Positions 1 to 64,000 of a DNA stretch of 64,000 nucleotides are shown in pieces. The notes below the pieces were generated by a model that saw only the letters and a list, made by a program, of their open reading frames with translations, searched no databases and was not told the DNA's origin. Source of the stretch: an uncultured Gammaproteobacteria bacterium. Its GTDB lineage: Bacteria; Patescibacteriota; Microgenomatia; CAZETR01; Amesbacteraceae. Position numbers and translations under genes: made by a program. How positions within the stretch are numbered: the first letter of the stretch is position 1; each line of letters opens with the position of its first letter. The stretch is from assembly GCA_964633995.1 (NCBI GenBank), contig CAZWKN010000002.1:113119-177118 (forward strand), in the 5' to 3' direction.

Positions 1-1
1 T

Positions 2-619
2 ATTCAGAAGAGGCCCAGCAAGAAGAGACAAGAAGGCAAACAAGTAGCTAATAAATCCCCATTTTTTTACCGCGTTTCCCGTGCCGTAAAGGCATTTCAA
101 CCCTTGGCCTCGTACGTGGTATCCCCTTTCAATAAAGTCCGATGCATGCCAGGTGGAAAGATGTCTTTGGTATTTATTACCATCGTAGGGATCCTGGGGT
201 AGGTCTCCGGCCGGGGTAATAATAACCACTCTTTTCCTAGCAATTTTTTCAAGCTGCCCCATAAACGCAAAACCTTCGGATTTAGATAAATGTTCGATCG
301 CTTGTGAACAGAAACAAATATCAAACTGGCCGGCTTTAAAAGGAAGTTTGCGAATATCCGATTTGACCAGTTTTGAATATACACCGGTTGCTTTAGCTTT
401 TTTTAAATATGGAGGAAAGATGTCTACAGCAGTAACGTCGAGGTGGTGATCGGCATTTAGCATTGACATAAACTTGCCGTTTCCACATGCAACATCCAGA
501 ACTTTTGTGCCCGCTCCCTCCAGAGCTTGAATGGCCATATTATAGTGCGTGTGATGTATTTTCCGGTACACCGGAGTAAATAAATCATCGAGACTTCTGA
601 TGATGTTTAATTTATCCAT
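2..619 (-). CDS. Class I SAM-dependent methyltransferase; 3' end runs off the window start, so it is absent from the ORF track, which appears to require a stop codon
   Basis: Manual minus-strand translation from ATG at 619..617 is open to position 2: MDKLNIIRSL...VLDVACGNGKF (motif I GxGxG)...VDIFPPYLKKAK...FDICFCSQAIEHL...RVVIITPAGD. The track ORF 97..384 is a different, shorter frame and is probably spurious. Confidence 0.6.
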   Translation of the reverse strand, partial: MDKLNIIRSLDDLFTPVYRKIHHTHYNMAIQALEGAGTKVLDVACGNGKFMSMLNADHHLDVTAVDIFPPYLKKAKATGVYSKLVKSDIRKLPFKAGQFDICFCSQAIEHLSKSEGFAFMGQLEKIARKRVVIITPAGDLPQDPYDGNKYQRHLSTWHASDFIERGYHVRGQGLKCLYGTGNAVKKWGFISYLFAFLSLLAGPLLN

Positions 620-2631
620 AGTTTGACTTTTGGAAGTATTTTACACCAAAGATTGAGAATATCTATCAACGGCTTGGTATCTAAATGTCGACCATACTTA
701 TCAAAGTAGCGTCGATGTAATGTCCTAACAAGACAATACGGAACCGCTGAGATGATGACATCGATAGGAATATTCATGGCTTGCGAATATTTAACAATCA
801 CAGATTTTAATATCGGGGAATAGATGCCATTACCTGTGAAATTGGCCTCAAAACAGAGGGGCATGGTCCCAACGCGTGCCTGATTAATGACAAAAGTTAA
901 CAGATCGAAAAAGGGTGTGCTTTTGGGCTTAAAAAATTCCCAATCAATGACACTTACTTTGTCCCCTGAAACAATCATATTGGTTTTTACAAAATCCCCA
1001 TGTTCGGGGACAATGGGGAGAGTAAGTTCGTGAGTACTGGCAAAATATTTATTAAGCAAACCAACTAATAATGCAGACGTTTCTGATGGTAAACCGATAG
1101 ATTTTATGGCTTCTAAATATGACGATTGCTCTTTTTTCAAATCTGTTTTTGACCAAACGCCCAGTTTATTTTCGGATTGGAAGTTTATTAGCCAATTGAC
1201 GACTGCGAGATTGTCGGACATGTTAAAGGTTTGGCACACCCTGCCATGTAAAAAGGGTTCAAAATAAACTTTTCTTCCAAGTATGTTTAGGGGTGTAATT
1301 ATTAAATTGTTCCACTTAGACAAGTGTTTTTCTTCTGTGTCCAGCGACTTTTCAAATTCCTTAAACCGGGAAAATTTTGCAATACCAACTGGTCGGCCGT
1401 TATTTAATAAGAAATAGTTAATTTTTGAATTAATTCCATGAGTACCACTTCTTCTTACAAAACTTGTCGCCTTGGGAAAATGCTCCAATAATTTGGTTTC
1501 GAAACTTTTTGGATTGAATTCTTTGTACGAATAAATTAGGTAATTGGGAGATAGCCAAGGGATTAGAAGCTTAATTAACTTAGCAGGCACATACGTACCA
1601 AAACGAGTCGCCAATTTACTTAAAAATGTGACACTAAAATCGTGTTCTTTAAAGTGCTTGAGAAGAAAAGCGAAACTTTGAGAATCAAACAATCCAGATT
1701 CTGAGGGACTATTGTAGGACAGAACCCAATTAAAAATAATTTTTGAAAAACCTACAGACCTAATCAGGTCGGCATATCCTTTCCAAGTGTAGGTATATGT
1801 TCTGTAATCAGGCCAATCCAGGGCCATGCGTTTATCAGAAAGGTATTCGTTTTTGGTTTTTCTAAACAACCTGACTGTGAGATCGGCCAATTTTCTGGGC
1901 ATGAGACTTGTAAAGGGAAGTCCACTGTGATCGAGGGAACCCAAAAAAAGAAAAAGGGCTATCCGATTTTCTATTCCAATATAAAGACAACCACCTGGTT
2001 TTAGTATTCGATAAATTTCACTTAGAAATCGCTGCTGAAGATTTCTGGGGTTTTGGGAAAAATCTGACAATCCAATCCACTCCAAAACTCCATTCACCGA
2101 AATCAAATCAAATGAGTTATCGGGAAACGGCAAGTTTTGCCAGGATGATCTGACAAAATGTATATTGGTCCGACCTTCCTGCCTGGCTCTAATCCGTTGA
2201 AAATCAATTCTTTGGGGAACAGACTCTAGAGACCATACTTCGCTGGTATGTCTCGAGAGGGCAAAGGTGATCGACCCCCACCCACTCCCTATATCCAAGC
2301 TTCGTGATTCTTGGTTGAGATTTTGGCAGCTAAAAATCCAATCCGCACGACTGTAACTTAGAATATATTCACTCATACCCGGGTATTCGGATTCTAAGTT
2401 GCTTACCGCAGACACATAGCCTTCTTTTACAGATTGAGTGTTTAATAAGGCTGCTCTGAGTTCCGATATCTCCCCCCAATAATAAGTTTTGTTATGAGCT
2501 AATAAATCAAAGTATTTGTTTTTCGAATCACTAGTACCAAGCACTTTGGAACAACCCGGACAACGGATCCGACCGTTGGTAATATTCAATTTTGATTTAC
2601 AAGTTGGACATGCTAGATCAAGCTGTTTCAT
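607..2631 (-). CDS. Three-domain fusion: N-terminal zinc ribbon (CPTC...CPGC), class I SAM methyltransferase (DIGSGWGS...LKPGGCLYIGIEN), C-terminal APH/choline-kinase-like phosphotransferase (HGDFVKTNMIV...VSVIDWEF)
   Basis: CxxC...CxxC pair at the N-terminus; MTase motif I and post-motif; Brenner-type HGD catalytic loop and IDWE (DFG-equivalent) typical of the PF01636 phosphotransferase family. Confidence 0.7.
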   Translation of the reverse strand: MKQLDLACPTCKSKLNITNGRIRCPGCSKVLGTSDSKNKYFDLLAHNKTYYWGEISELRAALLNTQSVKEGYVSAVSNLESEYPGMSEYILSYSRADWIFSCQNLNQESRSLDIGSGWGSITFALSRHTSEVWSLESVPQRIDFQRIRARQEGRTNIHFVRSSWQNLPFPDNSFDLISVNGVLEWIGLSDFSQNPRNLQQRFLSEIYRILKPGGCLYIGIENRIALFLFLGSLDHSGLPFTSLMPRKLADLTVRLFRKTKNEYLSDKRMALDWPDYRTYTYTWKGYADLIRSVGFSKIIFNWVLSYNSPSESGLFDSQSFAFLLKHFKEHDFSVTFLSKLATRFGTYVPAKLIKLLIPWLSPNYLIYSYKEFNPKSFETKLLEHFPKATSFVRRSGTHGINSKINYFLLNNGRPVGIAKFSRFKEFEKSLDTEEKHLSKWNNLIITPLNILGRKVYFEPFLHGRVCQTFNMSDNLAVVNWLINFQSENKLGVWSKTDLKKEQSSYLEAIKSIGLPSETSALLVGLLNKYFASTHELTLPIVPEHGDFVKTNMIVSGDKVSVIDWEFFKPKSTPFFDLLTFVINQARVGTMPLCFEANFTGNGIYSPILKSVIVKYSQAMNIPIDVIISAVPYCLVRTLHRRYFDKYGRHLDTKPLIDILNLWCKILPKVKLWIN

Positions 2632-3653
2632 GAATAGTATTTTCTGTAAATTGTAAATAATGATTCGTGGGACATAATTTTGGCATAAATAAACTCGTCG
2701 TCAACTCGCCGGGTATTTTGGACCTGTTCTCTTAAATTGAGAGTGTCTTTAATGTTAGCTAGATTCCAAACAAAGGAAGTAATAAATGCCAGGAGGGCGG
2801 ATGGATCAAATTTAGTAACTAAAATAATAATCCCTCTGGCAAAAATAATTAAAATCGAGATGGGTAAATATTTTATCAGGTATGGCAGGCTATAGTTTTT
2901 AATGAGTGTTCTTAGGGTATTTTTATTTATGTGAAAATAGACAAAGTACCTAGTGGCACGCATCAATTCTTCACGTTGTTTTTGGGTTTTAGACCAATGC
3001 CATACTTTTGAGGTCGGAACGTAAAGAATTTTATAACCCGCTAACCATATGCGCCAACAAAAGTCTAAATCCTCGGTATGGACAGCTAATTGCTCGTCAA
3101 AACCAAGTACTGTTGCCATAACTTCTTTTTTTACAGCCAGGGCTGCCGAAATGGATACGGTTTCAGCTGGAATAGTCCATTGTTTTTCTGAATCCGGCCG
3201 TCCACTTCCCCTGGCTATGCCCCATCCTGTGTGGGGGATCAGTAATAATCCCGCTGTTGAAACCCGATCGGGATATTGAAAATTTAATGTTTTACTGCAG
3301 GTTGAACCAAGGTTGTTTGAACTTGTTAGTGGACCTACCAGCTCCTTAAGCCAATTCTTGTCCACCCGAGTGTCGTTATCCAAAAAAACAAGAATGGAAC
3401 CTTTTGAAACTGCTATCGCCTTATTGCGACTCGCCGACGCACCTAAATTTACGGAGTTGGTGATAATTTTTATTCGCCGGTCTTTTTTACTGGCAGATGT
3501 TAACAGTGACAAACTAGCGTCGGTTGAAGCATCGTCGATAAACAGTACTTCAAAATTAGTGTAAGTCGAACTTAATACTGAGGACATGCAGTCTGCTAAA
3601 AATTGGGCTCCGTTGTAATTTGGAACAATTATTGAAACAAGCGGGTTGGTCAT
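2628..3653 (-). CDS. GT2 family glycosyltransferase (GT-A fold)
   Basis: SIIVPNYNG...FIDDASTD...LVFLDNDTRV (DxD). Track ORF extends to 3755, but the internal ATG at 3653 (MTNPLVSIIVP) gives an ATGA overlap with the stop of the upstream MTase. C-terminal TM segment. Confidence 0.8.
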   Translation of the reverse strand: MTNPLVSIIVPNYNGAQFLADCMSSVLSSTYTNFEVLFIDDASTDASLSLLTSASKKDRRIKIITNSVNLGASASRNKAIAVSKGSILVFLDNDTRVDKNWLKELVGPLTSSNNLGSTCSKTLNFQYPDRVSTAGLLLIPHTGWGIARGSGRPDSEKQWTIPAETVSISAALAVKKEVMATVLGFDEQLAVHTEDLDFCWRIWLAGYKILYVPTSKVWHWSKTQKQREELMRATRYFVYFHINKNTLRTLIKNYSLPYLIKYLPISILIIFARGIIILVTKFDPSALLAFITSFVWNLANIKDTLNLREQVQNTRRVDDEFIYAKIMSHESLFTIYRKYYS

Positions 3654-4336
3654 GTGTGTTTTTTGACTGCAATCAAAAACCCAGCTAGCTCGGGTAATAG
3701 ATAAGTAATGGGGGTGAAGATATATTGACAGGCAAAATATATTGGAACTTGCCAACTAGATTTGGGCGGACCAATACGAAGTCCAAATCCATAAATTTTG
3801 TAACCATAGTTTGTAAAGTCGCTAACAGACCAGGCGGATACATGGCTGTCTGACGGTACAAACTCGGGCTGATGATGCAACATAGCATTTGGAGTAACGA
3901 TAATTGATATCCCTCTACAAACCCTGTCTAGGTCTGTTAAAAACTGCCGGCCGTCGATCTTGGATAAATGAGCTATCACCTCAATGGCCAGAAAAAGATC
4001 AACAGATCTAGAATTAAATGGTAAATGCTTTAAATCTCCAGTAACGTACTTGTCGTAAATATTATGTTTTTTGGCTATCTGAAGATATTCGGAGGAAATG
4101 TCCATACCAATAAGCTTTGAACCTGTAAGATCTCTAGTCGCTCTTAATAAATAACCATATATTCCTTTACCACAACCCCCTTCTACAATTGTTTTCCCTG
4201 CTAAATCATGAGGAATAAAATTAAAAACCAGGGGATGGTGAAAAAACATTGAAATACCCGCCCACTTGAATGATTTTTTTTGAGCCATCCGAATTATAAT
4301 ATCACAATGTGGGATTTTTTCTTTGATCCGCAGCAT
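3650..4336 (-). CDS. Class I SAM-dependent methyltransferase
   Basis: IVEGGCGKGIYGYLL (motif I), GMDISSEYL, LFLAIEVIAHL. The real start may be an internal Met (4288), since 4280..4336 overlaps the divergent plus-strand ORF. Confidence 0.8.
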   Translation of the reverse strand: MLRIKEKIPHCDIIIRMAQKKSFKWAGISMFFHHPLVFNFIPHDLAGKTIVEGGCGKGIYGYLLRATRDLTGSKLIGMDISSEYLQIAKKHNIYDKYVTGDLKHLPFNSRSVDLFLAIEVIAHLSKIDGRQFLTDLDRVCRGISIIVTPNAMLHHQPEFVPSDSHVSAWSVSDFTNYGYKIYGFGLRIGPPKSSWQVPIYFACQYIFTPITYLLPELAGFLIAVKKHT

Positions 4337-6547
4337 GTATTTTTTTACTTTAGACTATGGACTGCGTTGGGTCTGATGGCTTACTTGGGAATTAGAATTA
4401 CTGATTTATGGCTTAACACCAATAATAAATGTTTTAGATTGGGAATTGGGATGATGGTTGGTTTTGCGGTCTTTGACGTACTTATTAATTTTATTGCTTA
4501 TGCGATCAAAGGAGAGATGGGAATAATAATGGCGATAGTTTTGATGATAATTTTGAGTTTGATACTTAAAAAGAAAACACCAATTACTGAACTAGTTCCA
4601 CGTAGATGGTCTAAGGCGATTGTCTTAACACTGGTATATCTAGCGGGGATTTTTTGGTACGCAAGCTCGGTAGACATGGCCTCCAGTGCACCGAAGTACT
4701 GGAGTATTGCTTTATCTTTTTCCAGAGGGAATTTTCCGACCAAAATTCCATGGCAACCCAACATGCTAACCGTATACCACCACGCCCCATATGTGATTAT
4801 GGGTTCTCTACATGCCTTGTCGGGGCTGAATATTTCCATCGTACACCGATTTGTCTCGGTATACGTCATTTGGGCTACTTTTTTTGTGCTGCTTGGAATG
4901 GCAAGAGAATACAGGAGCGGACTTGTCTCGCTAGTACCGCCATTATTTGCCATCCTGCTGGTAGGTGGTCCAGTCGTTAGATTCTCTCCCATTGTCTCTT
5001 TTACTCCACTGCTGGATTACGTTGATTTTATTAGTTGGCTTGGGGCAGGAGTGACTAATTTAAACGGCCTGGTTTATGCGAATTATCACATTTTTGGCAT
5101 GGGGGGGATGTTGGTCACTGTTGTTTTATGTATAAAAAATTGGACAAGCTTTAGCATAAAAACATGGGCACCCATAATTGGCATGTCGATATTTACCTTG
5201 GCGTCCGAGGAGGTCATATTTATTCCTCTGATATTTATCATTCTAGTTTATTTTTGCCGATCCTATTTTTTGAATAAAAAGGATGTGAGTTTGGGTCGGG
5301 GTGTGAAAGTGTGCGTGGTACTGGCCAGTGTTTTTACGGTGCTTTTTTGTGCAGTTCAGAACACCATTAGAGATAGCTTGATTACCAGATCCCCTGATCA
5401 GCCTAGATATCAACTTGTGACTAAACAGGATGTACTAAAGAGGATTGACTGGTTGTTTCCCGAACCTCAAGCCGGATGGGTTATTCCAAGTTTGGGATTA
5501 CTTTTAGGAGTCGTTTTGATGCTAGGATTTGCTACTAAGTCGGACGAAATTAACATTCTGGCTTATTCGAGTTTAATTTTTGGTTTTTTTGCTATCGTAC
5601 TAAATCAACCGGGATTTCCCACTAATGCGACAAGAATGATAAATTATGCCTATGCTATGCTTTTTTTGGCTCTTGGCTTCATTATTGTAAAAATTAAGTG
5701 GTTTGGACCATTGTTGCTAACAGTGATTATTCCACAACTGCTTGTGGGTCATGTTAAAGCATGGGATAGCTTGGTTAATGCTGGAAACTTAAATTATTAC
5801 GTTTACAATTTCGGATTTAGCCAGGAACCTTTGGAATGGTTACATAGAAATCTTCCATTTGATAAACGGATTGTGTTAGTTGACGAATATCCCAAAGAAC
5901 GCTCTAGTCTAATTGGACCCGCACTAGAGGAATACGGCTTATTCATCCCCACCGGTGATCCCAGGGTTAAAATGGACTTGCCTGAAATAGGAATGGATTG
6001 GATTGATGTGGTGACGACATTAAATCCAAGTGCAATAAATTCTTTGGGTGCGCAAATTATTTTTATCAAAACTGGAAGTGGGGAACGATTTTCAAACCAC
6101 AGAAGGGAACAGTTAAAAGACGGCTCACTGTTTAAACCAATTCATATTGACAAAACGGGAGTTGTTTATGAAATTACCGACAAATTCAGAAGGCTGAATG
6201 ATAATGAAATGTCAATTAGGTCCAGTTTAGATTTGGTCAAATCAGACTCGAGGGTGTATTTGGGAAGATTTAAGGTTTTGGAGATCAGAAAAGCGGCGTT
6301 GTTAAACTTGGGAAATAGAACCAGACTCTATGGTCCCATGTATAAGATAAGCGAAGATTATTACATAGTTACCGAAGCACCGATGCCTAAAATTGCTCAA
6401 AAAAGTGACGGACCGATTGATTTTGTGTTTGCGGATCCAAATAACTTTCCAAGTGAACTAAACATTAGCGACTTTGTTCAAGTTAGTAAATCTGAGTACT
6501 TTTCACTTTGGAAAAGTCGGACTAGTGGCCAGCAGAATGCCCGATAG
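4280..6547 (+). CDS. Large polytopic membrane protein with C-terminal soluble (probably extracytoplasmic) domain; GT-C-like candidate, function unknown
   Basis: About 12 hydrophobic segments in the first ~480 aa, then a ~270-aa hydrophilic tail. The likely true start is M33 (4376, MAYLG), which would remove the overlap with 3650..4336. One of two plus-strand genes inside the minus-strand run. Confidence 0.5.
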   Translation: MSHPNYNITMWDFFFDPQHVFFYFRLWTALGLMAYLGIRITDLWLNTNNKCFRLGIGMMVGFAVFDVLINFIAYAIKGEMGIIMAIVLMIILSLILKKKTPITELVPRRWSKAIVLTLVYLAGIFWYASSVDMASSAPKYWSIALSFSRGNFPTKIPWQPNMLTVYHHAPYVIMGSLHALSGLNISIVHRFVSVYVIWATFFVLLGMAREYRSGLVSLVPPLFAILLVGGPVVRFSPIVSFTPLLDYVDFISWLGAGVTNLNGLVYANYHIFGMGGMLVTVVLCIKNWTSFSIKTWAPIIGMSIFTLASEEVIFIPLIFIILVYFCRSYFLNKKDVSLGRGVKVCVVLASVFTVLFCAVQNTIRDSLITRSPDQPRYQLVTKQDVLKRIDWLFPEPQAGWVIPSLGLLLGVVLMLGFATKSDEINILAYSSLIFGFFAIVLNQPGFPTNATRMINYAYAMLFLALGFIIVKIKWFGPLLLTVIIPQLLVGHVKAWDSLVNAGNLNYYVYNFGFSQEPLEWLHRNLPFDKRIVLVDEYPKERSSLIGPALEEYGLFIPTGDPRVKMDLPEIGMDWIDVVTTLNPSAINSLGAQIIFIKTGSGERFSNHRREQLKDGSLFKPIHIDKTGVVYEITDKFRRLNDNEMSIRSSLDLVKSDSRVYLGRFKVLEIRKAALLNLGNRTRLYGPMYKISEDYYIVTEAPMPKIAQKSDGPIDFVFADPNNFPSELNISDFVQVSKSEYFSLWKSRTSGQQNAR

Positions 6548-7441
6548 TGTACCACGCAATAAATTTAAATACTTACCTATTCTTTGGTATCTGAACGCAA
6601 GAAATAGATAATACAACAGAAATAATGGTAAAAATACCGCAAGAAACAAAAAGAAATTTTTACCAAACCGCCTCATAAACAGAATCCTGTTTTGACCAAT
6701 ATAAAAAGCGTAACGGTCGAAGAGTCGGTACACCTCTTCTACCGGATTGCGGGAAAGATCGTGAAGCGCAGTTGCTTTGGCTGAATAGTAAATTGTAAAC
6801 CCCATTTTTTTGGCTCTAAAACAAAAATCCGCATCTTCCCATGACGAGACAAATATAGGGTCAAACTTTTTGACCTCTGATATTACTTGTCTACTTACTA
6901 ACATCGCTGCCGGGGCAATTTGAACGGCTTGATCGCAATTAAACTGGTAGGAATCCAAACCGTTTCTGAACAATACCTGTCCAGTAATTAAATTTACATC
7001 GGTTCCAGCCGACCAGATTACTGTCGGATCTGATTTGTAGACTATTTTTGGTGTCACTATGTCTGCCTTTAAAGTAATGGCGGTATCCAACAACGACTTA
7101 ACCATATCACGACCAGCTTCCATGTCGTGGTCAAAAAACAAAATGTAATCGTATTTATCGCCGGCTGAAGCTATTCCTGCATTCCTGCCACCCACTACTC
7201 CCAGATTCTCCGGTAAAGTGATCAGCGTAACTTTTGGAAAAGAGGTTTTTACCACATGGCGCGTGGCGTCAGTAGAGTTGTTGTCTATTACAATAATTGT
7301 TGAGACGGCGACGGTCTGATTGTTAAGAGACTGTAAGCAGTTTGATATTGTTCGCTCTCCGTTCCATGTAGGGACCACTGCTACGATTTTTGGCATAGTT
7401 CCAATACTTTTGTTAAAACTTCTTTGGCTCTCTTTTCCCAT
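6503..7441 (-). CDS. GT2 family glycosyltransferase with C-terminal TM helices
   Basis: IVAVVPTWNGE...IIVIDNNSTD...ILFFDHDMEA (DxD). The probable start is M16 (7396, MPKIVAVV). Confidence 0.8.
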   Translation of the reverse strand: MGKESQRSFNKSIGTMPKIVAVVPTWNGERTISNCLQSLNNQTVAVSTIIVIDNNSTDATRHVVKTSFPKVTLITLPENLGVVGGRNAGIASAGDKYDYILFFDHDMEAGRDMVKSLLDTAITLKADIVTPKIVYKSDPTVIWSAGTDVNLITGQVLFRNGLDSYQFNCDQAVQIAPAAMLVSRQVISEVKKFDPIFVSSWEDADFCFRAKKMGFTIYYSAKATALHDLSRNPVEEVYRLFDRYAFYIGQNRILFMRRFGKNFFLFLAVFLPLFLLYYLFLAFRYQRIGKYLNLLRGTLSGILLATSPTFPK

Positions 7442-8571
7442 GAGTAATTCGTGCTTATCAATTTCTCGGCCTGGGTTGAAACGGCTGCATATAGAGTCTT
7501 ATTAGTAAGCAGGTTAGTAATTGTTTCGGCAAACTGGTTAATATCTCCAATGGGGACTTTTAGCATTCCCATAGGATAGTACGATTTGTAAGCCGGGAGA
7601 TCAAACCCAACACACGGGAGTCCAAATGCCATGGCTTCCGCCGAAGCCATGCCCCCTGAATCATAATAAGCTGGATGCACAACCACCCGGCTAGTATTAA
7701 AGATAGAATATTTTTCAGGCCCGTCATATATGTAACCTTTTAGAATTATATTGGCGTTTAGATTTAATTCGTCTATTCTATGGACGACTTGAGGCATAAG
7801 CTCTCCGTCGCCGATCATTATTAATTTTGCTGAGGGTTTGGTTTTGACTACGCTTGCCCAGATATCAATTAATTCAAGTACCCCTTTTTGGGGATGAAAT
7901 CTACCTTGAAAAATAGCATCGTATACTTTTTGTTTTTTTTGATTTGTCGTCCTGAATTTCTTTATGGCCGATACGTCAACTGCACCCAAAACCGCCAGCG
8001 ATTTGGGGAATTTGGAAGTTTCCAGTGAATTATTTACCAGGACTAAATTCGCTGAATGAGCTAATAGTGGTTTTGCAATGAACTGTGACAACCAATACAG
8101 GAGCGATGCAAGCTTGTATGTATGTTTCCTTTTCCCTTCTGTATAGCCTCTAAATGGATTTGGTGCTGTTTGAAACCAACCCCCAAACCAATGAGTTTTG
8201 GGGAATCTAAATTTCAATATGGCCGCGGGAAAAACGTCCATCCAAAAATCTGAACACGAATATAAGAAATCCTTGGGTTCCACTTTTAATGTCAAACCCA
8301 ACCACACCCCTGCAAATATTCTGGCAATGTAATTTACAAAAAAACCAAACCTTGACCAGGTAGAAAGTTTCAAGACATGGATATGCACTAGATTGTGGGC
8401 AAGGTGCTGATGAGCAATTATTCCAGCCCCCTCTTCCCAGACATAAATGTGTATTGGATATCCAAGGCTAGCCCATTGTTTGGCAAATTCTATAAATATT
8501 CGATCTCCGCCAGATAACCCCTCACCTACTGCCGCAAGCGCAAAAAAACGAAATGCAGGTTGATTAGGCAT
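7381..8571 (-). CDS. GT4 family glycosyltransferase (GT-B fold)
   Basis: C-terminal GT4 signature: FQGRFHPQKG...LIMIGDG...VVVHPAYYDSGGMASAEAMAFGLPCVGFDLP. Confidence 0.8.
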   Translation of the reverse strand: MPNQPAFRFFALAAVGEGLSGGDRIFIEFAKQWASLGYPIHIYVWEEGAGIIAHQHLAHNLVHIHVLKLSTWSRFGFFVNYIARIFAGVWLGLTLKVEPKDFLYSCSDFWMDVFPAAILKFRFPKTHWFGGWFQTAPNPFRGYTEGKRKHTYKLASLLYWLSQFIAKPLLAHSANLVLVNNSLETSKFPKSLAVLGAVDVSAIKKFRTTNQKKQKVYDAIFQGRFHPQKGVLELIDIWASVVKTKPSAKLIMIGDGELMPQVVHRIDELNLNANIILKGYIYDGPEKYSIFNTSRVVVHPAYYDSGGMASAEAMAFGLPCVGFDLPAYKSYYPMGMLKVPIGDINQFAETITNLLTNKTLYAAVSTQAEKLISTNYSWEKRAKEVLTKVLELCQKS

Positions 8572-9358
8572 GTGGATTTGAACAGACGGCGATCAAATCA
8601 AGTGCGCCTGTTGTACGACTTGATAACTTATAATCATTGAGTGTTATGGACAAATAACTTGAGGTCAAAATTCGCCTCCGGGCAATTGAAGCCAAGAGTG
8701 AAAATAGTAATTTTTTAAGGCTTGTTGGGATCAACATTCTTAATTTAAATTTGTCTCTTTTCATTATAGACTGTACCGATTTTGCCCTTGCTTGTTCAAA
8801 TTGATTAGCTGGGCCTATCGGAAAGAGTCCGTATAGTTTGATTTTTTTAAAGTACTTGGTTAATAGAGCTTTTAACTCAAATGCCGAAAATTCTTTGACA
8901 TGAAAGGGGTTTTCGTTAAACGACTGAGTCAGGGCGTTGGGGGTAGAAATAATCAGTAGTCCTTGTGGTTTTAGCCAATTAAGAAGTGTATTAAAATAGC
9001 CGGATAAGTCGTCCAAGTGTTCAATCACCTGAAGCGAAACAATCACATCGAATTGCCGGTCAATGGTTGGGTATCTTATGTCCTGATATTGGTATTCCAG
9101 GTTAGGCTGAGTATTACTTTGGCGTGCTTGATGAATAGTCGATTTGCTGTAATCGATTGCCAAAACGGATGTGGCGGTGGTGGCCAAGAGTTTTGAACCT
9201 TCCCCTACTCCACAACCTAAATCCAGAACTTTTTTATTTTTACAAAATTTGGTACAGAAACTATAAACTTTCTGGTGTTGTATAAAAGTCGGGTAAAAAT
9301 AATCTGCCTTACCGGTCGAACGCTCGGCAGTAATGAATTTATTCATATTATTCATCAA
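8564..9358 (-). CDS. Class I SAM-dependent methyltransferase
   Basis: VLDLGCGVGEGSKLL (motif I), LAIDYS, VIVSLQVIEHL, LKPQGLLIISTPN. Confidence 0.85.
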   Translation of the reverse strand: MMNNMNKFITAERSTGKADYFYPTFIQHQKVYSFCTKFCKNKKVLDLGCGVGEGSKLLATTATSVLAIDYSKSTIHQARQSNTQPNLEYQYQDIRYPTIDRQFDVIVSLQVIEHLDDLSGYFNTLLNWLKPQGLLIISTPNALTQSFNENPFHVKEFSAFELKALLTKYFKKIKLYGLFPIGPANQFEQARAKSVQSIMKRDKFKLRMLIPTSLKKLLFSLLASIARRRILTSSYLSITLNDYKLSSRTTGALDLIAVCSNPHA

Positions 9359-11315
9359 AGACTAATGTAAACTCATATTTGCCTGTTTTGTAAATAACCC
9401 AGCCGTTTGCAAACCCATTTGCCAAAACGTGTCGATGGGGCACAGATACAGTTGATTTTAGCACCCAATTGTCGTTGAAAGTATCTGATAAAACCACTAA
9501 AAATGGCCCTTGGGCATCGAGAATTGTTAAACGATATTTAGTGTTGGAAATTTTTGTAATCCGGTATTTTGGAAGAACCATTGGGGATTGAATATCGAAG
9601 TTGGTTACCGCGACGGTGTGGGGGTCAAATCGATCGGAGGTTATTTCATCAACTACGTTTACCAAATTGGTCTGAAATATTGCGCTTGGGACTATATACA
9701 CCCTTTCCAAACGCCAATTATTGGCTATGGGCACAACGGTTAACATGCCTACCCGCTTAGGTGCCGATAGGTGTTTCCAAGTGGTAATGTAGTCGGGCTG
9801 GGTTAACAGGTTTTCCGAGACAAAACTGGCGTCTAAATCATGCCTAACAACTATGTTGTGGACGTTCATTACAGTGAGTAAATTAACAAAATTTGAGTTG
9901 GTTAAATTAGGTTCAAGTGCTTTTAAAAAGGAATCATAGTATTTGGTTTTAAGCAGTCTAGAAATAACAGGGTTAGCAAAAAAGAATTCACTCGGATCAC
10001 CACCGCGGTAACCCCATGAATACCTAACCCCTTCCCCCAGAGAAAACGGGAGCATAAAGACTCTACCCAAACCATCCTCCAATTCCATATTTGTTTGTTT
10101 AACATAGTCTGGAACACGTACTTTGAGTGAGTTTGAAAAGACAGAACCTGTCAATAGTGGAAGCGTTACTGAAAACATCAAAATAAACGATAATGCTTTT
10201 TTTACTGGGGACAAATGTATTATCCCCACCGCAAAGAAAATCGAATAGGCCATTACGTATACCAGCCCAAATTTCTCGAAGGGGTTTCTAAATACCGTGG
10301 AAGCTGGCACATATTTAAACAAGGTGTAAAAGAAAAGTTTACCGAACGGAGGATTAGTCGCTTTTGACACAAATAACCCAATAAAGAAAATTAGCCATAC
10401 ATACCATCGTATGGAATTTTTTTTTATGTGAAGCGCCCCCACTAATGCGATAGAAAATAGCACCAATTCGGAAATTATAAACTTGGGCTGACCACCGGCC
10501 TCTCTTAACAAGATGAGATCTGGAATGGTAAAAAATTTACTAAGCGACACGACTGTCCCATAAGAACTTTGAAATCCGCCAACTTCCGAAAAAGCTTGGG
10601 AATTGAGTTTGGCATAAGGAACGATCCACCATAAATTAATACATACCCAGACGAGAACTAATACGACAAGACTCTTTACAGGATGTATTAGTTTTGTGAA
10701 ATGAGTAACAAGAAACACAAAGGTAAGTAACCAAAAGGTAATTACCCAACTTGGAGCACCAAAAGCACTTGTTGAGAGCAAGGAAGCTATGATATATAAC
10801 AATAAATTGGACAGACTACCCGACCTTAAATATCTTATAGATCCTAGCGTAAACAAGGGAATGGTGGCCCAAGCTACGATTCCGGTAAATAAAAATCTCG
10901 ACCAAATTTGAGTCATTGAATACTGGTTAAACACATAAAAGACAGAAGCAAAGAACGCCAACAATGAATTTGAATAATCAGGCGTTGTTAATTCCTTGGT
11001 TAGTAAATAAAAAGAAATCCAACCACAGACAAGCAGGGCAAATGCAGTTAAGGCCTGAGTAACAACTATTGAATTAGTTAGCTTATAAACCAATGAAACC
11101 GGATAGAAGAATGCCACTCTGGGAAGAAGTACCGGCATTGGATAGCCGGTCCCAGTACTTACCCAGGAAGAGCTAAATAGTTTTACTGTTTGAACGGGAT
11201 TGTAAAAGGGCATACCCTCCTCCCCAGTGGCCAACATACGCCCGTCTCTAAACCACACAATCGTTATTAGTAGGGATGAAAATATAATTCCTATGAATAT
11301 CCACTTACTTTTCAT
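9348..11315 (-). CDS. Large polytopic membrane protein (655 aa) with C-terminal soluble domain; GT-C-like candidate, family not recognised
   Basis: Hydrophobic N-terminal ~420 aa with many predicted TM helices, then a hydrophilic ~230-aa tail; sits inside the glycosyltransferase run. Confidence 0.45.
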   Translation of the reverse strand: MKSKWIFIGIIFSSLLITIVWFRDGRMLATGEEGMPFYNPVQTVKLFSSSWVSTGTGYPMPVLLPRVAFFYPVSLVYKLTNSIVVTQALTAFALLVCGWISFYLLTKELTTPDYSNSLLAFFASVFYVFNQYSMTQIWSRFLFTGIVAWATIPLFTLGSIRYLRSGSLSNLLLYIIASLLSTSAFGAPSWVITFWLLTFVFLVTHFTKLIHPVKSLVVLVLVWVCINLWWIVPYAKLNSQAFSEVGGFQSSYGTVVSLSKFFTIPDLILLREAGGQPKFIISELVLFSIALVGALHIKKNSIRWYVWLIFFIGLFVSKATNPPFGKLFFYTLFKYVPASTVFRNPFEKFGLVYVMAYSIFFAVGIIHLSPVKKALSFILMFSVTLPLLTGSVFSNSLKVRVPDYVKQTNMELEDGLGRVFMLPFSLGEGVRYSWGYRGGDPSEFFFANPVISRLLKTKYYDSFLKALEPNLTNSNFVNLLTVMNVHNIVVRHDLDASFVSENLLTQPDYITTWKHLSAPKRVGMLTVVPIANNWRLERVYIVPSAIFQTNLVNVVDEITSDRFDPHTVAVTNFDIQSPMVLPKYRITKISNTKYRLTILDAQGPFLVVLSDTFNDNWVLKSTVSVPHRHVLANGFANGWVIYKTGKYEFTLVFDE

Positions 11316-12351
11316 TGGTTTTCCAATTCAATTTTTGAAACGTATTTTTCCCTCGAAGAAAAAAGTCCACACAGACACTTCCCTGGTACACAGGCAAGAC
11401 ATTCAATTTTTTAGCCGTTTTTACTCTCCTGGAAAACATTGAAGGCAGTAACACCATAAAGTGAATATGACCAAACAGTAGGGCTAGTACATAATTAAAC
11501 TTGCCAGTAATTAGATAATAAAAATAAGTTACCAATTCAAGTGGAAGTCTTAACAAAAAGACTTTCCATAGGTCAGATGACGAAAGATTTTTTACAAGCA
11601 AGAGTAAATTATTTCGGTGCTCCCAAAGTCTTTTTTTTATCGGAGAATTTTTACTTGTTGCTGCTACTTTGTGATATACAACCGCAGAAGGTTCCGATAT
11701 TACACGAAAATTAGAATTTAAGACACGCCAGCAAAAATCAATTTCTTCCATGTAATTAAAAAATGTGTTATCAAAAAGTCCGCCCGTAACTTTTAGTAGA
11801 CTTTTCCTGAACATTAGAGCAGCACCACTGGCCCAAAATAAGTTTGTGCGCGTGTCATACTGGCCGACGTCCATCTCCTGGTTTTCAAATAATCTCCCCC
11901 TTGTAAACGGGTAACCTAATAAATCGATGAATCCCCCACAAGCACCCGCGTAATCAAACCTCGATTTGTCGTAATAATATTTAATTTTCGGCTGGACTAC
12001 CCCAATTGTTGAGTCCTGATCCAAAGCTTTGACCAGATTAACTATACAGTTTTTTACAAGCAGGGTATCGTTGTTTAGAAGTAATACATATTTTCCTTTG
12101 ACATGTGAGATAGCAGCGTTATTACCTCCGGTGAAGCCCAGATTTTTTTGGAATCTAAGAACTTTAATTTTGGCTTTAAATTGTTGCTGCAAGATCTTGG
12201 CTTCATTAACCAATGACCCATTGTCGCAAACGAGTATCTCAAGATGTGATAAATAGTTTTTTTGTGACTTTAATATCGAATTAACGCACTCTTTGGTATC
12301 ATTAAGACCATTGAAATTCAAAATTACTATTGAGGTAAGTATTTTGTTCAT
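11305..12351 (-). CDS. GT2 family glycosyltransferase with C-terminal TM helices
   Basis: SIVILNFNGLNDT...ILVCDNGS...VLLLNNDTLL (DxD). Confidence 0.8.
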   Translation of the reverse strand: MNKILTSIVILNFNGLNDTKECVNSILKSQKNYLSHLEILVCDNGSLVNEAKILQQQFKAKIKVLRFQKNLGFTGGNNAAISHVKGKYVLLLNNDTLLVKNCIVNLVKALDQDSTIGVVQPKIKYYYDKSRFDYAGACGGFIDLLGYPFTRGRLFENQEMDVGQYDTRTNLFWASGAALMFRKSLLKVTGGLFDNTFFNYMEEIDFCWRVLNSNFRVISEPSAVVYHKVAATSKNSPIKKRLWEHRNNLLLLVKNLSSSDLWKVFLLRLPLELVTYFYYLITGKFNYVLALLFGHIHFMVLLPSMFSRRVKTAKKLNVLPVYQGSVCVDFFLRGKNTFQKLNWKTNEK

Positions 12352-13727
12352 TGTCTCCAGTATAATTTGGCTGTTTGAAAAGATAAATCGGGAAGATAAT
12401 TATTTTTTTCTACAAACTCTGAAATCCAATCTGTATTTTCATATGTAACGATTACAGCCGGAGATTTAGAAAGACCTGATTTTAATTCTTCGAGTGCACC
12501 GGGAATTGGTAATCCAAACGTATTGGCGTATTTGGTGGTTGGACGCCTGTCTGAATAAAACAGTAGTTCAGGGTCATCGTACCACATAAAGACCTGGGCA
12601 TCTTGAGGCGTCATTTTTTTGATCTTTAATCCAATGGCTCTGCCATCGTAGGCATATTTTGTGGTTGGTCCGAACGTGTAAGTGTACGCTAGTGAAGGAG
12701 GACAAAAAAACAACCAACCCCACCGAAAAAAAATAAAGCACAAAGCTAAAACAATAATTTTTCTGGCACTGTAATATTGCCACAACCACGCCATAAGCAA
12801 GATACTTGATTGAATCATGGGGAAATAGTAGTGGGCAACATTTCTTGAAGTAATTTTTGCTCCTAAATAATAGGCCAAAAACCACATAACAAGTATCAAA
12901 AAGTTAGAGGTAATCTTGGTTTTTGAAAAAATAATTGCTACGACCGTCGAACCAATGAGTACTAAAGCCAACGGAGGCAGGGTGACTAACCAGGGTATTA
13001 ATCCGTGTTTAGTAATCGACTCGAAAATACCTGTTTCAACATAAAATTTATTAAACAAAACAACCTGATTAAAAAAGTCAGTCAGACCCCGAGTTTGTGC
13101 AAACCAATATATAACGCTAATTATCGGTACCAGGGTCCCAGTGGCAAAAAAAAGAAGAGTCCTAACTCGATCATGTTTGGTTTTGAAAAATAAGATAATG
13201 AAAATTAACAGCAAGTTCACAAAAGCCACGGGTTTAATCAGGAGCGAAAAACCTGAAAGAAGTCCTAAGAACATGGGCTTATGATTAAAGTTCTTGTCGA
13301 GTAACCAAAGTTCAGCTAGCAAAAACGTGGACATAAAAACTTCAGTATTGCTTAACTGGCCTTCCAGGAGAAAGGAATTAGCCAACAAAATGTAAATAGC
13401 AGTAAAGAGATTGGCAGTGTTTTTATTAGCTGAAAATTTAATGAGAAGTAGATATATTAACAGGCCAGAGACCACAGAATTGACAAAACCCAAAAGTCTT
13501 ACAGAAAATTCTGACGCCCCAGTAAATTGAAACATAGCCCAATAAAGCAATTGAATCCCCGGTGGTTTGTGTTCAAATAAATCACGGTAAAGGACAAAAT
13601 CGGCATGAAAAAGTCGGGATGCGGCAAAAGCATACATGCCCTCGTCCCTATTTAGAGGCAAAGTCCAGGTTTGCCACCGCAGAACAAACGTCGCTAGAAG
13701 AAGTATTGTAATAATCCATTTGTTCAT
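12348..13727 (-). CDS. GT-C fold membrane glycosyltransferase, ArnT/PMT-like (GT83/GT39-type)
   Basis: Polytopic; first-loop acidic motif LNRDEGMYAFAASRL, typical of polyprenyl-phosphate-sugar-dependent GT-C enzymes. Confidence 0.65.
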   Translation of the reverse strand: MNKWIITILLLATFVLRWQTWTLPLNRDEGMYAFAASRLFHADFVLYRDLFEHKPPGIQLLYWAMFQFTGASEFSVRLLGFVNSVVSGLLIYLLLIKFSANKNTANLFTAIYILLANSFLLEGQLSNTEVFMSTFLLAELWLLDKNFNHKPMFLGLLSGFSLLIKPVAFVNLLLIFIILFFKTKHDRVRTLLFFATGTLVPIISVIYWFAQTRGLTDFFNQVVLFNKFYVETGIFESITKHGLIPWLVTLPPLALVLIGSTVVAIIFSKTKITSNFLILVMWFLAYYLGAKITSRNVAHYYFPMIQSSILLMAWLWQYYSARKIIVLALCFIFFRWGWLFFCPPSLAYTYTFGPTTKYAYDGRAIGLKIKKMTPQDAQVFMWYDDPELLFYSDRRPTTKYANTFGLPIPGALEELKSGLSKSPAVIVTYENTDWISEFVEKNNYLPDLSFQTAKLYWRQ

Positions 13728-13732
13728 TAAAT

Positions 13733-14452
13733 TTAGGAAAGTTCGTCCCAGTATTTGAAAATTTCTTTAAAGATCATTAGGGGTACTTTGGGATGGACGA
13801 AGGCAAATATTTTACTTCTTTTCCCAATTTCGTAGATAGTCTTGCCCTTGGTCCTAGGAAAATGTCGCACACCAACCTGTCCTATCGTAAAGCCCTGTTT
13901 CTGAGCTTTTAGCAAAACCTCTGCGTCAATTAAGCCAGTTTCGCATTTTAAATCTAGGTTTTTAAATATTGTTCTTTTATATAGCTTAAAAGAACAATCA
14001 ATATCCTTAACTCGCAAACCAAGTAACAGGCTAATAATAATATTGTATGCATGAGAAACTAATATTCTCATTAAGGGGTCGTTGTGGTTAATCCTATAGC
14101 CTGCGACTATGTCGTAATGCTTGATCAATGGGATAAGTTTAGTTAAATCATGAATATCAAACTGCCCATCGGAGTCAGTATAAAAAATTAGCTCTCCCCG
14201 AGCGGAGCTAAAACCGGACCTCAATGTGGCCCCATATCCTTTATTAACTTCGTGGGTAACCAATCTAAGATTTGGTACATGCTTGATTAAACTACTAACC
14301 ACTTTTCCTGTTTTATCGAGACTCCCATCATTGACTACAATAATTTCATAGGAAGAAAAATTTTTGGCAAGAAACTTGTTGATTGAGTTAACAACAGGGC
14401 GAATGTTTTCTTCTTCATTATATGCAGGTAGCACCACCGATATCTTTTTCAT
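13733..14452 (-). CDS. Polyprenyl-phosphate glycosyltransferase (DPM1/ArnC/GtrB-like GT2)
   Basis: ISVVLPAYNEEENI...YEIIVVNDGSLDKTGKV...VNKGYGATLRSGF...IFYTDSDGQFD, the short soluble GT2 architecture of dolichyl/undecaprenyl-phosphate sugar synthases. Confidence 0.85.
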   Translation of the reverse strand: MKKISVVLPAYNEEENIRPVVNSINKFLAKNFSSYEIIVVNDGSLDKTGKVVSSLIKHVPNLRLVTHEVNKGYGATLRSGFSSARGELIFYTDSDGQFDIHDLTKLIPLIKHYDIVAGYRINHNDPLMRILVSHAYNIIISLLLGLRVKDIDCSFKLYKRTIFKNLDLKCETGLIDAEVLLKAQKQGFTIGQVGVRHFPRTKGKTIYEIGKRSKIFAFVHPKVPLMIFKEIFKYWDELS

Positions 14453-14457
14453 AGAAT

Positions 14458-15297
14458 CTACTTTTGAGCCTCTATGAATATACCTACTGTAGGAGTAGAC
14501 AAAGAAAATTCTCTGTCGTTGTAGCCATCAATATACTTGATGAAGTTTAATAATTGTTGATACCAATTATCGGGCTTGGTTTCACTAGTAAATTTGTTCA
14601 GGGTTGTGGTAATTGTTTTTGGAAAAAGCTTTGATTTACGGATGTTGTAACCAATATTAAGTAAAAAATGATTGAATGGTATACCCCTATTAGTTATGAC
14701 CTTTATTTTGTTGACTGTCAGGCCAGCGCTTTCTACCGCTGAGACGAGACTTTGAGGAGTATAAAGTCTAATATGCTGATTCCAAACTCCTGCCCAAAAA
14801 CCATTTTTGAAGTGAAAATTAAATAAATGCTCTAATAACCAATTAACCGGATCCCACAATAATGGATAGTTGTGGCTTGGGACGGTTATTGCGATTTTTC
14901 CACCCTTTTTTATAATGCGCTTAAACTCTTTTAAGCCTGCTACATCGTCGGGGAGATGTTCCAAAACCTCACTACAGATAACTTTGTCGAACGATCCAGC
15001 CTTAAATGGCATTTTGGTTACATCGCCTTCAACCAATTTAAGTTTGTTTGATCTGACGTAATTTTTAGCTAAAGCCAATGCCTTGGGATTGTCATCTAGA
15101 CCAACCAGCTTAGCTTTTGACAGGTTTGACAAAAGATGAAGGTAAAAACCGTCACCGCAACCAGCATCTAGCACAACTTCGTTCGGCTTGGGATCAAGTG
15201 ACAAAACTATTTCTTTTGCCCGTCGCTTCAAACACATGTCTCCCGTGTTGAAAAGTAATTTATCAAGCAGTTTTTTGTCCAACATAGATCGAATCAT
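14458..15297 (-). CDS. Class I SAM-dependent methyltransferase
   Basis: VLDAGCGDGFYLHLL (motif I), LVGLDDNP, VICSEVLEHL, GGKIAITVP. Confidence 0.85.
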   Translation of the reverse strand: MIRSMLDKKLLDKLLFNTGDMCLKRRAKEIVLSLDPKPNEVVLDAGCGDGFYLHLLSNLSKAKLVGLDDNPKALALAKNYVRSNKLKLVEGDVTKMPFKAGSFDKVICSEVLEHLPDDVAGLKEFKRIIKKGGKIAITVPSHNYPLLWDPVNWLLEHLFNFHFKNGFWAGVWNQHIRLYTPQSLVSAVESAGLTVNKIKVITNRGIPFNHFLLNIGYNIRKSKLFPKTITTTLNKFTSETKPDNWYQQLLNFIKYIDGYNDREFSLSTPTVGIFIEAQK

Positions 15298-16429
15298 ACA
15301 TGGTAGTAATAACTTTGGCTAGTCTTGGACCAAACTTTTTTGCGAATCGTGCTGACTGTTCTGACATGTCTTGTGCGACATCTGGATGTGTAATTAGATA
15401 ATTGACTTTGTCTACGATCTCGTTTACTTCTGGATGTACTAAAAATGCTACTTTTTCCGGGAGTCGATATGCTCCAGAACCGGGGTTAGTTACGATTACT
15501 GGAGTTCCGCAAGATAATGAGTCAAGGATTGAATAGGCCATGTCCTCTTTGTAGAGAGCGGGGTAGATCATCACGTCAGACGCTGAGTAGATCGGAGGAA
15601 GATCGTCGTGGGGAATTTTTCCCAAAAAATGTATGTTGGGAAAGTGCTTTGTAGCAGACAAAACCGCGTTTAATTCCGGGCCATCATCTCCTACAATTTT
15701 TAAAGATATTTTTTGAGAAATTTTCGATAGGGTTTCCAATACCAGCCTTATGCCCTTTTCGGGAATAAGTCGTCCAACATAAAGTGCGGTAAAAACATTT
15801 TGCCATCCTAATTTTTTACGTAGAGCTGCTTTTTTTAGTGATGGCTTAAATTTCTCTTGATCAATCCAGTGACTAAATATTTTTATTTTTTTTGGATCAA
15901 GTCCCAGGCTGACAAGTTCCTTTTTTGAGTCGTAAGATTGAGCCAAAATCCCATCCAATCCGGACAGAAGCCATCTAGAAATTGTAAAAAATAAGGTTTT
16001 TTCCTTGAAATTAAATAGCGTCTCCGTGCTCATAACCACGGGCTTGTTGAAAAGAATTTTTAAAATCCTCGCTGAAAATGCCGAGGAGAGTCCAATAGCG
16101 TGAATTACATCCACTTTTCGATTATTAACAAGCATGAAAAAAAACGATCTTATAAATAGATATGGCGTAAGATATAAAAAATTAAAAATGGGGTGTAAAT
16201 TAACGAACACGTTAAAATAATTACCAGAAATCCAGCTATAACGGTGAATTTCAAGATTTGGGCTGATCTCAACTCCTAGGCCTTTCGCTTTCGTTGTAAT
16301 TGGTTGATAAGTTAGAACGTAAGTAAAATAGCCATGGGTACTAAGATAATTTGTCAAATCGTTTAAATGTACTTCGACCCCACCCAAATTTGGCCTGAAG
16401 GCGGGAGTGATAAGTAATATATTTTTCAT
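15263..16429 (-). CDS. GT4 family glycosyltransferase
   Basis: MKNILLITPAF...YVGRLIPEKG...KIVGDDGPE...EDMAYSILDSLSCGTPVIVT. Confidence 0.8.
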   Translation of the reverse strand: MKNILLITPAFRPNLGGVEVHLNDLTNYLSTHGYFTYVLTYQPITTKAKGLGVEISPNLEIHRYSWISGNYFNVFVNLHPIFNFLYLTPYLFIRSFFFMLVNNRKVDVIHAIGLSSAFSARILKILFNKPVVMSTETLFNFKEKTLFFTISRWLLSGLDGILAQSYDSKKELVSLGLDPKKIKIFSHWIDQEKFKPSLKKAALRKKLGWQNVFTALYVGRLIPEKGIRLVLETLSKISQKISLKIVGDDGPELNAVLSATKHFPNIHFLGKIPHDDLPPIYSASDVMIYPALYKEDMAYSILDSLSCGTPVIVTNPGSGAYRLPEKVAFLVHPEVNEIVDKVNYLITHPDVAQDMSEQSARFAKKFGPRLAKVITTMYDSIYVGQKTA

Positions 16430-17535
16430 GGTAGAAAGATGTTAACGAACTGATTATAGCTGGTTTCCCACGAGAATTTTTTGGAATGCTCAACGCATTG
16501 TTTGGACAAACTTTGAAGCAGTTGTTTGTTTTCGATAAGGCTAAGAATGGAATTGGAGATTTCAGATACTGCCGGGTTTGAGGAAAGGACGATGCCAGTC
16601 TTACCGTTAATAACTGAATCCCTAAGACCCGTTACATCGGTGACAATAGCGGGGGTTCCACAAGCTGCACACTCGGTAACCGTCATACCCCAACCCTCTT
16701 TGACCGAAGGAAAGACAAGAACCCAGGCTGATTGCATAAGTTTCAATTTGGCGTCTTTTGAATTTTTGGAAAAGAACCATGTATTTTCATCTGCAAAAAA
16801 AACATTATTTTGTAAATTTAAACTATTACGTAGGGCTTGCAAATTAGCCCGCTCATAGCCGGTGCCAATTATTGTTAATTTAGCTTTTGGATATTTTAGG
16901 ACAACATCTACCATGGCCCGTACAGCCAAATCGGTTCTTTTCATTCTTACTAATCTGTTTACACAAATAAAATGGGGGTTCTTGTCTTTTTTGCCAGGTT
17001 TATACCTTTGACGATCCAGTCCAAGTGAAAAGGTGAAAATATTGCGGGACGGGATGCCCATCGATTCCAAATCTTTTTTTGTGCTGTTTGCATAACAGAC
17101 AAATTTGGTTGTCCGATAAAATAGATACTGAATAACTTCGATAAAGTAGCCAAATTGGGCAATCAGGGGTGGAAACTCATAAAAAAAGACCTCCCTGGCC
17201 AGTTGATTAAGATAGGCTACTTTCAAGGATTTCCATGCCCAAAGTGGAGTCTGCCAACAAATAGTATTAGAGGCATCTAAGATGACATCTGGTTTTTGGT
17301 GCAGTGACCAATAATAAATTGGGGCGATAAAGAATGTTGTTACCAAATTACCACGACGAATGATTGTTATTCCGTCAATGACTTCCGAAGAAGCCGCACC
17401 TTTATAGCTTTTGCAATACCAAGTGACATTATGTCCGTCTAAAACCAGGCGTTTTGCCAATTCATAAATAATGACTTCAGCTCCACCAACAGCAGGGTTT
17501 CTGATGTCTTTCCAATTCAAAATCAAGATCTTCAT
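16426..17535 (-). CDS. GT4 family glycosyltransferase
   Basis: MKILILNW...VNRLVRMKRTDLA...IIGTGYE...VKEGWGMTVTECAACGTPAIVTDV. Confidence 0.8.
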   Translation of the reverse strand: MKILILNWKDIRNPAVGGAEVIIYELAKRLVLDGHNVTWYCKSYKGAASSEVIDGITIIRRGNLVTTFFIAPIYYWSLHQKPDVILDASNTICWQTPLWAWKSLKVAYLNQLAREVFFYEFPPLIAQFGYFIEVIQYLFYRTTKFVCYANSTKKDLESMGIPSRNIFTFSLGLDRQRYKPGKKDKNPHFICVNRLVRMKRTDLAVRAMVDVVLKYPKAKLTIIGTGYERANLQALRNSLNLQNNVFFADENTWFFSKNSKDAKLKLMQSAWVLVFPSVKEGWGMTVTECAACGTPAIVTDVTGLRDSVINGKTGIVLSSNPAVSEISNSILSLIENKQLLQSLSKQCVEHSKKFSWETSYNQFVNIFLP

Positions 17536-18569
17536 GCCAATTTATTCTTAATAGTTCCCCAGCCATAAACCACGCAAATACCCAAACACATAACTGGGTG
17601 AATAAACCAAGCTGGGTCGTGGATATGCACAAAACCAACTAAAGCGTCGATCGTGGGTTTGACAAGAGTTAAACTGTAAAATATATATTTAATCAGAGCC
17701 AGCTCGTCACCAGGCATGTAAACACTGTATCGTCTCTTTGAATTGTCTGCAAAATGATACTGAGTTACAAATTTCAATCGCCGGCTTAGAAAACTTCCTA
17801 TTCCTCTGGACCCAGTCAGATGTATCAATGAGTTTTTCACAAATGCAAACCTGGTGTGACCAGATTTAATTACATCCACCATGACATCAATCGGATAGTG
17901 GTGACTGGGGCGAACATCGGCATTGTTTTTTACAAGAACACGTCTCATCAAACATCCATTAGTCCCTATGGTTGGAACTTTTCTGGGATTGGGATCAAAT
18001 TCGACAATATAGTAATCTCCCTTGTCCTGTGAACGGCCAAGTAGATTCCAGTGCCGGGATGTTTGAGACATACGGTCTGCCTTGCCAAGGTAATATGGAA
18101 TGGGATCAAGCGTCCCAAACAACGCATAATACCTATCGAGAGCCGAAAATTTTGGATCGTATTTGAAATAACAACTTTCAACCGCAACTACCTTAGGATC
18201 ATCTAGTAGAGGCTGAACAAGTTCGCGCAGATAATTTGGGGTTGGCATGAAATTGTCATGATCAAGAATTAGTACCAACTCGTTTTTAGCGGCGTTGAAT
18301 GCAACTCCTCGGTTGTATTCTGCGTTTTGATGCTCTTTCGGGATATAAACCACCTTGGTGTTAAATTTTTTTGCCAGGGGAATTATTTGCTTTGAGCCAC
18401 CATGACCCAAGATAATTTCGATGTTTTTTTGTGGATAATTTTGCGCCCTGACCAATTGCAAACAATGTTCAAGAATCTGTTCAGATCCGTCGTAGCTGGC
18501 GGTTACCACAGATATGGTAGGTAATTTTATTGTTGTTTTTGCCATACGACTTTTTGTAAATAGTTCCAT
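17532..18569 (-). CDS. GT2 family glycosyltransferase
   Basis: ISVVTASYDGSEQ...IEIILGHGGS...LVLILDHDNFMP (DxD). Confidence 0.75.
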   Translation of the reverse strand: MELFTKSRMAKTTIKLPTISVVTASYDGSEQILEHCLQLVRAQNYPQKNIEIILGHGGSKQIIPLAKKFNTKVVYIPKEHQNAEYNRGVAFNAAKNELVLILDHDNFMPTPNYLRELVQPLLDDPKVVAVESCYFKYDPKFSALDRYYALFGTLDPIPYYLGKADRMSQTSRHWNLLGRSQDKGDYYIVEFDPNPRKVPTIGTNGCLMRRVLVKNNADVRPSHHYPIDVMVDVIKSGHTRFAFVKNSLIHLTGSRGIGSFLSRRLKFVTQYHFADNSKRRYSVYMPGDELALIKYIFYSLTLVKPTIDALVGFVHIHDPAWFIHPVMCLGICVVYGWGTIKNKLA

Positions 18570-19348
18570 ATTGATGATGGAAGGGTTTTGTTTAACACAC
18601 TAAGAACTAGTGCATCAAAACCAATTAAGAGTTCTTTCGGTGGATTGGGTGACTGGAGCACCTGTAATAGTTTTAAAGACACGTTGTCTGGGGTTGTCAT
18701 AGGTAATAATAGTCTCAAAAGTGGAATTTTTGACCTTGCAGACTTAGGTGGCTCGGGAATATTGGGATTGCTAATTGCACCCGGCAATATGCAAGTTACG
18801 TGAACATTCCTTGGAGATAACTCAAAATATTGAGCTTCTACTAGCGCGCGAAGCGCATGTTTGGACGCAGAATAAATACTGTAATTTGGGAAACTTATTA
18901 GTCCACTTAATGATGAAACCGCTATTAAATGACCAGAATTTTTCGTTAGCATTGGTAAACACAAATTAGCAATCCGTAAATAGCCGATGGTATTTAGGTC
19001 TAACGTCTTTGCAAGGTCGGAGGGAAGAGCTGCTGAGCTTAAACCTGACGGGCTTATACCAACAAGGTAAATTAGAGCATCCAAACCGATTGTGGATTTC
19101 AATAATTCTCCCACGGCAGCCTGACATGACTTGTCTGAGGTGACATCAATTTGAACTGGTACGACGAACTTTTCAGCCTGAATTCGAGTTGAATCGTAAC
19201 CTGCGTACACCATGTAACCTTGACTAACTAATAAGTGGGTTAGGCTGGTCCCCAGCCTAGAAGATGCCCCAACTATAAATACTTTTTTGATCATGCTAAA
19301 TATTTTACAACGAATTGACCTCCCAAATTTGGGAATTTGAGTTTTCAA
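18527..19348 (-). CDS. Short-chain dehydrogenase/reductase (SDR) family oxidoreductase
   Basis: Probable start M19 (19294): MIKKVFIVGASSRLG (Rossmann TGxxxG-type); YSASKHAL (YxxxK catalytic motif). Confidence 0.8.
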   Translation of the reverse strand: MKTQIPKFGRSIRCKIFSMIKKVFIVGASSRLGTSLTHLLVSQGYMVYAGYDSTRIQAEKFVVPVQIDVTSDKSCQAAVGELLKSTIGLDALIYLVGISPSGLSSAALPSDLAKTLDLNTIGYLRIANLCLPMLTKNSGHLIAVSSLSGLISFPNYSIYSASKHALRALVEAQYFELSPRNVHVTCILPGAISNPNIPEPPKSARSKIPLLRLLLPMTTPDNVSLKLLQVLQSPNPPKELLIGFDALVLSVLNKTLPSSIWNYLQKVVWQKQQ

Positions 19349-21113
19349 ATATCAAATTAATCCCGTAATCGCCTGGCGAAAACCGTAGTTTCTCCTGATA
19401 ATCCCCATATTTTACAAGGTAAATATATTTTACCCCTAATCGTTTAATCATGTCCCGAGCCTTACTCCGGTCGGTCTCAGGTAATAAGGTTTTGGAGTAA
19501 ACAATTTTTTTATGTGTATAGTTTGCAACATATTTACGAAAATTTGCAAAGACAGCGGGCATGTTATCTCCATACCAGGCGCACTGCAAACATTCGGATG
19601 AATTGACCAGTATTTTTCCTGGGGGCGCTAATCGTAATTTTTCTAGGCCTGCTATTTCGTCTTGGGACACGCTATAAGTTGTGTAATTTATTTTATTTAT
19701 CTTGCCCAGGAGGATCGTTTTGAACAGGGCTTTGGGTGAAAGCATTATATGTTTTGTTTCAAGACTAGGACCTATAAACGTAAGCCCTTGTGTCGGTGCG
19801 GGCCAAAACTTTTTTGGGTTGACCGTAACAGCTGTTTTATCAACACTGAGTGTTAGAAATCTTGATGTTAAAACATGCTTAGGAATGTCTTTAACTTGAC
19901 CTGTAATTACAAAATGGTCTGGAAATAGCTTAACTTGAGCAGGCCCATAGTTCCAAATCTCGGACTGGTTTTGAAAGCTATCGATAACCGATGGCACATA
20001 AACTCTCAAATTATCTTCTGGGTTTGGCCAAATAAAGTATGGCTCCCGAAAATTTTCTGGGTATGCCCTAAGGTCAACGATAGTATGGGTAGCCAGATCA
20101 ATGCCGACCCTATAATACGGAGATTGATACCAAATAAATTTGTCGTCTCCTATTTGATGTGCTGGTGATGCACTTGGAAACTTGTGTAGATACCAGTCTG
20201 AAAATTCGGCCATCGTTTTAAACTTGGCCTTTTTGGCCAATAAAACTTTTAGCTGATTTTCAAATTCGCCTGAAAAAGTCTCTTTGGGAAAGTCGTTTTC
20301 CAAGCCAACTGTAATTTGAGAAAAAGAATTAGAAGTGTCGAGATAGGTGTCTACAAGCCTACTAAAATAATCGGTGTTATATTTTTCTTCGGTAGTGAAA
20401 TAGTCTTGGGTACTATACAGGCTACTTGAATATCCTCTTTTTGGTTCTCTGGCAGCCCATTGCAACGTAACTACTTTTATTTTGTTATCCAGACTATTGG
20501 CTGGAATGGCAGCATTGATCTTGTTTGGGTAATAGGGAACTGACCAATACGTGCCCCATATTTGATAGTTGTCAGTAGAAAATTGATCGGAACAACTAAG
20601 ATTTGCAGTAATCCCATATTTTTGCTGCATGTAGTCTAGAGAAAAACTATCTATCCACCACGCCCCAACCGACTTGGGATACTGGCCAAATTCTTGTTTA
20701 AATTTTTCAAATATTGTATCTATTAATTTTTTCCTATCGTTTTGAACATATCCTGATAAGAATACGGACCTAGCAAAATGCCACGAACCCGACTGGTTGT
20801 ACCCTACTCCTGAATTTTTTGCAAAAAACGGTGAGATTTCTAAAAACACTCCCTGTTCCTGGTTTGCAACCATTTTTTTGGTTTCGGCTGATAACTCCTT
20901 GTTATTCAGCGCGTCGTAAGTAAACAACCAGGTCGCGGGTAAATTATATTTTAATACAATTGCGTATTGGGCTTTTAGACTTTCAACAGGATCGTGGTTG
21001 TATTTGGAAAGTCTGACTGGGTTTACTATGGTAATGTATCTGTCGTCAGTATCAGCTTGTGCGGGCAATGTTGAAATTACTAATAACAAAAAGACCAGCG
21101 CAACTGTTTTCAT
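19305..21113 (-). CDS. Secreted protein (signal peptide), function unknown; possibly a carbohydrate-active or esterase-like fold
   Basis: N-terminal MKTVALVFLLLVISTLPAQA followed by a ~580-aa hydrophilic protein with several Cys. It is the only clearly secreted soluble protein in the locus. No motif I can assign with confidence. Confidence 0.45.
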   Translation of the reverse strand: MKTVALVFLLLVISTLPAQADTDDRYITIVNPVRLSKYNHDPVESLKAQYAIVLKYNLPATWLFTYDALNNKELSAETKKMVANQEQGVFLEISPFFAKNSGVGYNQSGSWHFARSVFLSGYVQNDRKKLIDTIFEKFKQEFGQYPKSVGAWWIDSFSLDYMQQKYGITANLSCSDQFSTDNYQIWGTYWSVPYYPNKINAAIPANSLDNKIKVVTLQWAAREPKRGYSSSLYSTQDYFTTEEKYNTDYFSRLVDTYLDTSNSFSQITVGLENDFPKETFSGEFENQLKVLLAKKAKFKTMAEFSDWYLHKFPSASPAHQIGDDKFIWYQSPYYRVGIDLATHTIVDLRAYPENFREPYFIWPNPEDNLRVYVPSVIDSFQNQSEIWNYGPAQVKLFPDHFVITGQVKDIPKHVLTSRFLTLSVDKTAVTVNPKKFWPAPTQGLTFIGPSLETKHIMLSPKALFKTILLGKINKINYTTYSVSQDEIAGLEKLRLAPPGKILVNSSECLQCAWYGDNMPAVFANFRKYVANYTHKKIVYSKTLLPETDRSKARDMIKRLGVKYIYLVKYGDYQEKLRFSPGDYGINLIFENSNSQIWEVNSL

Positions 21114-21116
21114 TCA

Positions 21117-21929
21117 TCAGGGAGTGTTTACTTTAAAGTTTAGTTCTGGATCGAAACGCCATTTCCTTCTGTTGGTATCCGAATAATAATTTAGAAATCT
21201 TAATCGATAAAATACCGCAAATGTGTCTATTAACATCTGGTATACGAAATAAATAAATTTTTTACTGGTAACGGTAGACGCTTTGCCAAAATCGAGTTTC
21301 AATTCAATCGGTGCTTCGTAAATTCTTTTAAAACCTAAGTAATGTGCAACTGCTAATATTTCTATATCAAATGCAAACTCTTTGATAATCAGCCTGGGCA
21401 ATACTTCCTCCAAAACCTGTCTTCGGTAACATTTTAAGCCTGCTTGAGTGTCCCTTATGTTTAAACCAAAGAGAATCTTTACAAGCAGGGAATACACGGT
21501 TGACACTACTTTTCTCTGCCATGGATAGATAACTTTTGAGGCAGGATGACGCTTTGACCCAACGACAATATCTGCGTTGTACCACTCAAAGTGCTCTAGA
21601 ATCATTGAAAGTCCGTTTGGATTGATATCCATACCAGAATCAATAAAGGCAATAATGTCTCCCTTGGATCTGGCCATGCCGTATCGGACAGCATGACCCT
21701 TTCCCCTATTAGTTTCATAGCCCACTACTTTGATGTCTTTAAACCTTTTTGCTAGAGGGAGAGCCTTGTCGTAGGTTTTGTCACTTTTTCCATCAACTAC
21801 ACAAATGATCTCCGACGGGTATCTAAGTTTCTGAAGGACGGCACGAAGGCGTAGTAGTTCACGCCGAATAGTTGCTTCCTGTTTATAGGCAGGTACTATG
21901 ACTGAGAGCAGTCTTACGGCTGAAGTCAT
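21117..21929 (-). CDS. Polyprenyl-phosphate glycosyltransferase (DPM1/GtrB-like GT2)
   Basis: LSVIVPAYKQEATI...IICVVDGKSDKT...NRGKGHAVRYGM...IAFIDSGMD. Confidence 0.8.
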   Translation of the reverse strand: MTSAVRLLSVIVPAYKQEATIRRELLRLRAVLQKLRYPSEIICVVDGKSDKTYDKALPLAKRFKDIKVVGYETNRGKGHAVRYGMARSKGDIIAFIDSGMDINPNGLSMILEHFEWYNADIVVGSKRHPASKVIYPWQRKVVSTVYSLLVKILFGLNIRDTQAGLKCYRRQVLEEVLPRLIIKEFAFDIEILAVAHYLGFKRIYEAPIELKLDFGKASTVTSKKFIYFVYQMLIDTFAVFYRLRFLNYYSDTNRRKWRFDPELNFKVNTP

Positions 21930-23041
21930 GCCACCCAGTAACCATTCGCAAATAAACCCAAGAATACCAGCATAGCCATGATATTACACAAAAAATAAAA
22001 AATTAAAAGTTTTGAACTCAGTTTTGATAAAAAAAGTCCCAAAAGGATAAAGGAGGGAAAACAAGTTAATGCGTATCTGGGCAATGAAGTGAGCGTTCCC
22101 GTAAGCGTGGGCGTAAGTAGACATAAAAAATTGAATATTGAATAGGATGGCCTTTGTTTTAGGAGTGAAATAACTGCTAGTGCAATAAATTCAACCCCAA
22201 CAAAAGCTTCAAGTAGGATAGTGGGGTACATTGGAATAGATTTGTCGACCGTAAGAATCATTTTTACATACCTCCAAATTACTTGATAAGGAAGAACTAT
22301 TTTTTCGCTACGAGACTGGCCAAATAATTTTTGAGCATGAACGAAAGCCAAATAATCTCCTGTGGTTTTATGTAAAAACAACATATATGAAATAAGCCCA
22401 AGAGGGACAAGAACTACCCCAACCAAACTTAAAAGAGAGGCCTTGCTCTCTGATCGCCTTCCAAGCCATTCTAGAAAAAGCGCTGGAAATATAAATATCC
22501 CCACTAGCCTGGTGTTAGCGGCCAGTGCTCCCAAAACACCCGCTAATAACCATTTATTCTTTCTGGAAAAATAAAAACTAGAGACGGTCAAAAGAAAAAA
22601 GACACCCTCGGTATAAACTGAGGTGAAAAAGAAACTTACCGGAAAAGCTAACAAAGCAAGTATGGTTAGATTGATTACTTTTGGGCCATAATCCATTCGA
22701 AGAAGTTTGTTAAAAACAAGTAAACCCACAAAAAAACTTAGTGTCGATATCCACGTACCAGTCAATATTCTATCTTTGAAAATTGGGGCGAATAAATTAA
22801 TTAAACGGGGATAAAGAGGGAAAAAAGCGTGTTGGGCATATCCATAGCCACTAGCAGCAATTGCTAGATAGAGATTGCCGTCAAAGTTCGCTCTAAAGTT
22901 AACAAGTGGATTTGATAAGTAAGTCTGGGTTGCCCCACCAAGATATTGGGTTGTTCGCGGTATGAACTGCCCTGTTAGCGCAACTATACTTACAATTAAC
23001 ACCTCCCACACAGCCACGAAAAATAAAAGTTTTTTAATCAT
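21926..23041 (-). CDS. Polytopic membrane protein, GT-C-like (DUF2029/GT87/PIG-V-like mannosyltransferase type)
   Basis: About 10 TM helices. Immediately downstream of a polyprenyl-P sugar synthase with a 4-nt overlap. Confidence 0.5.
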   Translation of the reverse strand: MIKKLLFFVAVWEVLIVSIVALTGQFIPRTTQYLGGATQTYLSNPLVNFRANFDGNLYLAIAASGYGYAQHAFFPLYPRLINLFAPIFKDRILTGTWISTLSFFVGLLVFNKLLRMDYGPKVINLTILALLAFPVSFFFTSVYTEGVFFLLTVSSFYFSRKNKWLLAGVLGALAANTRLVGIFIFPALFLEWLGRRSESKASLLSLVGVVLVPLGLISYMLFLHKTTGDYLAFVHAQKLFGQSRSEKIVLPYQVIWRYVKMILTVDKSIPMYPTILLEAFVGVEFIALAVISLLKQRPSYSIFNFLCLLTPTLTGTLTSLPRYALTCFPSFILLGLFLSKLSSKLLIFYFLCNIMAMLVFLGLFANGYWVA

Positions 23042-23814
23042 ACGCTCTTTGTAATTTGCCAGAGCTTTATATACGATATTGGAAATCGTAAGCCCGAAAA
23101 TAAAGCAAAGACAAAACCCGCAAAACCATCTACGTACCCCCTATGGCGCAGATAAATGAATAAAAATTCAGTTAATGGTTTTATAAACAAAAAATTGAAC
23201 GTGGATAACGGATGTATTTTTACGTTATCAGTTGCCATAGACTTTGCAATTAAGTCCGTATATCTGTTTAATCTGACAAGATATTTGTCAAAATTTGTGT
23301 CTCCATAATGGAGCAAATTGTTAGTCAAATGACCAACAGGCCCTGAAACTTTAGCTTGTTCATGGACATCCTGTGCCGGTAACGTACCACAAAGCTTTTT
23401 ATATAATCTTAATGTGTAATCCGGATATTGTCCGCCTTTGGTTAAAAACCGATTCAGAAAAAAATTTGACCTGGGTATCCAATAACCGCAGAGTTCGGAA
23501 TGATCTTTGGAAGTCTCAGTAAGAACTTCTGCTGCCAGCTCTGGAGTGACAACCTCGTCGGCATCTAGCTGAAAAATCCATTCGCCAACAGCTGCGTCGA
23601 TGGCCTTTCTTTTGTTGATATGAAAGTTGGGAGGATTAGTGGTTACAATAACACGAGCCTTGTATTTTTTTGCTATTGCAACAGTGGCATCTTCAGATGC
23701 TCCGTCTACAACAACGATCTCGTCTGCAATATGTTTGACTGATTCCAAACATCTTGCAATATTTTGTTCTTCGTTGTGAGTAGCCAAGACCACTGATAAT
23801 CTTTTTTTTGCCAT
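23038..23814 (-). CDS. GT2 glycosyltransferase, WaaE/KdtX-like subfamily
   Basis: LSVVLATHNEEQNIARCLESVKHIADEIVVVDGASEDATVAIAKKYKARV...QLDADEVV. Confidence 0.8.
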   Translation of the reverse strand: MAKKRLSVVLATHNEEQNIARCLESVKHIADEIVVVDGASEDATVAIAKKYKARVIVTTNPPNFHINKRKAIDAAVGEWIFQLDADEVVTPELAAEVLTETSKDHSELCGYWIPRSNFFLNRFLTKGGQYPDYTLRLYKKLCGTLPAQDVHEQAKVSGPVGHLTNNLLHYGDTNFDKYLVRLNRYTDLIAKSMATDNVKIHPLSTFNFLFIKPLTEFLFIYLRHRGYVDGFAGFVFALFSGLRFPISYIKLWQITKSV

Positions 23815-23815
23815 A

Positions 23816-25429
23816 TTAGTTTGAAATTATTTTAAACGCTGGCTCACTATTTAAGAAATTTATTGTCTTGACGACGTTTACTCCGGCTGAAGGAATATCT
23901 TCTGGGGCAGCAACAATCATAGTTGAGTGAATGTCTCGAACTTTTTCCCAAGGAGTCGAAGTAAAGGTATATTTATCAAACTGCCTAACAGTAGAAAAAT
24001 TAAACTTGTCACGAAATGAGAGCTGGTGGTGCCTCTGAAATTTGGCTGGAGGGTAGGCGGAATAAAAAAGGAATAGTATGTATGGTTGATCGTATTTATC
24101 GGTGATGTATACTTTGGAATATTTGTCCTGATTTGACTGTACATAAGACACTAATTGTTTAAAACCATATTCCCAAGCAGAAGGATAGGTCTTGGGGTAG
24201 TGAGCATAATATTCATGTAAATATCTGGAAACTTGCCACACCATACAACTTACATAAATAAGTATGCAAACAACCTTACGCCTTTTGTAAACGAGTGAAA
24301 AGCAATAGTTAACTCCCAAGGCGATAATTATGGTTAATGGAACTATCATGTTTTGCGCTCTTAAGGCGTGGGGGGTTTGGAAAGTAAGAGCTGAAGCAAC
24401 CGGAGCAACTAATAACCAGATCCAGATTAGTTTTGAATAGGGTGTTTGATGTTTGATTAGAAAAATAACTCCAGCGACAAGAAAAAGTGCGTCAGTTATG
24501 TAAAGTAATCCAGTTTCAGGCACTTTGTTTCGTTCAATGACGTCACCGCTTATAAATAGAAAATTTCCATCAAAGTGATCAAAGTAATTCTTAAAATATT
24601 GAATGGAATAGATTACGGGGCGATTGTGAAGCACTTTCGCCATAAGCCCACTAAGTCCTATGCCGTGAAACCCACGTAATTCTCTTACCCTATTTAGTGG
24701 TCCTATATCAGATAACAAACCTACCCCAGAAAACCGAGAAATGGCGTCAGAGAAAAACACGGAGTGAACTAGGGGTAGTAATAATATAGCCGATAGGCCT
24801 AAGCAGAGAAGTAAGTTTTTTAAATTTTGCTTAAAGTGCTGGGGATTAGTTATAAACAATAATATGCCCAACAACGGCACAAGTACGCGAGCAGATTGAT
24901 AGGCATACATGGCAAAAACAAAATTGAGAAGTGAGAATTGAAAATTAAGAATATTTCCTGTTTTTAGCCATTTGATAAATTGCCACATGCCTATTAACAT
25001 CAAGGTTGTAGCCAAATTTACCTCCCAAGCACCACGAGAAAAATGAATGTGCCAGGGCGAAATAGCCAACAAGAGTGCTGAAAGAAAACCTACTCCTTTG
25101 AATAATTCATCTGCCAATAGCCACATGACTATAACGGCAAGTGTTCCCGCAATTACCGAAGGCAAGCGAACAGCAAATTCAGTTAATCCAAATAGTTTAA
25201 CAAAAGGAATTAAGATGTATGCGTATAGCGCGGGCTTGAAATCTCCAAACGATTCTAAGTTTACTGGCCATGCGTGGCCATGCTCGTCCTTGCCTGTTAA
25301 CAGCAACGAATACGCATTGTAACCCAAAGCAGCTTCATCGGCGTTTAAACCTGCCGGGTAATTTACTATCTGCCAGTAACGAAGGATAAAAGCCAGAGAA
25401 ATAATTAAAATAAATATTATTTTTTTCAT
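23816..25429 (-). CDS. GT-C fold membrane glycosyltransferase, PMT/ArnT-like (GT39/PMT_2-type); paralog 1 of 6
   Basis: RYWQI..YPAGLNADEAALGYNAYSLLLTGKDEHGHAWPV...SFGDFKPALYAY...RLPSVIAGTL; about 11 TM helices plus a C-terminal soluble domain. Confidence 0.7.
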   Translation of the reverse strand: MKKIIFILIISLAFILRYWQIVNYPAGLNADEAALGYNAYSLLLTGKDEHGHAWPVNLESFGDFKPALYAYILIPFVKLFGLTEFAVRLPSVIAGTLAVIVMWLLADELFKGVGFLSALLLAISPWHIHFSRGAWEVNLATTLMLIGMWQFIKWLKTGNILNFQFSLLNFVFAMYAYQSARVLVPLLGILLFITNPQHFKQNLKNLLLCLGLSAILLLPLVHSVFFSDAISRFSGVGLLSDIGPLNRVRELRGFHGIGLSGLMAKVLHNRPVIYSIQYFKNYFDHFDGNFLFISGDVIERNKVPETGLLYITDALFLVAGVIFLIKHQTPYSKLIWIWLLVAPVASALTFQTPHALRAQNMIVPLTIIIALGVNYCFSLVYKRRKVVCILIYVSCMVWQVSRYLHEYYAHYPKTYPSAWEYGFKQLVSYVQSNQDKYSKVYITDKYDQPYILFLFYSAYPPAKFQRHHQLSFRDKFNFSTVRQFDKYTFTSTPWEKVRDIHSTMIVAAPEDIPSAGVNVVKTINFLNSEPAFKIISN

Positions 25430-25430
25430 A

Positions 25431-27017
25431 TTATTTTAAGCCGACCACATAGAGCCCTGACGACCCATCGACGTATGGAATAGCCGCAAGCGGAATTAAG
25501 TTTGACTGGTCGGGTGGATGGTCGGGAATCTCATACTTGTCCCCCACTAAAAGCACTGAATTTCTAGTTCGTTCAGCTGGCCAATTAATTTTTTCAAAAT
25601 TAATCCCGTCGAAAAAACTTACCTCACCCACATCACCATAGATGTTATCAACCGATTTGGAATGGGAGAGGAAAAATCTGGGATCAATTTTGTTGTAATA
25701 CAGGAAATAGATATATGGTTGACCCAGGGAGGTGGAAAAAACAATACGATTATATTTATCTTTATTTTGGTTGACGATAGCTACTGCTTGTTTATATGGT
25801 GTCATCCAGTACTTGGAAAAATAGAACGGAGAGTGGACAAAATATAAATCCATAAAGTAGACCGTGCTAAACGCCAGAAAGGCAAAATAGACCAGAGTCA
25901 TTAGTTTGTTTTTAAACATAACCGACAAACCTATACCGCCAATAACCGACAACGGAATAACCATTGGCAAGGACCTAACTCCGGAAACTATATCCCGAGA
26001 CAAAGCTGATGGTAACGGTGAAAGCAGTAACCACAACCAAATTAGTTTATTGCGGTGTGATTTTGACATGATGAGTGCGTATAGTCCTAGTATTATGGGA
26101 ATAACCTCCGGGAAATGAAGATATCCGTAAAAAGGCAGAGCGTGCCTTGGATTTGACCAATCACCCTCACTAAATAAAAATCTAGGAGACAAGTGATTAA
26201 GATAACGTTGGACGATCCCTCTTAGTTGATCGTAGACTTCGGAATGGTATAAAACAAACAACGGACTGCTGGTAGTCGAGGTGTCTTGGTTTAGGATTTG
26301 ATTGATACTGTCTGCTGTTCTGGTGTAGTTAAACAAGCTAAATACCCGAAGTCGACCAGATTGGGTTTTTAAGTTAACGATCAGGGGAAAAACAAATATG
26401 GTCAGCACAGCAAGGGGCCGAACAAGTGTAGTCCATTTTGGTCTTAATGAAACAAGCAAGGCCAATAGGATTAATGGCGTAAACAGCTTAGAGCCTTGAT
26501 ATGTCCAAAAAGTCAGGCCTAGCATGATCGAGGCTAAAACAAATTTTTTTCTTAGGAATAGAGTTGCTCCTAGTGTTGTTAAAAGAAGGGCCAAATTGGC
26601 CTCCCATGCCCCTCGGGAGAAAATAATTGCCCATGGGGAAATGGTGAGCATAACGCTGGCAAACAAACCGGAACGTGTGCCAGATAGATGTGAAGTCAAA
26701 AGATACACCGCGATTATCAGGAGCGTACCCACAATGGCCGAAGGAAGTCGGGTAGAAAATTCGTTCAGGCCGAAGACGGCAGTAAACGGCACTGTAATGT
26801 AGACGTAGAGCCCTGGTTTATAATCGCCAAAAGATTTGAAAACAAGTGGCATTATCTGACCATGTTCATCGGCTCCTGTTTTTAAGAGTGAGAAGGAGTT
26901 ATAACCTAACGCAGCTTCGTCCCAGGTTAAACCAGCGGGTCGATCGGCTAGCCTGATTGTCCTTACAAGAAACGCTGTGGCAATAATAAGTATTAAGAAT
27001 AAATATTTCTTCGTCAT
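25431..27017 (-). CDS. GT-C fold membrane glycosyltransferase, PMT/ArnT-like; paralog 2 of 6 (tandem)
   Basis: RPAGLTWDEAALGYNSFSLLKTGADEHGQIMPL...SFGDYKPGLYVY...RLPSAIVGTL, collinear with 23816..25429. Confidence 0.7.
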   Translation of the reverse strand: MTKKYLFLILIIATAFLVRTIRLADRPAGLTWDEAALGYNSFSLLKTGADEHGQIMPLVFKSFGDYKPGLYVYITVPFTAVFGLNEFSTRLPSAIVGTLLIIAVYLLTSHLSGTRSGLFASVMLTISPWAIIFSRGAWEANLALLLTTLGATLFLRKKFVLASIMLGLTFWTYQGSKLFTPLILLALLVSLRPKWTTLVRPLAVLTIFVFPLIVNLKTQSGRLRVFSLFNYTRTADSINQILNQDTSTTSSPLFVLYHSEVYDQLRGIVQRYLNHLSPRFLFSEGDWSNPRHALPFYGYLHFPEVIPIILGLYALIMSKSHRNKLIWLWLLLSPLPSALSRDIVSGVRSLPMVIPLSVIGGIGLSVMFKNKLMTLVYFAFLAFSTVYFMDLYFVHSPFYFSKYWMTPYKQAVAIVNQNKDKYNRIVFSTSLGQPYIYFLYYNKIDPRFFLSHSKSVDNIYGDVGEVSFFDGINFEKINWPAERTRNSVLLVGDKYEIPDHPPDQSNLIPLAAIPYVDGSSGLYVVGLK

Positions 27018-28576
27018 AGTGCAGTAATATTAAAGGCGGTTGTCCCGTCTAAAAAGAGAATTTTTCCCAAGTCCGCACCTGACTTGGGATGATCTTGACT
27101 GGAAAACACAAGCACATGTTTTCCAGACGATGCCGAAATAGATTGGATGTCCCAATCGTTGACGAATTTAAACTTGTCGAAACCATCTACCCAGTACCAA
27201 TTGGCATGATAATCCCAGGCGAAATTAGGATCTTTTAATAATTTGTCCGAACTCCATCGCAAATTCCATAGCAAAAATTCATGTGGCTCTGCGTGACGTT
27301 TGGTAATAATAATTTCATCATATTCGGAATAATGGTGTCTGACAAATTCCGCCAACTGAGAATAGCCATATTGCCAACTAGCTGAATACATTTTAGGATA
27401 TTGAGAGAAATAGTAAAAAAAATAATTTGCACTAAGTGTTAGATAAAGTATTACAGTAGAAATCAGAATAATTTTACTGTATTTGGTCGCTACGAATACT
27501 AATCCCGAAGCGGTAACTATTTGGACGATTGGCAGCATGGTAGTGGCCCGAATAACAGCATATTGATCACGAGTTATGGCGGCAGGTAAGGGAGCCAGTA
27601 AAAGCCAAGTTAATAATAATTTATCTTTTCTGAACAATAAAAGGGTTAGGCCAATGTAAAAGAAGGGCAGACTTACAATAGGTAAAACTCCAAAGTGAGG
27701 AATGCTGTACTGGTATTGGGTTCCACCTGATAAAAACAAAAACTTGGGAGAAAAGTAACCAACATAGTTGGTAAGCACCTTAGTTACTACAAATAGTGGC
27801 CTGTTATAAACCAGGCGCGACAACAAAGCTGGTAATCGAGAAGTGTTTCTTTGGTGTTCTATTTGACCGATAGCGCCGGTGTCTAAAATACCTACCCATG
27901 TGCTCCGCGCCCGAGATTGAGGAGAAAATAGAATAACAACCGCTGGAATGAAAAACAGCACAATCCACAACCAGGTCATTTTTGATCTAATAAATTTAGG
28001 TATTTGGCTTGCCATAAGCAGGGGTGAGAAAATTCTGGTGTTGTGGTAAGCATAAAGACTTAGTCCGCTAAAAAGAGCTGAAAATGAATAGTTGTTATTG
28101 AGAATGTAAACTAACCCCAAAGATGAAAGAAGTACTGACCAATTCGATTGGAAAACGGCTCTTGATGGAAAGAAAGTCCAGGGATCCATGGCCATAAATA
28201 AAGCGGATAATACGGCTATTTTCTTATTTTTGCTCCATAGATATGCGGCATGAAATACAATAAAAATACAGAGTGTACCGATAAGTGCATGTGGCAATCT
28301 AGCTGAAAAATCCGACGGACCCAATAATGCAAATACTGCGGAGGTGAAATAAAGATTTAACGGCAAGGGATAATCGCCATAAGCTCTAAAATTGCCTATC
28401 GGCAAGATTTTTCCCCACTGATCTGCTCCTGTATGCAGGAGTGAAAGTGCATTATAGGCATGACTTACTTCGTCCCAGTTTAATGCAGGAGGAAAGGATT
28501 CTAAATGGTACAACCGCAAAAAACCACCTACGGCAATTATCAGGCTTAAAACTAAAAGAGTGCGAAAGCGGTCCAT
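27014..28576 (-). CDS. GT-C fold membrane glycosyltransferase, PMT/ArnT-like; paralog 3 of 6 (tandem)
   Basis: FPPALNWDEVSHAYNALSLLHTGADQWGKILP...RLPHALIGTL. Confidence 0.65.
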   Translation of the reverse strand: MDRFRTLLVLSLIIAVGGFLRLYHLESFPPALNWDEVSHAYNALSLLHTGADQWGKILPIGNFRAYGDYPLPLNLYFTSAVFALLGPSDFSARLPHALIGTLCIFIVFHAAYLWSKNKKIAVLSALFMAMDPWTFFPSRAVFQSNWSVLLSSLGLVYILNNNYSFSALFSGLSLYAYHNTRIFSPLLMASQIPKFIRSKMTWLWIVLFFIPAVVILFSPQSRARSTWVGILDTGAIGQIEHQRNTSRLPALLSRLVYNRPLFVVTKVLTNYVGYFSPKFLFLSGGTQYQYSIPHFGVLPIVSLPFFYIGLTLLLFRKDKLLLTWLLLAPLPAAITRDQYAVIRATTMLPIVQIVTASGLVFVATKYSKIILISTVILYLTLSANYFFYYFSQYPKMYSASWQYGYSQLAEFVRHHYSEYDEIIITKRHAEPHEFLLWNLRWSSDKLLKDPNFAWDYHANWYWVDGFDKFKFVNDWDIQSISASSGKHVLVFSSQDHPKSGADLGKILFLDGTTAFNITAL

Positions 28577-30120
28577 ATGAGAACTATAAATAACCCAAAT
28601 AAACTTAGTAAATTGCCAATATGTCTTACGTCAGTGTCCTTAAATGATAGCTTAACAATGTGAACCCCGCTGGGAACTTTTAGTGAGACTAGCCCAGAAG
28701 CAGATGGCGTGATCGGGGTAGGTTTTGAATCTAGTTGAGCCGTCCAGCCGGGGAAGTAAACGACTGGCAATAACACCCGGGTTGATTCGTTGGGTACACT
28801 GACAGTAAAACTGTTGACCGAATTGCCTCGGTTGGCTACTAAAACAAACGGTGACAAAGCGGGAGCGAACTGAGTTGGAGGGTTACCAGCGATTTTTGGC
28901 CAATAATCTTTGTGGGCTGTCCTGCTTTCGTCCCAAAACCTACCTGAAAAGAATTGGTTGTCTGATAGATTAAGCCAAATGTCAGGACGAAAAAAAGAAA
29001 AATTGGTAATGATTATCAAAAGTAATAAACCGGTGATCAAGTAACGATTGGCCAACTTACTTGCCAAAGCTCCACCAGCCATAGAGATAAAAAAGATGCC
29101 TACGCCCACATACCTCCAGGGGAATTGGATGAATTTTAAAAAAGGTAACAAATTCCAAATAAAAGCTGATTTTCCATGGGCCATAAAGAGGGCCAATAGA
29201 CCTAGGAAAACAAACCCTACCGCTTTCTTGTTTCGGGTAACAATAACGGCCAGAAGTGCAACCGCCCATTGAATTTGGCCTAATGAGATACTAAGGAATT
29301 TTTTAGCCCATAGCGAGGCCCCGTAACCCCAGTATCTGGAAATAAACAATTCCTTAAGCGTGGCGAAATGAATATGATAGTCGTAATAACCCTGGGTTGT
29401 CCTGGCTAAATCAACCAGATGGCTCTCAAATATCACCGGAAAAATATAGTAGGAAGAGAGGATCACGGATACAATACCAGCAAGCATAAGTTTAAAAAAA
29501 GACCAAAATTTGTGCTGGAATACCCAATAAATTGCCAAAAAGGGTAGGAACATGATTACAGATAGATTGTGAGTGGTGATAAGTCCGGCCAGACAAAGAC
29601 TGAAGGCAATTAAGTATTTTGAATTTTTGGTCTCTAAAAATTTGTCCAAGGCTAAAAGAATCAGAGGAAAAAAAACAAAGGCGAGCGACTCAGGCAACGC
29701 AGCCCGAACCCAGACATCGGTTGACCTATATGGTGCATAGGTATAAAGCAATGCTGATACAAGTCCGCCCCAACTCCCCCAGTGGTGTTTGCCAAATAAA
29801 TACATGGCGACTCCGGAAGCTAGTAGTGAAAAGGCGAATGCAGCTTTCGTTGAATCCAAGATCGACAAACCCAACAAATGAAACATTTCTCCTAGCCAAA
29901 AACCGGTTTGGGGATAATAGTTGAAAAGGGGTTCGCCATAACCCATTTCTGCGTCTGAGGTCCAACGGCAGGGAAATTGACGTTCTTGGACACATTTATC
30001 AAACTCGAATAACCTAAAATGGGGGAAATCCTGCATGGTGTAGATACCTGACCTAAACATGAGCGAGCAGGTGGGAAGCGCGAGAAGTAAGAAGATTAGG
30101 ACCCACTTGAACCGTGCCAT
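28552..30120 (-). CDS. Polytopic membrane protein of a 'PTPS-related/YfhO-like' GT-C-type family with C-terminal beta-rich domain; paralog A of 3
   Basis: N-terminal GIYTMQDFPHF...FDKCVQERQFPCRWTSDAEMGYGEPLFNYYPQ, shared with 50642..52309 and 57570..59204. The family name is from memory of PF10131-like proteins and is not verified. Confidence 0.45.
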   Translation of the reverse strand: MARFKWVLIFLLLALPTCSLMFRSGIYTMQDFPHFRLFEFDKCVQERQFPCRWTSDAEMGYGEPLFNYYPQTGFWLGEMFHLLGLSILDSTKAAFAFSLLASGVAMYLFGKHHWGSWGGLVSALLYTYAPYRSTDVWVRAALPESLAFVFFPLILLALDKFLETKNSKYLIAFSLCLAGLITTHNLSVIMFLPFLAIYWVFQHKFWSFFKLMLAGIVSVILSSYYIFPVIFESHLVDLARTTQGYYDYHIHFATLKELFISRYWGYGASLWAKKFLSISLGQIQWAVALLAVIVTRNKKAVGFVFLGLLALFMAHGKSAFIWNLLPFLKFIQFPWRYVGVGIFFISMAGGALASKLANRYLITGLLLLIIITNFSFFRPDIWLNLSDNQFFSGRFWDESRTAHKDYWPKIAGNPPTQFAPALSPFVLVANRGNSVNSFTVSVPNESTRVLLPVVYFPGWTAQLDSKPTPITPSASGLVSLKVPSGVHIVKLSFKDTDVRHIGNLLSLFGLFIVLIWTAFALF

Positions 30121-30137
30121 AGCTCTATTATAGCTGG

Positions 30138-31751
30138 TTATGGCAGTTTGGGGAGTTTCTCAGCAACTGTTATTGTGGGTTCGCCGTTGGGAAGGTCGAT
30201 GTGAAAATAGTTTGGGAAATTCGGCGGAAACTCATCTGATTTACCCACAAACAAAGTGGGTACACGTACCTCCTCTTTGGGATGAATACTTCCAAACCTG
30301 TATTTGCCCAGGCGATAGCCGTCTAACTGATCTAGAAATTTAAGATTTTTGGCCTCAAAAACTAGCCAGGTGTTTGATGCAGCCTGATAGTCCTTGGGGG
30401 GGATTTTTTGAAAAAATGCCAAATAGATGTGTGGTTCTGACAAACCGGTACTAATTTGAACTTCTGAAAACCTGTCGGCAATATCAATAAATCTAGTAAA
30501 CGCCTGGTTTCGACCAAATAGCATGGATTGGCCTATTCTGTAAGAAGAAGTGTAAAAATACTCCTGTAAAAAAAACACGCAGGAGATGAAATAAAGAAGA
30601 CTAATAACTGGTAGATACTTTTTCTTTATAAGTGATATGCCACTGGCGGCGGCGATTGTCAAAAACGGAATCATGGACGCAGCTCTATTTGCTGCGTATC
30701 CCGGGCCTTTGGCAAGAGCAGCTGGTAAGGGGGCGACCAACAACATGGTCAGTATCAGGATGTTTGACGAATTTGGCTTTTTGATAGTAGAGATGCAGAA
30801 AAAAAGTAGAAATGGTAATTCAATTAAGTAAAGTAATCCTGTCCCAGGGAGCAATCCATATGTGCCTTCTGCGGGACCAGTTGTAAACAAAAATTGTGGA
30901 GAAAAATAAGTAAGATAGTTTTGAGTAAAAAGGCGAAAGACGTAGACTGCTTTATTGGAAAAAAATCTGGATACCGCATCGGGTAAACCTGCGTTTCTTG
31001 ACATAAATCTCATATCGCTGACGTATTGCCATTTGTCAGTAGGACTTAGTATTGAAACATCGGACACCCTGTGGACGCCTGCACCAAAATATGAGAGTAC
31101 GGCAGGAAGTGAGAGTACAGCTAAAACAATGATGAATTTAGTAAACCCAAGAAATGGTTTTTTTATATGAGCAAACGCTAAAAAGAGCAGTAGTATCGGA
31201 GTGATTAATCTAGCCGAATGATACGAATAAAGATTGATGGCAAAGACGACCCCTGACCAAATAAAAGAATTTATCAAAAATAAATAAATCCCAAGAGGAA
31301 GAAAAAAGGTGACAAGATTGGCCTCAAATGCCCCCCGCGATAGACCTATTGACCAGGGAGAAATGGCTGTTAATGCCGCAGTTATCAGGGCGGTGTTGTC
31401 GGACGTCAGTTTTTTTGACAATAAATAGACCGAGACTATGGCCAGTGTCCCAATTAGAGCATTTGGCAAACGTGTGGCAAATTCGTTTAAGCCGAACAAT
31501 TTTATTGACGGTAGACTTAGAAAGACATATAGCGGCATTTTGTAATCACCAAACGATCTTAAATTTTTATAGGGCAACCTATACCAAGGTGTCCCCCATT
31601 CGTCCATTCCTGTTTGTAAAATAGAATAAGCGTTGTAGCCAAAGGCGGCTTCATCAGGTGTAAACCCTGGTGGATTAGTTGATAGTTTGTAAACACGGAG
31701 AAATAGCCCAATGGCTACTACAAAACTAAGTATTAAAACATGACGATTCAT
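30138..31751 (-). CDS. GT-C fold membrane glycosyltransferase, PMT/ArnT-like; paralog 4 of 6
   Basis: NPPGFTPDEAAFGYNAYSILQTGMDEWGTPW...SFGDYKMPLYVF...RLPNALIGTL. Confidence 0.7.
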   Translation of the reverse strand: MNRHVLILSFVVAIGLFLRVYKLSTNPPGFTPDEAAFGYNAYSILQTGMDEWGTPWYRLPYKNLRSFGDYKMPLYVFLSLPSIKLFGLNEFATRLPNALIGTLAIVSVYLLSKKLTSDNTALITAALTAISPWSIGLSRGAFEANLVTFFLPLGIYLFLINSFIWSGVVFAINLYSYHSARLITPILLLFLAFAHIKKPFLGFTKFIIVLAVLSLPAVLSYFGAGVHRVSDVSILSPTDKWQYVSDMRFMSRNAGLPDAVSRFFSNKAVYVFRLFTQNYLTYFSPQFLFTTGPAEGTYGLLPGTGLLYLIELPFLLFFCISTIKKPNSSNILILTMLLVAPLPAALAKGPGYAANRAASMIPFLTIAAASGISLIKKKYLPVISLLYFISCVFFLQEYFYTSSYRIGQSMLFGRNQAFTRFIDIADRFSEVQISTGLSEPHIYLAFFQKIPPKDYQAASNTWLVFEAKNLKFLDQLDGYRLGKYRFGSIHPKEEVRVPTLFVGKSDEFPPNFPNYFHIDLPNGEPTITVAEKLPKLP

Positions 31752-32182
31752 AGTCTATACAAGCTGGTAAAAGCCAGTGAATTCAAATCATCAACATACA
31801 CCTCCAAGTGGGAGGGATCAGATGGGGATATGGTTATGGTTAGTTTGTCTGTGGAATTTATTGGAGGAAATTGAAAACGAAGATTGGATGGATCTCCAGT
31901 ATTCCGACCCGAAAAAGTGGAAGTGAATAAACGAGTATTGGTTGAATCGGTTATCTCAAACATAAATTGATCAGTATTTTGCAATCCAGGATTTTTGAAG
32001 CTTAAAACAACAATGTTTGTTCCCGAGTGCCTTGGCGAAAACGTCGACGAAATTGGACCTATTATTTGGGTAAAGTGAGTTCCTGGCTTTGAATAATCGA
32101 GCCTGTTTTTGACAAAAAACCTAGGGATGAGAGAAGAGACGCCCAAAAAGATAATTGGAAGCAAGAATAGACTATACTTCAT
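31748..32182 (-). CDS. Small signal-peptide/anchored protein (144 aa), Ser/Thr-rich, predicted beta-rich; unknown
   Basis: MKYSLFLLPIIFLGVSSL then a hydrophilic S/T/N-rich domain. 4-nt overlap with the upstream GT-C gene implies co-translation with the glycosyltransferases. Confidence 0.45.
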   Translation of the reverse strand: MKYSLFLLPIIFLGVSSLIPRFFVKNRLDYSKPGTHFTQIIGPISSTFSPRHSGTNIVVLSFKNPGLQNTDQFMFEITDSTNTRLFTSTFSGRNTGDPSNLRFQFPPINSTDKLTITISPSDPSHLEVYVDDLNSLAFTSLYRL

Positions 32183-33320
32183 ATTCAGCCTTTCGGTCTA
32201 AAACCATCCACAAAGACGCGGCAGCAAGTATGGTGTTTGAACAATTGAGTAATAACGTCAAAATGTGTTTATCGATTAGGCTGGAAATCGGCGGGAGTAA
32301 CAATAATCCCGGATCAAACGGGGAAAAAATACCCCAGGTTAGAAACGGGTCCGAAGATAATATAAGCGACCCAAACCATCCCAACAAAAACAAAGCCCCG
32401 GGAAGCCAATTACGAGTATTGACCAAGTACAAGCTGATAAAGGGCACGGCCCACAAAGCCCATTGGGGGTTAAATCTAATGCCTAGCAAGACAAGTAAAA
32501 TTATCGGGAGGTAAAACGTTGCTGGTTTTTGAGTTGATTTAAAGGCGTATAGCCAAACCATAATAAGGGCTCCTGGAATTAGTAGGATGGCTTGATCAAA
32601 TCCAATCGAGAGTGATAATTGAAACAGCCTTTGGCTAAGCCCCGATAGAAGAGTATCCTGAAAAAATGCTGGTGTGGTTACAAAAGGGAGCAAGGTGACG
32701 AGATATGTACCTACACCCAATATAAATAATTTTGGTTTTTTTAACCAAAGGGGCAATAGTAAAAGCGGATAAGCCTTAAATGAACCCCCTAACCCCAATA
32801 AAATTACTGCCCAAACAGGAGAAACCACTAAACTGGCAACAGTCAGCAGAACCGGAAGAATATCAATTTGACCCATTAAAACGGTAACATAAATGCTAAT
32901 TGGATTAAAAAACCAAAGCGCCAATAAGAGAATTTTATTTTTGGGGCGGACTGCCTTTGAGACCAGAAGTCCGGTGAGTATGTGTAACAAGATCAGAGGT
33001 AATTTGGTTAGAAACAGAAAGGTGTGGATACCAGAGACGTCGACGGCGGTATTACCCATCGCAAGCCATGACCTGAAACCCAATCCCGCAAATAAGTTTA
33101 CGATAGGAAATAACAGACCAAAAATAAGATAGGTAAGCGGTGGATATACAAATGGCCCGGAGCTGCTAGGATGTAGGGCTGTGTAACTGTAGATATTGAA
33201 GACCCCCGATGAAAGATGTTTGGATAGTGAATAAATTATCTTTAAGTCGGGGTGGAAGTAAAACGGGGCCAGAAGTAAATATGTAAACGCAGCTAATAAA
33301 AATATGTGTTTAACCTTCAT
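32172..33320 (-). CDS. Polytopic membrane protein, GT-C-like (DUF2029/GT87-like)
   Basis: WFFNPISIYVTVLMGQIDILPVLL motif shared with 33310, 40325 and 49368 paralogs. Confidence 0.5.
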   Translation of the reverse strand: MKVKHIFLLAAFTYLLLAPFYFHPDLKIIYSLSKHLSSGVFNIYSYTALHPSSSGPFVYPPLTYLIFGLLFPIVNLFAGLGFRSWLAMGNTAVDVSGIHTFLFLTKLPLILLHILTGLLVSKAVRPKNKILLLALWFFNPISIYVTVLMGQIDILPVLLTVASLVVSPVWAVILLGLGGSFKAYPLLLLPLWLKKPKLFILGVGTYLVTLLPFVTTPAFFQDTLLSGLSQRLFQLSLSIGFDQAILLIPGALIMVWLYAFKSTQKPATFYLPIILLVLLGIRFNPQWALWAVPFISLYLVNTRNWLPGALFLLGWFGSLILSSDPFLTWGIFSPFDPGLLLLPPISSLIDKHILTLLLNCSNTILAAASLWMVLDRKAEYEV

Positions 33321-34497
33321 GGTGATAACTATAGTGTAGTAAATTGAAAAAGAAAATCAAAATTATGCCAAGTGTTGAAAGATTGACAAGCCAGGTAGTT
33401 TCCAAAATTGCTCTAAGCATAGGAATAAAGGGTTCCCACCAGTTGTGGTACATATTTGCAAAATTAAAGAGTGAGACAAGCACGATACTGAATAGTTGAG
33501 ATTTGTTCTTGGTAGAGGTGATCGCCAAAAAAGGAATAGCAGCCCCAAGATATCTCTCGTGCATTCTGGTTAAGAATAGAAACGCGGCATAGGTTGTTAG
33601 CCCAAAAGCCCAATAGATATTGGTTTTGGAAATTTTTTTTATAATAAATATTAGACATACTGCAAATAGTAGATAACCTGCTAGTCTATAATTGGTATCG
33701 TGTATTTTCCCCAAGCCAGTTAATAAAGACCAGAAGTTAAATGCGTGATCAGTTACATAATCAGATCCTGATCCGGTTTGAATCTTGTTTACATAAGTTG
33801 AAAAGGTAAAGGAAAACGGCAAAGAGATGATAAAAAATGTGGTCAAAAAAACTACAAATGACTGAATGATTGTTTTAGGTTTGTGAGACCTTAGGAAAAA
33901 TAGAGCATAAAGAGGAATGAAAATTATGGTGGACTGCTTAGTGAGTAACGCCAGAGTAAAAAAACTTACAGAAACAAACGGCTTTTTTATCAGATGGAGG
34001 CTGAGAAGTGTAAACAAGACGGGGATTGACTCAATCTGTCCCCAATAGGAGCTGTTGTAAACCAAAGCCGGATTAAGACAAATCAACATCATGGAAAGCC
34101 AATAATTTTTGGTAATTTTGTAAATAAGCACAGCCAATCCCACGTCTGCCAAAATAGCCCAAAACTTAAAAAATCCAGGGTGAGTTGCTGGACGTTCTAG
34201 AAACCAGACCAAGCGAGATGGATAGAGCTGAAACGAAGAATTGAGATGGGTTGAGAGGCCGATGGTCGATCTGTACAGATATTCCGAACCGGTAAATAAA
34301 GCCAAAGCTATCGGAGGATAGGTCGGGGTCATGGTGTGATACTTGTAAACAAACTCCCGAGAGTACACACCCACTGGACCGTTGGTTAGGATATCTATAC
34401 CCCAGGAAATGTGGTTATTCACATCGCCACTGAAACCTGAAAATATAAACAAACACCGGACGATAAAAGCAATTATGATGAGAGAAAAATATTTCAC
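33310..34497 (-). CDS. Polytopic membrane protein, GT-C-like (DUF2029/GT87-like); tandem paralog
   Basis: LNPALVYNSSYWGQIESIPVLFTL... Confidence 0.5.
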   Translation of the reverse strand: MKYFSLIIIAFIVRCLFIFSGFSGDVNNHISWGIDILTNGPVGVYSREFVYKYHTMTPTYPPIALALFTGSEYLYRSTIGLSTHLNSSFQLYPSRLVWFLERPATHPGFFKFWAILADVGLAVLIYKITKNYWLSMMLICLNPALVYNSSYWGQIESIPVLFTLLSLHLIKKPFVSVSFFTLALLTKQSTIIFIPLYALFFLRSHKPKTIIQSFVVFLTTFFIISLPFSFTFSTYVNKIQTGSGSDYVTDHAFNFWSLLTGLGKIHDTNYRLAGYLLFAVCLIFIIKKISKTNIYWAFGLTTYAAFLFLTRMHERYLGAAIPFLAITSTKNKSQLFSIVLVSLFNFANMYHNWWEPFIPMLRAILETTWLVNLSTLGIILIFFFNLLHYSYHHEG

Positions 34498-36098
34498 TGG
34501 CTCTTGGTAACAAGATAAAAAATTGGTTGGTTGTAGGGGTTAGTCGAGGTGGAAAGAACTTTTACTCCTGCCGGAGGACTAGTGCGCCAATCCCAATCTC
34601 CGGCAACATCGTCTCTTTGACTAATTAAGTAAACTGCGTTGGGAAAAAGCCTAGATCCAAATTGAACATTTTTGGAGTCGTCGGAAAAATTGCCAAAAAA
34701 GTATTTTCCATCGAGCGAAAAGCCATTGTAGCCCGGTAGAATTTCGTTTTCCGGTTGATCCTTTTTGAAAATCGCCTGAAACCTTAAGGGTGAATAGCGC
34801 GTATAAAATAAAAATCTTATTAGAGAAGGCTCGTAACTATTGTTAATGATTACCCTAGAATAATCTGGCGATAATTTGGCAATATCTATCATTGCTTGTT
34901 TAAAGCCTACATGCCACCATCTCCAAGAAGTTTGCGGATAATGAACAAGGTAATAGTGTGCTCCCGACAAAAAGTTGATACTCAAAAGAACAAGTGTGGA
35001 GAGGAATAGTAACTTGGTTTTTTTTAGATAAAGTAACCCAGAGCCCAAAATGACTGCCAACGGAATGGTCATTAAAAATGATCTGGTTGCATGCCAACTA
35101 CCGTCAATTGTTAAAGCGGCGGGAATAGGGGCTAGCAACAACCAAAATATCCACATAAATTCACGTTTTTTGAACAGGTATATCAATCCTAAAAGTAGTA
35201 GGGGTGAGGTCAGGGGTAATAATTCACCAAAATATTGCATATTGTGGCGAACTGTTGGGTCGCCCCTAACAAAAAGAAATTCGGTAGAAAAACTACGTAA
35301 ATAATTCGTTAAAAACCGCAGAGAAATAGTTTCAACTTTGTTGTGAAACAGGCGCTCAAGTAGGGAGTTGTCGCCATTTCGAAGCGAAAGCACTGTGTCA
35401 GTCAATTCACGACTTTGTAGAATGCTGAGTGTTTGAAATCTCTCGGTCGCTTTGCCAAAGACAATACTAGTCAAAAAGGGGGCTGTTAAAATTAACAATA
35501 ACGCAATCGAAACAAATTGAGGACGAACTTTTTTGTAAAGATGAAGACCTAGAATTAGTAGTGGGGTGAATACTGTGGCAGTGCTATAGGTATAAAAGGT
35601 AAGGGCGAACAGAACGGTCGAAAGGAGAAATTTTCGCCGAATGAACATTACAACTGCGGCCAGAGTGAGATAGGCTAGGATTACAACCTCAAACGCGGCG
35701 CGTGAATAGTGAATATGCCATGGCATAAATGCAATAAACGCTGCGGAATATAACGCAAGGGATTTAGACCTTGATACGAGGTAGACTAGACCAAACAACA
35801 ACACAGGGGTAAGCGAACCAAACACAACCTCTGGTAACCTGACTCCCCATTCCGTGTTACCAAATATTAAAATAGACGGCACGGTGGCATAAATAAGCAA
35901 AGGAGCTCGCCATTCCGCCAAGGAATGGATATAGACCGGAAGTGGTTGCCCGTAAAAATCTTTTCCAGTCTTAAGTAATGAGTATGCCTGGTATCCTACA
36001 TCTATCTCGTCGCCAAAAAGTTCCGGAGGCGAATGGGTGAGCATTCCACCCCTTAAAATACTCGAAATAATCAGGATTACTGACAACAATAAGGGCAT
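34494..36098 (-). CDS. GT-C fold membrane glycosyltransferase, PMT/ArnT-like; paralog 5 of 6
   Basis: HSPPELFGDEIDVGYQAYSLLKTGKDFYGQPLPV...RLPEVVFGSL. Confidence 0.7.
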   Translation of the reverse strand: MPLLLSVILIISSILRGGMLTHSPPELFGDEIDVGYQAYSLLKTGKDFYGQPLPVYIHSLAEWRAPLLIYATVPSILIFGNTEWGVRLPEVVFGSLTPVLLFGLVYLVSRSKSLALYSAAFIAFMPWHIHYSRAAFEVVILAYLTLAAVVMFIRRKFLLSTVLFALTFYTYSTATVFTPLLILGLHLYKKVRPQFVSIALLLILTAPFLTSIVFGKATERFQTLSILQSRELTDTVLSLRNGDNSLLERLFHNKVETISLRFLTNYLRSFSTEFLFVRGDPTVRHNMQYFGELLPLTSPLLLLGLIYLFKKREFMWIFWLLLAPIPAALTIDGSWHATRSFLMTIPLAVILGSGLLYLKKTKLLFLSTLVLLSINFLSGAHYYLVHYPQTSWRWWHVGFKQAMIDIAKLSPDYSRVIINNSYEPSLIRFLFYTRYSPLRFQAIFKKDQPENEILPGYNGFSLDGKYFFGNFSDDSKNVQFGSRLFPNAVYLISQRDDVAGDWDWRTSPPAGVKVLSTSTNPYNQPIFYLVTKSQ

Positions 36099-36117
36099 TT
36101 CTGATATTATACATTTA

Positions 36118-36993
36118 ATGTTGTCGGTAATAATAATCTCTTACAATACCAAGGATGTTACGTTGGAGTGTTTGAGCAGGCTAAATAAATCTAAAGGGGT
36201 CAAGTATGAAACTATTGTGGTAGACAACGCCTCTACCGATGGGTCTGCTCAAGCTATTCTGAAGACTTTTCCGGATGTTAAATTAGTTGAAAGTAAAGTA
36301 AATTTGGGATTTGCTGGCGGAAATAATTTGGGAATGAAAATGGCCAAAGGGGAAAAGTTGATACTACTGAATTCAGATTGTTTCGTAAACCCGGACACTT
36401 TAGCCAATTTACCTGACTTAGACGTGGTCGGGTGCAAACTACTAAATAAGGATGGTTCGGTTCAACAATCTTGGGGCTATTTTCCAACGCTTAGAAGGAT
36501 TACCCAAATGATGTTTTTTGTCGATAATTTTCCTATTATCCGCAAGTTCATCGATTCGATTCACGTAAGAGATGTGTCCAGGTACCAGACGCAACATGAG
36601 GTCGACTGGGTTACAGGGGCGTTTGTAATGGTAAGAAGGATTATCTTTGAAACGGTGGGGGGTATTGATGAAAAGTATTTTATGTATGGAGAAGAAATGG
36701 AGTGGATGTATAGAATAAAAAAAGCTGGTTTTAAGATTTGGTATTCTCCGGAACCCCTGGCTACACACTTGTTAGGCGCTAGTTCGTCAAACCGAGCACC
36801 TGCTGTCGTTGGGGAAATTAAGGGATGGATGTATTGGTTTGCAAAACACAACCCGGTTTGGCAACAGAAACTCCTGCCTTTGGTAATTTTGATTGGATGT
36901 TTGCTTAGAGTTGTGCTTAAGCCAGCTATGTCGAAGTATTATTTGCAAACAATTTCCGAAATTTTTGCCCCGTCCAGGAAACGAGTGCCATAA
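36118..36993 (+). CDS. GT2 family glycosyltransferase
   Basis: MLSVIIISYNTKDVT...TIVVDNASTDGS...LILLNSDCFV. The track ORF starts at 36037; the internal start at 36118 avoids overlap with 34494..36098. Confidence 0.8.
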   Translation: MLSVIIISYNTKDVTLECLSRLNKSKGVKYETIVVDNASTDGSAQAILKTFPDVKLVESKVNLGFAGGNNLGMKMAKGEKLILLNSDCFVNPDTLANLPDLDVVGCKLLNKDGSVQQSWGYFPTLRRITQMMFFVDNFPIIRKFIDSIHVRDVSRYQTQHEVDWVTGAFVMVRRIIFETVGGIDEKYFMYGEEMEWMYRIKKAGFKIWYSPEPLATHLLGASSSNRAPAVVGEIKGWMYWFAKHNPVWQQKLLPLVILIGCLLRVVLKPAMSKYYLQTISEIFAPSRKRVP

Positions 36994-37783
36994 CGACCGA
37001 TTTTCCCCAGCCGTTATACCAAATTCCGGCTTCAGTACGATATCTTTCGGATGATGATGAGGTGTTGGGAATATTCAACATTTTTCTAATTGGATATATT
37101 AATGTTTCGATTAGATTTCGATATTTTTGGTTTTGGATTTGTTTCGAACTTTGGCCGTGTTCATGGACGATAGTTACATCACTATCAAAATATACTTTCA
37201 AGCCAGCTGCGCGGATTCGCCGGCAATAGTCCAAATCTTCGTAGTACATAAACACTTTTTCGGTAAATAAACCAATCTTGGTTAATGTGGACTTTGGAAA
37301 AAACATACATGCTCCTGAAACCGCATTTACCTCAGACGTAAGATTTGGTGTATATTTCGGAGTGTTTGTCAAAATTCTAGGTTCCAAAAAAACCGAACCC
37401 TGGGGATTTCCGTTTGGATCGACAAATTTGGGTCCCATGACACCCATGTCCAAATGGCGCCGGGTAAATTCTAAGGCTTTTGAAAAAAAATCTTTAGGAA
37501 TTTGCGTGTCGGGGTTGAGAAGCAAAATATAATCACCCGTCGCCTTCTTCAGACCTTGGTTTACGGCTCGAGGGAAACCTAAATTTTTGCTATTTGCAAC
37601 GATCGGTGCGATTTGCAAATCCTTGGCGACCTGGACTGAGTTGTCTGATGAGGCGTTATCGATGACTATAGTTTCAAGATTTGGATATTTGGTGGCAAGA
37701 ATTGATTGTAAACAACGCTTGAGAGAGTTTGCCACGTTCCAGCTGACAATAATTACACTAATTTTAGAAATTGATTTTTTCAC
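36926..37783 (-). CDS. GT2 family glycosyltransferase (GTG start)
   Basis: VKKSISKISVIIVSWNVANSL...TIVIDNASSDNS...ILLLNPDTQI. Its 3' end overlaps the convergent GT2 36118..36993 by 68 nt. Confidence 0.8.
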   Translation of the reverse strand: MKKSISKISVIIVSWNVANSLKRCLQSILATKYPNLETIVIDNASSDNSVQVAKDLQIAPIVANSKNLGFPRAVNQGLKKATGDYILLLNPDTQIPKDFFSKALEFTRRHLDMGVMGPKFVDPNGNPQGSVFLEPRILTNTPKYTPNLTSEVNAVSGACMFFPKSTLTKIGLFTEKVFMYYEDLDYCRRIRAAGLKVYFDSDVTIVHEHGQSSKQIQNQKYRNLIETLIYPIRKMLNIPNTSSSSERYRTEAGIWYNGWGKSVVMALVSWTGQKFRKLFANNTST

Positions 37784-39465
37784 AAATTTAGCAACTCCCT
37801 TTTTACAATAAAGCTTCCTATAATGAGAATGTCTACGCTTCCTCTGAGGAGATGTTCTATTGCTTGGGACGGAGATCTAACAATCGGGAGTCCATGTTCG
37901 TTGAAACTCGTGTTTAAAACCAGTGGTACCTTTTTTATTTTGTAAAATTCGGATATCAATTCCCAATATAAAGGATTGAATTCTTTTTTGACAGTTTGTG
38001 GTCGAATTGAACTATCGACATGTACCGCTGATGGAATTAGTTTTTTCTTATCGTTTTTACAATCAAAAGATATTATCATGAAGGGGGCATCGGAAGAATT
38101 TACCAGATATTCTTCTTTATATTCATCAAGAATAGATGAAGCATAAGGAATAAACCAATCCCTTTTCTTTAAAATTAAATTAACCCTTTCTACACTCTTT
38201 GGGTTAGTTGGATCTGCTAAAACCGATCTGTTGCCTAACGCTCTTGGCCCGTATTCCATTTTTCCCTGAAACCAACCTACAATGTTCCCTTCGGAAATCA
38301 ATTTGGCTGCCTCGAATGCCACGTTATCCGACTTTTCGTAATTTAACTTATAACTTTCAAGAGCCTGCTCTATTTCAAGATCTGAATATTCTGTTCCTAG
38401 ATAAACATGCTCTAATTTTTTGGGTGTCCAAACGTTTCCCCTTGCCTTTGTTAACTGTTGACAAACTTCCAAAGCGGCACCAACGGCTAATCCTCCATCA
38501 CCGGCATTGGGGTGAATGTATAAATTTTGAACCTCTTGTAATTCTCTTATTTTTTTATTTAACTTAACATTAAAAAAAATTCCGCCACCTAAACAAATGT
38601 TGTGTATCCCTGTTTTTTTAATGTGGTTTTTAACTAGTGATGTTGCAATGTTTTCGAGAAGAAGTTGTCCAGACGCAGCGATGTCTCTTTTGCCGAATTT
38701 TGAGATATACGAATTAAATATTTCTGCATTTGTAAGGTGTGCATTTCTATAAAATGAATAAAGAACGTCTTTTGAAGTTTCGATTTTATTTTGCAAATTG
38801 AAGTTGTATTTAAATGTGATGCTCGATTTTTCTTTAGAATATTTAATTATTTTATAAAACTCTTTGTCGTTTATGGGGTGTCCGTACGCAGCTAAAGCCA
38901 TTGTTTTGCCTTCCCCCTCCCACGGAGAGAAACCTAAGCTTTCTGTCAAGGCGCTGTAGAATGATCCTAGAGAATTTTTCTTGTCTTCGAAAGCTAACTT
39001 TTGTACAAGTTTATAATTTTCACCTTTCCATACACTCATGCTTTCGTGATCACCGTATCCATCAAGACATAAAATCAGAGATTTTGACATTCCTGAAGTG
39101 TAAAACGTCGCAGATGCATGTGAAAGGTGATGGTTGACAAAGAAAATTGGTTTATTTACAACGAATGGTTCTATAAATCGTTCAATGAATTCTTGTCTCC
39201 AGGGGTATTCGCTTTCAGTCCCCAGTTTGAATGGTTCGTGACTTGATTTCTTGCTTGGAATTGCTATCGCGTCAATAATACTAGGACTTATTTTTGTAAT
39301 TCGGAAAACTTCTCTAACTGAATTCCAGGGAGGTGAGCTGTCATGTTTTGTTCCAGTCATTCTTTCTTCGTTTACGGCTGCTAGTATTTCGCCATCTCTG
39401 ACTAGCGAGGCACCCGAATCGTGATTTCCCGTTTCTGAATGTGTATGGATTCCAAGAATAAGCAT
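37780..39465 (-). CDS. Carbamoyltransferase, NodU/CmcH/NovN family (O-carbamoylation of a sugar)
   Basis: MLILGIHTHSETGNHDSGASLVRDGEILAAVNEERMTGTKHD, the characteristic N-terminus of the NodU/HypF-like carbamoyltransferase family; ~560 aa as expected. Confidence 0.85.
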   Translation of the reverse strand: MLILGIHTHSETGNHDSGASLVRDGEILAAVNEERMTGTKHDSSPPWNSVREVFRITKISPSIIDAIAIPSKKSSHEPFKLGTESEYPWRQEFIERFIEPFVVNKPIFFVNHHLSHASATFYTSGMSKSLILCLDGYGDHESMSVWKGENYKLVQKLAFEDKKNSLGSFYSALTESLGFSPWEGEGKTMALAAYGHPINDKEFYKIIKYSKEKSSITFKYNFNLQNKIETSKDVLYSFYRNAHLTNAEIFNSYISKFGKRDIAASGQLLLENIATSLVKNHIKKTGIHNICLGGGIFFNVKLNKKIRELQEVQNLYIHPNAGDGGLAVGAALEVCQQLTKARGNVWTPKKLEHVYLGTEYSDLEIEQALESYKLNYEKSDNVAFEAAKLISEGNIVGWFQGKMEYGPRALGNRSVLADPTNPKSVERVNLILKKRDWFIPYASSILDEYKEEYLVNSSDAPFMIISFDCKNDKKKLIPSAVHVDSSIRPQTVKKEFNPLYWELISEFYKIKKVPLVLNTSFNEHGLPIVRSPSQAIEHLLRGSVDILIIGSFIVKRELLNL

Positions 39466-39535
39466 ATACTTCTATAAATTAATGATTCTAGGATACGAAA
39501 ATCGAGGACTACCCCTTGATGGTCGGATTAGATTC

Positions 39536-39567
39536 CAGCTAACAATTATTACACTAATTTTGTCCAT
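39536..39567 (-). pseudogene. About 30-nt remnant of a GT2 gene 5' end (could encode MDKISVIIVSWN) lying across the stop codon of GT2 39549..40328 and the spacer upstream of the carbamoyltransferase
   Basis: The minus-strand sequence AAAATTAGTGTAATAATTGTTAGCTGGAAT matches, with about 3 mismatches, the N-terminal coding sequence (KISVIIVSWN) of GT2 36926..37783 at 37741..37770. Confidence 0.45.
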
Positions 39568-40328
39568 ATGGCCCAAAGAGTGGGTAAAAGATAACCGGGG
39601 TGATGAAAGATCCTGGATCCTAGATGATAGATGTGAGAAAAATAATATTTAGATTCCAAGTTGTTCCAATGGGCAAGTAAATAATTTCTGTCTTTGGTTA
39701 ATTGAAGAGATTTTCTAGAAAACGTTTTGTTGAACGTCGATTCAGGAGTCGCGTGGGTAACTTTTGCCTTTGGGTCCCAGATTATCTCGTATCCTTTATT
39801 TCTGGCACGCCAACTGATATCTAGATCTTCATAATACCCGGGAGAAAAACGAGAATCGAAGCCACCAAGCTGATCCCATTGTGATTTACGAAAAGCGGCA
39901 CTGCCACCGGACGCCCAAAATGAAGAATGTAGCTTATCGTCTATCGGGCCATTATAAAATTCCAGAAAACCATTTTTAATCTCGGCCTTTGCCCAAGAAC
40001 GGCCCTGTTCGTTGAAAGTGACGGCAAAAACTTTAGGATCGGAAAAATGAGGTAAAACAAATTTGAGTAGGTTTCTATCTGGGTTAACATCTTGATTTAG
40101 CAGAATAATAATTTCACCAGAAGCTGCCGCAAAACCATCGTTAACTGATATGGGAAAACCCTTGTTGGATTTATGACGAATTATTTTAATGTTTGACGCG
40201 GTTACAGGATCACGTGATGCATCATCTACGACAATTATTTCATCGGCTCCCAAATTCCGAACTGAAGCTAAATTGGAGTCTAAAAACTGTTGCCCGTTGT
40301 AGGCTGGTATAACAACTGAGGTGGTCAC
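39549..40328 (-). CDS. GT2 family glycosyltransferase
   Basis: TSVVIPAYNGQQFL...IIVVDDASRD...IILLNQDVNP. Confidence 0.8.
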   Translation of the reverse strand: MTTSVVIPAYNGQQFLDSNLASVRNLGADEIIVVDDASRDPVTASNIKIIRHKSNKGFPISVNDGFAAASGEIIILLNQDVNPDRNLLKFVLPHFSDPKVFAVTFNEQGRSWAKAEIKNGFLEFYNGPIDDKLHSSFWASGGSAAFRKSQWDQLGGFDSRFSPGYYEDLDISWRARNKGYEIIWDPKAKVTHATPESTFNKTFSRKSLQLTKDRNYLLAHWNNLESKYYFSHIYHLGSRIFHHPGYLLPTLWAIWTKLV

Positions 40329-41497
40329 AGAAGCATTCCAATAAATAATGACAGGCCAGAAGCTGCCAACAAACTTCTGGCAAGCGAGGCAAGCTGATCG
40401 GGTGGATAGTGTGGAGCAATAAACCCGGAAAGAGAAAAGGTGCTGCCGAATAGTCCAAAGTTTAGGGATGGTTCAAACAGGAGTATTAACAACAAACATG
40501 CTAGTAAAAAAATCGCAATCGGAAGCCTGGATTGATGTTTGTATACCCACGCTAAAACTAATGTGGGCGAGGACCAAGTAAGCCATTGAGGGTGAAAATG
40601 AGTTACAGAATAAAAAAGCATGGGAACGGCAAGAAACCACCCCCAGATATCAATAACTTTGGGTTTAACAAAATTTAGAAAATATATCAAAAATAAGCCC
40701 ATGAAAAATAAAGAAAGGTATTGAGATCCAGACACCGGGATTTTGGCAAAAAGCAATTTATCAGACTGACTAGCCAGTAGGGCGTAGTGTTTAAAGGCGG
40801 GAGATGCTAAGTATGGCAACAAGGTTAGCAAATAAACTGATAAGCCGGTGAGAATATTTTTGATTTTTGACCCAGGTAGCAACGGGAGTAATAAAAGGGT
40901 AAAAGGTTTGAAACCTGCACTTAAAGCCACGCTGGCCGCAGCCAATAGCTGATTTTTTTTTGAAAAATAAAGAGCGATTAGGATAAACAAAGCCACGAAG
41001 ATGTCAAACTGGCCAACCATATAAGATGTATACACGTTGATAGGGTTAAACAGCCACACTAGGGAGCCCAACAGCCGTTTTTCGGGGTTGAGAATTTTTC
41101 TTAATACGAAAAGACAAAGCCCATCGGCTATTAAATAGGGCAGTTTGAGCAGGAATAATAATAGTGGTAAATTCGGATTGCCAACAACTTTACCTATATC
41201 GTCTAGCAGGATCATGAAGAGCGGTTTGGGGTATAGTGGATAAAGTAGCTTATTAAATAATCCGTGGGTTAGATAAGCGACGGGTGGGTAAATAAACAAA
41301 TCGTCTCCATAAAGTTTTACCCAGGTATGATTGCGGGGCAATTTACTAATATGATCGTAGAAAGTAAAAATCTCGCCTTTTTGAGCTATTAGAAAACCGG
41401 CCAAATTGACTGCTCTAAAGTCCGGGTGGATGGTTGTAACCATCAGAACAAGGCGTAGTACTAAACCGGCAATTAACCATGGAACCAGTTTTTTCAT
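40325..41497 (-). CDS. Polytopic membrane protein, GT-C-like (DUF2029/GT87-like)
   Basis: WLFNPINVYTSYMVGQFDIFVALFILIAL...GFKPFTLLLLPLL. Confidence 0.55.
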   Translation of the reverse strand: MKKLVPWLIAGLVLRLVLMVTTIHPDFRAVNLAGFLIAQKGEIFTFYDHISKLPRNHTWVKLYGDDLFIYPPVAYLTHGLFNKLLYPLYPKPLFMILLDDIGKVVGNPNLPLLLFLLKLPYLIADGLCLFVLRKILNPEKRLLGSLVWLFNPINVYTSYMVGQFDIFVALFILIALYFSKKNQLLAAASVALSAGFKPFTLLLLPLLPGSKIKNILTGLSVYLLTLLPYLASPAFKHYALLASQSDKLLFAKIPVSGSQYLSLFFMGLFLIYFLNFVKPKVIDIWGWFLAVPMLFYSVTHFHPQWLTWSSPTLVLAWVYKHQSRLPIAIFLLACLLLILLFEPSLNFGLFGSTFSLSGFIAPHYPPDQLASLARSLLAASGLSLFIGMLL

Positions 41498-42525
41498 AAC
41501 AATCTCTCTAGGGTGGCATTAAATACGTTTGTATCAAATAGTTTACTCTTTTTGATTGCCGACTGAGATAGGGCATCAACTTTAGAGGCATGTCGTGAAA
41601 GCTCTAGTGTGAGCCTCTCAAGTTGTTTTGGATCATCCCAGAGATAGCCATTAAGGTCGTTATCCACTATTTCCCTGTGCCCACCGAGATTGGTAATTAA
41701 TGGAACAGCACCAGCAGCCATGGCCTCAACAACGGTGATCCCAAAATGTTCCTGTTTGAGAAGATTTTCCTGGTCCGCCATAAACCCACTTGCTGACCAG
41801 TAAAACTTTCCTCGTCCACACAGGTTTGTTATCTCTGTAAAAGATGGGTTGAAGAGAAATTCTATTGGTAATCCCTTAGCCTGGTCAGTTAGGGTGTGTA
41901 TGGCTTTCTCGGTTGTCCCGACCCCGACTCCACCTGCCAAAACTAATTTCCACCCAGGAAGTTTTTTTGAGATACGGGCGAATGAGCTGATTAGTGTGGC
42001 GTGACCTTTTTGTTGAGTTAAGTTTGAAAATCTACCAATATAAAAAATTAAGTTGTCTTTATGTTTTGGAACAAACGCCTGTGTGTCTACGGGAGGATAA
42101 AGAATATGACTATGTATTTTGAACTCTTTATCAATAGCAAGTTTTGTAAAATCGGAATTGACAACAAAGACATAGAGTTTTGCCTTTAGTTGGTTGATAA
42201 AGCTTTTACCACCAATGTCCTTGAAAGGAAATTGAAAATGAATGATAGTTTTTTTGGAAAAAGAGGTCGGTAGACTTCCATCAGAGACCCAAAATACCAA
42301 ATCGAAACCCAAAGTACTTTGGATTTTGCCAAACCTAGCTTGAGAAATATCAATACCAAATCTGGTTTGAATTTCCGGGGAAACATTTTCCGGCCAGTTG
42401 ACACTTACCTGATGACCCTGGTCCAGAAAATATCTAATAGCCGCCGATACATAGCGTTCACCTCCACCAAACGTATTCCAGTAAGGATTAAATACTGCTA
42501 TTTTTTTCATATCTGAGCCTCCCAA
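41494..42525 (-). CDS. GT4 family glycosyltransferase
   Basis: YIGRFSNLTQQKG...LVLAGGVG...GITVVEAMAAGAVPLITNLGGHREIV. Confidence 0.8.
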   Translation of the reverse strand: MGGSDMKKIAVFNPYWNTFGGGERYVSAAIRYFLDQGHQVSVNWPENVSPEIQTRFGIDISQARFGKIQSTLGFDLVFWVSDGSLPTSFSKKTIIHFQFPFKDIGGKSFINQLKAKLYVFVVNSDFTKLAIDKEFKIHSHILYPPVDTQAFVPKHKDNLIFYIGRFSNLTQQKGHATLISSFARISKKLPGWKLVLAGGVGVGTTEKAIHTLTDQAKGLPIEFLFNPSFTEITNLCGRGKFYWSASGFMADQENLLKQEHFGITVVEAMAAGAVPLITNLGGHREIVDNDLNGYLWDDPKQLERLTLELSRHASKVDALSQSAIKKSKLFDTNVFNATLERLL

Positions 42526-43244
42526 ACTCTGGCATATATTATAAATGTATTAAAGACTTGAAATAGGCCGTCAATTACACCTTCTACACCATCTCTAGCT
42601 GCCTGAAATTTAATAAAACGTATCCAAAATTCTGTGGCCATCACCCTAATAAACCTCCACCAAACAATTGGCGGGTGTTTGGATTTAAGCCGAAGTTGTG
42701 ACTCATAACCAGTATAGAGAAGTGTTTTGTCTACCATCGTTGATAAATCTCGGTGGGAAAAGTGGACCATCTGATGCGAAAGAGTTGACAGTTCACAGTT
42801 GAATTCTGGCTGTTCATGCAGGTCTCCACGGTAACCTATTAGACAGGTCCGCTGGAATAAGCGGATTACTTTATCATTACCCCAACCACCAAAATGCATA
42901 AACCTACCTAGATAATTATTCAGGCGGGGAATTTCATACACCCCTTTGTGTTTTGTTTTTACAATTTCTATAATTTCATTTTTTAGCTTAGGGGTAATAC
43001 GTTCATCGGCGTCGACAAAGAGAATCCAATCACCCTGCGCTGCTTTTAGGCCATCATTTCTGAACTTAGAATAAGTTGTACCATGAGATGTAACTATTCT
43101 GGCTCCGAATTTTTTGGCAATGACGTTAGTAAGATCAGTATTTCCCGTATCTACTACGACCACCTCATCGGCAAATTCGACTGATTCCAGACAACCCCCA
43201 AGCATTGTTTGTTCGTTTTTGGTTATGATGACGACACTAAGCAT
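42507..43244 (-). CDS. GT2 glycosyltransferase, WaaE/KdtX-like subfamily
   Basis: Probable start M15: MLSVVIITKNEQTMLGGCLESVEFADEVVVVDTGNTDLTNVIAKKFGARIV...FVDADERI. Confidence 0.8.
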   Translation of the reverse strand: MLSVVIITKNEQTMLGGCLESVEFADEVVVVDTGNTDLTNVIAKKFGARIVTSHGTTYSKFRNDGLKAAQGDWILFVDADERITPKLKNEIIEIVKTKHKGVYEIPRLNNYLGRFMHFGGWGNDKVIRLFQRTCLIGYRGDLHEQPEFNCELSTLSHQMVHFSHRDLSTMVDKTLLYTGYESQLRLKSKHPPIVWWRFIRVMATEFWIRFIKFQAARDGVEGVIDGLFQVFNTFIIYARVWEAQI

Positions 43245-44136
43245 ACGAGCCCTTACCCAGATTGTTAAAATAGTAGTCCAAAACACCTTTTTTCTGCCAT
43301 TTTCTTCCGTTTATGAGCTGCCAAATCGACTGACGGATTAAGGCAATTTTTGTACGAAATGGCGCATGACTGATTCCAAACATCAGCCGATTTCTGGTTA
43401 TGTAGTAATCCTGGAGATCTGACCCAATGCCGGTTGCTTGAGCGTTGGCGTGCCAGGCAACACTCTTATATGAGTACATCAGATCGAAACCAAATTTTCT
43501 GGCTCTCTGGCACAAATCGTTTTCTTCGAAATACAAAAAATATTTCGAATTCAATAAGCCTACTTTGTCAAATACTTCACTTCTTATAAACATGGAAGCC
43601 CCGGTTATAAAATCAGACTTGGCATCTTTGTCGAATTGTCCATGGTCTACTTGGTCTACTCCTATATGTTCAGACGCGACGTTTTTCCAATCAATACGAC
43701 CTCCTGCAAACCAAATTACCCTGCCCAAATCTGATTTTTGATATTTATCCTTGTGAAATTCATAGCCGGATTTGAAATATATTTTCGACCCAAAAATACC
43801 AGCGTGTGGATATGTTTTTGCAGCAACAACTAGGGAAATAAGGGCGTTTGGATCTAATTCAATGTCTGGATTTACTATCCAAAAAAAATCAGGGCGATTT
43901 TTCTGACCTTCACGGATACCAATATTATTGCCCTCTGCGTATCCATAATTTTTGGAGTTACGAATGATTTTAACTGGGAATTTGGAAATTAGGCTCAAAG
44001 AGTTATCGGAGGAATTATTGTCTACGACAATGATTTCTAGTTGGTGAGATGATTTTTTTAGTTTGACGAGAGACTCTAAACATCTGGAAATATAGCCTTC
44101 ACCATTCCAATTAAGCACGATTACTGCAATTTTCAT
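43237..44136 (-). CDS. GT2 family glycosyltransferase
   Basis: MKIAVIVLNWNGEGYISRCLESL...IIVVDNNSSDNS. Confidence 0.8.
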   Translation of the reverse strand: MKIAVIVLNWNGEGYISRCLESLVKLKKSSHQLEIIVVDNNSSDNSLSLISKFPVKIIRNSKNYGYAEGNNIGIREGQKNRPDFFWIVNPDIELDPNALISLVVAAKTYPHAGIFGSKIYFKSGYEFHKDKYQKSDLGRVIWFAGGRIDWKNVASEHIGVDQVDHGQFDKDAKSDFITGASMFIRSEVFDKVGLLNSKYFLYFEENDLCQRARKFGFDLMYSYKSVAWHANAQATGIGSDLQDYYITRNRLMFGISHAPFRTKIALIRQSIWQLINGRKWQKKGVLDYYFNNLGKGSYA

Positions 44137-45035
44137 AATCCCAATTTACGAACTGTTTTAAGCAGAAGTTTGCCTAAAAACCCACTCTCGGATATTTTTG
44201 ATTGAATAAGCCACCAGTTAAAATCGCGGGCGGATTGGGCAAGAACTGTTTTGACCTCGGCAGGGTCAAGTGGTTTTGTGACAAACGCACTTGATTGCCA
44301 AAGTTTTAAGTATAAAACTAGTTCCGAAAACGCCTGAAGCAGAGATAGGGCTAGGCCGTGGAGTCCTTCTTTGTAGGCGTGTCTGGAAAAATATTGAGAT
44401 AGGAATTCTTCTGACGGTTTTGTTAATAGATCTGTCCACGAAAAATTATAACCGGCAGCCAGTTTTAATTTTAATTGGTGATCGGTATAGCGGTTTAACC
44501 TTTCAACGTATTGGCTAATTGATGTGTAATGATGGTGGACCAAACCAAATTTTTCCTGGGCAGGCAAGTCGGCACCCTTGCCCTTGGTGAGTGGGATACT
44601 GTGAATGGCGTCGCCCCAGGTTACTGAGCCTTTTTTAAATAATCGATATACGTAATCAGGCCACCAATGTGAACTTTTTATCCACTTGCCAAAGATGAGG
44701 CTTTTCCTGGGTATACGAAAATAATCCGGACCATTGGACATAGCTATTTGTGACTTGATCTCCTCTGCTAATGAGGGGGGTACTTCTTCGTCGGCATCGA
44801 GAAGCAAGATCCAGTCTCCCTTGGCTTTGGAAATGGAAAAATTACGGACGGGTTCGACTATTCCCGTGTTTTTGTGATGAAATACCTTACAACCAAGCTG
44901 TTTGGCTATTTTGACTGTCTCATCAGTGCTTTCGGTGTCGACGACTATAACCTCGTCCGCTATTCCTTTTATCGACGAAACGGCCCTTTCCAGATTCAAT
45001 TCTTCATTCCAGGCAGTAATTACTACGGAAAGCAT
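44133..45035 (-). CDS. GT2 glycosyltransferase, WaaE/KdtX-like subfamily; first gene of the long minus-strand unit
   Basis: MLSVVITAWNEELNLERAVSSIKGIADEVIVVDTESTDETVKIAKQLGCKV...LLDADEEV. Confidence 0.8.
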   Translation of the reverse strand: MLSVVITAWNEELNLERAVSSIKGIADEVIVVDTESTDETVKIAKQLGCKVFHHKNTGIVEPVRNFSISKAKGDWILLLDADEEVPPSLAEEIKSQIAMSNGPDYFRIPRKSLIFGKWIKSSHWWPDYVYRLFKKGSVTWGDAIHSIPLTKGKGADLPAQEKFGLVHHHYTSISQYVERLNRYTDHQLKLKLAAGYNFSWTDLLTKPSEEFLSQYFSRHAYKEGLHGLALSLLQAFSELVLYLKLWQSSAFVTKPLDPAEVKTVLAQSARDFNWWLIQSKISESGFLGKLLLKTVRKLGL

Positions 45036-45077
45036 GAATTCATTTTACTATATCGAGGTTTATGATACGATTGGGTC
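45036..45077. promoter_or_regulatory. 42-bp divergent intergenic spacer that must hold the promoters of both the 45-kb minus-strand unit and the plus-strand 45078..52309 operon
   Basis: It is the only spacer between oppositely oriented gene blocks. AT-rich, with TATATC/TATGAT -10-like hexamers; no operator repeat is evident. Confidence 0.3.
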
Positions 45078-46436
45078 GTGAAAACAGTGTGGCCGGTTTT
45101 AGTAATTTTAGCTATTTTTCTTACTTACATACACCTAAACCAGAGTTTTGCCCCCTACCCCAGTGAATTTGGACCACTCTGGATGGGCAAGACGAGAATT
45201 CCGGGATTGGTAATTAGTTGTTTGGCACTAAGTGTATTTGGATTATGGCTTTCTCGAACCGAAAAAAAAGTCGCCGTGGTATCTACGATGTTTTTGGGTA
45301 CTAGTTTATGGTGGATGTTATCGTCTCTTTTTTATCCCCTAACCGGCCTGACTTTTTTGGCTATTTGTCTGGTGCTGCTATTTGAAAACAAAGGCCTAAG
45401 ATGGCTGCTTTTGGTGATATTGGCATTAAGTGGTTTGATGGGAACAATGTGGGGATTGGTATATTCAACTCATAAAAAAGATTGGTTATTACTGGTTATT
45501 GTGGTGTTGATTGGAAGCCGGGCCGTGCTTACAGATAATGCATGGGTTGCTGCGCAAACAACTATCCCCAAAATAGCTGAAGAGGTCAGGGTTAGGATGC
45601 AGGAAGAGTTTAAGGTGAATGGATATAACATGATATGGCCGTTTAGAGTAAAACTTCTGGGATATAATACGTACTATTTTGCTGTCCGAGAAGGATACAA
45701 GGAACTTGTTAAAGTAATGGATTTTGATTTTTTGACTAGTCCTGGTCAGCAAAGCGCTACAATTAGCAGAGGGCTATGGACCGCCAAAGGGCTACCTGTT
45801 GTTTACTTTTGGTTGGTTTTATTGGCGATATGGGGACTATTTAATCGCGAAACTGTTTCTGATCAACTTAAAAAAACTAGTTGGATCCTGCTTGTGTGGG
45901 GACTGTTGGCTGGGATGGTTAGCCCTGGTCCCAAATTGGTTCAGTCGGCGATCGGAGTGGCTGCGTTTGTAGCAATCTGGGCTGGAGTGGGATTTATTAA
46001 TCTTAGAAATATGGGGAAAATTGTAGTGGTTGTGATTGGTTCATTGGGAATAACTTTTGGAACATGGCATCTGTTGACACATGAACTGTATTGGAGAGAC
46101 AACCGTCCATGGGTGTTTGAACAAATGGCAAAATCTGCAGTTAAACATGGGGCAGGAAGACCTGTCGTGGCTTCTAGCCTATTGGGGGATCCGAGCTCTT
46201 ATTTCACATCGCAAGCCACATTTAGACATTTTGATCTGACGACCGAAAAACTGGATAAAGAAATTGTCTATATAGGTTTACCTGGAGAGTTCTTAGGTGA
46301 CCGGAGTAAAAAGGGAGATAATCATTTTGAAAGCTCGTGGCTACCATCAGAGATGAAACTGCTAGAAACGATTCCAATTCACGACACGGTTAGTTTTGGT
46401 AATGGAGACTCTATATGGGTAGTCGAAACAAAGTAA
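45078..46436 (+). CDS. Polytopic membrane protein with C-terminal soluble domain; unknown (GTG start)
   Basis: About 10 TM helices, then a ~110-aa hydrophilic tail. First gene of the plus-strand membrane-protein operon. Confidence 0.5.
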   Translation: MKTVWPVLVILAIFLTYIHLNQSFAPYPSEFGPLWMGKTRIPGLVISCLALSVFGLWLSRTEKKVAVVSTMFLGTSLWWMLSSLFYPLTGLTFLAICLVLLFENKGLRWLLLVILALSGLMGTMWGLVYSTHKKDWLLLVIVVLIGSRAVLTDNAWVAAQTTIPKIAEEVRVRMQEEFKVNGYNMIWPFRVKLLGYNTYYFAVREGYKELVKVMDFDFLTSPGQQSATISRGLWTAKGLPVVYFWLVLLAIWGLFNRETVSDQLKKTSWILLVWGLLAGMVSPGPKLVQSAIGVAAFVAIWAGVGFINLRNMGKIVVVVIGSLGITFGTWHLLTHELYWRDNRPWVFEQMAKSAVKHGAGRPVVASSLLGDPSSYFTSQATFRHFDLTTEKLDKEIVYIGLPGEFLGDRSKKGDNHFESSWLPSEMKLLETIPIHDTVSFGNGDSIWVVETK

Positions 46437-48013
46437 TTTTTTCCACTATTGCCTTGGCGGGCATCGTGATCATGGGTGGGTATTTGAGAATTACCAGAAT
46501 TTCCGAATCTCCTCCGAGTGTAAACTGGGACGAAGCGGCTCTTGGATACAATTCTCTTGCGCTTTTTAAGACCGGACGAGATGAGTTTGGAAAAAAGATG
46601 CCATTGTCACTGAGATCTTTTGACGATTACAAACCAGCACTGTATTCATATTTAACCACGGGGTTTGTGGCCGGATTAGGCTTAAATGAATTGTCCACCA
46701 GACTAACTTCGATTGCTTCCGGTTTGATGCTGATTGCGTTGATGTATTATCTAGCCACAAAATTGACCGGAAGGCCTGAAATAGGACTGACTGCGGGACT
46801 ACTTATAGCGACAAGCCCTTGGGCAGTGCATTTTTCCAGAATTGCTTTCGAGGCCAACCTGGCGTGCATGCTATATTTTGCTGGCATAGCTTGTTTTGTA
46901 GCTGGATTGACGAAACCAAAATACGGCTACATTTCGGTGTTTTTGATGGTGTTATCAATGTACGCCTATCACGCCCAAAGGGCGATTGCATTACCGACCC
47001 TTGTTTTACTAGGGCTTGTATTCAAGCCCAAAGTTAAAATTGGGTGGCTGCTTGTCGCAGTAGTAGGGCTATTGCCACTTGGGATATCTTCTTTAGTGGA
47101 TCCCATTGGGGCCAGGCTAACTGCGACTAATATATTCAGACTTTGGCCATTCGTACCCTTGGAATTTAATGCTGGCCTGATTGCGTCCGGATATAGTTTG
47201 GTGTGGATGGTAGTGGGCCATTATTTGGCTTATCTATCGCCGGTAAATTTATTCTGGCAAGGTTCCGTTGAGCCTATTTTGAGAATGCCCCATCTGGGAC
47301 TTTTTGTTACAGAAGCACTTCCGTTGTTTATTGCCGGCTGGATAGTTTTACCGAAACAAAAAGCGTTAGCAAAGTTAATTATTTGCTTGGCGGTGCTTAC
47401 TCCACTTCCCGGAGTTATAACTTGGAATTGGTTTTCGGTGGTTCGATCATTGGCTGTTTATCCAACCTGGACACTAGTAATGGCCACCGGGGCAGTATTG
47501 GGCTTTGAAAGTATCAGGGGCAAGTTGGCAAAAATCAGTGCTCTAACACTTACCGTTGTGGTCTTTGGAATTTCCTGTGTGTACTCCATGGCAAGTTTAA
47601 TTTTGTACTACCCCGTGGAAACATATGGAGATTTCCAGCCGGGGTTTGAAAAAAGCGCACCATATTTAGTGGGCCGTGAACCAAGTGTAAGAGAAATTGT
47701 TTTTGACAGTCCCCATATTGCACCGTATATTTTTGTTTTGTTTTACGGCAAGTACCCGCCCGGTAAATATTTCGTTGAAGCAGGGTTGGACAGAAAAAAC
47801 TCAGGAACAGAAGATTATGTTTTTGGTAAATGGCAGTTTAGGAAAATTGATCCTAAATTTGATTTTGAAAAACGAAATGTTATCTTGGTGGGCTCTGTAT
47901 TTAGTATTCCAGATTATAAAGTTGAAGAGCTAAAGCGGGATGGAAAGCTGATAAAGTTAACTGATTTTCCCGACGCTATGGGCTATACTAGCTTGAGGGC
48001 TATTGAGTTATGA
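46415..48013 (+). CDS. GT-C fold membrane glycosyltransferase, PMT/ArnT-like; paralog 6 of 6
   Basis: ESPPSVNWDEAALGYNSLALFKTGRDEFGKKMPL...SFDDYKPALYSY...RLTSIASGLM. Confidence 0.7.
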   Translation: MGSRNKVIFSTIALAGIVIMGGYLRITRISESPPSVNWDEAALGYNSLALFKTGRDEFGKKMPLSLRSFDDYKPALYSYLTTGFVAGLGLNELSTRLTSIASGLMLIALMYYLATKLTGRPEIGLTAGLLIATSPWAVHFSRIAFEANLACMLYFAGIACFVAGLTKPKYGYISVFLMVLSMYAYHAQRAIALPTLVLLGLVFKPKVKIGWLLVAVVGLLPLGISSLVDPIGARLTATNIFRLWPFVPLEFNAGLIASGYSLVWMVVGHYLAYLSPVNLFWQGSVEPILRMPHLGLFVTEALPLFIAGWIVLPKQKALAKLIICLAVLTPLPGVITWNWFSVVRSLAVYPTWTLVMATGAVLGFESIRGKLAKISALTLTVVVFGISCVYSMASLILYYPVETYGDFQPGFEKSAPYLVGREPSVREIVFDSPHIAPYIFVLFYGKYPPGKYFVEAGLDRKNSGTEDYVFGKWQFRKIDPKFDFEKRNVILVGSVFSIPDYKVEELKRDGKLIKLTDFPDAMGYTSLRAIEL

Positions 48014-49371
48014 AAAGGTTTTGGTGGATTGTCTTGGTGGTAGTGATAATGGTGGTCAGGCTTTACAGAATTGATACCCATTCACACTTTATGACAGACG
48101 AATCCTCCGATTTGGTCCGGATGCATCAAATCTATGTGGAAAGGATGATTACCCTGGTGGGCCCAATCTCAGAGGACAGGAGTCACGTTTTTAGCTCGCT
48201 AACATACTACATGCTCTTGCCATTTGCTGTGATGTTTAATTTTGATCCCTTAGGCCCGGTCGTCGGCATGGTGTTTTGGGGAAGCTTAACTGCGATTATG
48301 TTAGCGATGGCAATAAAAAAAATAAACCCGAATTTTACGTTTATTGGAGCTATTTTTGTCTCCTTGTGGTGGCCATTGGTGTTAGGTTCCAGATGGGCAT
48401 GGAATCCAAACCTGGTAGCGTTTTGGATTGTCCTGGGATGGCATTTTTGCCAAAAAAAGGTCAGCTGGATGCAACTTCTTGGTGGATTATTTATGGGCTT
48501 GGCCGTGCATCATCATTATCTAGCCATACTACCTATCGGGGTGTATTTATTAATAAATCGAAACGGCTTTTTTGCGGCTGGATTGGCAGCTGCCTGGTTG
48601 CCTTTTGTCGCATTTGACTTAAGACATCCACCGGGTCTATTTATCATGCGCAGCCTAAACTATTATTCTGGAACAAAACAAGGATTCGAACTGCACAAAT
48701 CAATCCTTATGGCGTGGTCGACTTTTTCCGAGTATTTCTTTCCTCAGATAAGCCAGGTTTTTGTGACGATAGGCATATCTGCGTTGGTTGGATGGGACAT
48801 ACTTCGGCATAAAGCCTACTTATTTGGACTGGCGAATTGGATTGTTGCCTTAGTGGGTTTAATTTTATTATCTTTCCAATTTCACTATGTGCTACCAGTT
48901 GCTGTTTTTTTTGTATTGTGGATTTTTGCAAAACGGAATGGATTTGGAAAGGTTGTACAACTAATCATTATAATTACGATAATTTGCGGGTCGATACTTA
49001 AATTTTCTAAGGAAATTTCCTCGTATTCGCTTTACGGAAATTTAAAGGAGACCAGGCAGATTGTTAAAATTATCAGTGACCAAATTACAACACAAAAACT
49101 TGTCAATCCAAATTTGGCAATTCTGGCTAGTGATGATATATATACCAACGGGAATAAATATCGGGACCTACTATTGGTTAATAACATCAGACTAAGAATG
49201 GCTTCTGAATACGAGATCTCTGATAATTTGTTTGTGGTAACCCAAAAGGATGAACAAACTATCAGAGATGATCCGGCAGCCGAAAGAGCGAAGTTTAGGC
49301 CAGGACCGTTATATGGCTACTGGCAAATTCCAAATTCCAGTTGGAGAGTTTATCAGTTTAATAAATATTGA
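48010..49371 (+). CDS. Polytopic membrane protein, GT-C-like candidate
   Basis: About 11 TM helices; early-loop acidic motif HFMTDESSD; C-terminal ~110-aa soluble domain. Confidence 0.45.
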   Translation: MKRFWWIVLVVVIMVVRLYRIDTHSHFMTDESSDLVRMHQIYVERMITLVGPISEDRSHVFSSLTYYMLLPFAVMFNFDPLGPVVGMVFWGSLTAIMLAMAIKKINPNFTFIGAIFVSLWWPLVLGSRWAWNPNLVAFWIVLGWHFCQKKVSWMQLLGGLFMGLAVHHHYLAILPIGVYLLINRNGFFAAGLAAAWLPFVAFDLRHPPGLFIMRSLNYYSGTKQGFELHKSILMAWSTFSEYFFPQISQVFVTIGISALVGWDILRHKAYLFGLANWIVALVGLILLSFQFHYVLPVAVFFVLWIFAKRNGFGKVVQLIIIITIICGSILKFSKEISSYSLYGNLKETRQIVKIISDQITTQKLVNPNLAILASDDIYTNGNKYRDLLLVNNIRLRMASEYEISDNLFVVTQKDEQTIRDDPAAERAKFRPGPLYGYWQIPNSSWRVYQFNKY

Positions 49372-50645
49372 TGAAAAAGTTTTTACTAATACTGGTGCTT
49401 GTATCGGGAATGTGGCTACGCTTGTGGTTGGCGCCGAAGGCGTTTCATGATGACATATACAGTAATGCCGGTTGGGGTACATGGATTTACCAACATGGCC
49501 CCAAGGGCTTTTATGAAAATAACGTCTGGGTCTATTCATGGCCAACCCAACCCCCACTTATTAGTTACATATATGGTTGGAATAAATCATTTTATGTCGA
49601 ACTGCTGGGGAGAATTGCTTGGATAAATCATCAGGTGCAAAAAATTTATTACGTTAGTTGGCTGGACAACTTCGTACAATGGTTTGCTTTTGGAATCGTA
49701 AATATTGAAATTCCGTTTCAGATAGGCTATTTGATTACCATGAAACTTTTGCCAATTTTTGCCGATGTAGGCATTGCGCTGCTAATGTATAAATTGTCGA
49801 ATAGATTGTTTTGGCCAACGGTGTATTTATTTTTTCCGTTTAGCTGGTATTTGTCTGCTTTGTGGGGCCAGTATGACCAGGTGAGTTCATTGATATTGTT
49901 TTTAGCATTTTTGGCCGTAACAAAAAAGAAAATTGTTTGGCTATCACCTATTCTTGCCGCCATTTCGATTTTGCTTAAGCCCACCGGACTCGTGCTCATG
50001 CCCCTTTTGGCAGGAATGTACATCTGGAAATGCAAATATTGGAAGCAACTGATTTTTGGCGGGTTGTTGGGGTTGTGCGTGTTTACTAAATCCACCAGCT
50101 TGTTTGCCGATCGAGGCGAGTTTGCGTATTGGCACCACACGCTTATTCGGATGGTCTTTTTCAAGTCGGAATTTAGAGTGTCGACAAATGCATTTAACGC
50201 ATGGCGCATATTAATTGGCAATAAGGCAGTGAATCAGGATGCCAAATTTTTGAGCCTTCCTGCCAAATGGTGGGGCTATGGAGTGATGGCCATTTCACTG
50301 ATAATAGTATTTAAAAAATACAGGAAGTGGACTGACCGAGAAATCACTGAATCCGTATTCCTGATATCAGGCTCTGCCTGGATGTTTATGACCGGAATGC
50401 TGGATAGGTATGTGTTTATGGCCATCTTCACCGGATTGGTTGCTTGTATGTACAATCAAAAATTACTTAGCTACTGGGTTGTATTGGCGTTAATTTTTTC
50501 GATCAACCTGTATCACGGTTGGTGGTTTCCAAATGGCTTTGTATTAAAACAAATTTTGGAATGGAATAATGGAGTAATTACGCAGGGTTTATCTTTGGTT
50601 AATGTGTTGGTGTATATTAAGATGGCAAAATTGATTGTGGCATGA
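49368..50645 (+). CDS. Polytopic membrane protein, GT-C-like (DUF2029/GT87-like)
   Basis: FPFSWYLSALWGQYDQVSSLILFLAFLAV...ILLKP. Confidence 0.55.
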   Translation: MMKKFLLILVLVSGMWLRLWLAPKAFHDDIYSNAGWGTWIYQHGPKGFYENNVWVYSWPTQPPLISYIYGWNKSFYVELLGRIAWINHQVQKIYYVSWLDNFVQWFAFGIVNIEIPFQIGYLITMKLLPIFADVGIALLMYKLSNRLFWPTVYLFFPFSWYLSALWGQYDQVSSLILFLAFLAVTKKKIVWLSPILAAISILLKPTGLVLMPLLAGMYIWKCKYWKQLIFGGLLGLCVFTKSTSLFADRGEFAYWHHTLIRMVFFKSEFRVSTNAFNAWRILIGNKAVNQDAKFLSLPAKWWGYGVMAISLIIVFKKYRKWTDREITESVFLISGSAWMFMTGMLDRYVFMAIFTGLVACMYNQKLLSYWVVLALIFSINLYHGWWFPNGFVLKQILEWNNGVITQGLSLVNVLVYIKMAKLIVA

Positions 50646-52309
50646 AAAACATAATTATTCTGGTACTATTCGCGGTCTTGACGTTCCCTGCTTACAAGGC
50701 CTTACGACATCCAGGACTTATATATGGACATGATTCTGAATCGGTGTTATTTCGGTCAATTGAGTTCCGCCAGGCGATAGCTGACGGCAATTTTCCAGTT
50801 AGGTGGTCAAAAAGATTGGACTATGGGTTGGGACAACCAACATTTACGTTTACGTACAATTTGCCATATTATTTATCGTTTGGGCTGGGGCTAGTGGGCC
50901 TTTCGGAGCTCTGGTCATTTAAACTAATTTATGCGCTTAGTTTCCCATTAAGCGCATTTTTTGCGTACTTGTGGCTTAGAAAGCACGTGGGGACAAAGGC
51001 AGCATTGCTGGGAGGACTTTTTTATACTTACTCACCATATCATTTTGCAAACGTGTATGTCAGAGCGGCATTTGGAGAAATCGTAGCTGCCACCGTGGCG
51101 CCTTTGGTTTTTTATGGAGTATTTTTACTGGCTACAAAAACTGACCTTCGGAATATTGCCAAATGCGGGTTGCTGGTGGCATTGATGGCATTAAGTCATA
51201 ATTTCTACTTAATTATCCTCTTGCCCATATTGACTGGTTATTATTTTGTAGTTGCCCGCAATTTCAGAATTTGGACTGTAATTGCCTGGGGCCTAGTGGT
51301 GACATTGGGAATTGGTTTGGCAAGCTATTATTTAATCCCGGCATTTGTATATAAGGATCTGACTTTCTTAACAGATATGGCCAGGTGGTTTTCGGAAAAT
51401 AATAATTTTATTACCGCCAAGGATTTGCTTGCGTCTTCTTGGGGATTTGGGGGTTTAAGACGAGACGGAGGCGACGGGTTGTTATCCATTCAAATTGGAT
51501 TAGTACATCTGGCCTTGGCAACAGGCAGTTTGATACTAATATTAAAAAACCGACTGGCTTCGGGGCAAAAAAAAGTAACTTTGTTTTTTTTGATAGTGCT
51601 ATGTGGAATTGTATTTTTGATGCATAAGGAAAGTACCTTTGTCTGGGACATGCTTCCCATCCTCAAAAACCTTCAATTCCCATGGAGGTTAATGTTTGTA
51701 GTAAATCTGGTAGTGGCATTTTGCATAGGGCTATTTTTTGATCGAAATTTGAAAACGGTGATAGTTTTTACTTTAATTATCGGCTTAATCGGTGTAAGTA
51801 GTAGATATTGGCATGTACATCGATATTTTCCATGGATTGATCCCACCCCCAAAACCATTGGCTACCCCGGGACTTTGACTATGCTCTTTGAAGAGACACC
51901 AAGATGGCATGAGATCCGCCAGGAACCAAATCCGCACTTTTTGGCACAAGTGAGTTCAGGTGAGGCAGATACGTCTGAGTTGGCGTGGAAGACAAATTAC
52001 CAAGCAGTGAGCGTTGATTGTAAACACGATTGTGTAATTGCTTTCAAAACACATTTTTGGCCGGGGTGGAAAGTATACGTAGATTCAAAAGAGACAGCAT
52101 TAATAGACCCTTATGATGAGCTTAGTCAGGGGTTATTGAGTTTGAAAGTGCCGAACGGAAAACACATAGTGGAGGCGAAACTTTCTGAACCTTTATTGGG
52201 AAAAATTGGCGACACGGTTACGATATTTTTTGGACTTATTACAACTATTCTTTTTGTGGCACCTTCCAAATTTCCGTTTCTGAATCGGAATAAACTTTGG
52301 ATAAGTTAA
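50642..52309 (+). CDS. 'PTPS-related/YfhO-like' polytopic membrane protein with C-terminal beta-rich domain; paralog B of 3
   Basis: RHPGLIYGHDSESVLFRSIEFRQAIADGNFPVRWSKRLDYGLGQPTFTFTYNLPYY. Confidence 0.45.
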   Translation: MKNIIILVLFAVLTFPAYKALRHPGLIYGHDSESVLFRSIEFRQAIADGNFPVRWSKRLDYGLGQPTFTFTYNLPYYLSFGLGLVGLSELWSFKLIYALSFPLSAFFAYLWLRKHVGTKAALLGGLFYTYSPYHFANVYVRAAFGEIVAATVAPLVFYGVFLLATKTDLRNIAKCGLLVALMALSHNFYLIILLPILTGYYFVVARNFRIWTVIAWGLVVTLGIGLASYYLIPAFVYKDLTFLTDMARWFSENNNFITAKDLLASSWGFGGLRRDGGDGLLSIQIGLVHLALATGSLILILKNRLASGQKKVTLFFLIVLCGIVFLMHKESTFVWDMLPILKNLQFPWRLMFVVNLVVAFCIGLFFDRNLKTVIVFTLIIGLIGVSSRYWHVHRYFPWIDPTPKTIGYPGTLTMLFEETPRWHEIRQEPNPHFLAQVSSGEADTSELAWKTNYQAVSVDCKHDCVIAFKTHFWPGWKVYVDSKETALIDPYDELSQGLLSLKVPNGKHIVEAKLSEPLLGKIGDTVTIFFGLITTILFVAPSKFPFLNRNKLWIS

Positions 52310-53855
52310 ATTGCGCTAGGTTTATGGCCACAGGCATCAGTTTGGGAATGTAAACGTAAGAGATGTGGTTGGTAGTCAGAAAGTTATTAACCTGATTGGG
52401 ATATGTGCCTGAAAAGAAATCTACGATCTGGAGATGGCGTGATTTCCAGTCGTAGCCAGTTATATTTAAGTTTACTTCATCGGCTAAATATGTTTGTTGT
52501 CCAGAATAAGCGGAAATATAGCCAGTAGATTCATATAAATAAAGTGGCCTGGGAGGAGAATGTTCAAACTTGCTACTTAAGCTCTTGTCAAACACTGGTG
52601 TAAGTACAACACCTTGAGGAAGTCTGCCAAGAAAAGTTAGGGCGGACAACTCCTGTGACGAAATTTTCGCCGGCGGTCTTTTCGGTAGGTAGTGCCTTAA
52701 AGTGCCAAGCGTAGTGGGAATAGTTAACAATACAATCATTAGACATAAGAGTTTATTTGGCCGCAAACTTGCAAATGATATTCCGGCCAACAAACCAAGT
52801 GCAAATTGTGAATAATAAAAAAACTGGATAGTATTCCAGGCTGTGCCGGACTGGGTAAACAACATTGGAATAAACAGGCCAACAACTACAACTGTGATCA
52901 AAAAAATTTGTAGTGCATCCAGTTTTTTTGGGGCCTTAACTAACCCTATTAACCGTGTTCCAAAATTACCCAAGGTAAAAATTAACAAGGCAAGTGAAAA
53001 GGCAGGAATGCCTTTTAGGAGATTAGTGCTAATTCTGTAAGTGTTCAGAGCCGAAAAAAACTTAGGACTATTTAACCGATCGGGGCCCATCATGGTTTCT
53101 AAAAACCAAAGCGGCTGAAAGTGCAGTAGTTTTACTGAAGATGAATTCAATGGCATAAATAATCCGAGTGAAATTATCACTGACGGCAGTAATACTTTGA
53201 GCCATTTTTTATTTTTTAGGCTGCCTAATGCCAACCCGGCAAAACTTAATAGGCCGATGTATATTTTGATTTCCGGTAAAATTGAAAACACTAAAATAGC
53301 CGATAGAAAGCGATTTTTGTGCAATAGTATAAGTCCTAATAATAATAGAGCTAGTGAGAATGCGTAGGGGGGGTTTATGAGTGTAGAGATAGATTGTTGG
53401 GCCCAAAAAACAGACTCCCCTGCCCCCATGACCCATCCAAGGCTTCCTCCAAAATAAACAAAAAATAATGTCCATAAGGCTGCCAACTTCGACTTTTGCC
53501 AACTAAGTATGAAAAAGTAGGCAAGTAATCCGATTAAGGCAGATATTAAAACTGGAAAGATTTGAAAGTATAAGATGGTAACCGGAAGCTTGGTTATAAG
53601 GTGGATGAATGTCACCAATAAATCAAATCCCAGATGGTAATTTTTTATGGCTTCTCCTGCAAATATTGGCATGTCCAAAGAGCCCCTAGAAAGACTCTGG
53701 ATAAGCGATATGTGCCAAATACCGTCGTGCCCATTTGGACCCCAAAAACCCAAGCCATACGAGTAGGTTAGGCCATTTTTAACCATGGTCACCAGCCATG
53801 TTATGGAACCGATAAGGATGACTAGCCAGTGTTTATTTTTTTTGACGAAAGGCAT
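52245..53855 (-). CDS. Polytopic membrane protein (536 aa) directly downstream of the Wzx flippase; possible polymerase/ligase-like or GT-C enzyme
   Basis: About 12 TM helices with a ~130-aa C-terminal soluble domain. No family motif recognised; the context call comes from adjacency to wzx. Confidence 0.4.
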   Translation of the reverse strand: MPFVKKNKHWLVILIGSITWLVTMVKNGLTYSYGLGFWGPNGHDGIWHISLIQSLSRGSLDMPIFAGEAIKNYHLGFDLLVTFIHLITKLPVTILYFQIFPVLISALIGLLAYFFILSWQKSKLAALWTLFFVYFGGSLGWVMGAGESVFWAQQSISTLINPPYAFSLALLLLGLILLHKNRFLSAILVFSILPEIKIYIGLLSFAGLALGSLKNKKWLKVLLPSVIISLGLFMPLNSSSVKLLHFQPLWFLETMMGPDRLNSPKFFSALNTYRISTNLLKGIPAFSLALLIFTLGNFGTRLIGLVKAPKKLDALQIFLITVVVVGLFIPMLFTQSGTAWNTIQFFYYSQFALGLLAGISFASLRPNKLLCLMIVLLTIPTTLGTLRHYLPKRPPAKISSQELSALTFLGRLPQGVVLTPVFDKSLSSKFEHSPPRPLYLYESTGYISAYSGQQTYLADEVNLNITGYDWKSRHLQIVDFFSGTYPNQVNNFLTTNHISYVYIPKLMPVAINLAQFNLSKVYSDSETEIWKVPQKE

Positions 53856-55311
53856 GTGACATTTTTGTTAAGTCAATTAACAATTGAGGTCCTGTTAAGC
53901 CGTATAGCGCAGCCAAAAAGACCACGCCAGAAATTAACACGTTGAGAATTAAGGTCGGCCAGGAAGACGGCAGGATAGTTTTTAAACCTATGGTTATCAA
54001 AAGCATTGCGACAGTGGCAAGTAAAGGCTTGAGGATACTTTGGGAAAATTGAAACCCAGTAATTTTTTGAACAATTACGATAGGAATAATTGAAAATACT
54101 GAAATAATCGCGGTGGCATACGCCACTCCCAAATAGCCAAATTTGTGGGCCAAAACCGGAGTTAGTCCCCAGGCTAAGGCTAACCACATAAGCATCAATG
54201 CGGTGTTTATCTTTACTTTGCCGAGGGAATTTAACGTATTTGAAAGTGGAGTTGAGATACTTGCCCAGGCAGTGTTAATGCAAAACAAGGTTAGGGGAAA
54301 CAACGCATCCTGCCATTTTGAATATTTGGGAATCAGGCGAACCACTTCCGGAGCCAGTATCGCCAATCCTGCTGTAAAAGGAAAAGTTGCAGCGGAAATA
54401 AAAAATAGGGTTTTTTCAAGACTTTTTTTCAGATCATTCGGATGGTTTTGCATACGAGAAAACGTAGGAAAAGTGACTTTGGTAACATTGTCCATAACTA
54501 GTCTTAAGGGCTGTTCTGAATAGTTTCTGGCCCAACTAATGATTCCCACTCCCTCGGTGCCAATAATTTTCCAGACAACTAATTCTATAAACCTATCCTT
54601 GACTACGGCTATAAACGTATTGAGTTGGTATGGCAAACCGAACTTTAACAAATTGTTTAGCGACGATTTTGAGAGCGAAAAGCCAATTGGCCAGGGCGAA
54701 AGAAAATAGATCAGAGCGGTGCCAACGATCCCCCGTAACATCACTGCCCAGGCATAGGCATATATTCCATCGCCCCTCCAGGCAAAAAAGACTGCTACAA
54801 ACCAATAAACGATATTTTCTACCACTTCTACCGCAGCTAAGTTTTTAAATAGCAGATGTCTTTCCAAAATTACAGAGGGGATTGTCTTGAGAGAAGCCAG
54901 AAAAAAAGCAAGCAGTAAGCTATTGAATAAGAAAACACCACCAGCTGGAAACTGGTAATACCGGGCGAGACCGGGAGCCAGAAGAAACATGACTATACAT
55001 CCGGAAATAACTAATATCTGCTGAAGGGTGAAGGTTGTCCGGAGATCTGATACCGTAGGACTGTCTTTTTTTTGAACCAGTGATGCCGCCAAGCCAACGT
55101 CTGAGAAATAACCCAATATTATTACCAGATTGTTAATTGCGGCAAATAGTCCGAATTCGTACCTTTTAAGATAAAAGGACAGAAGAGAAATGCCAATTAG
55201 ACTGATAACGCGGATAACAAATGTCCGACTGATTAAAGTGACTATGCCGGAGAGGGTTCTGGATTTGACGGTGAGTAGATCTATTTCTCCAGCGACCGGT
55301 TCGGAGTCCAT
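53833..55311 (-). CDS. wzx: Wzx-type oligosaccharide flippase (MOP superfamily polysaccharide biosynthesis protein)
   Basis: 492 aa with about 14 TM helices; N-terminus RTLSGIVTLISRTFVIRVISLIGISLL...GLFAA...GYFSDVGLAASLVQKKD, typical of PF01943/PF13440 flippases. Confidence 0.8.
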   Translation of the reverse strand: MDSEPVAGEIDLLTVKSRTLSGIVTLISRTFVIRVISLIGISLLSFYLKRYEFGLFAAINNLVIILGYFSDVGLAASLVQKKDSPTVSDLRTTFTLQQILVISGCIVMFLLAPGLARYYQFPAGGVFLFNSLLLAFFLASLKTIPSVILERHLLFKNLAAVEVVENIVYWFVAVFFAWRGDGIYAYAWAVMLRGIVGTALIYFLSPWPIGFSLSKSSLNNLLKFGLPYQLNTFIAVVKDRFIELVVWKIIGTEGVGIISWARNYSEQPLRLVMDNVTKVTFPTFSRMQNHPNDLKKSLEKTLFFISAATFPFTAGLAILAPEVVRLIPKYSKWQDALFPLTLFCINTAWASISTPLSNTLNSLGKVKINTALMLMWLALAWGLTPVLAHKFGYLGVAYATAIISVFSIIPIVIVQKITGFQFSQSILKPLLATVAMLLITIGLKTILPSSWPTLILNVLISGVVFLAALYGLTGPQLLIDLTKMSHAFRQKK

Positions 55312-55326
55312 GCAGTTATTCTATCA

Positions 55327-56619
55327 TCAATAGCGATAGTGATCAGCCTTAAAGGGCCCGTTTTTGGAGACGCCAAGATATTCCGCCTGATCGGGGGTTA
55401 ACCTGGTCAATTTTCCCCCTAATTGACCAATGTGGAGCATTGCCACTTTTTCATCCAAATATTTAGGCAGCCTGTATACACCCACTTCGTACTTTTTTGT
55501 GAAAAGCTCTATCTGGGCCAAAACCTGATTGGTAAACGAATTGGACATGACGAAGGACGGATGGCCCGTAGCACAGCCGAGGTTGACTAACCTGCCTTCT
55601 GCCAAAAGGATAATGCGATGGCCATCTGGAAACGTATATTGATCAACTTGTGGTTTAATCTGTTCTTTTTTGATCTTTGGGAAATCGTTTAAGGCTTTGA
55701 CCTGAATTTCCACGTCGAAGTGACCAATGTTGCATACGATTGCGGTGTCTTTCATGTGTTTCATATGTTCGAGCGTGATAATGTCTTTACATCCCGTTGC
55801 AGTAACAAAAATATCCGCTCTTTTTACAGCTTCGGCCATTGTGACAACCTCATAGCCCTCCATTAAAGCTTGAAGTGCACAAATCGGATCGATCTCAGCG
55901 ACAAGAACCCTACAACCAAATCCCCTAAGCGACTGTGCACTACCTTTGCCAACATCTCCAAAACCATTAACCACTGCCACTTTTCCGGCCAACATGATAT
56001 CCGTTGCCCGTTTAATGCCGTCTGCAAGAGATTCGCGACAACCATAGAGGTTGTCAAATTTTGATTTGGTGACACTGTCATTGACGTTAATTGCAGGAAT
56101 TTTAAGTTCACCTTTAGAGTGCCGCTGATAGAGATGATGAACCCCGGTAGTGGTTTCTTCTGACACTCCTCTAATATCTTTTAATAACTCTGGATGTTTT
56201 TCGTGTACCCAGCCAGTCAGGTCTCCACCGTCATCCAATAGTAAGTTTGGACCGCGGCCTTTTGAGAACTTAAGTGTCTGATCAGTGCACCACCAATAGT
56301 CTTTCTCGGACTCGCCTTTCCAAGCAAAGACCGGCGTGTTGGCTGCTGCAATCGCGGCAGCGGCGTGATCTTGAGTAGAAAAAATATTACACGATGCCCA
56401 TCTAACGTCCGCACCCAACGCCTGAAGAGTTTCGATTAGCACGGCCGTTTGAATAGTCATGTGCAGTGAACCGGAAATTCTAGCATTTTTGAGAGGTTTT
56501 GATTTTGAATATTCGCGCCTAAGACTCATTAGGCCCGGCATTTCATTTTCGGCAAGTTTAATTTCCATCCGACCCCAACGAGCTAAGGAGAGATCTTTGA
56601 CTTTGTAGTCTTTGGTCAT
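55327..56619 (-). CDS. ahcY: Adenosylhomocysteinase (S-adenosyl-L-homocysteine hydrolase)
   Basis: [28 protein letters not shown]...[40 protein letters not shown]..., the canonical AHCY NAD-binding and substrate motifs; 430 aa. Confidence 0.95.
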
Positions 56620-57560
56620 GAGAGCTTTAGTTCTTGGTGATAATTTTCAAAATAACGGGAAACATACTGTGAAATAGAATATTCGTGAGTCATGGTACCA
56701 TATTTTTCTACAGTGTAAACAGCGGAAACCGATCCCATCTGGCCGCAAGTTTGCAAATCAAAGCCCCGAATAAGCCCTGCGACAAAACCCCCCCTAAAAG
56801 CATCTCCTGCTCCGGTGGGGTCCAAAGAATTTTCTGGGGATGCGGGGGCTATTTCAAAACGGGCAGACGGTGTTTCAATAATGGAACCTTTTTGGCCAAG
56901 TGTGGTAATCAAAATTGGAACTGATTTAACAAGTGCTGAATGGGAAACGGAAAGCTTTTTTTCGATAAGTGATATTTCGTAATCATTGCCTATTAAAATA
57001 TAGGCCCCGGAGGCTAAATCTTTGAGATCCTTTTTGGTAAACGCGTCTATTTGGAAAGCTGGATCAAATAAATATGGTATTTTTTTGTCTTGACATTCTA
57101 GTCCATATTTTTTCATTGCCTCCGGGCTAGTCGGAGCGAGAATGGCAAGTTCGGGACGGGGGTTGATAGTATTTATGGACAAGTCGTTAGCATATTTGGT
57201 AGCACCGGCATAAAACGACCCTATTTGATTGTCGTCCTGGTCTGTAACTACAAAGTAAGAGCCCGTAGTAACGTCCGGAAATGTTTGAATGTAAACTGTG
57301 GAGATCTTTCGATTTTCCAGAAATTTAAGATATGGTGCAAAGTCGTTACCAGCCGGAGCAACAATATATGGATTGACGCCCAAGAGTTTCAAATTGTATG
57401 CAATATTGCCTGCAGTACCCCCCAATTGCTTTTCCAACTTATTGACCAAAAAACTTAGGGAAATTTTGTGTATCTTATCCGGCATGATCCTATCCGCAAA
57501 GCGGCCAGGAAAATCCATGATGTAGTCAAACCCCAACGTACCCGTTACAACCACACACAT
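56616..57560 (-). CDS. PfkB-family carbohydrate/nucleoside kinase, most likely adenosine kinase
   Basis: [12 protein letters not shown]-terminal motif and [18 protein letters not shown]-terminal PfkB signature. Start and stop overlap ahcY (ATGA), which suggests an SAH-to-adenosine-to-AMP couple. Confidence 0.8.
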
Positions 57561-57569
57561 ATCAAAAGA

Positions 57570-59204
57570 TTATATACGTTTAACTAAAAAATACACCAGA
57601 CACAAAACAGCCCCAAGTGAAACTAAGTTACTTAAAATCCGAATAGGTGTGTCGGTAAACCTGGCCACCAGATCGTGACTGCCCGGGGAAACTGTTAACT
57701 GCATACGACCAAGCAATTTGTCCGAAGTGTGATCAACTGTAACCTCTTTTCCATCTAACCATATTTTCCAACCGGGAAAATAAAACGTCTGAAGTTCGAT
57801 AGTGGTGGGTAGTGAATCAATGTTGACTCGATAATGTTGAAGATTGGACTTTTTGGAGATTCTAGTAAAGCTCCCTTGTCCAAAAATGTTTATGTCATCC
57901 CCTGCCTGATCAGGCGGAGGCAGTTTGGCTGATATGGGCAAATAATCGAAAATACTGGCAGTAATTAGAGCTTGCCAGGATTTGCCTGAAAACTTTTCTT
58001 GGTCAGTCATGGTGGGAAACCACTTGTCTGGATGGAAATAATTGGCGTTTAATAAGAGGAGAAGAGTTAAAGAGCAGGAGAGTATAAGTTTATTTTTTGT
58101 AAGTAAGGCAAAAGCTCCCGCAAGAAACGAAGCAGAAAAAGCTGCCAGAGTCATAAATCTCCAAGGAAATTGTAGGTATTGAATAGGCGGAATTAGTTTC
58201 CAAATAAATGTTGATTTCGAGTGGGCCATGAACAAGCTACCAAGAACACACATGGCAAGAAACAAGATCGTAAACTTGTGATCCTTGAGTTGTTTTACAA
58301 ACGGCAAAGAAACTAAGACAATAGTTGGGACAATCCAATGCAGAAAGCCTAAGGCGAAACTCATGCCATCTTTTGGCCCCAACAGAGATGGGCCATAGCC
58401 CCAGTTAATGTTAAAAAATAGTTGATTTAGATCCGCAAAGTGGGCTAGGTAGTTGAAATAGCCAACAACAATAGACTCGACGTGAGCAAACTTGGCTTCT
58501 AATAAAACTGGGATAGTAAAAAATGCGGCCAGGCATAGCGCTAAGACCGCAGAGAACGCTAAAGACACATATGTCGTAAAGCTGGACCTAAACCTTATAA
58601 GCCAAAACAGACACCAAATAATTAAAACCGGAGCAAAAATCATAAGCATGGGATTGTGAGACAGCATTAAACACGCGACCGACACTCCAACCCCCACAAT
58701 CCAATACCTCACCCCAGTTTTTATTAAACGATAGGTGGTCCAGAAGATAAGCGGGTAAAAGGCCATGGCCCAAAACTCGTTCATCGCCCCTCTGACATAA
58801 AAATCGACAGAATGATACGGAGCGTAGGTATAAAAGGCTGCTGAGATTAGTCCTCCGGTTCTACCCCAAAACTCTTTGCCCAATAAATACATATTTATTG
58901 CGCAGATGCCAAACCCCAATATCCCAACTAGTTTTACAATGTCGATATATTGTAGATTTAACAATCTGAATGGCTGACCAATTAGATAAGGCAAGGGAGG
59001 GTAATAATTAAACAGAGGATACCCGTACCCATAGCCCATATCCGGAACCCAACGGCAAGGAATTTGGTAGTCCTTAAAGCATTTGTCCAGTTGATATTGG
59101 CGCATTGATTGTAAGTCGTCGTGCATGGTGAAATATCCTGGTTGCATCAACCAGGATATTGCCGGTAAAATTAAAAGTAGGAGCCAAAAAAAATCTTTTT
59201 TCAT
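57570..59204 (-). CDS. 'PTPS-related/YfhO-like' polytopic membrane protein; paralog C of 3
   Basis: GYFTMHDDLQSMRQYQLDKCFKDYQIPCRWVPDMGYGYGYPLFNYYPPLPY. Confidence 0.45.
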   Translation of the reverse strand: MKKDFFWLLLLILPAISWLMQPGYFTMHDDLQSMRQYQLDKCFKDYQIPCRWVPDMGYGYGYPLFNYYPPLPYLIGQPFRLLNLQYIDIVKLVGILGFGICAINMYLLGKEFWGRTGGLISAAFYTYAPYHSVDFYVRGAMNEFWAMAFYPLIFWTTYRLIKTGVRYWIVGVGVSVACLMLSHNPMLMIFAPVLIIWCLFWLIRFRSSFTTYVSLAFSAVLALCLAAFFTIPVLLEAKFAHVESIVVGYFNYLAHFADLNQLFFNINWGYGPSLLGPKDGMSFALGFLHWIVPTIVLVSLPFVKQLKDHKFTILFLAMCVLGSLFMAHSKSTFIWKLIPPIQYLQFPWRFMTLAAFSASFLAGAFALLTKNKLILSCSLTLLLLLNANYFHPDKWFPTMTDQEKFSGKSWQALITASIFDYLPISAKLPPPDQAGDDINIFGQGSFTRISKKSNLQHYRVNIDSLPTTIELQTFYFPGWKIWLDGKEVTVDHTSDKLLGRMQLTVSPGSHDLVARFTDTPIRILSNLVSLGAVLCLVYFLVKRI

Positions 59205-60715
59205 TTGCCTGTGTTTAACTGGAAAAATAACAGATATTCTCTTTGGCCGATGGGAGACGTAGCTTTGGGATAACTTCCCAAGAGTTTGAGACCTAGGCTT
59301 TGGGGATCGGGAATGAAAAACCGGGTGGAATTTACAACGACAAACACCTGATTATCCTTTTGGGCGGTAATAAGTTTTTGGTCTATTGACGAAATTGAAG
59401 TCCCTATGCCGATTACCCGAACATTGGGCACGTCGTTTAAATATAATTGAAGAGCATTGAATGGGGTTCCAAAAAAACCCTCAGACCCTATAAGGACCGG
59501 GCCGGATTTTGCAAAGTTTCTCAACGAGTCGGCAACTTCTTTTAGTCCATATCCCGAGGTCCAGCCTTCCAAATACCCTTCCCGCTCTATTCTGGGCAAG
59601 GCCACAGAAGCAGGCTTTGAGATTAGTAGATAATCTATCCATATTGATGGCAGAATAAGCAAAAGGACCCCCACAAACACCAGTAAATGTTTCTGCGTTC
59701 TCTGACCTAGATGTTCCAATCCATGACTAATTAAAACGACAGCAAAGGGAACGGTGAAAAATATATACCTGGCGGTAAACGCTTTGGCAATCAACGACTG
59801 AGCAATGATTGGACACAGAAGCCAGAGTGAAGTTACACACCTGCTTTTCCAGTGAGAAAATCTGCCGCCCAACATTCCCCAGAAAAGAAACAACAGTCCG
59901 ACCGGTGTTACTAAATAAAAATAGAATTCGATGGAATCCTTAAGATGGGGAATCAGGGGATCCGATGGGTGTTTGAGTATATCCGAAAAACTAAAGACAT
60001 AATCTGCGTTGCGAAGTGCAATCATATGAAACTCTGGTCCAAGTCTTAGGATGTTGTACATACCAAAAGAAATGGTGAATGTCGCAAGAAACAAGAGACA
60101 AGAAACAAGAAAATTTTTCCAAGTTAATTTTGGCAAAAATATCAGAAGTGACGGTAAGAGGATAAGTGCAAACAATGCGGGCGATTTAGTAAGCCAAGCA
60201 AATCCAAAAGCGAAACCAGCTAGCATTGCGAAATCGAGACGCAGTTTACTAAACGAAATGTACATCAAATCAAAACCCCAAACCATGAACATGGCCAATA
60301 AACTATCTGCTAGTGCTAAACGGTTGAAAAAAACAGCAAACGGGATAACTGCCCACAATACGGAAGCCAGAAGTGTTAGCCGAGAATTTTTAAAAAGCAT
60401 TTGGGCCATGAGAGCGATACCCAATAGCGTGCCAATGCCAGACAAAGCCGAAAATGTTCTGGCGGCAACTAGCGGATCTGAAATTAATTTCAGAAACGGA
60501 ATAGTGGCCCACATGTACAACGGTTGTTTGCCGTCAGAGAGCGGCAAAAACCTGAGGGACGGCTCGACTCGCATGACTTGCGACCAGCGAATATAAATAG
60601 ATTCATCGGCAAAAATGGGGAAGGAGCCCAAGTTTGCAAACCTTAGTACTGTTGCCAACAGCAGGATTAAAAATCCAATAGTTAATACTTTTAAACTAGG
60701 TTTCATAAAACTCAA
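59201..60715 (-). CDS. GT-C fold membrane glycosyltransferase, ArnT/PMT-like (GT83/GT39-type)
   Basis: LGSFPIFADESIYIRWSQVM first-loop acidic motif; about 12 TM helices. Confidence 0.65.
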   Translation of the reverse strand: MSFMKPSLKVLTIGFLILLLATVLRFANLGSFPIFADESIYIRWSQVMRVEPSLRFLPLSDGKQPLYMWATIPFLKLISDPLVAARTFSALSGIGTLLGIALMAQMLFKNSRLTLLASVLWAVIPFAVFFNRLALADSLLAMFMVWGFDLMYISFSKLRLDFAMLAGFAFGFAWLTKSPALFALILLPSLLIFLPKLTWKNFLVSCLLFLATFTISFGMYNILRLGPEFHMIALRNADYVFSFSDILKHPSDPLIPHLKDSIEFYFYLVTPVGLLFLFWGMLGGRFSHWKSRCVTSLWLLCPIIAQSLIAKAFTARYIFFTVPFAVVLISHGLEHLGQRTQKHLLVFVGVLLLILPSIWIDYLLISKPASVALPRIEREGYLEGWTSGYGLKEVADSLRNFAKSGPVLIGSEGFFGTPFNALQLYLNDVPNVRVIGIGTSISSIDQKLITAQKDNQVFVVVNSTRFFIPDPQSLGLKLLGSYPKATSPIGQREYLLFFQLNTGK

Positions 60716-60755
60716 AAAATCTAAACTTCAAAAACTCAAAGCAAACATCAAATAA

Positions 60756-61256
60756 TTAAATAATAACCATTATAAGTATAGCCGAAATTAGCAAGACTAT
60801 TTCTAACACAACATTCGCCTTTGCCTTTTTAAGATAATTACTGATTATCATTTTATTGCCAGCGACCCGTTTTTCTTTTGAAGTAAATGTCGTGAAGGGA
60901 TAACCCCAGTTAATTTGAGGATAGCTACTTACTTCCTGAAGCCCTAGTTTACAAAACCAATATCCGATGTCATCTAATATTAGATGAAGCAATAGTGAAG
61001 CTAATATTAAAATGTTAAAATCAAAAAAGTATGAAAAAACAACCCATGCCACAATAGCAAACAGGGGGGTATGGGTTATCAAATCATGGTGTTGGTCCCC
61101 TCTTTTTCCAGTTACAAACCCCACCAGTAAATCTAAATCCAAGACATTTCCAAAAACAATTATTTTAAAAAGATCCATTGAAGAAGGTTCGTATCCAAAC
61201 AGCCGTGGCGACTGGGCCAAGATGTAGGACGCGGCTATGTGGCCAATGAATAGCAT
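60756..61256 (-). CDS. Small integral membrane protein, DUF457/YdjM-like metal-dependent hydrolase family (tentative)
   Basis: Probable start M28 MLFIGHIAASYIL...; His/Asp-rich DQHHDLITHT; four TM segments. Track ORF starts at 61337 and would overlap the upstream gene by 77 nt. Confidence 0.4.
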   Translation of the reverse strand: MLFIGHIAASYILAQSPRLFGYEPSSMDLFKIIVFGNVLDLDLLVGFVTGKRGDQHHDLITHTPLFAIVAWVVFSYFFDFNILILASLLLHLILDDIGYWFCKLGLQEVSSYPQINWGYPFTTFTSKEKRVAGNKMIISNYLKKAKANVVLEIVLLISAILIMVII

Positions 61257-61260
61257 GTAT

Positions 61261-61617
61261 TTATTGAATATCTGTTTTTTTGATAATACTGGTAAGGATG
61301 TAGGTGAGTTCTTTAGATTCTTGAAGAAGAGCATCAAACTCTAGGTCGGTAAATTCTACTGCCTCTTTGAGACCGGCAATCCAGATGGAAAACTCCCTTA
61401 GTTCTTTGCGGGATGTTTTTAGACATTTGACAAAATCTTTTTTGCTCATGGCCTCACTGGCTTCACAATAATTTGCGCCAGCTGAACCCGAAGACGAGAC
61501 CAACTGGGGAATTAGGCGGGCTGTTAGTGGTGTAACTTTAATCTTCTTACAAAGCCTAATTGTTCGTAGGTGAAAACTTTTAAATCTTTCTTCAAGATTT
61601 TGGATTTTATTTTCCAT
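61261..61617 (-). CDS. Four-helix-bundle protein ('23S rRNA intervening-sequence protein' family, TIGR02436/PF05635-like)
   Basis: 118 aa; ...PQLVSSSGSAGANYCEASEAMSKKDFVKCLKTSRKELREFSIWI... matches the family hallmark (S-GANI-EG...S-KDF-..L.IA.GS..E). Confidence 0.65.
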   Translation of the reverse strand: MENKIQNLEERFKSFHLRTIRLCKKIKVTPLTARLIPQLVSSSGSAGANYCEASEAMSKKDFVKCLKTSRKELREFSIWIAGLKEAVEFTDLEFDALLQESKELTYILTSIIKKTDIQ

Positions 61618-62390
61618 TATTTTGCACTTTGCGTTTTTGATTTTTTGAGTTTTTCGTCATATCTACCAAGTATATCGTACAGGCGAATTTTAAAGGTGTC
61701 GATTGCCATCTGAAGAGGTTCTTTCCAAATATTAAGTCTGTCTGAATAATATTTGATCCAATCCACTGACACTTGATCTATCTTAAACCCATATTTTTTA
61801 GATAAAAAGAGGGCTTCGACATCAAACGCACCCATATATCCTCCAACCGTTTGTCCTTTGGGCAGACAGACCAAAAGATTGGTAAAAACTTTTTTTGCAG
61901 CTTGTGACGAAAAAGATTTAAACCCACACTGCGAATCCTTAATTCCAGGAATAGCGACAAGCTGGACCAAGGTCACAAATGCCAAACTACGGATTTTTCG
62001 AATTAAAGTGTCGTTTTGCGTTTGGGTGCGAACCCCAATTACGACATCTGCGCCCGATTTATGCGCGTCCAAAAATTTGGAAATTTGGCTCATGGGAGTC
62101 GACTGATCAAAGTCCGTGAACAAAACATACTCTCCGATAGCGGCCAATACACCGGCTGTCACAGCAGCCGCCTTTCCACCATGGGGTATTTGCATCACAC
62201 GAATGTTTTTTGCTTTTAGTTCAGACAAAAGGTTATAAGTGTCGTCTGTTGAACCGTCGTCGACAATAATCAATTCCCAAGAATATTTTTGATTTTTTAG
62301 ATAGGTCAGTGGTTCGTCTAAAACTCCATTTTTAAAATTTTCCGCCTCGTTGTAAGCTGGGATGACCACCGAAAGTAATGGTTGGGTCAT
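61617..62390 (-). CDS. Polyprenyl-phosphate glycosyltransferase (DPM1/GtrB-like GT2)
   Basis: LSVVIPAYNEAENF...ELIIVDDGSTDDT...HGGKAAAVTAG...VLFTDFDQSTP. Confidence 0.85.
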   Translation of the reverse strand: MTQPLLSVVIPAYNEAENFKNGVLDEPLTYLKNQKYSWELIIVDDGSTDDTYNLLSELKAKNIRVMQIPHGGKAAAVTAGVLAAIGEYVLFTDFDQSTPMSQISKFLDAHKSGADVVIGVRTQTQNDTLIRKIRSLAFVTLVQLVAIPGIKDSQCGFKSFSSQAAKKVFTNLLVCLPKGQTVGGYMGAFDVEALFLSKKYGFKIDQVSVDWIKYYSDRLNIWKEPLQMAIDTFKIRLYDILGRYDEKLKKSKTQSAK

Positions 62391-63136
62391 ACTTTATAAA
62401 CACCGGTAAGTGAGCGGAGGCGGACGAGGAAGAGACCTTTGAGACCGGCAATCATGTCTTTGGCAAACGAAACCCGACGCGATTCCTGATACCTCCAGGC
62501 AACTGGGATTTCGGCAATTTTGTAACCTAATTTGCGGCCCAAATAGAGCATTTCTACATCAAAACCCGGAGTAACCGCGGGGCCAGTTATTACCTGTGGC
62601 GGATTTAATTTGTTCATCATGGTAAAAATCTTTTGAACCGCCTCACTTGAAAAGGCCTTAAACCCACATTGAGTGTCATTAAATGGTAATCGAAGGATAA
62701 TTGCGCGGACAAGAACTTGTCCTAGGGCCAGAACCTGTCTAAACAGCGGCGCGCCTTCTCGCCCAGCCCTTGAGCCAATGACGATGCTGTACCCTTCTTT
62801 AAATTTCGGTAATAATTTGTCGAGCTCGCCGATTGGGGTAGCTTGGTCCATGTCTGTAAATAAAATAATTTTCCCGCGAGCTGCCAATGCTCCAGTAATC
62901 ACGGTCGCAGCCTTACCCATGTGAGGATTATCAATGACTCGAACTTCTGGTTTTTTCAAAGCAAATTCATGTAGAAGTTTGGAGGTAGCGTCGGTAGATC
63001 CGTCATTGACTAAAATTACTTCCCAGGTAAAGTCTTTTGTCTTTAAAAAATCTATGACCACATTAAGAGATCCACGCTGAAAATTGTCTTCCTCGTTGTA
63101 GGCCGGAATTATTATTGACAAATACGGGTCGGTCAT
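62387..63136 (-). CDS. Polyprenyl-phosphate glycosyltransferase (DPM1/GtrB-like GT2); tandem paralog
   Basis: Probable start M18: MTDPYLSIIIPAYNEEDNF...EVILVNDGSTDAT...HMGKAATVITG...ILFTDMDQATP. Confidence 0.85.
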   Translation of the reverse strand: MTDPYLSIIIPAYNEEDNFQRGSLNVVIDFLKTKDFTWEVILVNDGSTDATSKLLHEFALKKPEVRVIDNPHMGKAATVITGALAARGKIILFTDMDQATPIGELDKLLPKFKEGYSIVIGSRAGREGAPLFRQVLALGQVLVRAIILRLPFNDTQCGFKAFSSEAVQKIFTMMNKLNPPQVITGPAVTPGFDVEMLYLGRKLGYKIAEIPVAWRYQESRRVSFAKDMIAGLKGLFLVRLRSLTGVYKV

Positions 63137-63999
63137 TTTGTAAATCCAAACATGGGATCGGTAATGTTGGCATCTGGGCCAGAACAACTCAAATTCACGT
63201 CATTTTGATTATATCGTTTATAGTCGGGGTAGATCAAACCCAGAGCTCCAAACGACTTATCAATCTTGTCTACGAGGCTGTGGGGAAAGACTATGGAGTA
63301 CACGGGGCTGCTGCTACTGGGCTGGTTTACGTGCAATTTGGCAAGCCAGAAGAAATACCGGTAGCCTAAATTGTAACCGGGGTTGGTTATATACGACACA
63401 GAAACACATGGGTAGCCATGGATTCTGGCATCTGAAGAGATGAAAGATACTAGGGCTTTTTTTTCAATATATCCGTTATGGTTGATGTTGACATCAAGCA
63501 GGGCGCGTACATTGACGAAACAGTAGACGGCCAGAATGGCGTAGCCAGACAACTTAAGATTTGGCGATGATATCAGGAAATTGATGAACAATGCAGAAGC
63601 AGCTATCCATAGTACATTAAGACCATCTAAATAATATTCGGATAAATTTAGGGGTTGAAAATAAAAAAATACAAAGTATAGGAAAATCCAAACACCAAAC
63701 AACATTGGAGTATAACTCGGGAGTCGTTTTTTTAGCGTCAGAATGAGCACGGTGAGCAGGAATGTTCCGGGAACAATAAAGGGGTTAATTTTTTCATCTA
63801 AATTTGTGGCGATATTTCTATTGGCGTTTCTGTTGGCGTAAAGCACGATATGCCCAAGTTTTTGTATGAATGTTTGAGGCTTGGGCGTTACTTTCTTTGA
63901 GGTAAACATCGCCAAGGCCGATTTGGTCTGTGAAAAACCGTGACGGTATTCAAAGATAACAAGAGGCAACGACAAAACCAAAAACAAAAGTGCAGGCAA
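63133..63999 (-). CDS. Polytopic membrane protein, 5' end truncated by the window edge; probably another GT-C-type enzyme
   Basis: Hydrophobic segments throughout; upstream of the tandem polyprenyl-P sugar synthases with a 4-nt overlap. Confidence 0.45.
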   Translation of the reverse strand: MPALLFLVLSLPLVIFEYRHGFSQTKSALAMFTSKKVTPKPQTFIQKLGHIVLYANRNANRNIATNLDEKINPFIVPGTFLLTVLILTLKKRLPSYTPMLFGVWIFLYFVFFYFQPLNLSEYYLDGLNVLWIAASALFINFLISSPNLKLSGYAILAVYCFVNVRALLDVNINHNGYIEKKALVSFISSDARIHGYPCVSVSYITNPGYNLGYRYFFWLAKLHVNQPSSSSPVYSIVFPHSLVDKIDKSFGALGLIYPDYKRYNQNDVNLSCSGPDANITDPMFGFTK

Positions 64000-64000
64000 A

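Follow-up and report, generated by a model that had tools for sequence, protein, structure and literature searches.

Which enzymes may provide the sugar donors for the many GT-C-like proteins encoded in the window (i.e., the whole stretch of 64,000 nucleotides analysed here) is a question that touches on the cell envelope of the CPR/Patescibacteria, a largely uncultured group in which this structure is almost unknown. Our search of the literature on GT-C expansions or O-mannosyltransferases in CPR/Patescibacteria found nothing relevant. The window contains 54 genes, including 22 for GT-C-like polytopic proteins, 15 for GT2 and four for GT4 glycosyltransferases, and YfhO/PTPS_related paralogs are also encoded. 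An initial annotation had recognized DPM1/GtrB-like proteins in four of the GT2s, the last two of them encoded in tandem, which is borne out by the open reading frames, by their matches to PF00535 and by their position in the clade of the polyprenyl-phosphate glycosyltransferases (Pren-P GTs). These four proteins, designated G1 to G4, are as follows.

G1: 13733 to 14452, minus strand, Pren-P GT homolog without TM helix, 239 amino acids, PF00535 6.5e-29, motif DSDGQ
G2: 21117 to 21929, minus strand, Pren-P GT-like GT2 without TM helix, 270 amino acids, PF00535 3e-24, motif DSGMD
G3: 61617 to 62390, minus strand, Pren-P GT homolog without TM helix, 257 amino acids, PF00535 2.4e-25, motif DFDQS
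G4: 62387 to 63136, minus strand, Pren-P GT homolog, 249 amino acids (266 if starting from TTG at 63187), PF00535 3.6e-25, motif DMDQA

The match to PF00535 (Glycos_transf_2 of Pfam) is full-length in all four proteins, covering profile positions 1 to 155-167 of 168. They are short and devoid of membrane domains, with lengths of 239-270 amino acids and no TM helix. The gene start of G4 is placed at the ATG at 63136 rather than at the TTG at 63187, as judged from the orthologs and from an ATGA overlap. G3 and G4 are tandem paralogs which share 41% identity and overlap by 4 bp (ATGA), and the four proteins represent three subfamilies, namely G1, G2, and G3 together with G4.

By sequence, phylogeny and predicted fold, G1 to G4 are homologs of the polyprenyl-phosphate glycosyltransferases DPM1/DPMS, GtrB, and ArnC. 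Among the GT2s of the window, they match one another best over about 200 amino acids, while the other 11 match only over the N-terminal stretch of about 100. The top matches among sequences of solved structures are ArnC, PfDPMS, and GtrB in every case, with ArnC (6e-18) ahead of PfDPMS (6e-14) for G1, PfDPMS, GtrB, and ArnC as the best matches of G2, PfDPMS, ArnC, and GtrB as those of G3, and GtrB (2.6e-16) leading for G4. The NCBIfam models ArnC, DPhHxTase, PgfS, and PpgS give the strongest or near-strongest matches of G1 to G4, and those that reach past the N-terminal 100 or so residues (PgfS being the best match of G4), all with scores far under the equivalog cut-offs; for the other GT2s of the window, different models score best. 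In a neighbor-joining tree calculated from score-based distances (the Kimura correction being undefined at these divergences), G1 to G4 and their orthologs group in one clade with GtrB, PfDPMS, and the ArnC of E. coli, apart from the 11 other GT2s, in 199 of 200 bootstraps, these three being the only characterised references in the tree. The phylogenetic placement proposed as a check of the initial annotation therefore groups the four proteins with ArnC, GtrB, and DPMS. Inside the Pren-P GT clade, G3 and G4 form a clade of their own (200 of 200 bootstraps), which is divided into sub-clades with separate orthologs for each paralog.

The AlphaFold models of G1 (pLDDT 91.9) and G2 (pLDDT 89.1) are both GT-A-like. 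All top 24 Foldseek matches of the G1 model are ArnC, DPMS or GtrB structures, with TM-scores not exceeding 0.81, and the same proteins occupy the top 20 places for the G2 model, with TM-scores up to 0.70, followed by soluble GpgS as next-best match (E about 1e-11, TM-score about 0.65). The best fold alignments extend over about 237-250 columns, which corresponds to almost all of G1 and most of G2, and reach the C-terminal helix.

In the DxDxQ motif (DADLQ) of ArnC, the first Asp is the proposed base, while metal binding falls to the second Asp and the Gln; the phosphate of the acceptor is held by the basic residues R128, R137, and R205 (bioRxiv 10.1101/2025.01.29.634835). The motif of G1 is canonical, and equivalents of ArnC D100, D102, Q104, R128, R137, and R205 are all present in the alignment. 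G3 and G4 retain the DxD portion, with the Gln moved by one position, and G2 contains Gly for the second Asp and Asp for the Gln of DADLQ. This variant is a trait of the G2 family, which comprises 5737 homologs and is 65-75% conserved: D[AS]GxD/E is kept in 120 of 120 G2 homologs among the matches listed. As judged from the alignment only, the equivalents of the first Asp (D100) and of R137 are invariant across G1 to G4, and that of R128 is Arg in G1, G3, and G4 and Lys (followed by Arg) in G2, while a counterpart of R205 is alignable in the G1 clade only.

Every solved Pren-P GT possesses a TM domain, consisting of two TM helices in GtrB and ArnC and of four in PfDPMS, whereas G1 to G4 have none: their C-termini are 60-90 residues short of the ends of ArnC and GtrB, and only the region of the juxtamembrane helices reaches TM-like hydrophobicity. 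A TM domain is not universal in the family, since many Dpm1 proteins are catalytic subunits anchored by a separate Dpm3 (PMC7728079). Lacking such helices, unlike GtrB, ArnC, and PfDPMS, G1 to G4 would have to bind to the membrane via a partner protein and/or the helices next to the membrane. The models contain helices at the expected juxtamembrane sites (residues 127-144 and 222-238 in G1, 137-154 and 223-245 in G2, with alignments to PfDPMS of 249-250 columns), which are hydrophobic and rich in aromatic residues, with hydrophobic-moment values that are not distinctive.

The initial annotation had also placed every synthase directly beside a gene for a GT-C. The region around the four genes contains the following candidates and intervening open reading frames.

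12348 to 13727, minus strand, PMT_2-type GT-C, 459 amino acids, at least 6 hydrophobic segments, PMT_2 42 bits (cut-off 26.1)
21926 to 23041, minus strand, PIG-V/Gpi18-like GT-C, 371 amino acids, 8 hydrophobic segments, assigned by matches of its family to PF04188
59201 to 60715, minus strand, PMT_2/PMT-type GT-C, 504 amino acids, PMT_2 35.1 bits and PMT 34.2 bits, each above the cut-off
60756 to 61337, YdjM-like open reading frame of 193 amino acids between G3 and 59201
61261 to 61617, open reading frame of 118 amino acids between G3 and 59201
63133 to 63999, minus strand, PMT_2-type GT-C assigned from a homolog, C-terminal 288 amino acids, with the rest beyond the end of the window

The classification of these four proteins as GT-Cs follows for 12348 and 59201 from their own Pfam matches, and for 21926 and 63133 only via homologs. 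The products of 12348 and 59201 contain 6-9 hydrophobic segments and carry an acidic motif right after TM1 (RDEG and ADES, respectively). At E ≤ 5, Pfam yielded no match for 21926, the fragment of 63133 and eight other membrane open reading frames of the window. However, 27 of 29 homologs of 21926 (41-54% identity) match PF04188 (Mannosyl_trans2), with a best E value of 1.5e-11, and a full-length homolog of 63133, from which the N-terminus of the latter is deduced (L078:13621-15117, 498 amino acids, phmmer 2e-69), matches PMT_2 with 39.3 bits over residues 76-224 and is likewise placed upstream of a G4 ortholog. Neither single-sequence searches with 12348, 59201, and 21926 nor a profile of the 21926 family matched any sequence of a solved structure in the Protein Data Bank.

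Direct contact with a GT-C gene applies to G1, G2, and G4. A gap of 5 bp separates the stop of G1 from the start of 12348 downstream of it, and the stops of 21926 and 63133 overlap the starts of G2 (ATGA) and G4, respectively, by 4 bp. G3, for which the claim does not hold, touches only G4, and 59201 is located downstream past the two small open reading frames. Translational coupling would be in keeping with the ATGA overlaps, which occur at three junctions. Adjacency inside the window was nevertheless rejected as evidence for a pairing of synthases and GT-Cs, because 22 of the 54 genes are GT-C-like and a shuffled gene order places at least three of the four synthases next to such a gene with P = 0.57. 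What does rise above chance is the nature of G1 to G4 as a distinct subfamily and a linkage that is conserved in other genomes. The proposed pairing of donor synthases and GT-Cs is therefore carried by conserved neighborhoods, gene triplets and fusions, all recovered when the gene neighborhoods were compared across related genomes as the initial annotation had suggested, and not by the gene order of the window, which is uninformative in this respect.

The linkage is seen for all three subfamilies. G2 orthologs are directly preceded by a gene for a MOP flippase in 63 of 72 loci and have a PIG-V-like GT-C gene of the 21926 type at position -1 or -2 in 27 of 45, with the complete triplet of PIG-V-like GT-C, MOP flippase, and GT2 present in 24 of these 45. 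In L065, L069, and L078, the orthologs of G4 (47-55% identity) have homologs of 63133 and/or 59201 as flanking genes, and the G3 ortholog of L069 adjoins GT-C genes as well. Orthologs of 59201 (7e-73 to 6e-106, one of them partial with 4e-50) occur directly after, or a few genes downstream of, the G3/G4 orthologs in L065, L067, L069, and L078. Most relatives contain a single gene of the G3/G4 type (L065, L067, L069, L074, L078), and a tandem is found only in L068. The relatives of G1 have an adjacent polytopic protein in 33 of 72 loci against an expected 21% (p = 2e-6), an enrichment which persists when the loci are collapsed at 60-70% identity (p about 0.002-0.003) and is gone at 50%. Single-sequence phmmer searches with the GT-Cs of the window detected almost none of these neighbors, and bulk Pfam searches were needed: among 38 polytopic neighbors, 15 match PMT_2, 7 PMT (overlapping with PMT_2), and 2 GT87, with one each for YfhO, TMEM260-like, and GtrII, and 8 for MprF-type flippase-like domains. 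The neighbor of G1 varies among the relatives and is missing in some of them (e.g., L091 and L020), and the ortholog of 12348 in L005 (2e-63) is found in the same cluster, there not adjacent to G1. A G1-related GT2 and a PMT_2 protein are encoded by two neighboring genes in L065, L074, and L078, and are fused into one open reading frame of 724-742 amino acids in three further genomes (L067-L069). These natural fusions suggest that the membrane partner of the anchor-less synthases is the GT-C itself.

A flippase would also be required, and the only candidate in the window is the following.

53833 to 55311, minus strand, MOP/Wzx-type flippase gene, Polysacc_synt_3 2.9e-49

This gene adjoins none of G1 to G4, and no membership of its product in the G2-linked flippase subfamily is detectable; a role as flippase in this system may at most be presumed for it. 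There is no MOP flippase gene between 21926 and G2 in the window, unlike in most loci of G2 orthologs, and no gene for a GtrA/SMR-type flippase was seen among the open reading frames of the window.

As deduced from sequences and models, G1 to G4 are probably Pren-P GTs at the cytoplasmic face of the membrane, which would supply lipid-linked monosaccharides to the GT-Cs encoded beside them. In each case, a nucleotide sugar would donate its monosaccharide to a polyprenyl monophosphate (probably undecaprenyl phosphate), with the enzyme held at the membrane by its juxtamembrane helices and/or a partner, perhaps the GT-C. The lipid-linked sugar would then be flipped across the membrane, with the MOP-family protein as candidate flippase in the relatives of G2, and the PMT_2-type GT-Cs 12348, 59201, and 63133 and the PIG-V-like 21926 may use it outside the membrane as donor for a putative surface acceptor, which could be a protein, a wall polymer, or a lipid.

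Two readings would deny the proteins this function, and we consider both very unlikely. If G1 to G4 were ordinary cytoplasmic GT2s extending a lipid-linked oligosaccharide or polymer, their GT-C neighbors would merely result from a crowded island; this would agree with the chance level of adjacency in the window, with the presence of 11 other GT2 and four GT4 genes which clearly build glycans, and with family scores which are all under the curated cut-offs. It is at odds with the split between the four proteins and the other 11 GT2s in 199 of 200 bootstraps, with the specific matches to ArnC, DPMS, and GtrB in sequence and fold, which are near full length for G1 and G2, and with the linkage to GT-C and flippase genes and the fusions conserved in other genomes. 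A similarly low probability applies to G2, and possibly others, being a soluble GpgS/MpgS-like enzyme acting on a small phosphorylated metabolite, or a non-catalytic subunit. The absence of a TM helix, the family-wide replacement of DxDxQ by DxGxD with its degenerate DxD, and the position of GpgS structures as next-best fold matches would fit this view, but ArnC, DPMS, and GtrB still come first in the rankings of both sequence and fold, the Arg/Lys pair is retained along with the first Asp as proposed base, the family is 65-75% conserved, and its setting in a triplet with a GT-C and a MOP flippase, seen in most loci, would be meaningless for a compatible-solute enzyme.

A less improbable, if still unlikely, alternative concerns the number of products rather than the function: G3 and G4 might form one hetero-oligomeric synthase or be redundant, and the island would then make fewer lipid-linked sugars than the four which the initial annotation had suggested as a possible upper number. 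They are tandem paralogs with 41% identity and an ATGA overlap, the solved ArnC and GtrB are tetramers, and most relatives manage with a single gene of this type; on the other hand, an identity of 41% leaves ample room for a change in donor specificity, and each paralog has separate orthologs.

The reading of G1 to G4 as suppliers of lipid-linked sugars for adjacent GT-Cs may be extended to a more speculative version, which we regard as rather doubtful. Each anchor-less synthase would dock on its own GT-C (plus a MOP flippase) as a dedicated machine that makes, flips and transfers the sugar without a common pool, and the abundant G2 family, with its DxGxD motif and PIG-V-like partner, would represent a mechanistically distinct branch of Pren-P GTs building a core envelope glycoconjugate of Microgenomates. 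Such dedicated machines are foreshadowed by the single-chain fusions of GT2 and PMT_2 in the relatives and by the ATGA-coupled gene pairs. The triplet of GT-C, MOP flippase, and DxGxD-containing GT2 offers a testable hypothesis on the coupling of lipid-sugar synthesis to its consumers, and the fusions between synthases and GT-Cs offer a second one. The four donor synthases are expressible, small and soluble-like, and provide entry points to the questions of which sugars are involved and which GT-C uses which of them.

Among the known systems, the ArnC/ArnT/ArnEF system of lipid A modification with undecaprenyl-P-Ara4FN includes the closest solved relative of G1 in sequence and fold, ArnC, and a PMT_2-clan GT-C encoded in the same operon, ArnT, which resembles the arrangement of G1 and its PMT_2 gene; the catalytic Asp and Arg residues are conserved. 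In contrast to G1, ArnC is an integral membrane protein, and ArnA, ArnB, and ArnD are absent in the window. Unlike the hosts of the Arn system, the source organism is a CPR bacterium of the Gram-positive type and is not known to have lipid A. In mycobacterial Ppm1, a Pren-P GT catalytic domain without TM helices requires a polytopic partner that is fused to it or adjacent, namely an Lnt-like acyltransferase domain, whereas the fused partner in the relatives of G1 is a PMT_2 GT-C.

O-antigen glucosylation by GtrA/GtrB/GtrC involves a GT2-type Pren-P sugar synthase whose gene lies next to those of a flippase and a GT-C (PMC11127046). The island shares with these systems (e.g., yfdG-yfdH-yfdI of E. 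coli CPS-53) the gene pairing of synthase and GT-C, and GtrB is the best solved match of G4. However, GtrB forms a tetramer and has two C-terminal TM helices that G1 to G4 do not have, and the window contains no small flippase of the GtrA type and, on a single island, combines several synthases with about 22 genes of the GT-C-like kind. The Dol-P-Man synthase systems are mirrored twice, with G2 and 21926 corresponding to DPM1 and PIG-V, and G1 or G4 and their PMT_2 proteins to DPM1 and PMT. The anchor-less proteins resemble the many Dpm1 proteins in which another subunit anchors the catalytic one to the membrane (PMC7728079), but no Dpm2/Dpm3-like subunit is seen in the window, and the DxGxD of G2 differs from DADLQ. 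A synthase of lipid-linked donors likewise acts together with a flippase and a GT-C in the systems of Citrobacter O1/O2, with a MATE/MOP-family flippase and a GT136 GT-C (PMC11127046), and in the Gram-positive CsbB/GtcA/YfhO systems with a small flippase (PMC8035078). In both, post-polymerisation glycosylation takes place outside the membrane; a MOP flippase is also part of the G2 family triplet, and the YfhO/PTPS_related paralogs of the window recall the latter systems. The Citrobacter donor synthase, however, is a phosphoribosyltransferase and not a GT2, and the window lacks the gene for the flippase of the G2 triplet. G1 to G4 and their GT-Cs probably constitute an unusual multi-copy, anchor-less form of the known three-component system of extracytoplasmic glycosylation, the logic of which is already textbook knowledge, so that they add to established biology without overturning it.

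Four short open reading frames of the GT2 type were noted as polyprenyl-phosphate-sugar synthases in the initial annotation, and they are indeed present on the minus strand of the window, each matching PF00535 over its full length.

G1: 13733-14452, minus strand, 239 aa
G2: 21117-21929, minus strand, 270 aa
G3: 61617-62390, minus strand, 257 aa
G4: 62387-63187 from a TTG codon, minus strand; favoured start at ATG 63136, giving 249 aa

The ATG start of G4 is favoured because of its orthologs and the resulting ATGA overlap.

Several independent lines of evidence agree in identifying all four as polyprenyl-phosphate glycosyltransferases (Pren-P GTs). Within the window, each of G1-G4 finds its best matches in the other three, with 26-41% identity across about 200 residues, and the other 11 GT2s align to them only over the N-terminal nucleotide-binding region of about 100 residues. 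The best sequence matches of all four among solved structures are ArnC, the DPMS of P. furiosus (PfDPMS) and GtrB (E values of 1e-13 to 6e-18), which are to our knowledge the only structurally characterised Pren-P GTs. Their strongest or near-strongest NCBIfam matches are ArnC, dolichyl-phosphate hexose transferase, PgfS and PpgS, all reaching well beyond the N-terminal 100 residues, yet scoring far under the equivalog cut-offs; the best models of the other 11 GT2s are of the rhamnosyltransferase, MftF-like, PgaC or SunS-like types. Clustering with Pren-P GTs was the decisive test proposed initially, and in a neighbour-joining tree of the 15 window GT2s, their orthologs and a thin reference sampling (E. 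coli ArnC, GtrB/YfdH and PfDPMS), G1-G4 fall into one clade with these references in 199/200 bootstraps, with the subfamilies G1, G2 and G3+G4 recovered in 200/200 each. The AlphaFold models of G1 and G2 (pLDDT of 91.9 and 89.1) retrieve only ArnC, DPMS and GtrB as the first 24 and first 20 Foldseek matches, respectively; the best alignments of about 237-250 columns cover G1 almost end to end and the larger part of G2, with maximum TM-scores of 0.81 and 0.70. Residues singled out in a structural study of ArnC (bioRxiv 10.1101/2025.01.29.634835) are conserved. The equivalent of ArnC R137 is invariant, as is the Asp that opens the DxD motif and is proposed to act as catalytic base; at the position of R128, G2 has Lys-Arg and the other three have Arg.

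The four proteins also depart from the solved enzymes in some respects. No transmembrane (TM) helices are found in G1-G4; their chains end at the point from which ArnC and GtrB continue into a TM hairpin. A passage in PMC7728079 describes that the catalytic Dpm1 of many organisms depends on a second, membrane-bound subunit, whose part is taken in yeast by the enzyme's own C-terminal TM domain. The lack of TM helices is therefore not disqualifying, and G1-G4 would have to attach to the membrane through their juxtamembrane helices or a partner. The metal-binding motif is canonical in G1 (D-S-D-G-Q), but reads D-F/M-D-Q in G3 and G4 and D-S-G-M-D in G2. The latter variant is a family trait: among 5737 G2 homologs at E<=1e-10, the best 120 (P0241-P0360, 65-75% identical) all show D-[AS]-G-x-[DE] where ArnC, GtrB and DPMS carry D-A-D-L-Q. 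As the metal ligands of GtrB are D96 and Q98 (bioRxiv 10.1101/2025.01.29.634835), the G2 family has replaced the metal-binding Asp by Gly and the Gln by Asp, while the putative base is retained. Because of this DxGxD motif, and because soluble glucosyl-3-phosphoglycerate synthases follow as next-best fold matches with similar TM-scores, G2 has the weakest intrinsic case of the four.

Each synthase had further been placed beside a GT-C-type membrane gene, which applies to three of the four. G1 ends 5 bp before 12348-13727, and the stop codons of 21926-23041 and 63133-63999 overlap the starts of G2 and G4 by 4 bp each. G3 overlaps G4 by 4 bp, but is separated from the GT-C gene 59201-60715 by two small ORFs.

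61261-61617: 118-aa ORF, resembling small four-helix-bundle proteins that commonly occur as insertions
60756-61337: YdjM-like membrane ORF of 193 aa (weak match, E 2e-4)

These two ORFs break an otherwise conserved linkage of G4 and 59201. As 41% of the island genes are GT-C-like and a shuffled gene order yields at least three adjacencies in 57% of cases, adjacency within the window carries no weight on its own as evidence of pairing.

The GT-C identity of the neighbours is apparent from their sequences and homologs. Both 12348 and 59201 exceed the gathering thresholds of PMT_2/PMT (42 bits against PMT_2 for 12348, cut-off 26.1) and carry an acidic motif directly after the first TM helix (RDEG and ADES, respectively). 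While 21926 itself has no Pfam match, 27/29 of its homologs (41-54% identity) match PF04188 (PIG-V/Gpi18 mannosyltransferases). The window end truncates 63133 to its C-terminal 288 residues, and a full-length homolog in L078 (2e-69) has a PMT_2 domain near the N-terminus. Protein Data Bank sequence searches with the GT-C partners gave no matches.

Conserved linkage in other genomes and metagenomes provides the evidence for pairing. In a census of 80 metagenomic loci with G2 orthologs (L093-L171 among the ortholog loci), 63 of the 72 immediately upstream genes code for a flippase of the MOP/Polysacc_synt family, an assignment confirmed by Pfam for 30 of 32 sampled genes. A homolog of the PIG-V-like 21926 precedes the G2 ortholog by one or two genes at 27/45 loci, and the complete triplet, usually in the order PIG-V-like GT-C, MOP flippase, G2, is present at 24/45; this is the architecture of three-component extracytoplasmic glycosylation (PMC11127046, PMC8035078). 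The window, L005, L086 and L096 lack this flippase gene, their GT-C gene adjoining G2 directly (junction 21926/21929 in the window), and no member of this flippase subfamily was detectable anywhere in the window. On its other side, G2 is followed after 3 bp by a further gene.

19305-21113: 602-aa protein, signal-peptide-like N-terminus, no Pfam match

Its ortholog occupies the same position in L005 (1e-207), and homologs lie directly downstream of G2 orthologs at 13/71 metagenomic loci.

G1 relatives from many phyla have an adjacent polytopic membrane protein at 33/72 loci versus about 21% expected from the same 72 loci (p = 2e-6); the enrichment persists after collapsing at 70% or 60% identity (18/44 and 16/39, p about 0.002-0.003) and is gone with 50% single-linkage clusters. 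Among 38 scanned neighbours, Pfam assigned PMT_2 (15), PMT (7, overlapping), GT87 (2) and TMEM260-like, YfhO and GtrII domains (one each); eight carry an MprF-type flippase-like domain (LPG_synthase_TM) instead of GT-C, as seen in other phyla (L014, L018, L026, L034, L038, L046, L054 and others). The partner also varies between close G1 orthologs: L090 has a PMT_2 protein, L089 a membrane protein of 771 aa that matches no Pfam family, and L002 and L003 have proteins with weak resemblance to PMT and YfhO; the ortholog in L091 has no adjacent membrane partner. In the Levybacteria-type contigs L090 (region 5723-9584) and L091 (region 5745-10626), genes for epimerases, HAD phosphatase, nucleotidyltransferase, GHMP kinase and SIS isomerase come after the G1 ortholog; together they look like a GDP-heptose pathway and may give a clue to the sugar of the G1 subfamily. 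No such genes lie beside G1 in the window.

For G3 and G4, the Microgenomates loci show a G4-type gene that directly precedes a 59201 homolog in L065 and lies between homologs of 63133 and 59201 in L078; in L069, a G3-type gene is followed by one other membrane gene and then by homologs of 63133 and 59201, and in L068 a G4/G3 tandem stands ahead of a 1061-aa YfhO-like protein. Moreover, separate overlapping genes encode a G1-related GT2 (about 42% identity) and a PMT_2 GT-C in L065, L074 and L078, and the orthologous pair forms a single ORF of 724-742 aa in L067 (7995-10184), L068 (7914-10142) and L069 (7992-10166). By the classical fusion argument, these fusions argue for functional and probably also physical coupling. 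The window homolog of the fused GT-C part (48010-49371) is distant (22-28% identity) and adjoins none of G1-G4.

Nearly all of the 64 kb (about 40% G+C) is a glycosylation island with 15 GT2 and four GT4 genes, a short-chain dehydrogenase gene and a Wzx/MOP-type flippase gene. Polytopic GT-C-like or candidate membrane proteins account for 22 of the 54 called genes, spanning 4280-63999 (e.g. 23816-31751 and 45078-52309). Eleven of the 22 match PMT_2, PMT, PTPS_related/YfhO or (weakly) AftD models, and ten have no Pfam match. They form nine singletons and four paralog families, namely two pairs and the two larger families listed first below.

23816, 25431, 27014, 30138, 34494, 46415: PMT_2 family, six members, N[WA]DE motif
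28552, 50642, 57570: three PTPS_related/YfhO paralogs
37780-39465: carbamoyltransferase
607-2631, 3650-4336, 8564-9358, 14458-15297: four SAM-methyltransferases
55327-56619: S-adenosylhomocysteine hydrolase

The last three entries suggest that the island glycans are carbamoylated and methylated. The closest homologs of the studied genes belong to Microgenomates-type CPR bacteria (Amesbacteria, Levybacteria, Daviesbacteria and Collierbacteria). L005 (CAZIVL010000001.1, 508 kb), labelled 'uncultured Gammaproteobacteria', shares synteny with the window across more than 10 genes (21926, 21117, 19305, 16426, 18527, 17532, 15263, 14458, 13733, 9348, 12348), with only a 151-aa fragment of the G1 ortholog; this bin is probably mislabelled.

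The initial interpretation thus appears largely right, with one adjacency overstated and with support coming from sources other than in-window adjacency. Most probably, each synthase would load a single sugar onto polyprenyl phosphate on the cytoplasmic side, the lipid-linked product would be flipped across the membrane, and the neighbouring GT-C enzymes would move the sugar to an extracytoplasmic acceptor; the GT-C protein may also anchor its synthase. The analysis establishes the family membership of the synthases (by sequence, tree and predicted fold), the GT-C nature of their partners and the conserved linkage with its triplet and fusions; we infer the enzymatic activity, lipid, sugars and acceptors, the flippase used in this genome and the anchoring role of the GT-C. 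As to the number of lipid-linked donors, up to four of which had been envisaged, the synthases form three subfamilies, and G3 and G4 could be a hetero-oligomer or redundant.

No description of such a system in CPR bacteria was found in the literature searched, although this is no proof of novelty. G1-G4 are best filed as new Pren-P GT family members within three-component systems, which would work like GtrA/B/C, ArnC/ArnT/ArnEF, DPM1 with PMT or PIG-V, and the Gram-positive CsbB/GtcA/YfhO systems. Particular to the system here are the lack of a TM anchor, the combination of several synthases with an exceptional number of GT-C genes in one island, and the variant DxGxD motif of the G2 family.

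Follow-up and report, generated by a model that had tools for sequence, protein, structure and literature searches.

ArnT, the undecaprenyl-phosphate L-Ara4N transferase (CAZy GT83; PDB 5EZM/5F15), is encoded by a single gene in the arn operon, whereas the locus described here, within a 64-kb stretch of DNA that was analysed as a whole (the window), carries five to six conserved paralogs of a GT-C glycosyltransferase family that is 12% identical to ArnT, has no ArnT match in NCBIfam, contains a PMT-like DE motif, and belongs to an ultrasmall, monoderm-like CPR (Microgenomates) bacterium without a lipid A acceptor. Compared with PMT (GT39; Pmt1/Pmt2/Pmt4; Pfam PF02366/PF13231), identity is 12-19%; four of the six paralogs pass PMT_2, and the MIR and PMT_4TMC domains were not detected in them. 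ALG3/ALG9/ALG12/ALG6/8/10 and EmbA/B/C and AftA-D differ both in sequence, there being no sequence-level GT22, GT58, GT53 or GT85 membership here, and in arrangement, their genes being mostly dispersed and those of this locus forming one collinear operon. Like the three-component systems GtrA/GtrB/GtrC, CsbB-GtcA-YfhO and GtlA/GtlB, the locus combines GtrB/DPMS-like GT2 enzymes with GT-C proteins, YfhO-like ones included; unlike them, it has about 22 GT-C genes instead of the usual one per system, and the window yielded no flippase of the GtrA/GtcA family. The Agl23 model TIGR03663 is the only one in NCBIfam matched by five of the six paralogs, over their N-terminal ~120-190 residues, whereas Agl23-family proteins span ~435 positions and lack the C-terminal domain of the present family.

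The CPR/Patescibacteria, whose genomes are tiny, are believed to live on other cells, and to our knowledge almost nothing has been established about their surface covering. Here the whole 64-kb window, part of a genome that is likely about 1 Mb in size, judging from the 1.0-Mb contig of a relative, is given over to glycan synthesis and built around a set of five to six GT-C paralogs that is conserved among Microgenomates lineages. With these genes the nature of the surface glycoconjugate, and its possible part in attachment or phage recognition, can be addressed from a defined set, and the related enzymes form a natural series in which to study how external loops 1, 4 and 5 encode the choice of donor and acceptor. 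The finding is useful rather than surprising, because the superfamily is well known and databases already label these enzymes ('glycosyltransferase family 39' or 'ArnT-like').

Six ancient paralogs of one membrane glycosyltransferase family

An ORF check of the window found six ORFs of 520-537 aa exactly where a preliminary description had placed six paralogous genes of ~530 aa (the coordinates first quoted for minus-strand members are their stop-codon ends):

23816-25429, minus strand: GT-C paralog 1 (23816-type), 537 aa, last family member of the operon; PMT_2 46.8 bits
25431-27017, minus strand: GT-C paralog 2 (25431-type), 528 aa; PMT_2 36.8 bits
27014-28576, minus strand: GT-C paralog 3 (27014-type), 520 aa, DE kept; PMT_2 22.8 bits, under the cut-off
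30138-31751, minus strand: GT-C paralog 4 (30138-type), 537 aa; PMT_2 37.2 and PMT 32.7 bits
34494-36098, minus strand: GT-C paralog 5 (34494-type), 534 aa, first family member of the operon; PMT 27.4 and PMT_2 26.2 bits
46415-48013, plus strand: GT-C paralog 6 (46415-type), 532 aa, in a separate run of membrane-protein genes; no match in Pfam or NCBIfam

The six genes arose by ancient duplication within one family of GT-C_A-fold membrane glycosyltransferases that is widespread in the Microgenomates branch of Patescibacteria (CPR). All-against-all BLASTP within the window unites these six and no others in one cluster, by full-length alignments at 24-34% identity with E values of 1e-24 to 1e-80, which is far above chance or hydrophobic low complexity. 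The two members weakest in Pfam are no exception: the 27014-type matches the family at E 1e-37 to 1e-61, and the 46415-type, in which DE is kept, matches the other five over its full length at E 1e-20 to 1e-52. Two further PMT_2 genes of the window (12348-13727 and 59201-60715) are unrelated to the family.

Among the N-terminal motifs proposed earlier, all six paralogs share without change the block P..(5)..DE....Y.......TG.D..G...P (P25, D31, E32, Y37, T45, G46, D48, G51, P55) and R88, L89 and G95 of the 'RLP....G' block, whereas 'SFGDyKP' is conserved only partly, reading AYGDYPLP in the 27014-type, SLAEWRAP in the 34494-type and SFDDYKP in the 46415-type. In an alignment of 245 sequences including homologues, D31, E32, D48, R88, G95, S131, R132, R232, G295, G307, R357 and G372 are 100% invariant. 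The acidic pair D31-E32, unchanged in the six paralogs and 245 homologues, opens the helix of the first loop (H30-45).

The AF2 model of the 23816-25429 product (pLDDT 89.3, pTM 0.90) has the GT-C_A fold, and its N-terminal transmembrane module and first external loop superpose on those of ArnT, STT3, PMT and ALG12. The earlier label 'PMT/ArnT-like' is right as to the GT-C fold but holds at the superfamily level only, the model being equidistant from ALG12, STT3, ArnT and PMT and PMT_2 being passed by four of the six. Because identity to characterised enzymes is only 10-15%, donor and acceptor are not transferable by homology. About 11 transmembrane helices are predicted, beginning from a cytoplasmic N-terminus; the first external loop would be the catalytic one and bear the invariant Asp-Glu, the fourth would be long and flexible, and the C-terminal ~120 aa would make up an external alpha/beta domain. 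This topology and the placement of residues are based on secondary structure, fold class and the positive-inside rule, not on residue-level superposition; secondary structure and the distribution of K/R fit an N-in, C-out orientation, in which the invariant polar residues, D31/E32 probably among them, would lie in external loops.

Of the narrower classes compared, GT39 in the strict sense, ArnT (GT83) and Agl23 did not accommodate the paralogs. The PMT_2 (PF13231) gathering cut-off of 26.1 bits is reached by the four paralogs with the higher scores above; PF02366 matches are partial and confined to two of the six (residues 11-172 of the 30138-type and 75-155 of the 34494-type), and Pfam gave no PMT_4TMC or MIR match at E<=0.01 in any of the six, so that these are not GT39 protein O-mannosyltransferases in the strict sense. 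For ArnT and GT83, the 5ezm profile match covers 83 residues at E 2.7e-4 and falls to E 4.6 with a deeper profile; no curated ArnT or PMT family model was matched by the paralogs. For Agl23, five paralogs score 34.1-42.1 bits against a TIGR03663 cut-off of 126.25, and the 46415-type has no match.

A tightly packed collinear operon

Five of the six paralogs and a YfhO-like GT-C gene form a tightly packed collinear operon that is kept gene for gene in relatives. The five genes of the tandem array described earlier were confirmed, but their run is broken by four others:

28552-30120, minus strand: YfhO/PTPS-related GT-C-like membrane protein, 522 aa; Pfam PTPS_related 26.8 and YfhO 26.6 bits
31748-32182, minus strand: small membrane-anchored protein, 144 aa, a conserved accessory gene by homology
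32172-33320, minus strand: polytopic membrane protein, 382 aa, GT87/DUF2029-like GT-C candidate from PF09594 in orthologues
33310-34497, minus strand: polytopic membrane protein, 395 aa, PIG-U/ALG6-like GT-C candidate from weak matches of an orthologue

The YfhO-like gene, overlooked in the preliminary description, has orthologues at the same position in the related loci L002 (50%), L005 (42%) and L007 (41%) and paralogs in the window at 50642-52309 and 57570-59204. The 144-aa protein has no Pfam match, and homologues occupy the same position in L007 (37%, E 2e-24), L004/L006 (33%) and L002. The 382-aa protein itself has no Pfam match either; orthologues in L001/L002, L006 and L007 (44% identity to the last) carry precomputed PF09594 GT87 matches, and a paralog lies at 40325-41497. 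The 395-aa protein, with a window paralog at 49368-50645, has an orthologue in L006 with weak PIG-U and faint Alg6_Alg8 matches and one in L007 joined to a GT2 domain in a 692-aa fusion.

Amesbacteria, Blackburnbacteria and two other MAGs carry separate orthologues of each family copy, at 43-63% identity and in unchanged gene order; 1:1 collinear orthologues occur in L002, L004, L005, L006 and L007. The 23816-type is found at the same position in L002, L004, L005 and L007 (63/53/46/46%) and the 30138-type in L002, L004 and L007 (53/48/44%); the 25431-type, with collinear orthologues in related loci, has 1249 homologues, of which the best named are from Amesbacteria/Microgenomates (50-56%). The 34494-type forms its own orthogroup (45-58% in Amesbacteria, Woesebacteria and Blackburnbacteria) and in L007 directly adjoins the 30138-type gene; the 46415-type forms its own smaller orthogroup (best 53%, in Amesbacteria). 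An NJ tree resolves one clade per array position. Since the same copies recur in the same order in related genomes, this is a stable complement of specialised enzymes rather than the product of recent expansion. The lineage-specific expansion proposed earlier gives way to an ancient collinear operon common to Microgenomates lineages, with one orthogroup per position.

Pairwise alignment and phylogeny, suggested in the preliminary description as a check, gave full-length homology and a tree split cleanly by array position, and bear out its view that the duplications are old. A recent, lineage-private amplification serving surface variation or phage evasion, for which the tandem arrangement speaks and nothing more, is virtually untenable when the paralogs are 24-34% identical to one another versus 43-63% to positional orthologues elsewhere and their orthogroups separate in the tree. 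The same holds for mere hydrophobic low complexity, which the preliminary description had named as the case against its own proposal, given E values to 1e-80 with invariant polar motifs; BLASTP, synteny and the tree refute these readings. Adjacent genes overlap by 4 bp or are separated by gaps of 1-17 bp, spacing that suggests co-transcription of the array; a promoter/terminator scan gave no difference from shuffled sequence.

The surrounding glycan supercluster

Around the array extends a surface-glycan supercluster of some 45-60 kb, and the whole 64-kb window is devoted to glycan synthesis, which the preliminary description had not noticed: it encodes ~22 polytopic GT-C-like proteins (YfhO-like x3, GT87-like and PIG-V-like types among them), ~20 soluble GT2 and GT4 glycosyltransferases, a Wzx flippase, a carbamoyltransferase and methyltransferases. 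Genes of particular relevance are the following:

23038-23814, minus strand: GT2, 258 aa, immediately downstream of the array; Pfam Glycos_transf_2
21926-23041, minus strand: PIG-V/Mannosyl_trans2-like polytopic membrane protein, 371 aa, from weak matches
21117-21929, minus strand: GT2, 270 aa, candidate polyprenyl-phosphate sugar synthase from solved relatives
19305-21113, minus strand: secreted protein with signal-peptide-like N-terminus, 602 aa, family unassigned, end of the conserved block
13733-14452, minus strand: second DPMS/ArnC-like GT2, 239 aa; ArnC E 5.7e-18, DPMS E 6e-14
61617-63187, minus strand: two adjacent DPMS/ArnC/GtrB-like GT2 genes (61617-62390, 62387-63187); Pfam GT2
53833-55311, minus strand: Wzx-type polysaccharide flippase, 492 aa; Pfam Polysacc_synt_3 E 2.9e-49

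The GT2 next to the array, whose nearest relatives of solved structure are GmaR (E 3e-13) and SunS, has orthologues at the same position in L002, L004, L005 and L007. Its PIG-V-like neighbour has a weak NCBIfam match to a surface glycopolymer formation family, and the L001/L002 orthologue (51%) a weak PF04188 match; the secreted protein has no Pfam match, and L004 has an orthologue (43%) in the corresponding place. Polyprenyl-phosphate sugars are supported by context as the probable donors of the paralogs, four GT2 enzymes (13733, 21117, 61617 and 62387, one BLAST cluster) having DPMS, ArnC and GtrB as their best matches. Thus the best solved relatives of the 21117-21929 product, which has a 63% orthologue in L002, are dolichol-P-mannose synthase 5mlz (E 2.8e-13), GtrB 5ekp and ArnC, and 61617-62390 matches DPMS at E 4.7e-13. 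The small window ORFs tested gave no match to the GtrA family of polyprenyl-P-monosaccharide flippases; the flippase present is of Wzx type, with a 53% orthologue in L006. Near the array, neither a glycoprotein substrate nor a wall-polymer ligase was evident.

Function of the paralog set

Most probably the paralogs act outside the cytoplasm in successive, non-redundant steps and glycosylate a surface glycoconjugate with sugars supplied on polyprenyl phosphate. We infer the topology, the kind of donor, the acceptor and the action in steps from fold, motifs and gene context. The cytoplasmic DPMS/ArnC/GtrB-like GT2 enzymes of the cluster would load single sugars onto polyprenyl phosphate, the lipid-linked sugars would be flipped to the membrane's outer face, and there every GT-C paralog would add a sugar at its own position, or in its own linkage, to an acceptor outside the cytoplasm, either a glycopolymer associated with the wall or the glycan of a glycoprotein. 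In catalysis D31/E32 may be the base or ligate a metal, and the lipid phosphate may be bound by conserved Arg/Lys residues. Successive steps of this kind, comparable to those of ALG3/9/12 in the ER lumen and Emb/Aft in mycobacteria, would account for the retention of each copy as a separate orthogroup. It is plausible that several distinct linkages or acceptors are involved, and the concentration of orthogroup-specific fixed residues in EL1 and EL5, adjoining the catalytic motifs, points in the same direction. More tentatively, the five operon paralogs, the YfhO-like protein and ~15 other GT-C-like proteins might constitute an extracytoplasmic assembly line for a methylated or carbamoylated class-specific surface glycan. 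If so, genomes of ~1 Mb would hold a pathway about as complex as the ALG pathway of eukaryotes or the synthesis of arabinan in mycobacteria, and a glycan coat, not protein, would be a main determinant of the Microgenomates surface and of host/particle attachment.

Fungal PMT1/2/4 subfamilies, with their separate protein substrate sets, are a precedent for a different reading, in which the paralogs would be PMT-like protein O-glycosyltransferases, each for different secreted or surface proteins (S-layer, pilins, adhesins), rather than enzymes building one glycan stepwise. We regard this as unlikely, since PMT_4TMC/MIR were not detected, the PMT matches in Pfam cover part of the N-terminal region, the model is no nearer PMT than ALG12, STT3 or ArnT, the Wzx, many GT2/GT4, GT87-like and PIG-V-like neighbours look like polymer or oligosaccharide assembly, and the cluster has no candidate acceptor protein. 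That some or all paralogs are translocators (flippases/scramblases) of polyprenyl-phosphate sugars instead of transferases is far less probable still. Haloarcula Agl23 is reported to translocate lipid-linked glycans (PMC11182771), five of the six paralogs weakly match 'flippase activity-associated protein Agl23' at their N-termini (TIGR03663, E 6e-11 to 1.5e-8), and a GtrA-type flippase was not found in the window; yet the 34-42 bits obtained are far under the cut-off, the match falls in the N-terminal module generic to GT-C proteins, the fully conserved acidic and basic residues on the external side, with orthogroup-specific changes nearby, suit catalysis better than flipping, and five to six different flippases in one operon are hard to rationalise.

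Stepwise glycosylation, the reading we prefer, is compatible with another for which we would still give rather long odds, that the co-operonic paralogs form a hetero-oligomeric GT-C complex, as do Pmt1-Pmt2 and EmbA-EmbB, in which some members, such as the 27014-type, are mainly structural or regulatory. Four to five paralogs strictly co-occur in fixed order across genomes, overlapping stop and start codons suggest coupled translation, and GT-C heterodimers have precedents among the fold matches. The 27014-type moreover shows the changes K65->P, E136->Q and D296->G, shared by its closer orthologues; with K65 and E136 lost there too, it may work differently from the other copies. Against a non-catalytic role, D31, E32, D48, R88, S131/R132, R232 and R357 are kept in all six, and since every member retains these fully invariant residues, no paralog looks like a dead enzyme.

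A paralogous family with a predicted GT-C fold

The ORF listing places the six PMT/ArnT-like genes of the window exactly where the preliminary description had put them, with products of 520-537 amino acids each:

23816-25429, minus strand, GT-C paralog
25431-27017, minus strand, GT-C paralog
27014-28576, minus strand, GT-C paralog
30138-31751, minus strand, GT-C paralog
34494-36098, minus strand, GT-C paralog
46415-48013, plus strand, sixth GT-C paralog

When all ORFs of the window with 200 or more amino acids are compared with one another by BLASTP, exactly these six group in one cluster, with 24-34% identity between paralogs and full-length alignments (E-values of 1e-24 to 1e-80) that rule out chance or mere low-complexity hydrophobic similarity; two further PMT_2-type genes, 12348-13727 and 59201-60715, fall outside the family. 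The six-way alignment (27-34% identity to the first member) has 34 invariant columns, including P25, D31, E32, Y37, T45, G46, D48, G51 and P55, as well as R88, L89 and G95 of the 'RLP...G' block. Of the shared N-terminal motifs described previously, the DE and 'RLP...G' blocks are thus borne out in every member, but 'SFGDyKP' is conserved only partly (variants AYGDYPLP, SLAEWRAP and SFDDYKP). Among 245 aligned family members, D31, E32, D48, R88, G95, S131, R132, R232, G295, G307, R357 and G372 are 100% invariant.

Pfam detects PMT_2 and/or PMT in five of the six, four of which exceed the PMT_2 gathering score; 27014-28576 reaches 22.8 bits against a PMT_2 cut-off of 26.1, and 46415-48013 has no Pfam match. 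The sole NCBIfam result is a set of weak N-terminal matches to TIGR03663/Agl23 (34-42 bits versus a cut-off of 126). A profile of the six yields a single match among solved structures, ArnT 5EZM (E 2.7e-4 over 83 residues), and ArnT falls to E 4.6 when a deeper profile is compared with PDB sequences; solved structures are only marginally linked to the family by sequence, which leaves fold comparison as the informative approach. The AlphaFold2 model of 23816-25429 (53-sequence alignment; pLDDT 89.3, pTM 0.90) is matched by Foldseek to STT3, PglB, AglB, ArnT, ALG12, Pmt4 and Emb, a breadth that assigns the modelled protein to the GT-C_A fold, about equally far from GT22, GT66, GT83 and GT39. The designation 'PMT/ArnT-like' is apt at the superfamily level alone. 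Fold and paralogy, taken by themselves, are close to certain.

The predicted helices and the Lys/Arg distribution would fit 11 transmembrane helices, a cytoplasmic N-terminus and an external C-terminus: in all six proteins, the short loops that this arrangement places in the cytoplasm contain K/R and at most one D/E each. D31-E32 open the first helix of the predicted external loop 1 (residues 21-66), the proposed catalytic loop and the best-conserved segment among the paralogs (47% identity); the most variable segments are external loop 4 (residues 227-312; 23% identity), where the model is least confident (pLDDT 65-72), and the C-terminal domain (21%).

Collinear loci in the Microgenomates group

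For each paralog, the nearest homologues come from the Microgenomates group, at 45-63% identity, and are labelled Amesbacteria, Woesebacteria, Blackburnbacteria, Shapirobacteria or 'Patescibacteria group'; it is by these homologues that the window is affiliated with Amesbacteria/Microgenomates. Gene order was compared with five independent loci from four organisms (L002 and L004 to L007), and in L002, from an Amesbacteria genome, it is that of the window.

Orthologues in L002 (GCA_001773695.1): window gene, position in L002, identity
30138-type, 5297, 53%
YfhO-like (28552), 6886, 50%
27014-type, 8433, 49%
25431-type, 10001, 54%
23816-type, 11599, 63%
GT2 (23038), 13221, 56%
PIG-V-like (21926), 15085, 51%
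GT2 (21117), 16215, 63%

The order also matches in L005 and in L004 (a 1.0-Mb contig), where the match extends through a 602-aa secreted protein, an SDR, a GT2 and a GT4. L006, the upstream part of the same sequence as the L004 genome, mirrors the window from 55311 down to 30138: Wzx, 52245-type, three GT2, GT4, GT87-like, divergent GT2, 34494-type, 33310-type (a PIG-U/ALG6-like candidate), 32172-type (a GT87-like candidate), a small ORF and 30138-type. In L007 (Blackburnbacteria), all five paralogs and the YfhO-like gene follow one another without interruption (34494-type, 30138-type, YfhO, 27014-type, 25431-type, 23816-type, GT2, GT4). In a neighbour-joining tree of the family members from these loci, each array position forms its own clade, indicating that the duplications are older than the split of these lineages. 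That the paralogs are diverged rather than recently duplicated, as proposed earlier, is upheld by this tree and by their lower identity to one another than to their orthologues, and the expansion described as lineage-specific belongs to the Microgenomates group and is not particular to this genome. Recent duplication and low complexity are both ruled out by the BLASTP clustering and the tree, which leave next to no chance that the similarity is spurious or the array a recent private amplification.

Metagenomes hold a large number of family members: 6274 were found at E<=1e-30 when a profile was run against 1.84 billion cluster representatives. Such proteins are already annotated publicly as 'glycosyltransferase family 39' or 'ArnT-like'; literature searches on CPR/Microgenomates GT-C, PMT, GT39 and glycosyltransferases found no paper on this array, which is weak evidence, as subscription journals were mostly outside their reach. 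The GT-C family is well supported and uncharacterised until now, yet unsurprising; a conserved multi-paralog operon in a very large glycan cluster offers a good way into CPR surface biology.

L004 (CAZFGX010000001.1) and L005 (CAYOOO010000006.1) are titled 'uncultured Gammaproteobacteria bacterium', yet carry a Microgenomates-type supercluster collinear with Amesbacteria; these labels are probably wrong.

Orthogroup signatures and a proposed stepwise role

When the 25431-type and 34494-type orthogroups were compared, with about 120 members of each, 22 positions proved to differ between the two while being conserved to at least 90% inside each. External loop 1 holds nine of these, around the DE and FGDxKP motifs, and external loop 5 holds three; no other part of the protein has so high a density. 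Each orthogroup's own signature persists across genomes (LNADEAALGY / FGDFKP / LTFQ-TPHALRA in the 23816-type; LFGDEIDVGYQ / SLAEWRAP / LTIDGxxHATR in the 34494-type), and D31/E32, D48, R88, S131/R132, R232 and R357 are kept in all. In closer orthologues of the 27014-type, K65 is replaced by P, E136 by Q and D296 by G.

The best matches of one GT2 family of the window, with four members (13733, 21117, 61617 and 62387), are DPMS, ArnC and GtrB, which are polyprenyl-phosphate glycosyltransferases; the best solved relatives of a family of three are GmaR and SunS, which glycosylate proteins or peptides directly, and part of the cluster could therefore modify proteins:

23038-23814, minus strand, GmaR/SunS-like GT2
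42507-43286, minus strand, GmaR/SunS-like GT2
44133-45035, minus strand, GmaR/SunS-like GT2

We consider it rather probable that the DPMS/ArnC/GtrB-like enzymes would make polyprenyl-phosphate monosaccharides, that these would be flipped to the membrane's outer face, and that each GT-C paralog, through its invariant Asp-Glu loop, would transfer a sugar to a distinct external-acceptor site, the paralogs catalysing successive, non-redundant steps by analogy with the ALG3/9/12 and Emb/Aft series. Such a model would explain the persistence of each paralog in its own orthogroup, the fixed differences that adjoin the catalytic loops and the presence of donor-synthase genes in the cluster.

The DE motif, a GmaR/SunS-like GT2 as neighbour and a weak PgfM1 match would also suit protein O-glycosyltransferases of PMT type that differ in the proteins they modify, but no PMT_4TMC or MIR module was detected and the gene context is polymer-like, which makes this reading unlikely. 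Fixed co-order and overlapping genes suggest a hetero-oligomeric GT-C complex, to which we give a similarly small weight and which is compatible with stepwise transfer. The paralogs might instead be lipid-sugar flippases, given the TIGR03663 matches, the published account of Agl23 (PMC11182771) and the failure to find a GtrA-type flippase in the window; with TIGR03663 scores far under the cut-off, this is very improbable.

Other genes of the glycan-synthesis island

From end to end, the window is an island of glycan-synthesis genes. It encodes about 22 polytopic membrane proteins classed as GT-C or as candidates for it (the six, two other PMT_2, three YfhO/PTPS-related, one weak AftD-like, one PIG-V-like, two GT87-like, two PIG-U/ALG6-like and five without a family match), 14 GT2 enzymes (three paralog families and one singleton), about five GT4 enzymes, a Wzx-type flippase and an SDR. 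From 45035 down to about 6503, the minus strand carries a nearly unbroken run of genes that overlap by 4 bp or lie a few bases apart. Operon structure is read from this spacing only; a promoter/terminator scan of 19000-38000 gave the same result as shuffled sequence.

28552-30120, minus strand, YfhO/PTPS-related GT-C-like paralog
50642-52309, plus strand, YfhO/PTPS-related GT-C-like paralog
57570-59204, minus strand, YfhO/PTPS-related GT-C-like paralog
4280-6547, plus strand, large polytopic protein, no Pfam match
45078-46436, plus strand, large polytopic protein, no Pfam match
48010-49371, plus strand, large polytopic protein, no Pfam match
52245-53855, minus strand, large polytopic protein, no Pfam match
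63133-63999, minus strand, large polytopic protein, no Pfam match
31748-32182, minus strand, 144-aa ORF, N-terminal membrane anchor and beta-rich domain
19305-21113, minus strand, 602-aa protein, signal-peptide-like N-terminus, no Pfam match
37780-39465, minus strand, NodU/CmcH-type carbamoyltransferase
607-2631, minus strand, SAM methyltransferase
3650-4336, minus strand, SAM methyltransferase
8564-9358, minus strand, SAM methyltransferase
14458-15297, minus strand, SAM methyltransferase
55327-56619, minus strand, S-adenosylhomocysteine hydrolase
56616-57560, minus strand, PfkB kinase
61261-61617, minus strand, '23S rRNA-intervening sequence protein' family (PF05635, E 1e-10)

The first YfhO-related gene sits within the tandem array, where it had been overlooked, and its orthologue is co-positioned in L002, L005 and L007. 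The five Pfam-less polytopic proteins, lying among glycosyltransferases, may represent further unrecognised GT-C-like or polymerase/ligase families; a 51% orthologue of 52245-53855 adjoins the Wzx gene in L006. The 144-aa ORF keeps its position in L002, L004/L006 and L007, with a shared motif (SGRNxGD...RFQFPP); it has no Pfam or other family match, and its single transmembrane anchor and beta-rich domain rule it out as a GtrA flippase. In L004, a 43% orthologue of the 602-aa protein occupies the corresponding position; the protein could serve as acceptor, act as a processing enzyme or bind glycans.

The carbamoyltransferase, methyltransferase and hydrolase/kinase genes hint at a glycan carrying O-methyl and carbamoyl groups and at SAM recycling encoded within the cluster itself; the syntenic region of L006 lacks the carbamoyltransferase block (36926-40328). 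In L007, the orthologue of 33310-34497 is fused to a GT2 domain (6148-8226, 692 aa), which suggests direct cooperation between this membrane protein and a GT2. The long minus-strand run is interrupted by a single plus-strand gene, 36037-36993, which overlaps the 5' end of 34494-36098 by 62 bp as listed from its GTG start; since L006 has the same divergent GT2, its true start probably lies further downstream. The PF05635 gene follows immediately downstream of the two adjacent DPMS-like GT2 genes.

What the first reader, a model, noticed from the sequence alone, without database searches (positions are those of the whole stretch)
37780..39465. NodU/CmcH-type carbamoyltransferase inside the glycosyltransferase run
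Carbamoyltransferases of this family O-carbamoylate sugars (Nod factors, tobramycin, novobiocin noviose) and are rarely found in cell-envelope polysaccharide loci. Its 4-nt overlap with the downstream GT2 suggests a carbamoylated sugar residue in the product. It adds a third decoration chemistry beside methylation and possible phosphorylation.
Basis: partly seen in the sequence, partly recalled or inferred. Interest (0 to 1): 0.55.

Follow-up and report, generated by a model that had tools for sequence, protein, structure and literature searches.

The report
Carbamoyltransferase cassette in a glycan operon
The gene is a genuine, intact TobZ/NodU-type O-carbamoyltransferase that was inserted as a lineage-specific add-on into a conserved surface-glycan operon of an uncultured Microgenomates (candidate phyla radiation, CPR) bacterium; it is an ordinary enzyme family in a setting that is common for it.

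Summary
Window 37780..39465 (- strand) is a 561-aa ORF with both carbamoyltransferase domains: PF02543 at 164 bits and PF16861 at 205 bits. It matches NovN, TobZ and GdmN in the PDB at E 1e-76 to 1e-62. An AlphaFold model (pLDDT 91) superposes on TobZ at TM 0.86. Every residue I checked is conserved: the base His15, the metal site H112/H116/D135/D323, and R408/K433/M463/R488/S520 of the YrdC-like domain.

First, the family is not rare in glycan loci: all six relatives I checked sit among glycosyltransferases, and Pseudomonas WapO is a known LPS-core example. Second, the GTGA overlap with the downstream GT2 results from an insertion. Four syntenic Microgenomates loci keep the same flanking GT2 genes but lack the carbamoyltransferase. 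One of them has an empty site. A 29-nt direct repeat (27/29 identical) brackets the gene in the window.

The most likely function is cytoplasmic O-carbamoylation of a sugar on the lipid-linked glycan. That step is inferred, not shown. It is a new member of a known kind and of modest interest.

The parts
37780..39465 (-). Carbamoyltransferase gene, 561 aa, class III (TobZ/NodU/CmcH type). It is predicted soluble.
   Evidence: ORF and translation; Pfam PF02543 and PF16861; PDB matches to NovN, TobZ, GdmN and VtdB; model pLDDT 91.4 and TM 0.86 to TobZ; no transmembrane segment, maximum Kyte-Doolittle 19-residue mean 1.47.
38470..39465 (-). N-terminal Kae1-like transfer domain (aa 1-332). It carries the general base H15 and the metal ligands H112, H116, D135 and D323.
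   Evidence: Pfam stretch 104-332 plus an N-terminal stretch. Residues were mapped onto TobZ H14/H114/H118/D137/D338. GdmN equivalents are H27 and H133/H137/D156/D333 (PMC9633730). H112, H116, D135 and D323 are invariant in 60 homologues and H15 is at least 90% conserved.
37798..38307 (-). C-terminal YrdC-like domain (aa 387-556), which forms carbamoyl-AMP. It carries R408, K433, M463, R488 and S520.
   Evidence: PF16861 matched over its full profile, 1-170 of 170. Residues align with TobZ R418/K443/M473/R498/S530. The TobZ variant names K443A, M473I and S530A in the PDB titles confirm the numbering. R408, M463, R488 and S520 are invariant.
37737..37765 (-). Downstream copy of the 29-nt direct repeat. 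It forms codons 7-16 (KISVIIVSWN) of the downstream GT2.
   Evidence: the repeat finder family D2. These are the only two copies in 64 kb, with 0 expected in 100 shuffles.
39533..39561 (-). Upstream copy of the 29-nt direct repeat (27/29 identical). It is the relic of the original 5' end of the GT2. Its first bases still encode the C-terminus (..WTKLV*) of the upstream GT2.
   Evidence: The alignment with GT2 starts in L040 and L042 and with the empty site in L044 shows that homology ends right after TGGAAT.
39472..39567 (-). Relic ORF of 31 aa (MDKISVIIVSWN, then unrelated sequence). Its ATG overlaps the end of the upstream GT2 by 19 nt, the same geometry as the intact empty site in L044 (22-nt overlap).
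   Evidence: Sequence reading; orthologue N-termini MDKIS(V/I)IIVSWNVA; L044 junction.
36926..37783 (-). Downstream GT2 glycosyltransferase (285 aa), with a new GTG start (MKKSIS...) overlapping the carbamoyltransferase stop by GTGA. Its orthologues are in Amesbacteria and other Microgenomates.
   Evidence: Pfam; homologues up to 62% identical; one-to-one orthology in L040, L042 and L044.
39549..40328 (-). Upstream GT2 glycosyltransferase (259 aa). It is the left flank of the variable slot.
   Evidence: Pfam; 55-79% identical orthologues at the same position in L040, L042 and L044.
36037..36993 (+). Convergent GT2 on the opposite strand. Its 3' end overlaps the 3' end of the downstream GT2 by 68 nt. 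It ends the transcription unit that holds the carbamoyltransferase.
   Evidence: The same convergent gene is conserved in L040, L042, L043 and L044.
53833..55311 (-). MOP/Wzx-type flippase of the island. It is the inferred exporter of the lipid-linked glycan after cytoplasmic decoration.
   Evidence: Pfam Polysacc_synt_3, E 2.9e-49; NCBIfam MOP flippase, 157 bits.

Best explanation
The gene encodes an active, soluble, TobZ-like class III O-carbamoyltransferase. By analogy with TobZ and GdmN, its C-terminal YrdC-like domain takes carbamoyl phosphate and ATP and makes carbamoyl-AMP. Its N-terminal Kae1-like domain holds a metal ion (H112, H116, D135, D323). There His15 deprotonates an acceptor hydroxyl, which attacks carbamoyl-AMP and yields an O-carbamoyl product plus AMP. 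Because the gene is co-oriented and translationally coupled inside a glycosyltransferase operon, the most likely acceptor is a sugar hydroxyl. That sugar would sit on the polyprenyl-linked oligosaccharide (or a nucleotide sugar) assembled on the cytoplasmic face. Carbamoylation would precede export by the Wzx-type flippase and transfer by the many GT-C enzymes of the island. The gene is not a core part of the pathway. It is a lineage-specific cassette inserted about 12 codons into the downstream GT2. A 29-nt duplication rebuilt that GT2's N-terminus. The site lies between two GT2 genes and carries different accessory genes, or none, in related Microgenomates genomes. Shown here: family membership, intact catalytic residues, fold, soluble character, synteny and the insertion footprint. 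Inferred: enzymatic activity, a sugar acceptor, and that the product is a surface glycan.
For: Family and catalytic competence: Pfam 164 and 205 bits. PDB matches are NovN 2.7e-76, TobZ 1.3e-69 and GdmN 1e-62. Ten functional TobZ residues are all conserved, and eight of them are invariant in 60 homologues. The model has pLDDT 91.4 and pTM 0.92. It superposes on TobZ at TM 0.86/0.85 over the full length. The mechanism is taken from PMC9633730 and PMC6022934.

Length: at 561 aa the protein lacks the C-terminal dimerisation domain of GdmN and NovN (TMt only 0.72). PMC9633730 associates the enzymes that lack this domain with polar acceptors such as tobramycin.

Cytoplasmic location: no transmembrane segment.

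Context: GT2 genes on both sides, an 83-nt gap upstream with no terminator-like site, and a GTGA overlap downstream. A flippase and GT-C enzymes lie in the same island. All six relatives examined are in GT or sugar-modification clusters.

Cassette: one-to-one orthologues of 8-10 flanking genes, in the same order, in L040/L041, L042, L043 and L044, none with a carbamoyltransferase. The slot is empty in L044, holds a 168-aa unknown in L040, a VTT/DedA protein in L042, and DUF6580 plus DUF4430 in L043. The 29-nt repeat occurs twice in 64 kb with 0 expected by chance. The carbamoyltransferase has the lowest GC3 of 53 genes (0.313, z = -2.1).
Against: No experimental data exist for this protein or for any Microgenomates glycan. 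The acceptor is inferred from gene neighbourhood only. The family also works on non-sugar acceptors such as ansamycins and cephems. A Bacillus mycoides plasmid homologue sits in a queCDE/folE deazapurine cluster rather than a glycan cluster. The nearest relatives are only 44-49% identical, so no function can be transferred by orthology. The NodU equivalog model scores 119 bits against a cutoff of 1000. No source of carbamoyl phosphate is encoded in the 64-kb window, and CPR bacteria have reduced metabolism (the latter is my own background knowledge). The composition outlier is mild (about 2 sd).
Confidence: 0.68

Rival explanations
1. The enzyme carbamoylates a non-glycan small molecule, such as a nucleoside or another secondary metabolite, and merely landed in the glycan operon.
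For: Characterised family members mostly tailor antibiotics. A Bacillus plasmid homologue lies in a deazapurine (queCDE-folE) cluster with ABC exporters. The gene is a recent insert, not a conserved pathway member.
Against: No small-molecule biosynthetic genes appear in 64 kb; the neighbours are GTs, methyltransferases and a flippase. All six relatives examined are in sugar or GT contexts. The gene is translationally coupled within the GT operon.
Confidence: 0.1
2. The enzyme carbamoylates a nitrogen rather than an oxygen: an amino-sugar amine in the glycan, or a protein or peptide lysine.
For: A 2026 preprint on a homocitrulline-containing RiPP cluster came up in my carbamoyltransferase/NodU literature search (PMC13174530; I saw the title and abstract only). 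The catalytic machinery activates the carbamoyl donor and does not by itself fix the nucleophile.
Against: All structurally characterised relatives that match (TobZ, NovN, GdmN, VtdB) are O-carbamoyltransferases. The His general base typical of hydroxyl activation is conserved. No aminotransferase or deacetylase gene lies next to the carbamoyltransferase in the window.
Confidence: 0.1
3. The gene is a neutral or decaying passenger from a recent horizontal insertion and has no role in the glycan.
For: It is absent from all four syntenic relatives. It has the lowest GC3 in the window. The insertion footprint is still recognisable at 27/29 identity.
Against: The 561-aa frame is fully intact and aligns end to end with homologues. 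All catalytic and invariant residues are retained. The insertion precisely rebuilt the downstream GT2 reading frame, so the operon stays functional.
Confidence: 0.07
4. The protein belongs to the HypF or TsaD/Kae1 branch, acting in hydrogenase maturation or tRNA t6A synthesis.
For: There are weak matches to TsaD (25.1 bits, cutoff 24.8), HypF_C_2 (31.4 bits) and TIGR00143 hypF (37 bits, cutoff 466).
Against: These scores are marginal and cover only the shared ASKHA-like core. The carbamoyltransferase domains score 164 and 205 bits. Kae1/TsaD structures reach only TMq 0.36-0.41 and HypF 0.37, against 0.86 for TobZ. The protein has the fused YrdC-like C-terminal domain typical of class III enzymes.
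Confidence: 0.01

Closest known systems
TobZ (tobramycin/kanamycin 6''-O-carbamoyltransferase, Streptoalloteichus tenebrarius; PDB 3VEN)
   Same: Two-domain architecture (Kae1-like plus YrdC-like) of about 560-570 aa with no dimerisation domain. The metal ligands, the catalytic His and the YrdC-like residues are identical. Full-length TM is 0.86. The acceptor is a polar sugar.
   Different: Only about 27-30% identical. TobZ tailors a secreted aminoglycoside in an actinomycete antibiotic cluster. This gene sits in a surface-glycan operon of a CPR bacterium. The acceptor-binding loops (aa 76-85 and around 230-240) are modelled with low confidence and are not conserved.
WapO (PA5005), putative 7-O-carbamoyl-heptose transferase of the Pseudomonas LPS core
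   Same: A carbamoyltransferase-family protein encoded within a cell-envelope glycan (LPS core) gene cluster. It acts on a sugar of a lipid-linked glycan on the cytoplasmic side (PMC8005017). Conceptually it is the closest precedent.
   Different: WapO is conserved across Pseudomonas as a core pathway member, whereas the window gene is a lineage-specific insert. I did not compare the two sequences directly, because no WapO sequence was available to the tools.
NodU / NolO (rhizobial Nod-factor O-carbamoyltransferases)
   Same: Same Pfam architecture. The acceptor is a GlcNAc hydroxyl of a lipo-oligosaccharide, and the genes lie next to a GT2 (NodC) and a methyltransferase (NodS). Rhizobial plasmid homologues are about 33% identical.
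   Different: Not an orthologue: NF041651 NodU scores 119 bits against a cutoff of 1000 and aligns only over aa 260-527. The product here is not a diffusible signal, as far as the gene context indicates.
GdmN / NovN / Asm21 subclade (ansamycin and novobiocin carbamoyltransferases)
   Same: Best sequence match in the PDB (NovN, 2.7e-76). The catalytic core and the carbamoyl-AMP mechanism are the same.
   Different: Those enzymes are about 670-700 aa, with a C-terminal dimerisation domain that builds a hydrophobic pocket for macrocycles. The window protein ends at 561 aa and lacks that domain (TMt 0.72).

Membership tests
Class III (NodU/CmcH/TobZ-type) O-carbamoyltransferases | N-terminal Kae1-like domain (Pfam PF02543) above the gathering score | tested here: met
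   164.2 bits against a cutoff of 24.
Class III (NodU/CmcH/TobZ-type) O-carbamoyltransferases | C-terminal YrdC-like domain (Pfam PF16861) above the gathering score, matched over its full length | tested here: met
   204.6 bits against a cutoff of 27, profile 1-170 of 170.
Class III (NodU/CmcH/TobZ-type) O-carbamoyltransferases | His-His-Asp-Asp metal site (TobZ H114/H118/D137/D338; GdmN H133/H137/D156/D333) | tested here: met
   Query H112, H116, D135 and D323. All four are invariant in 60 homologues. The GdmN residues are from PMC9633730.
Class III (NodU/CmcH/TobZ-type) O-carbamoyltransferases | General-base histidine near the N-terminus (TobZ H14, GdmN H27) | tested here: met
   Query H15 in the motif GNHDSGA; at least 90% conserved.
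Class III (NodU/CmcH/TobZ-type) O-carbamoyltransferases | YrdC-like carbamoyl phosphate/ATP site residues (TobZ R418, K443, M473, R498, S530) | tested here: met
   Query R408, K433, M463, R488 and S520. The PDB variant names confirm the numbering.
Class III (NodU/CmcH/TobZ-type) O-carbamoyltransferases | Full-length two-domain fold as in TobZ | tested here: met
   Model pLDDT 91.4; TM 0.86/0.85 to 3VEN/3VER.
Class III (NodU/CmcH/TobZ-type) O-carbamoyltransferases | ATP- and carbamoyl-phosphate-dependent carbamoyl transfer to a hydroxyl | not testable with these tools
   This needs an enzyme assay.
NodU proper (NCBIfam NF041651 equivalog) | Score at or above the curated equivalog cutoff | tested here: not met
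   119 bits against a cutoff of 1000, with partial alignment over aa 260-527.
GdmN/NovN homodimeric subclade | C-terminal auxiliary dimerisation domain (about 100 extra residues) | tested here: not met
   The protein ends at 561 aa. The alignment to NovN and GdmN stops at about residue 570-588 of chains that are 682-702 aa long. TMt is 0.71-0.72.
TsaD/Kae1 and HypF carbamoyl/threonylcarbamoyl transferases | A family-specific model above the curated cutoff, with the matching architecture | tested here: not met
   TIGR00329 scores 33 against 208, TIGR03723 scores 25 against 296, and TIGR00143 scores 37 against 466. The fold match covers only the N-terminal half (TMq below 0.41).
WapO-like envelope-glycan carbamoyltransferases | Orthology to PA5005, or a demonstrated carbamoyl-sugar product | not tested
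   No WapO sequence was available. Only the literature description was used (PMC8005017).

The most novel reading that the evidence does not exclude
The junction between two conserved GT2 genes of a Microgenomates surface-glycan operon may be a cassette-exchange hot spot. Different lineages would plug in different decoration or accessory genes there. Seen here are a carbamoyltransferase in the window, a DedA/VTT protein, DUF6580 plus DUF4430, a 168-aa unknown, or nothing. On this reading the window would give the first genomic case for a strain-variable O-carbamoylated surface glycan in CPR bacteria. Such a glycan might tune recognition by hosts or phages, and it would require carbamoyl phosphate in an organism with minimal metabolism.
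Probability: 0.35. Interest if true: 0.5.

Novelty: new member of a known kind. Interest (0 to 1): 0.3.

Why it matters
The chemistry of surface glycans in CPR/Patescibacteria is essentially uncharacterised, although these tiny episymbiotic cells devote large parts of their genomes to it (here more than 64 kb). An intact carbamoyltransferase predicts a specific, checkable substituent in one lineage: a +43 Da O-carbamate. The empty-site and filled-site comparison shows how such decorations are gained. Beyond that, the enzyme family, its mechanism and its association with glycan clusters are already known, so the finding refines annotation rather than opening a new question.

Tried and rejected
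1. I looked for the source genome among the GTDB representatives. It is not there, and only relatives at 38% identity or less were returned. I inferred taxonomy instead from adenosylhomocysteinase (83-85% identical to Gottesman-, Davies- and Shapirobacteria) and from the GT2 orthologues in Amesbacteria.

2. I built crude home-made HMMs for GT2, GT4 and GT-C to count glycosyltransferases around 32 genome loci. They were too insensitive: they missed a known GT2 even in L001. I therefore used that count only as a lower bound (about 15 of 32 loci with at least one GT) and relied on precomputed Pfam contexts instead.

3. I tested for a conserved carbamoyltransferase-GT2 module. The GT2 genes beside carbamoyltransferases in L034, L036, L037 and L038 are not orthologues of the window GT2 (at most 24% identity). 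The idea is rejected.

4. The promoter and terminator scan around the gene found no more sites than in shuffled sequence. It is uninformative, except that no terminator-like site lies in the 83-nt gap upstream.

5. No tRNA gene and no transposase or integrase match lies near the insertion, so the insertion mechanism remains unknown.

6. Literature searches for carbamoylated envelope glycans and for CPR glycosylation gave only the Pseudomonas WapO precedent and general reviews.

7. Phage and plasmid searches show distant homologues (at most 34% identity) in cyanophages, rhizobial plasmids and Bacillus plasmids. None is close enough to identify a donor.
Full report
**Observation.** The ORF listing gives an ATG-started frame of 561 aa at exactly 37780..39465 on the - strand. 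The same protein was called independently on a 12.4-kb Logan contig from run SRR8893623, and it is recorded in NCBI on a 237-kb contig. Its stop codon shares GTGA with the GTG start of the next gene, a 285-aa GT2 at 36926..37783. Upstream, an 83-nt gap separates it from another GT2 at 39549..40328, and no terminator-like site falls in that gap. The described feature is therefore real and precisely placed.

**What the protein is.** Pfam finds the full C-terminal carbamoyltransferase domain (PF16861, 204.6 bits) and the N-terminal domain (PF02543, 164.2 bits). TsaD (25 bits) and HypF_C_2 (31 bits) sit at or just above their cutoffs. NCBIfam gives only a sub-threshold NodU match (119 bits against 1000) and far sub-threshold HypF and TsaD matches.

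In the PDB the best sequence matches are all class III O-carbamoyltransferases:
- NovN (9S2T), E 2.7e-76
- TobZ (3VEN), E 1.3e-69
- GdmN (7VYJ), E 1e-62
- VtdB (7XB6), E 5e-59

HypF appears only at E 2e-5.

I mapped the HMMER alignment to TobZ numbering. The offset is confirmed by the PDB variant names H14N, K443A, M473I and S530A. The mapping shows:
- query H15 = the general base;
- H112, H116, D135 and D323 = the metal ligands;
- R408, K433, M463, R488 and S520 = residues of the YrdC-like site.

GdmN's equivalents (H27; H133/H137/D156/D333) and their roles are described in PMC9633730. In a 60-sequence alignment, H112, H116, D135, D323, R408, M463, R488 and S520 are invariant, and H15 and K433 are at least 90% conserved.

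An AlphaFold2 model built on that alignment has mean pLDDT 91.4 and pTM 0.92. It superposes on TobZ at TM 0.86/0.85 over the full length. Against GdmN and NovN the target-normalised TM is only 0.72, because those enzymes carry an extra C-terminal dimerisation domain that this protein lacks. Kae1/TsaD structures match only the N-terminal half (TMq about 0.38). The protein has no hydrophobic segment compatible with a membrane helix.

**Organism and locus.** The adenosylhomocysteinase at 55327..56619 is 83-85% identical to proteins of Gottesmanbacteria, Daviesbacteria, Shapirobacteria and other Patescibacteria. The downstream GT2 has its best homologues in Amesbacteria and other Microgenomates. 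The source is therefore a Microgenomates-group CPR bacterium, and it is not among the GTDB representatives scanned.

The whole 64-kb window is a glycan island. It contains:
- about 15 GT2 and 5 GT4 glycosyltransferases;
- at least 11 GT-C-like membrane proteins (PMT_2, YfhO or PTPS_related);
- 5 SAM methyltransferases and a short-chain dehydrogenase;
- a MOP/Wzx flippase;
- an adenosylhomocysteinase plus PfkB (nucleoside-kinase-like) pair.

**Is a carbamoyltransferase unusual here?** No. The protein database returned more than 7,700 relatives. The closest are only 44-49% identical and come from DPANN archaea, Patescibacteria, Omnitrophota and unclassified metagenome-assembled genomes. I looked at the neighbourhoods of six of them (P0002, P0004, P0006, P0013, P0022, P0056). 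All sit among GT2/GT4 glycosyltransferases, PMT_2 or YfhO proteins, flippases, sugar epimerases, polysaccharide deacetylases and methyltransferases. One locus even has two carbamoyltransferase paralogues, one of them overlapping a GT2 by 4 nt (L034).

In cultured bacteria, Pseudomonas WapO (PA5005) is the described precedent: the putative carbamoyltransferase of the LPS core heptose, encoded in the core-oligosaccharide cluster (PMC8005017). Distant homologues also occur in cyanophages ('Nol-like'), rhizobial symbiosis plasmids and Bacillus plasmids. One Bacillus mycoides copy lies in a deazapurine cluster rather than a glycan cluster. That is a reminder that context, not family, sets the acceptor.

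**The insertion footprint.** Immediately upstream of the carbamoyltransferase, the - strand reads ATG GAC AAA ATT AGT GTA ATA ATT GTT AGC TGG AAT, and similarity to anything then stops. This is a second copy of the 5' end of the downstream GT2 (AAA ATT AGT GTA ATT ATT GTC AGC TGG AAC).

The repeat finder reports the pair as a 29-nt direct repeat, 27/29 identical, at 37737-37765 and 39533-39561. A 3-mismatch search finds only these two copies in 64 kb, with none in 100 shuffles. Both differences fall on third codon positions and are synonymous.

Orthologues of the GT2 typically begin M(D/E)KISVIIVSWNVA. The upstream relic therefore looks like the original start of the gene. The present gene uses a new GTG and six new codons (MKKSIS).

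**Synteny confirms the footprint.** I examined four related, non-redundant Microgenomates loci: L040 (the same arrangement recurs on a second contig, L041), L042, L043 and L044. For L040, L042 and L044, BLASTP shows one-to-one orthologues (41-79% identity) of GT2_44133, GT2_43237, GT2_42507, GT4_41494, GT2_39549, GT2_36926 and the convergent GT2_36037. PMT_34494 also has a counterpart in these loci, at 36-58% identity. The genes are in the same order and orientation. L043 shows the same arrangement of the two GT2 genes and the convergent GT2 in the gene and Pfam table only; I did not compare it by BLASTP. None of these loci carries a carbamoyltransferase.

The position between the orthologues of GT2_39549 and GT2_36926 differs from locus to locus:
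- L044: empty. The two genes overlap by 22 nt and the second starts MDKISIIIVSWN. This is the same geometry as the 19-nt overlap of the relic ATG in the window.
- L040: a 168-aa unknown.
- L042: a 208-aa VTT/DedA-domain protein.
- L043: DUF6580 plus DUF4430, on the opposite strand.

The carbamoyltransferase also has the lowest GC3 of the 53 genes in the window (0.313, z = -2.1). It is therefore a lineage-specific cassette, inserted about 12 codons into the GT2 at a junction that repeatedly acquires accessory genes. The GTGA overlap results from that event and does not indicate a long-standing functional pairing. Consistent with this, GT2 genes adjacent to carbamoyltransferases in other lineages are unrelated to this one. 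No transposase, integrase or tRNA gene is nearby, so the mechanism of insertion is unknown.

**How it most likely works.** From the TobZ and GdmN literature (PMC9633730; PMC6022934), the YrdC-like domain converts carbamoyl phosphate and ATP into carbamoyl-AMP. The Kae1-like domain, with its metal ion and general-base histidine, transfers the carbamoyl group to a hydroxyl. PMC9633730 notes that enzymes without the dimerisation domain usually modify polar acceptors, which fits a sugar.

The protein is soluble and is encoded inside a GT operon. The island also encodes a Wzx-type flippase and many GT-C transferases. The most economical model is therefore O-carbamoylation of a sugar on the polyprenyl-linked intermediate (or on a nucleotide sugar) in the cytoplasm, before export.

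My confidence in family membership and catalytic competence is about 0.95. My confidence that the acceptor is a sugar of this locus's glycan is about 0.65. I considered four alternatives and rated them lower: a small-molecule acceptor, N-carbamoylation, an idle passenger gene, and a HypF/TsaD-type role (see the rival explanations).

**Other decorations.** Methylation is well supported by five SAM-methyltransferase genes. The 'possible phosphorylation' is weak. The PfkB kinase lies next to adenosylhomocysteinase and matches nucleoside kinase best (96 bits, below the cutoff). That suggests adenosine removal for the SAM cycle. The only other kinase-like signal is a weak APH/thiamine-kinase-like C-terminal region in the 674-aa methyltransferase fusion at 607..2631.

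**Verdict.** This is a new, divergent member of a well-known enzyme family, in a context that is common for that family in uncultured lineages. The added value is the clean filled-site versus empty-site evidence that glycan decoration genes are swapped at a fixed junction in Microgenomates. Interest is modest (0.3).

Noticed in passing
window 36926-36993; also L042 9719-9780 and L043 5842-5885: Two GT2 genes on opposite strands converge, and their 3' ends overlap by 68 nt in the window (62 nt in L042, 44 nt in L043). This odd overlap is conserved across Microgenomates, so it may have a regulatory (antisense) role.
   Followed up: partly
window 23816-31751 and 34494-36098; also 12348-13727, 57570-60715, 50642-52309: Five consecutive paralogous membrane proteins of 520-537 aa run from 23816 to 31751 (four PMT_2/ArnT-like and one YfhO/PTPS_related). 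At least six more GT-C-like genes lie elsewhere in the 64 kb. This is an unusually dense array of lipid-linked-sugar transferases for a small CPR genome.
   Followed up: partly
window 55327-57560: Adenosylhomocysteinase is directly followed by a PfkB-family kinase whose best match is nucleoside kinase. The pair sits next to the Wzx flippase. It is probably a SAH-clearing pair that supports the island's five SAM methyltransferases rather than a sugar kinase.
   Followed up: partly
window 45078-52309 (+ strand): Five co-directional genes of 425-555 aa diverge from the GT operon. Four have no Pfam match at all, and the fifth is PTPS_related/YfhO-like. Their function is unknown.
   Followed up: no
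window 607-2631: A 674-aa fusion joins a class I SAM methyltransferase (aa ~70-235) to a C-terminal region with weak APH/thiamine-kinase similarity (Pfam E 0.004; TIGR02721 E 1e-4). It is a possible methyltransferase-kinase tailoring enzyme.
   Followed up: no
window 40325-41497, 33310-34497, 32172-33320, 21926-23041, 19305-21113: Several 370-600 aa proteins have no family match. Three of them (40325-41497, 33310-34497 and 32172-33320) are conserved in the syntenic Microgenomates loci, and 40325 and 32172 are distant paralogues (about 29% identical to the same L040 and L044 genes). They may be uncharacterised polymerase/ligase-type membrane proteins of the pathway.
   Followed up: partly
L040 6153-7649, 9869-10615 and 11519-14283; L042 6016-7512 and 10610-13363: Compared with the Amesbacteria and Microgenomates loci, the window lacks a 498-aa unknown, a UPF0020/MTS methyltransferase, and a GT2 plus asparagine-synthase (AsnB-like) pair. 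The operon therefore varies at several points, not only at the carbamoyltransferase slot.
   Followed up: partly
L034 8001-9683 and 11988-13721: The closest relative's contig carries two carbamoyltransferase paralogues within 4 kb (35% identical to the query for the second). The second overlaps a GT2 by 4 nt. An Alg13/Alg14-like pair and a GT4 (PF00953) initiating transferase lie nearby.
   Followed up: no
L045 (Bacillus mycoides plasmid NZ_CP035967.1, 131277-142558): A 33%-identical carbamoyltransferase sits in a cluster with queC, queD, queE and folE, a glycosyltransferase, a methyltransferase, a PIG-L deacetylase and ABC exporters. This looks like a carbamoylated 7-deazapurine nucleoside natural-product cluster.
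   Followed up: no
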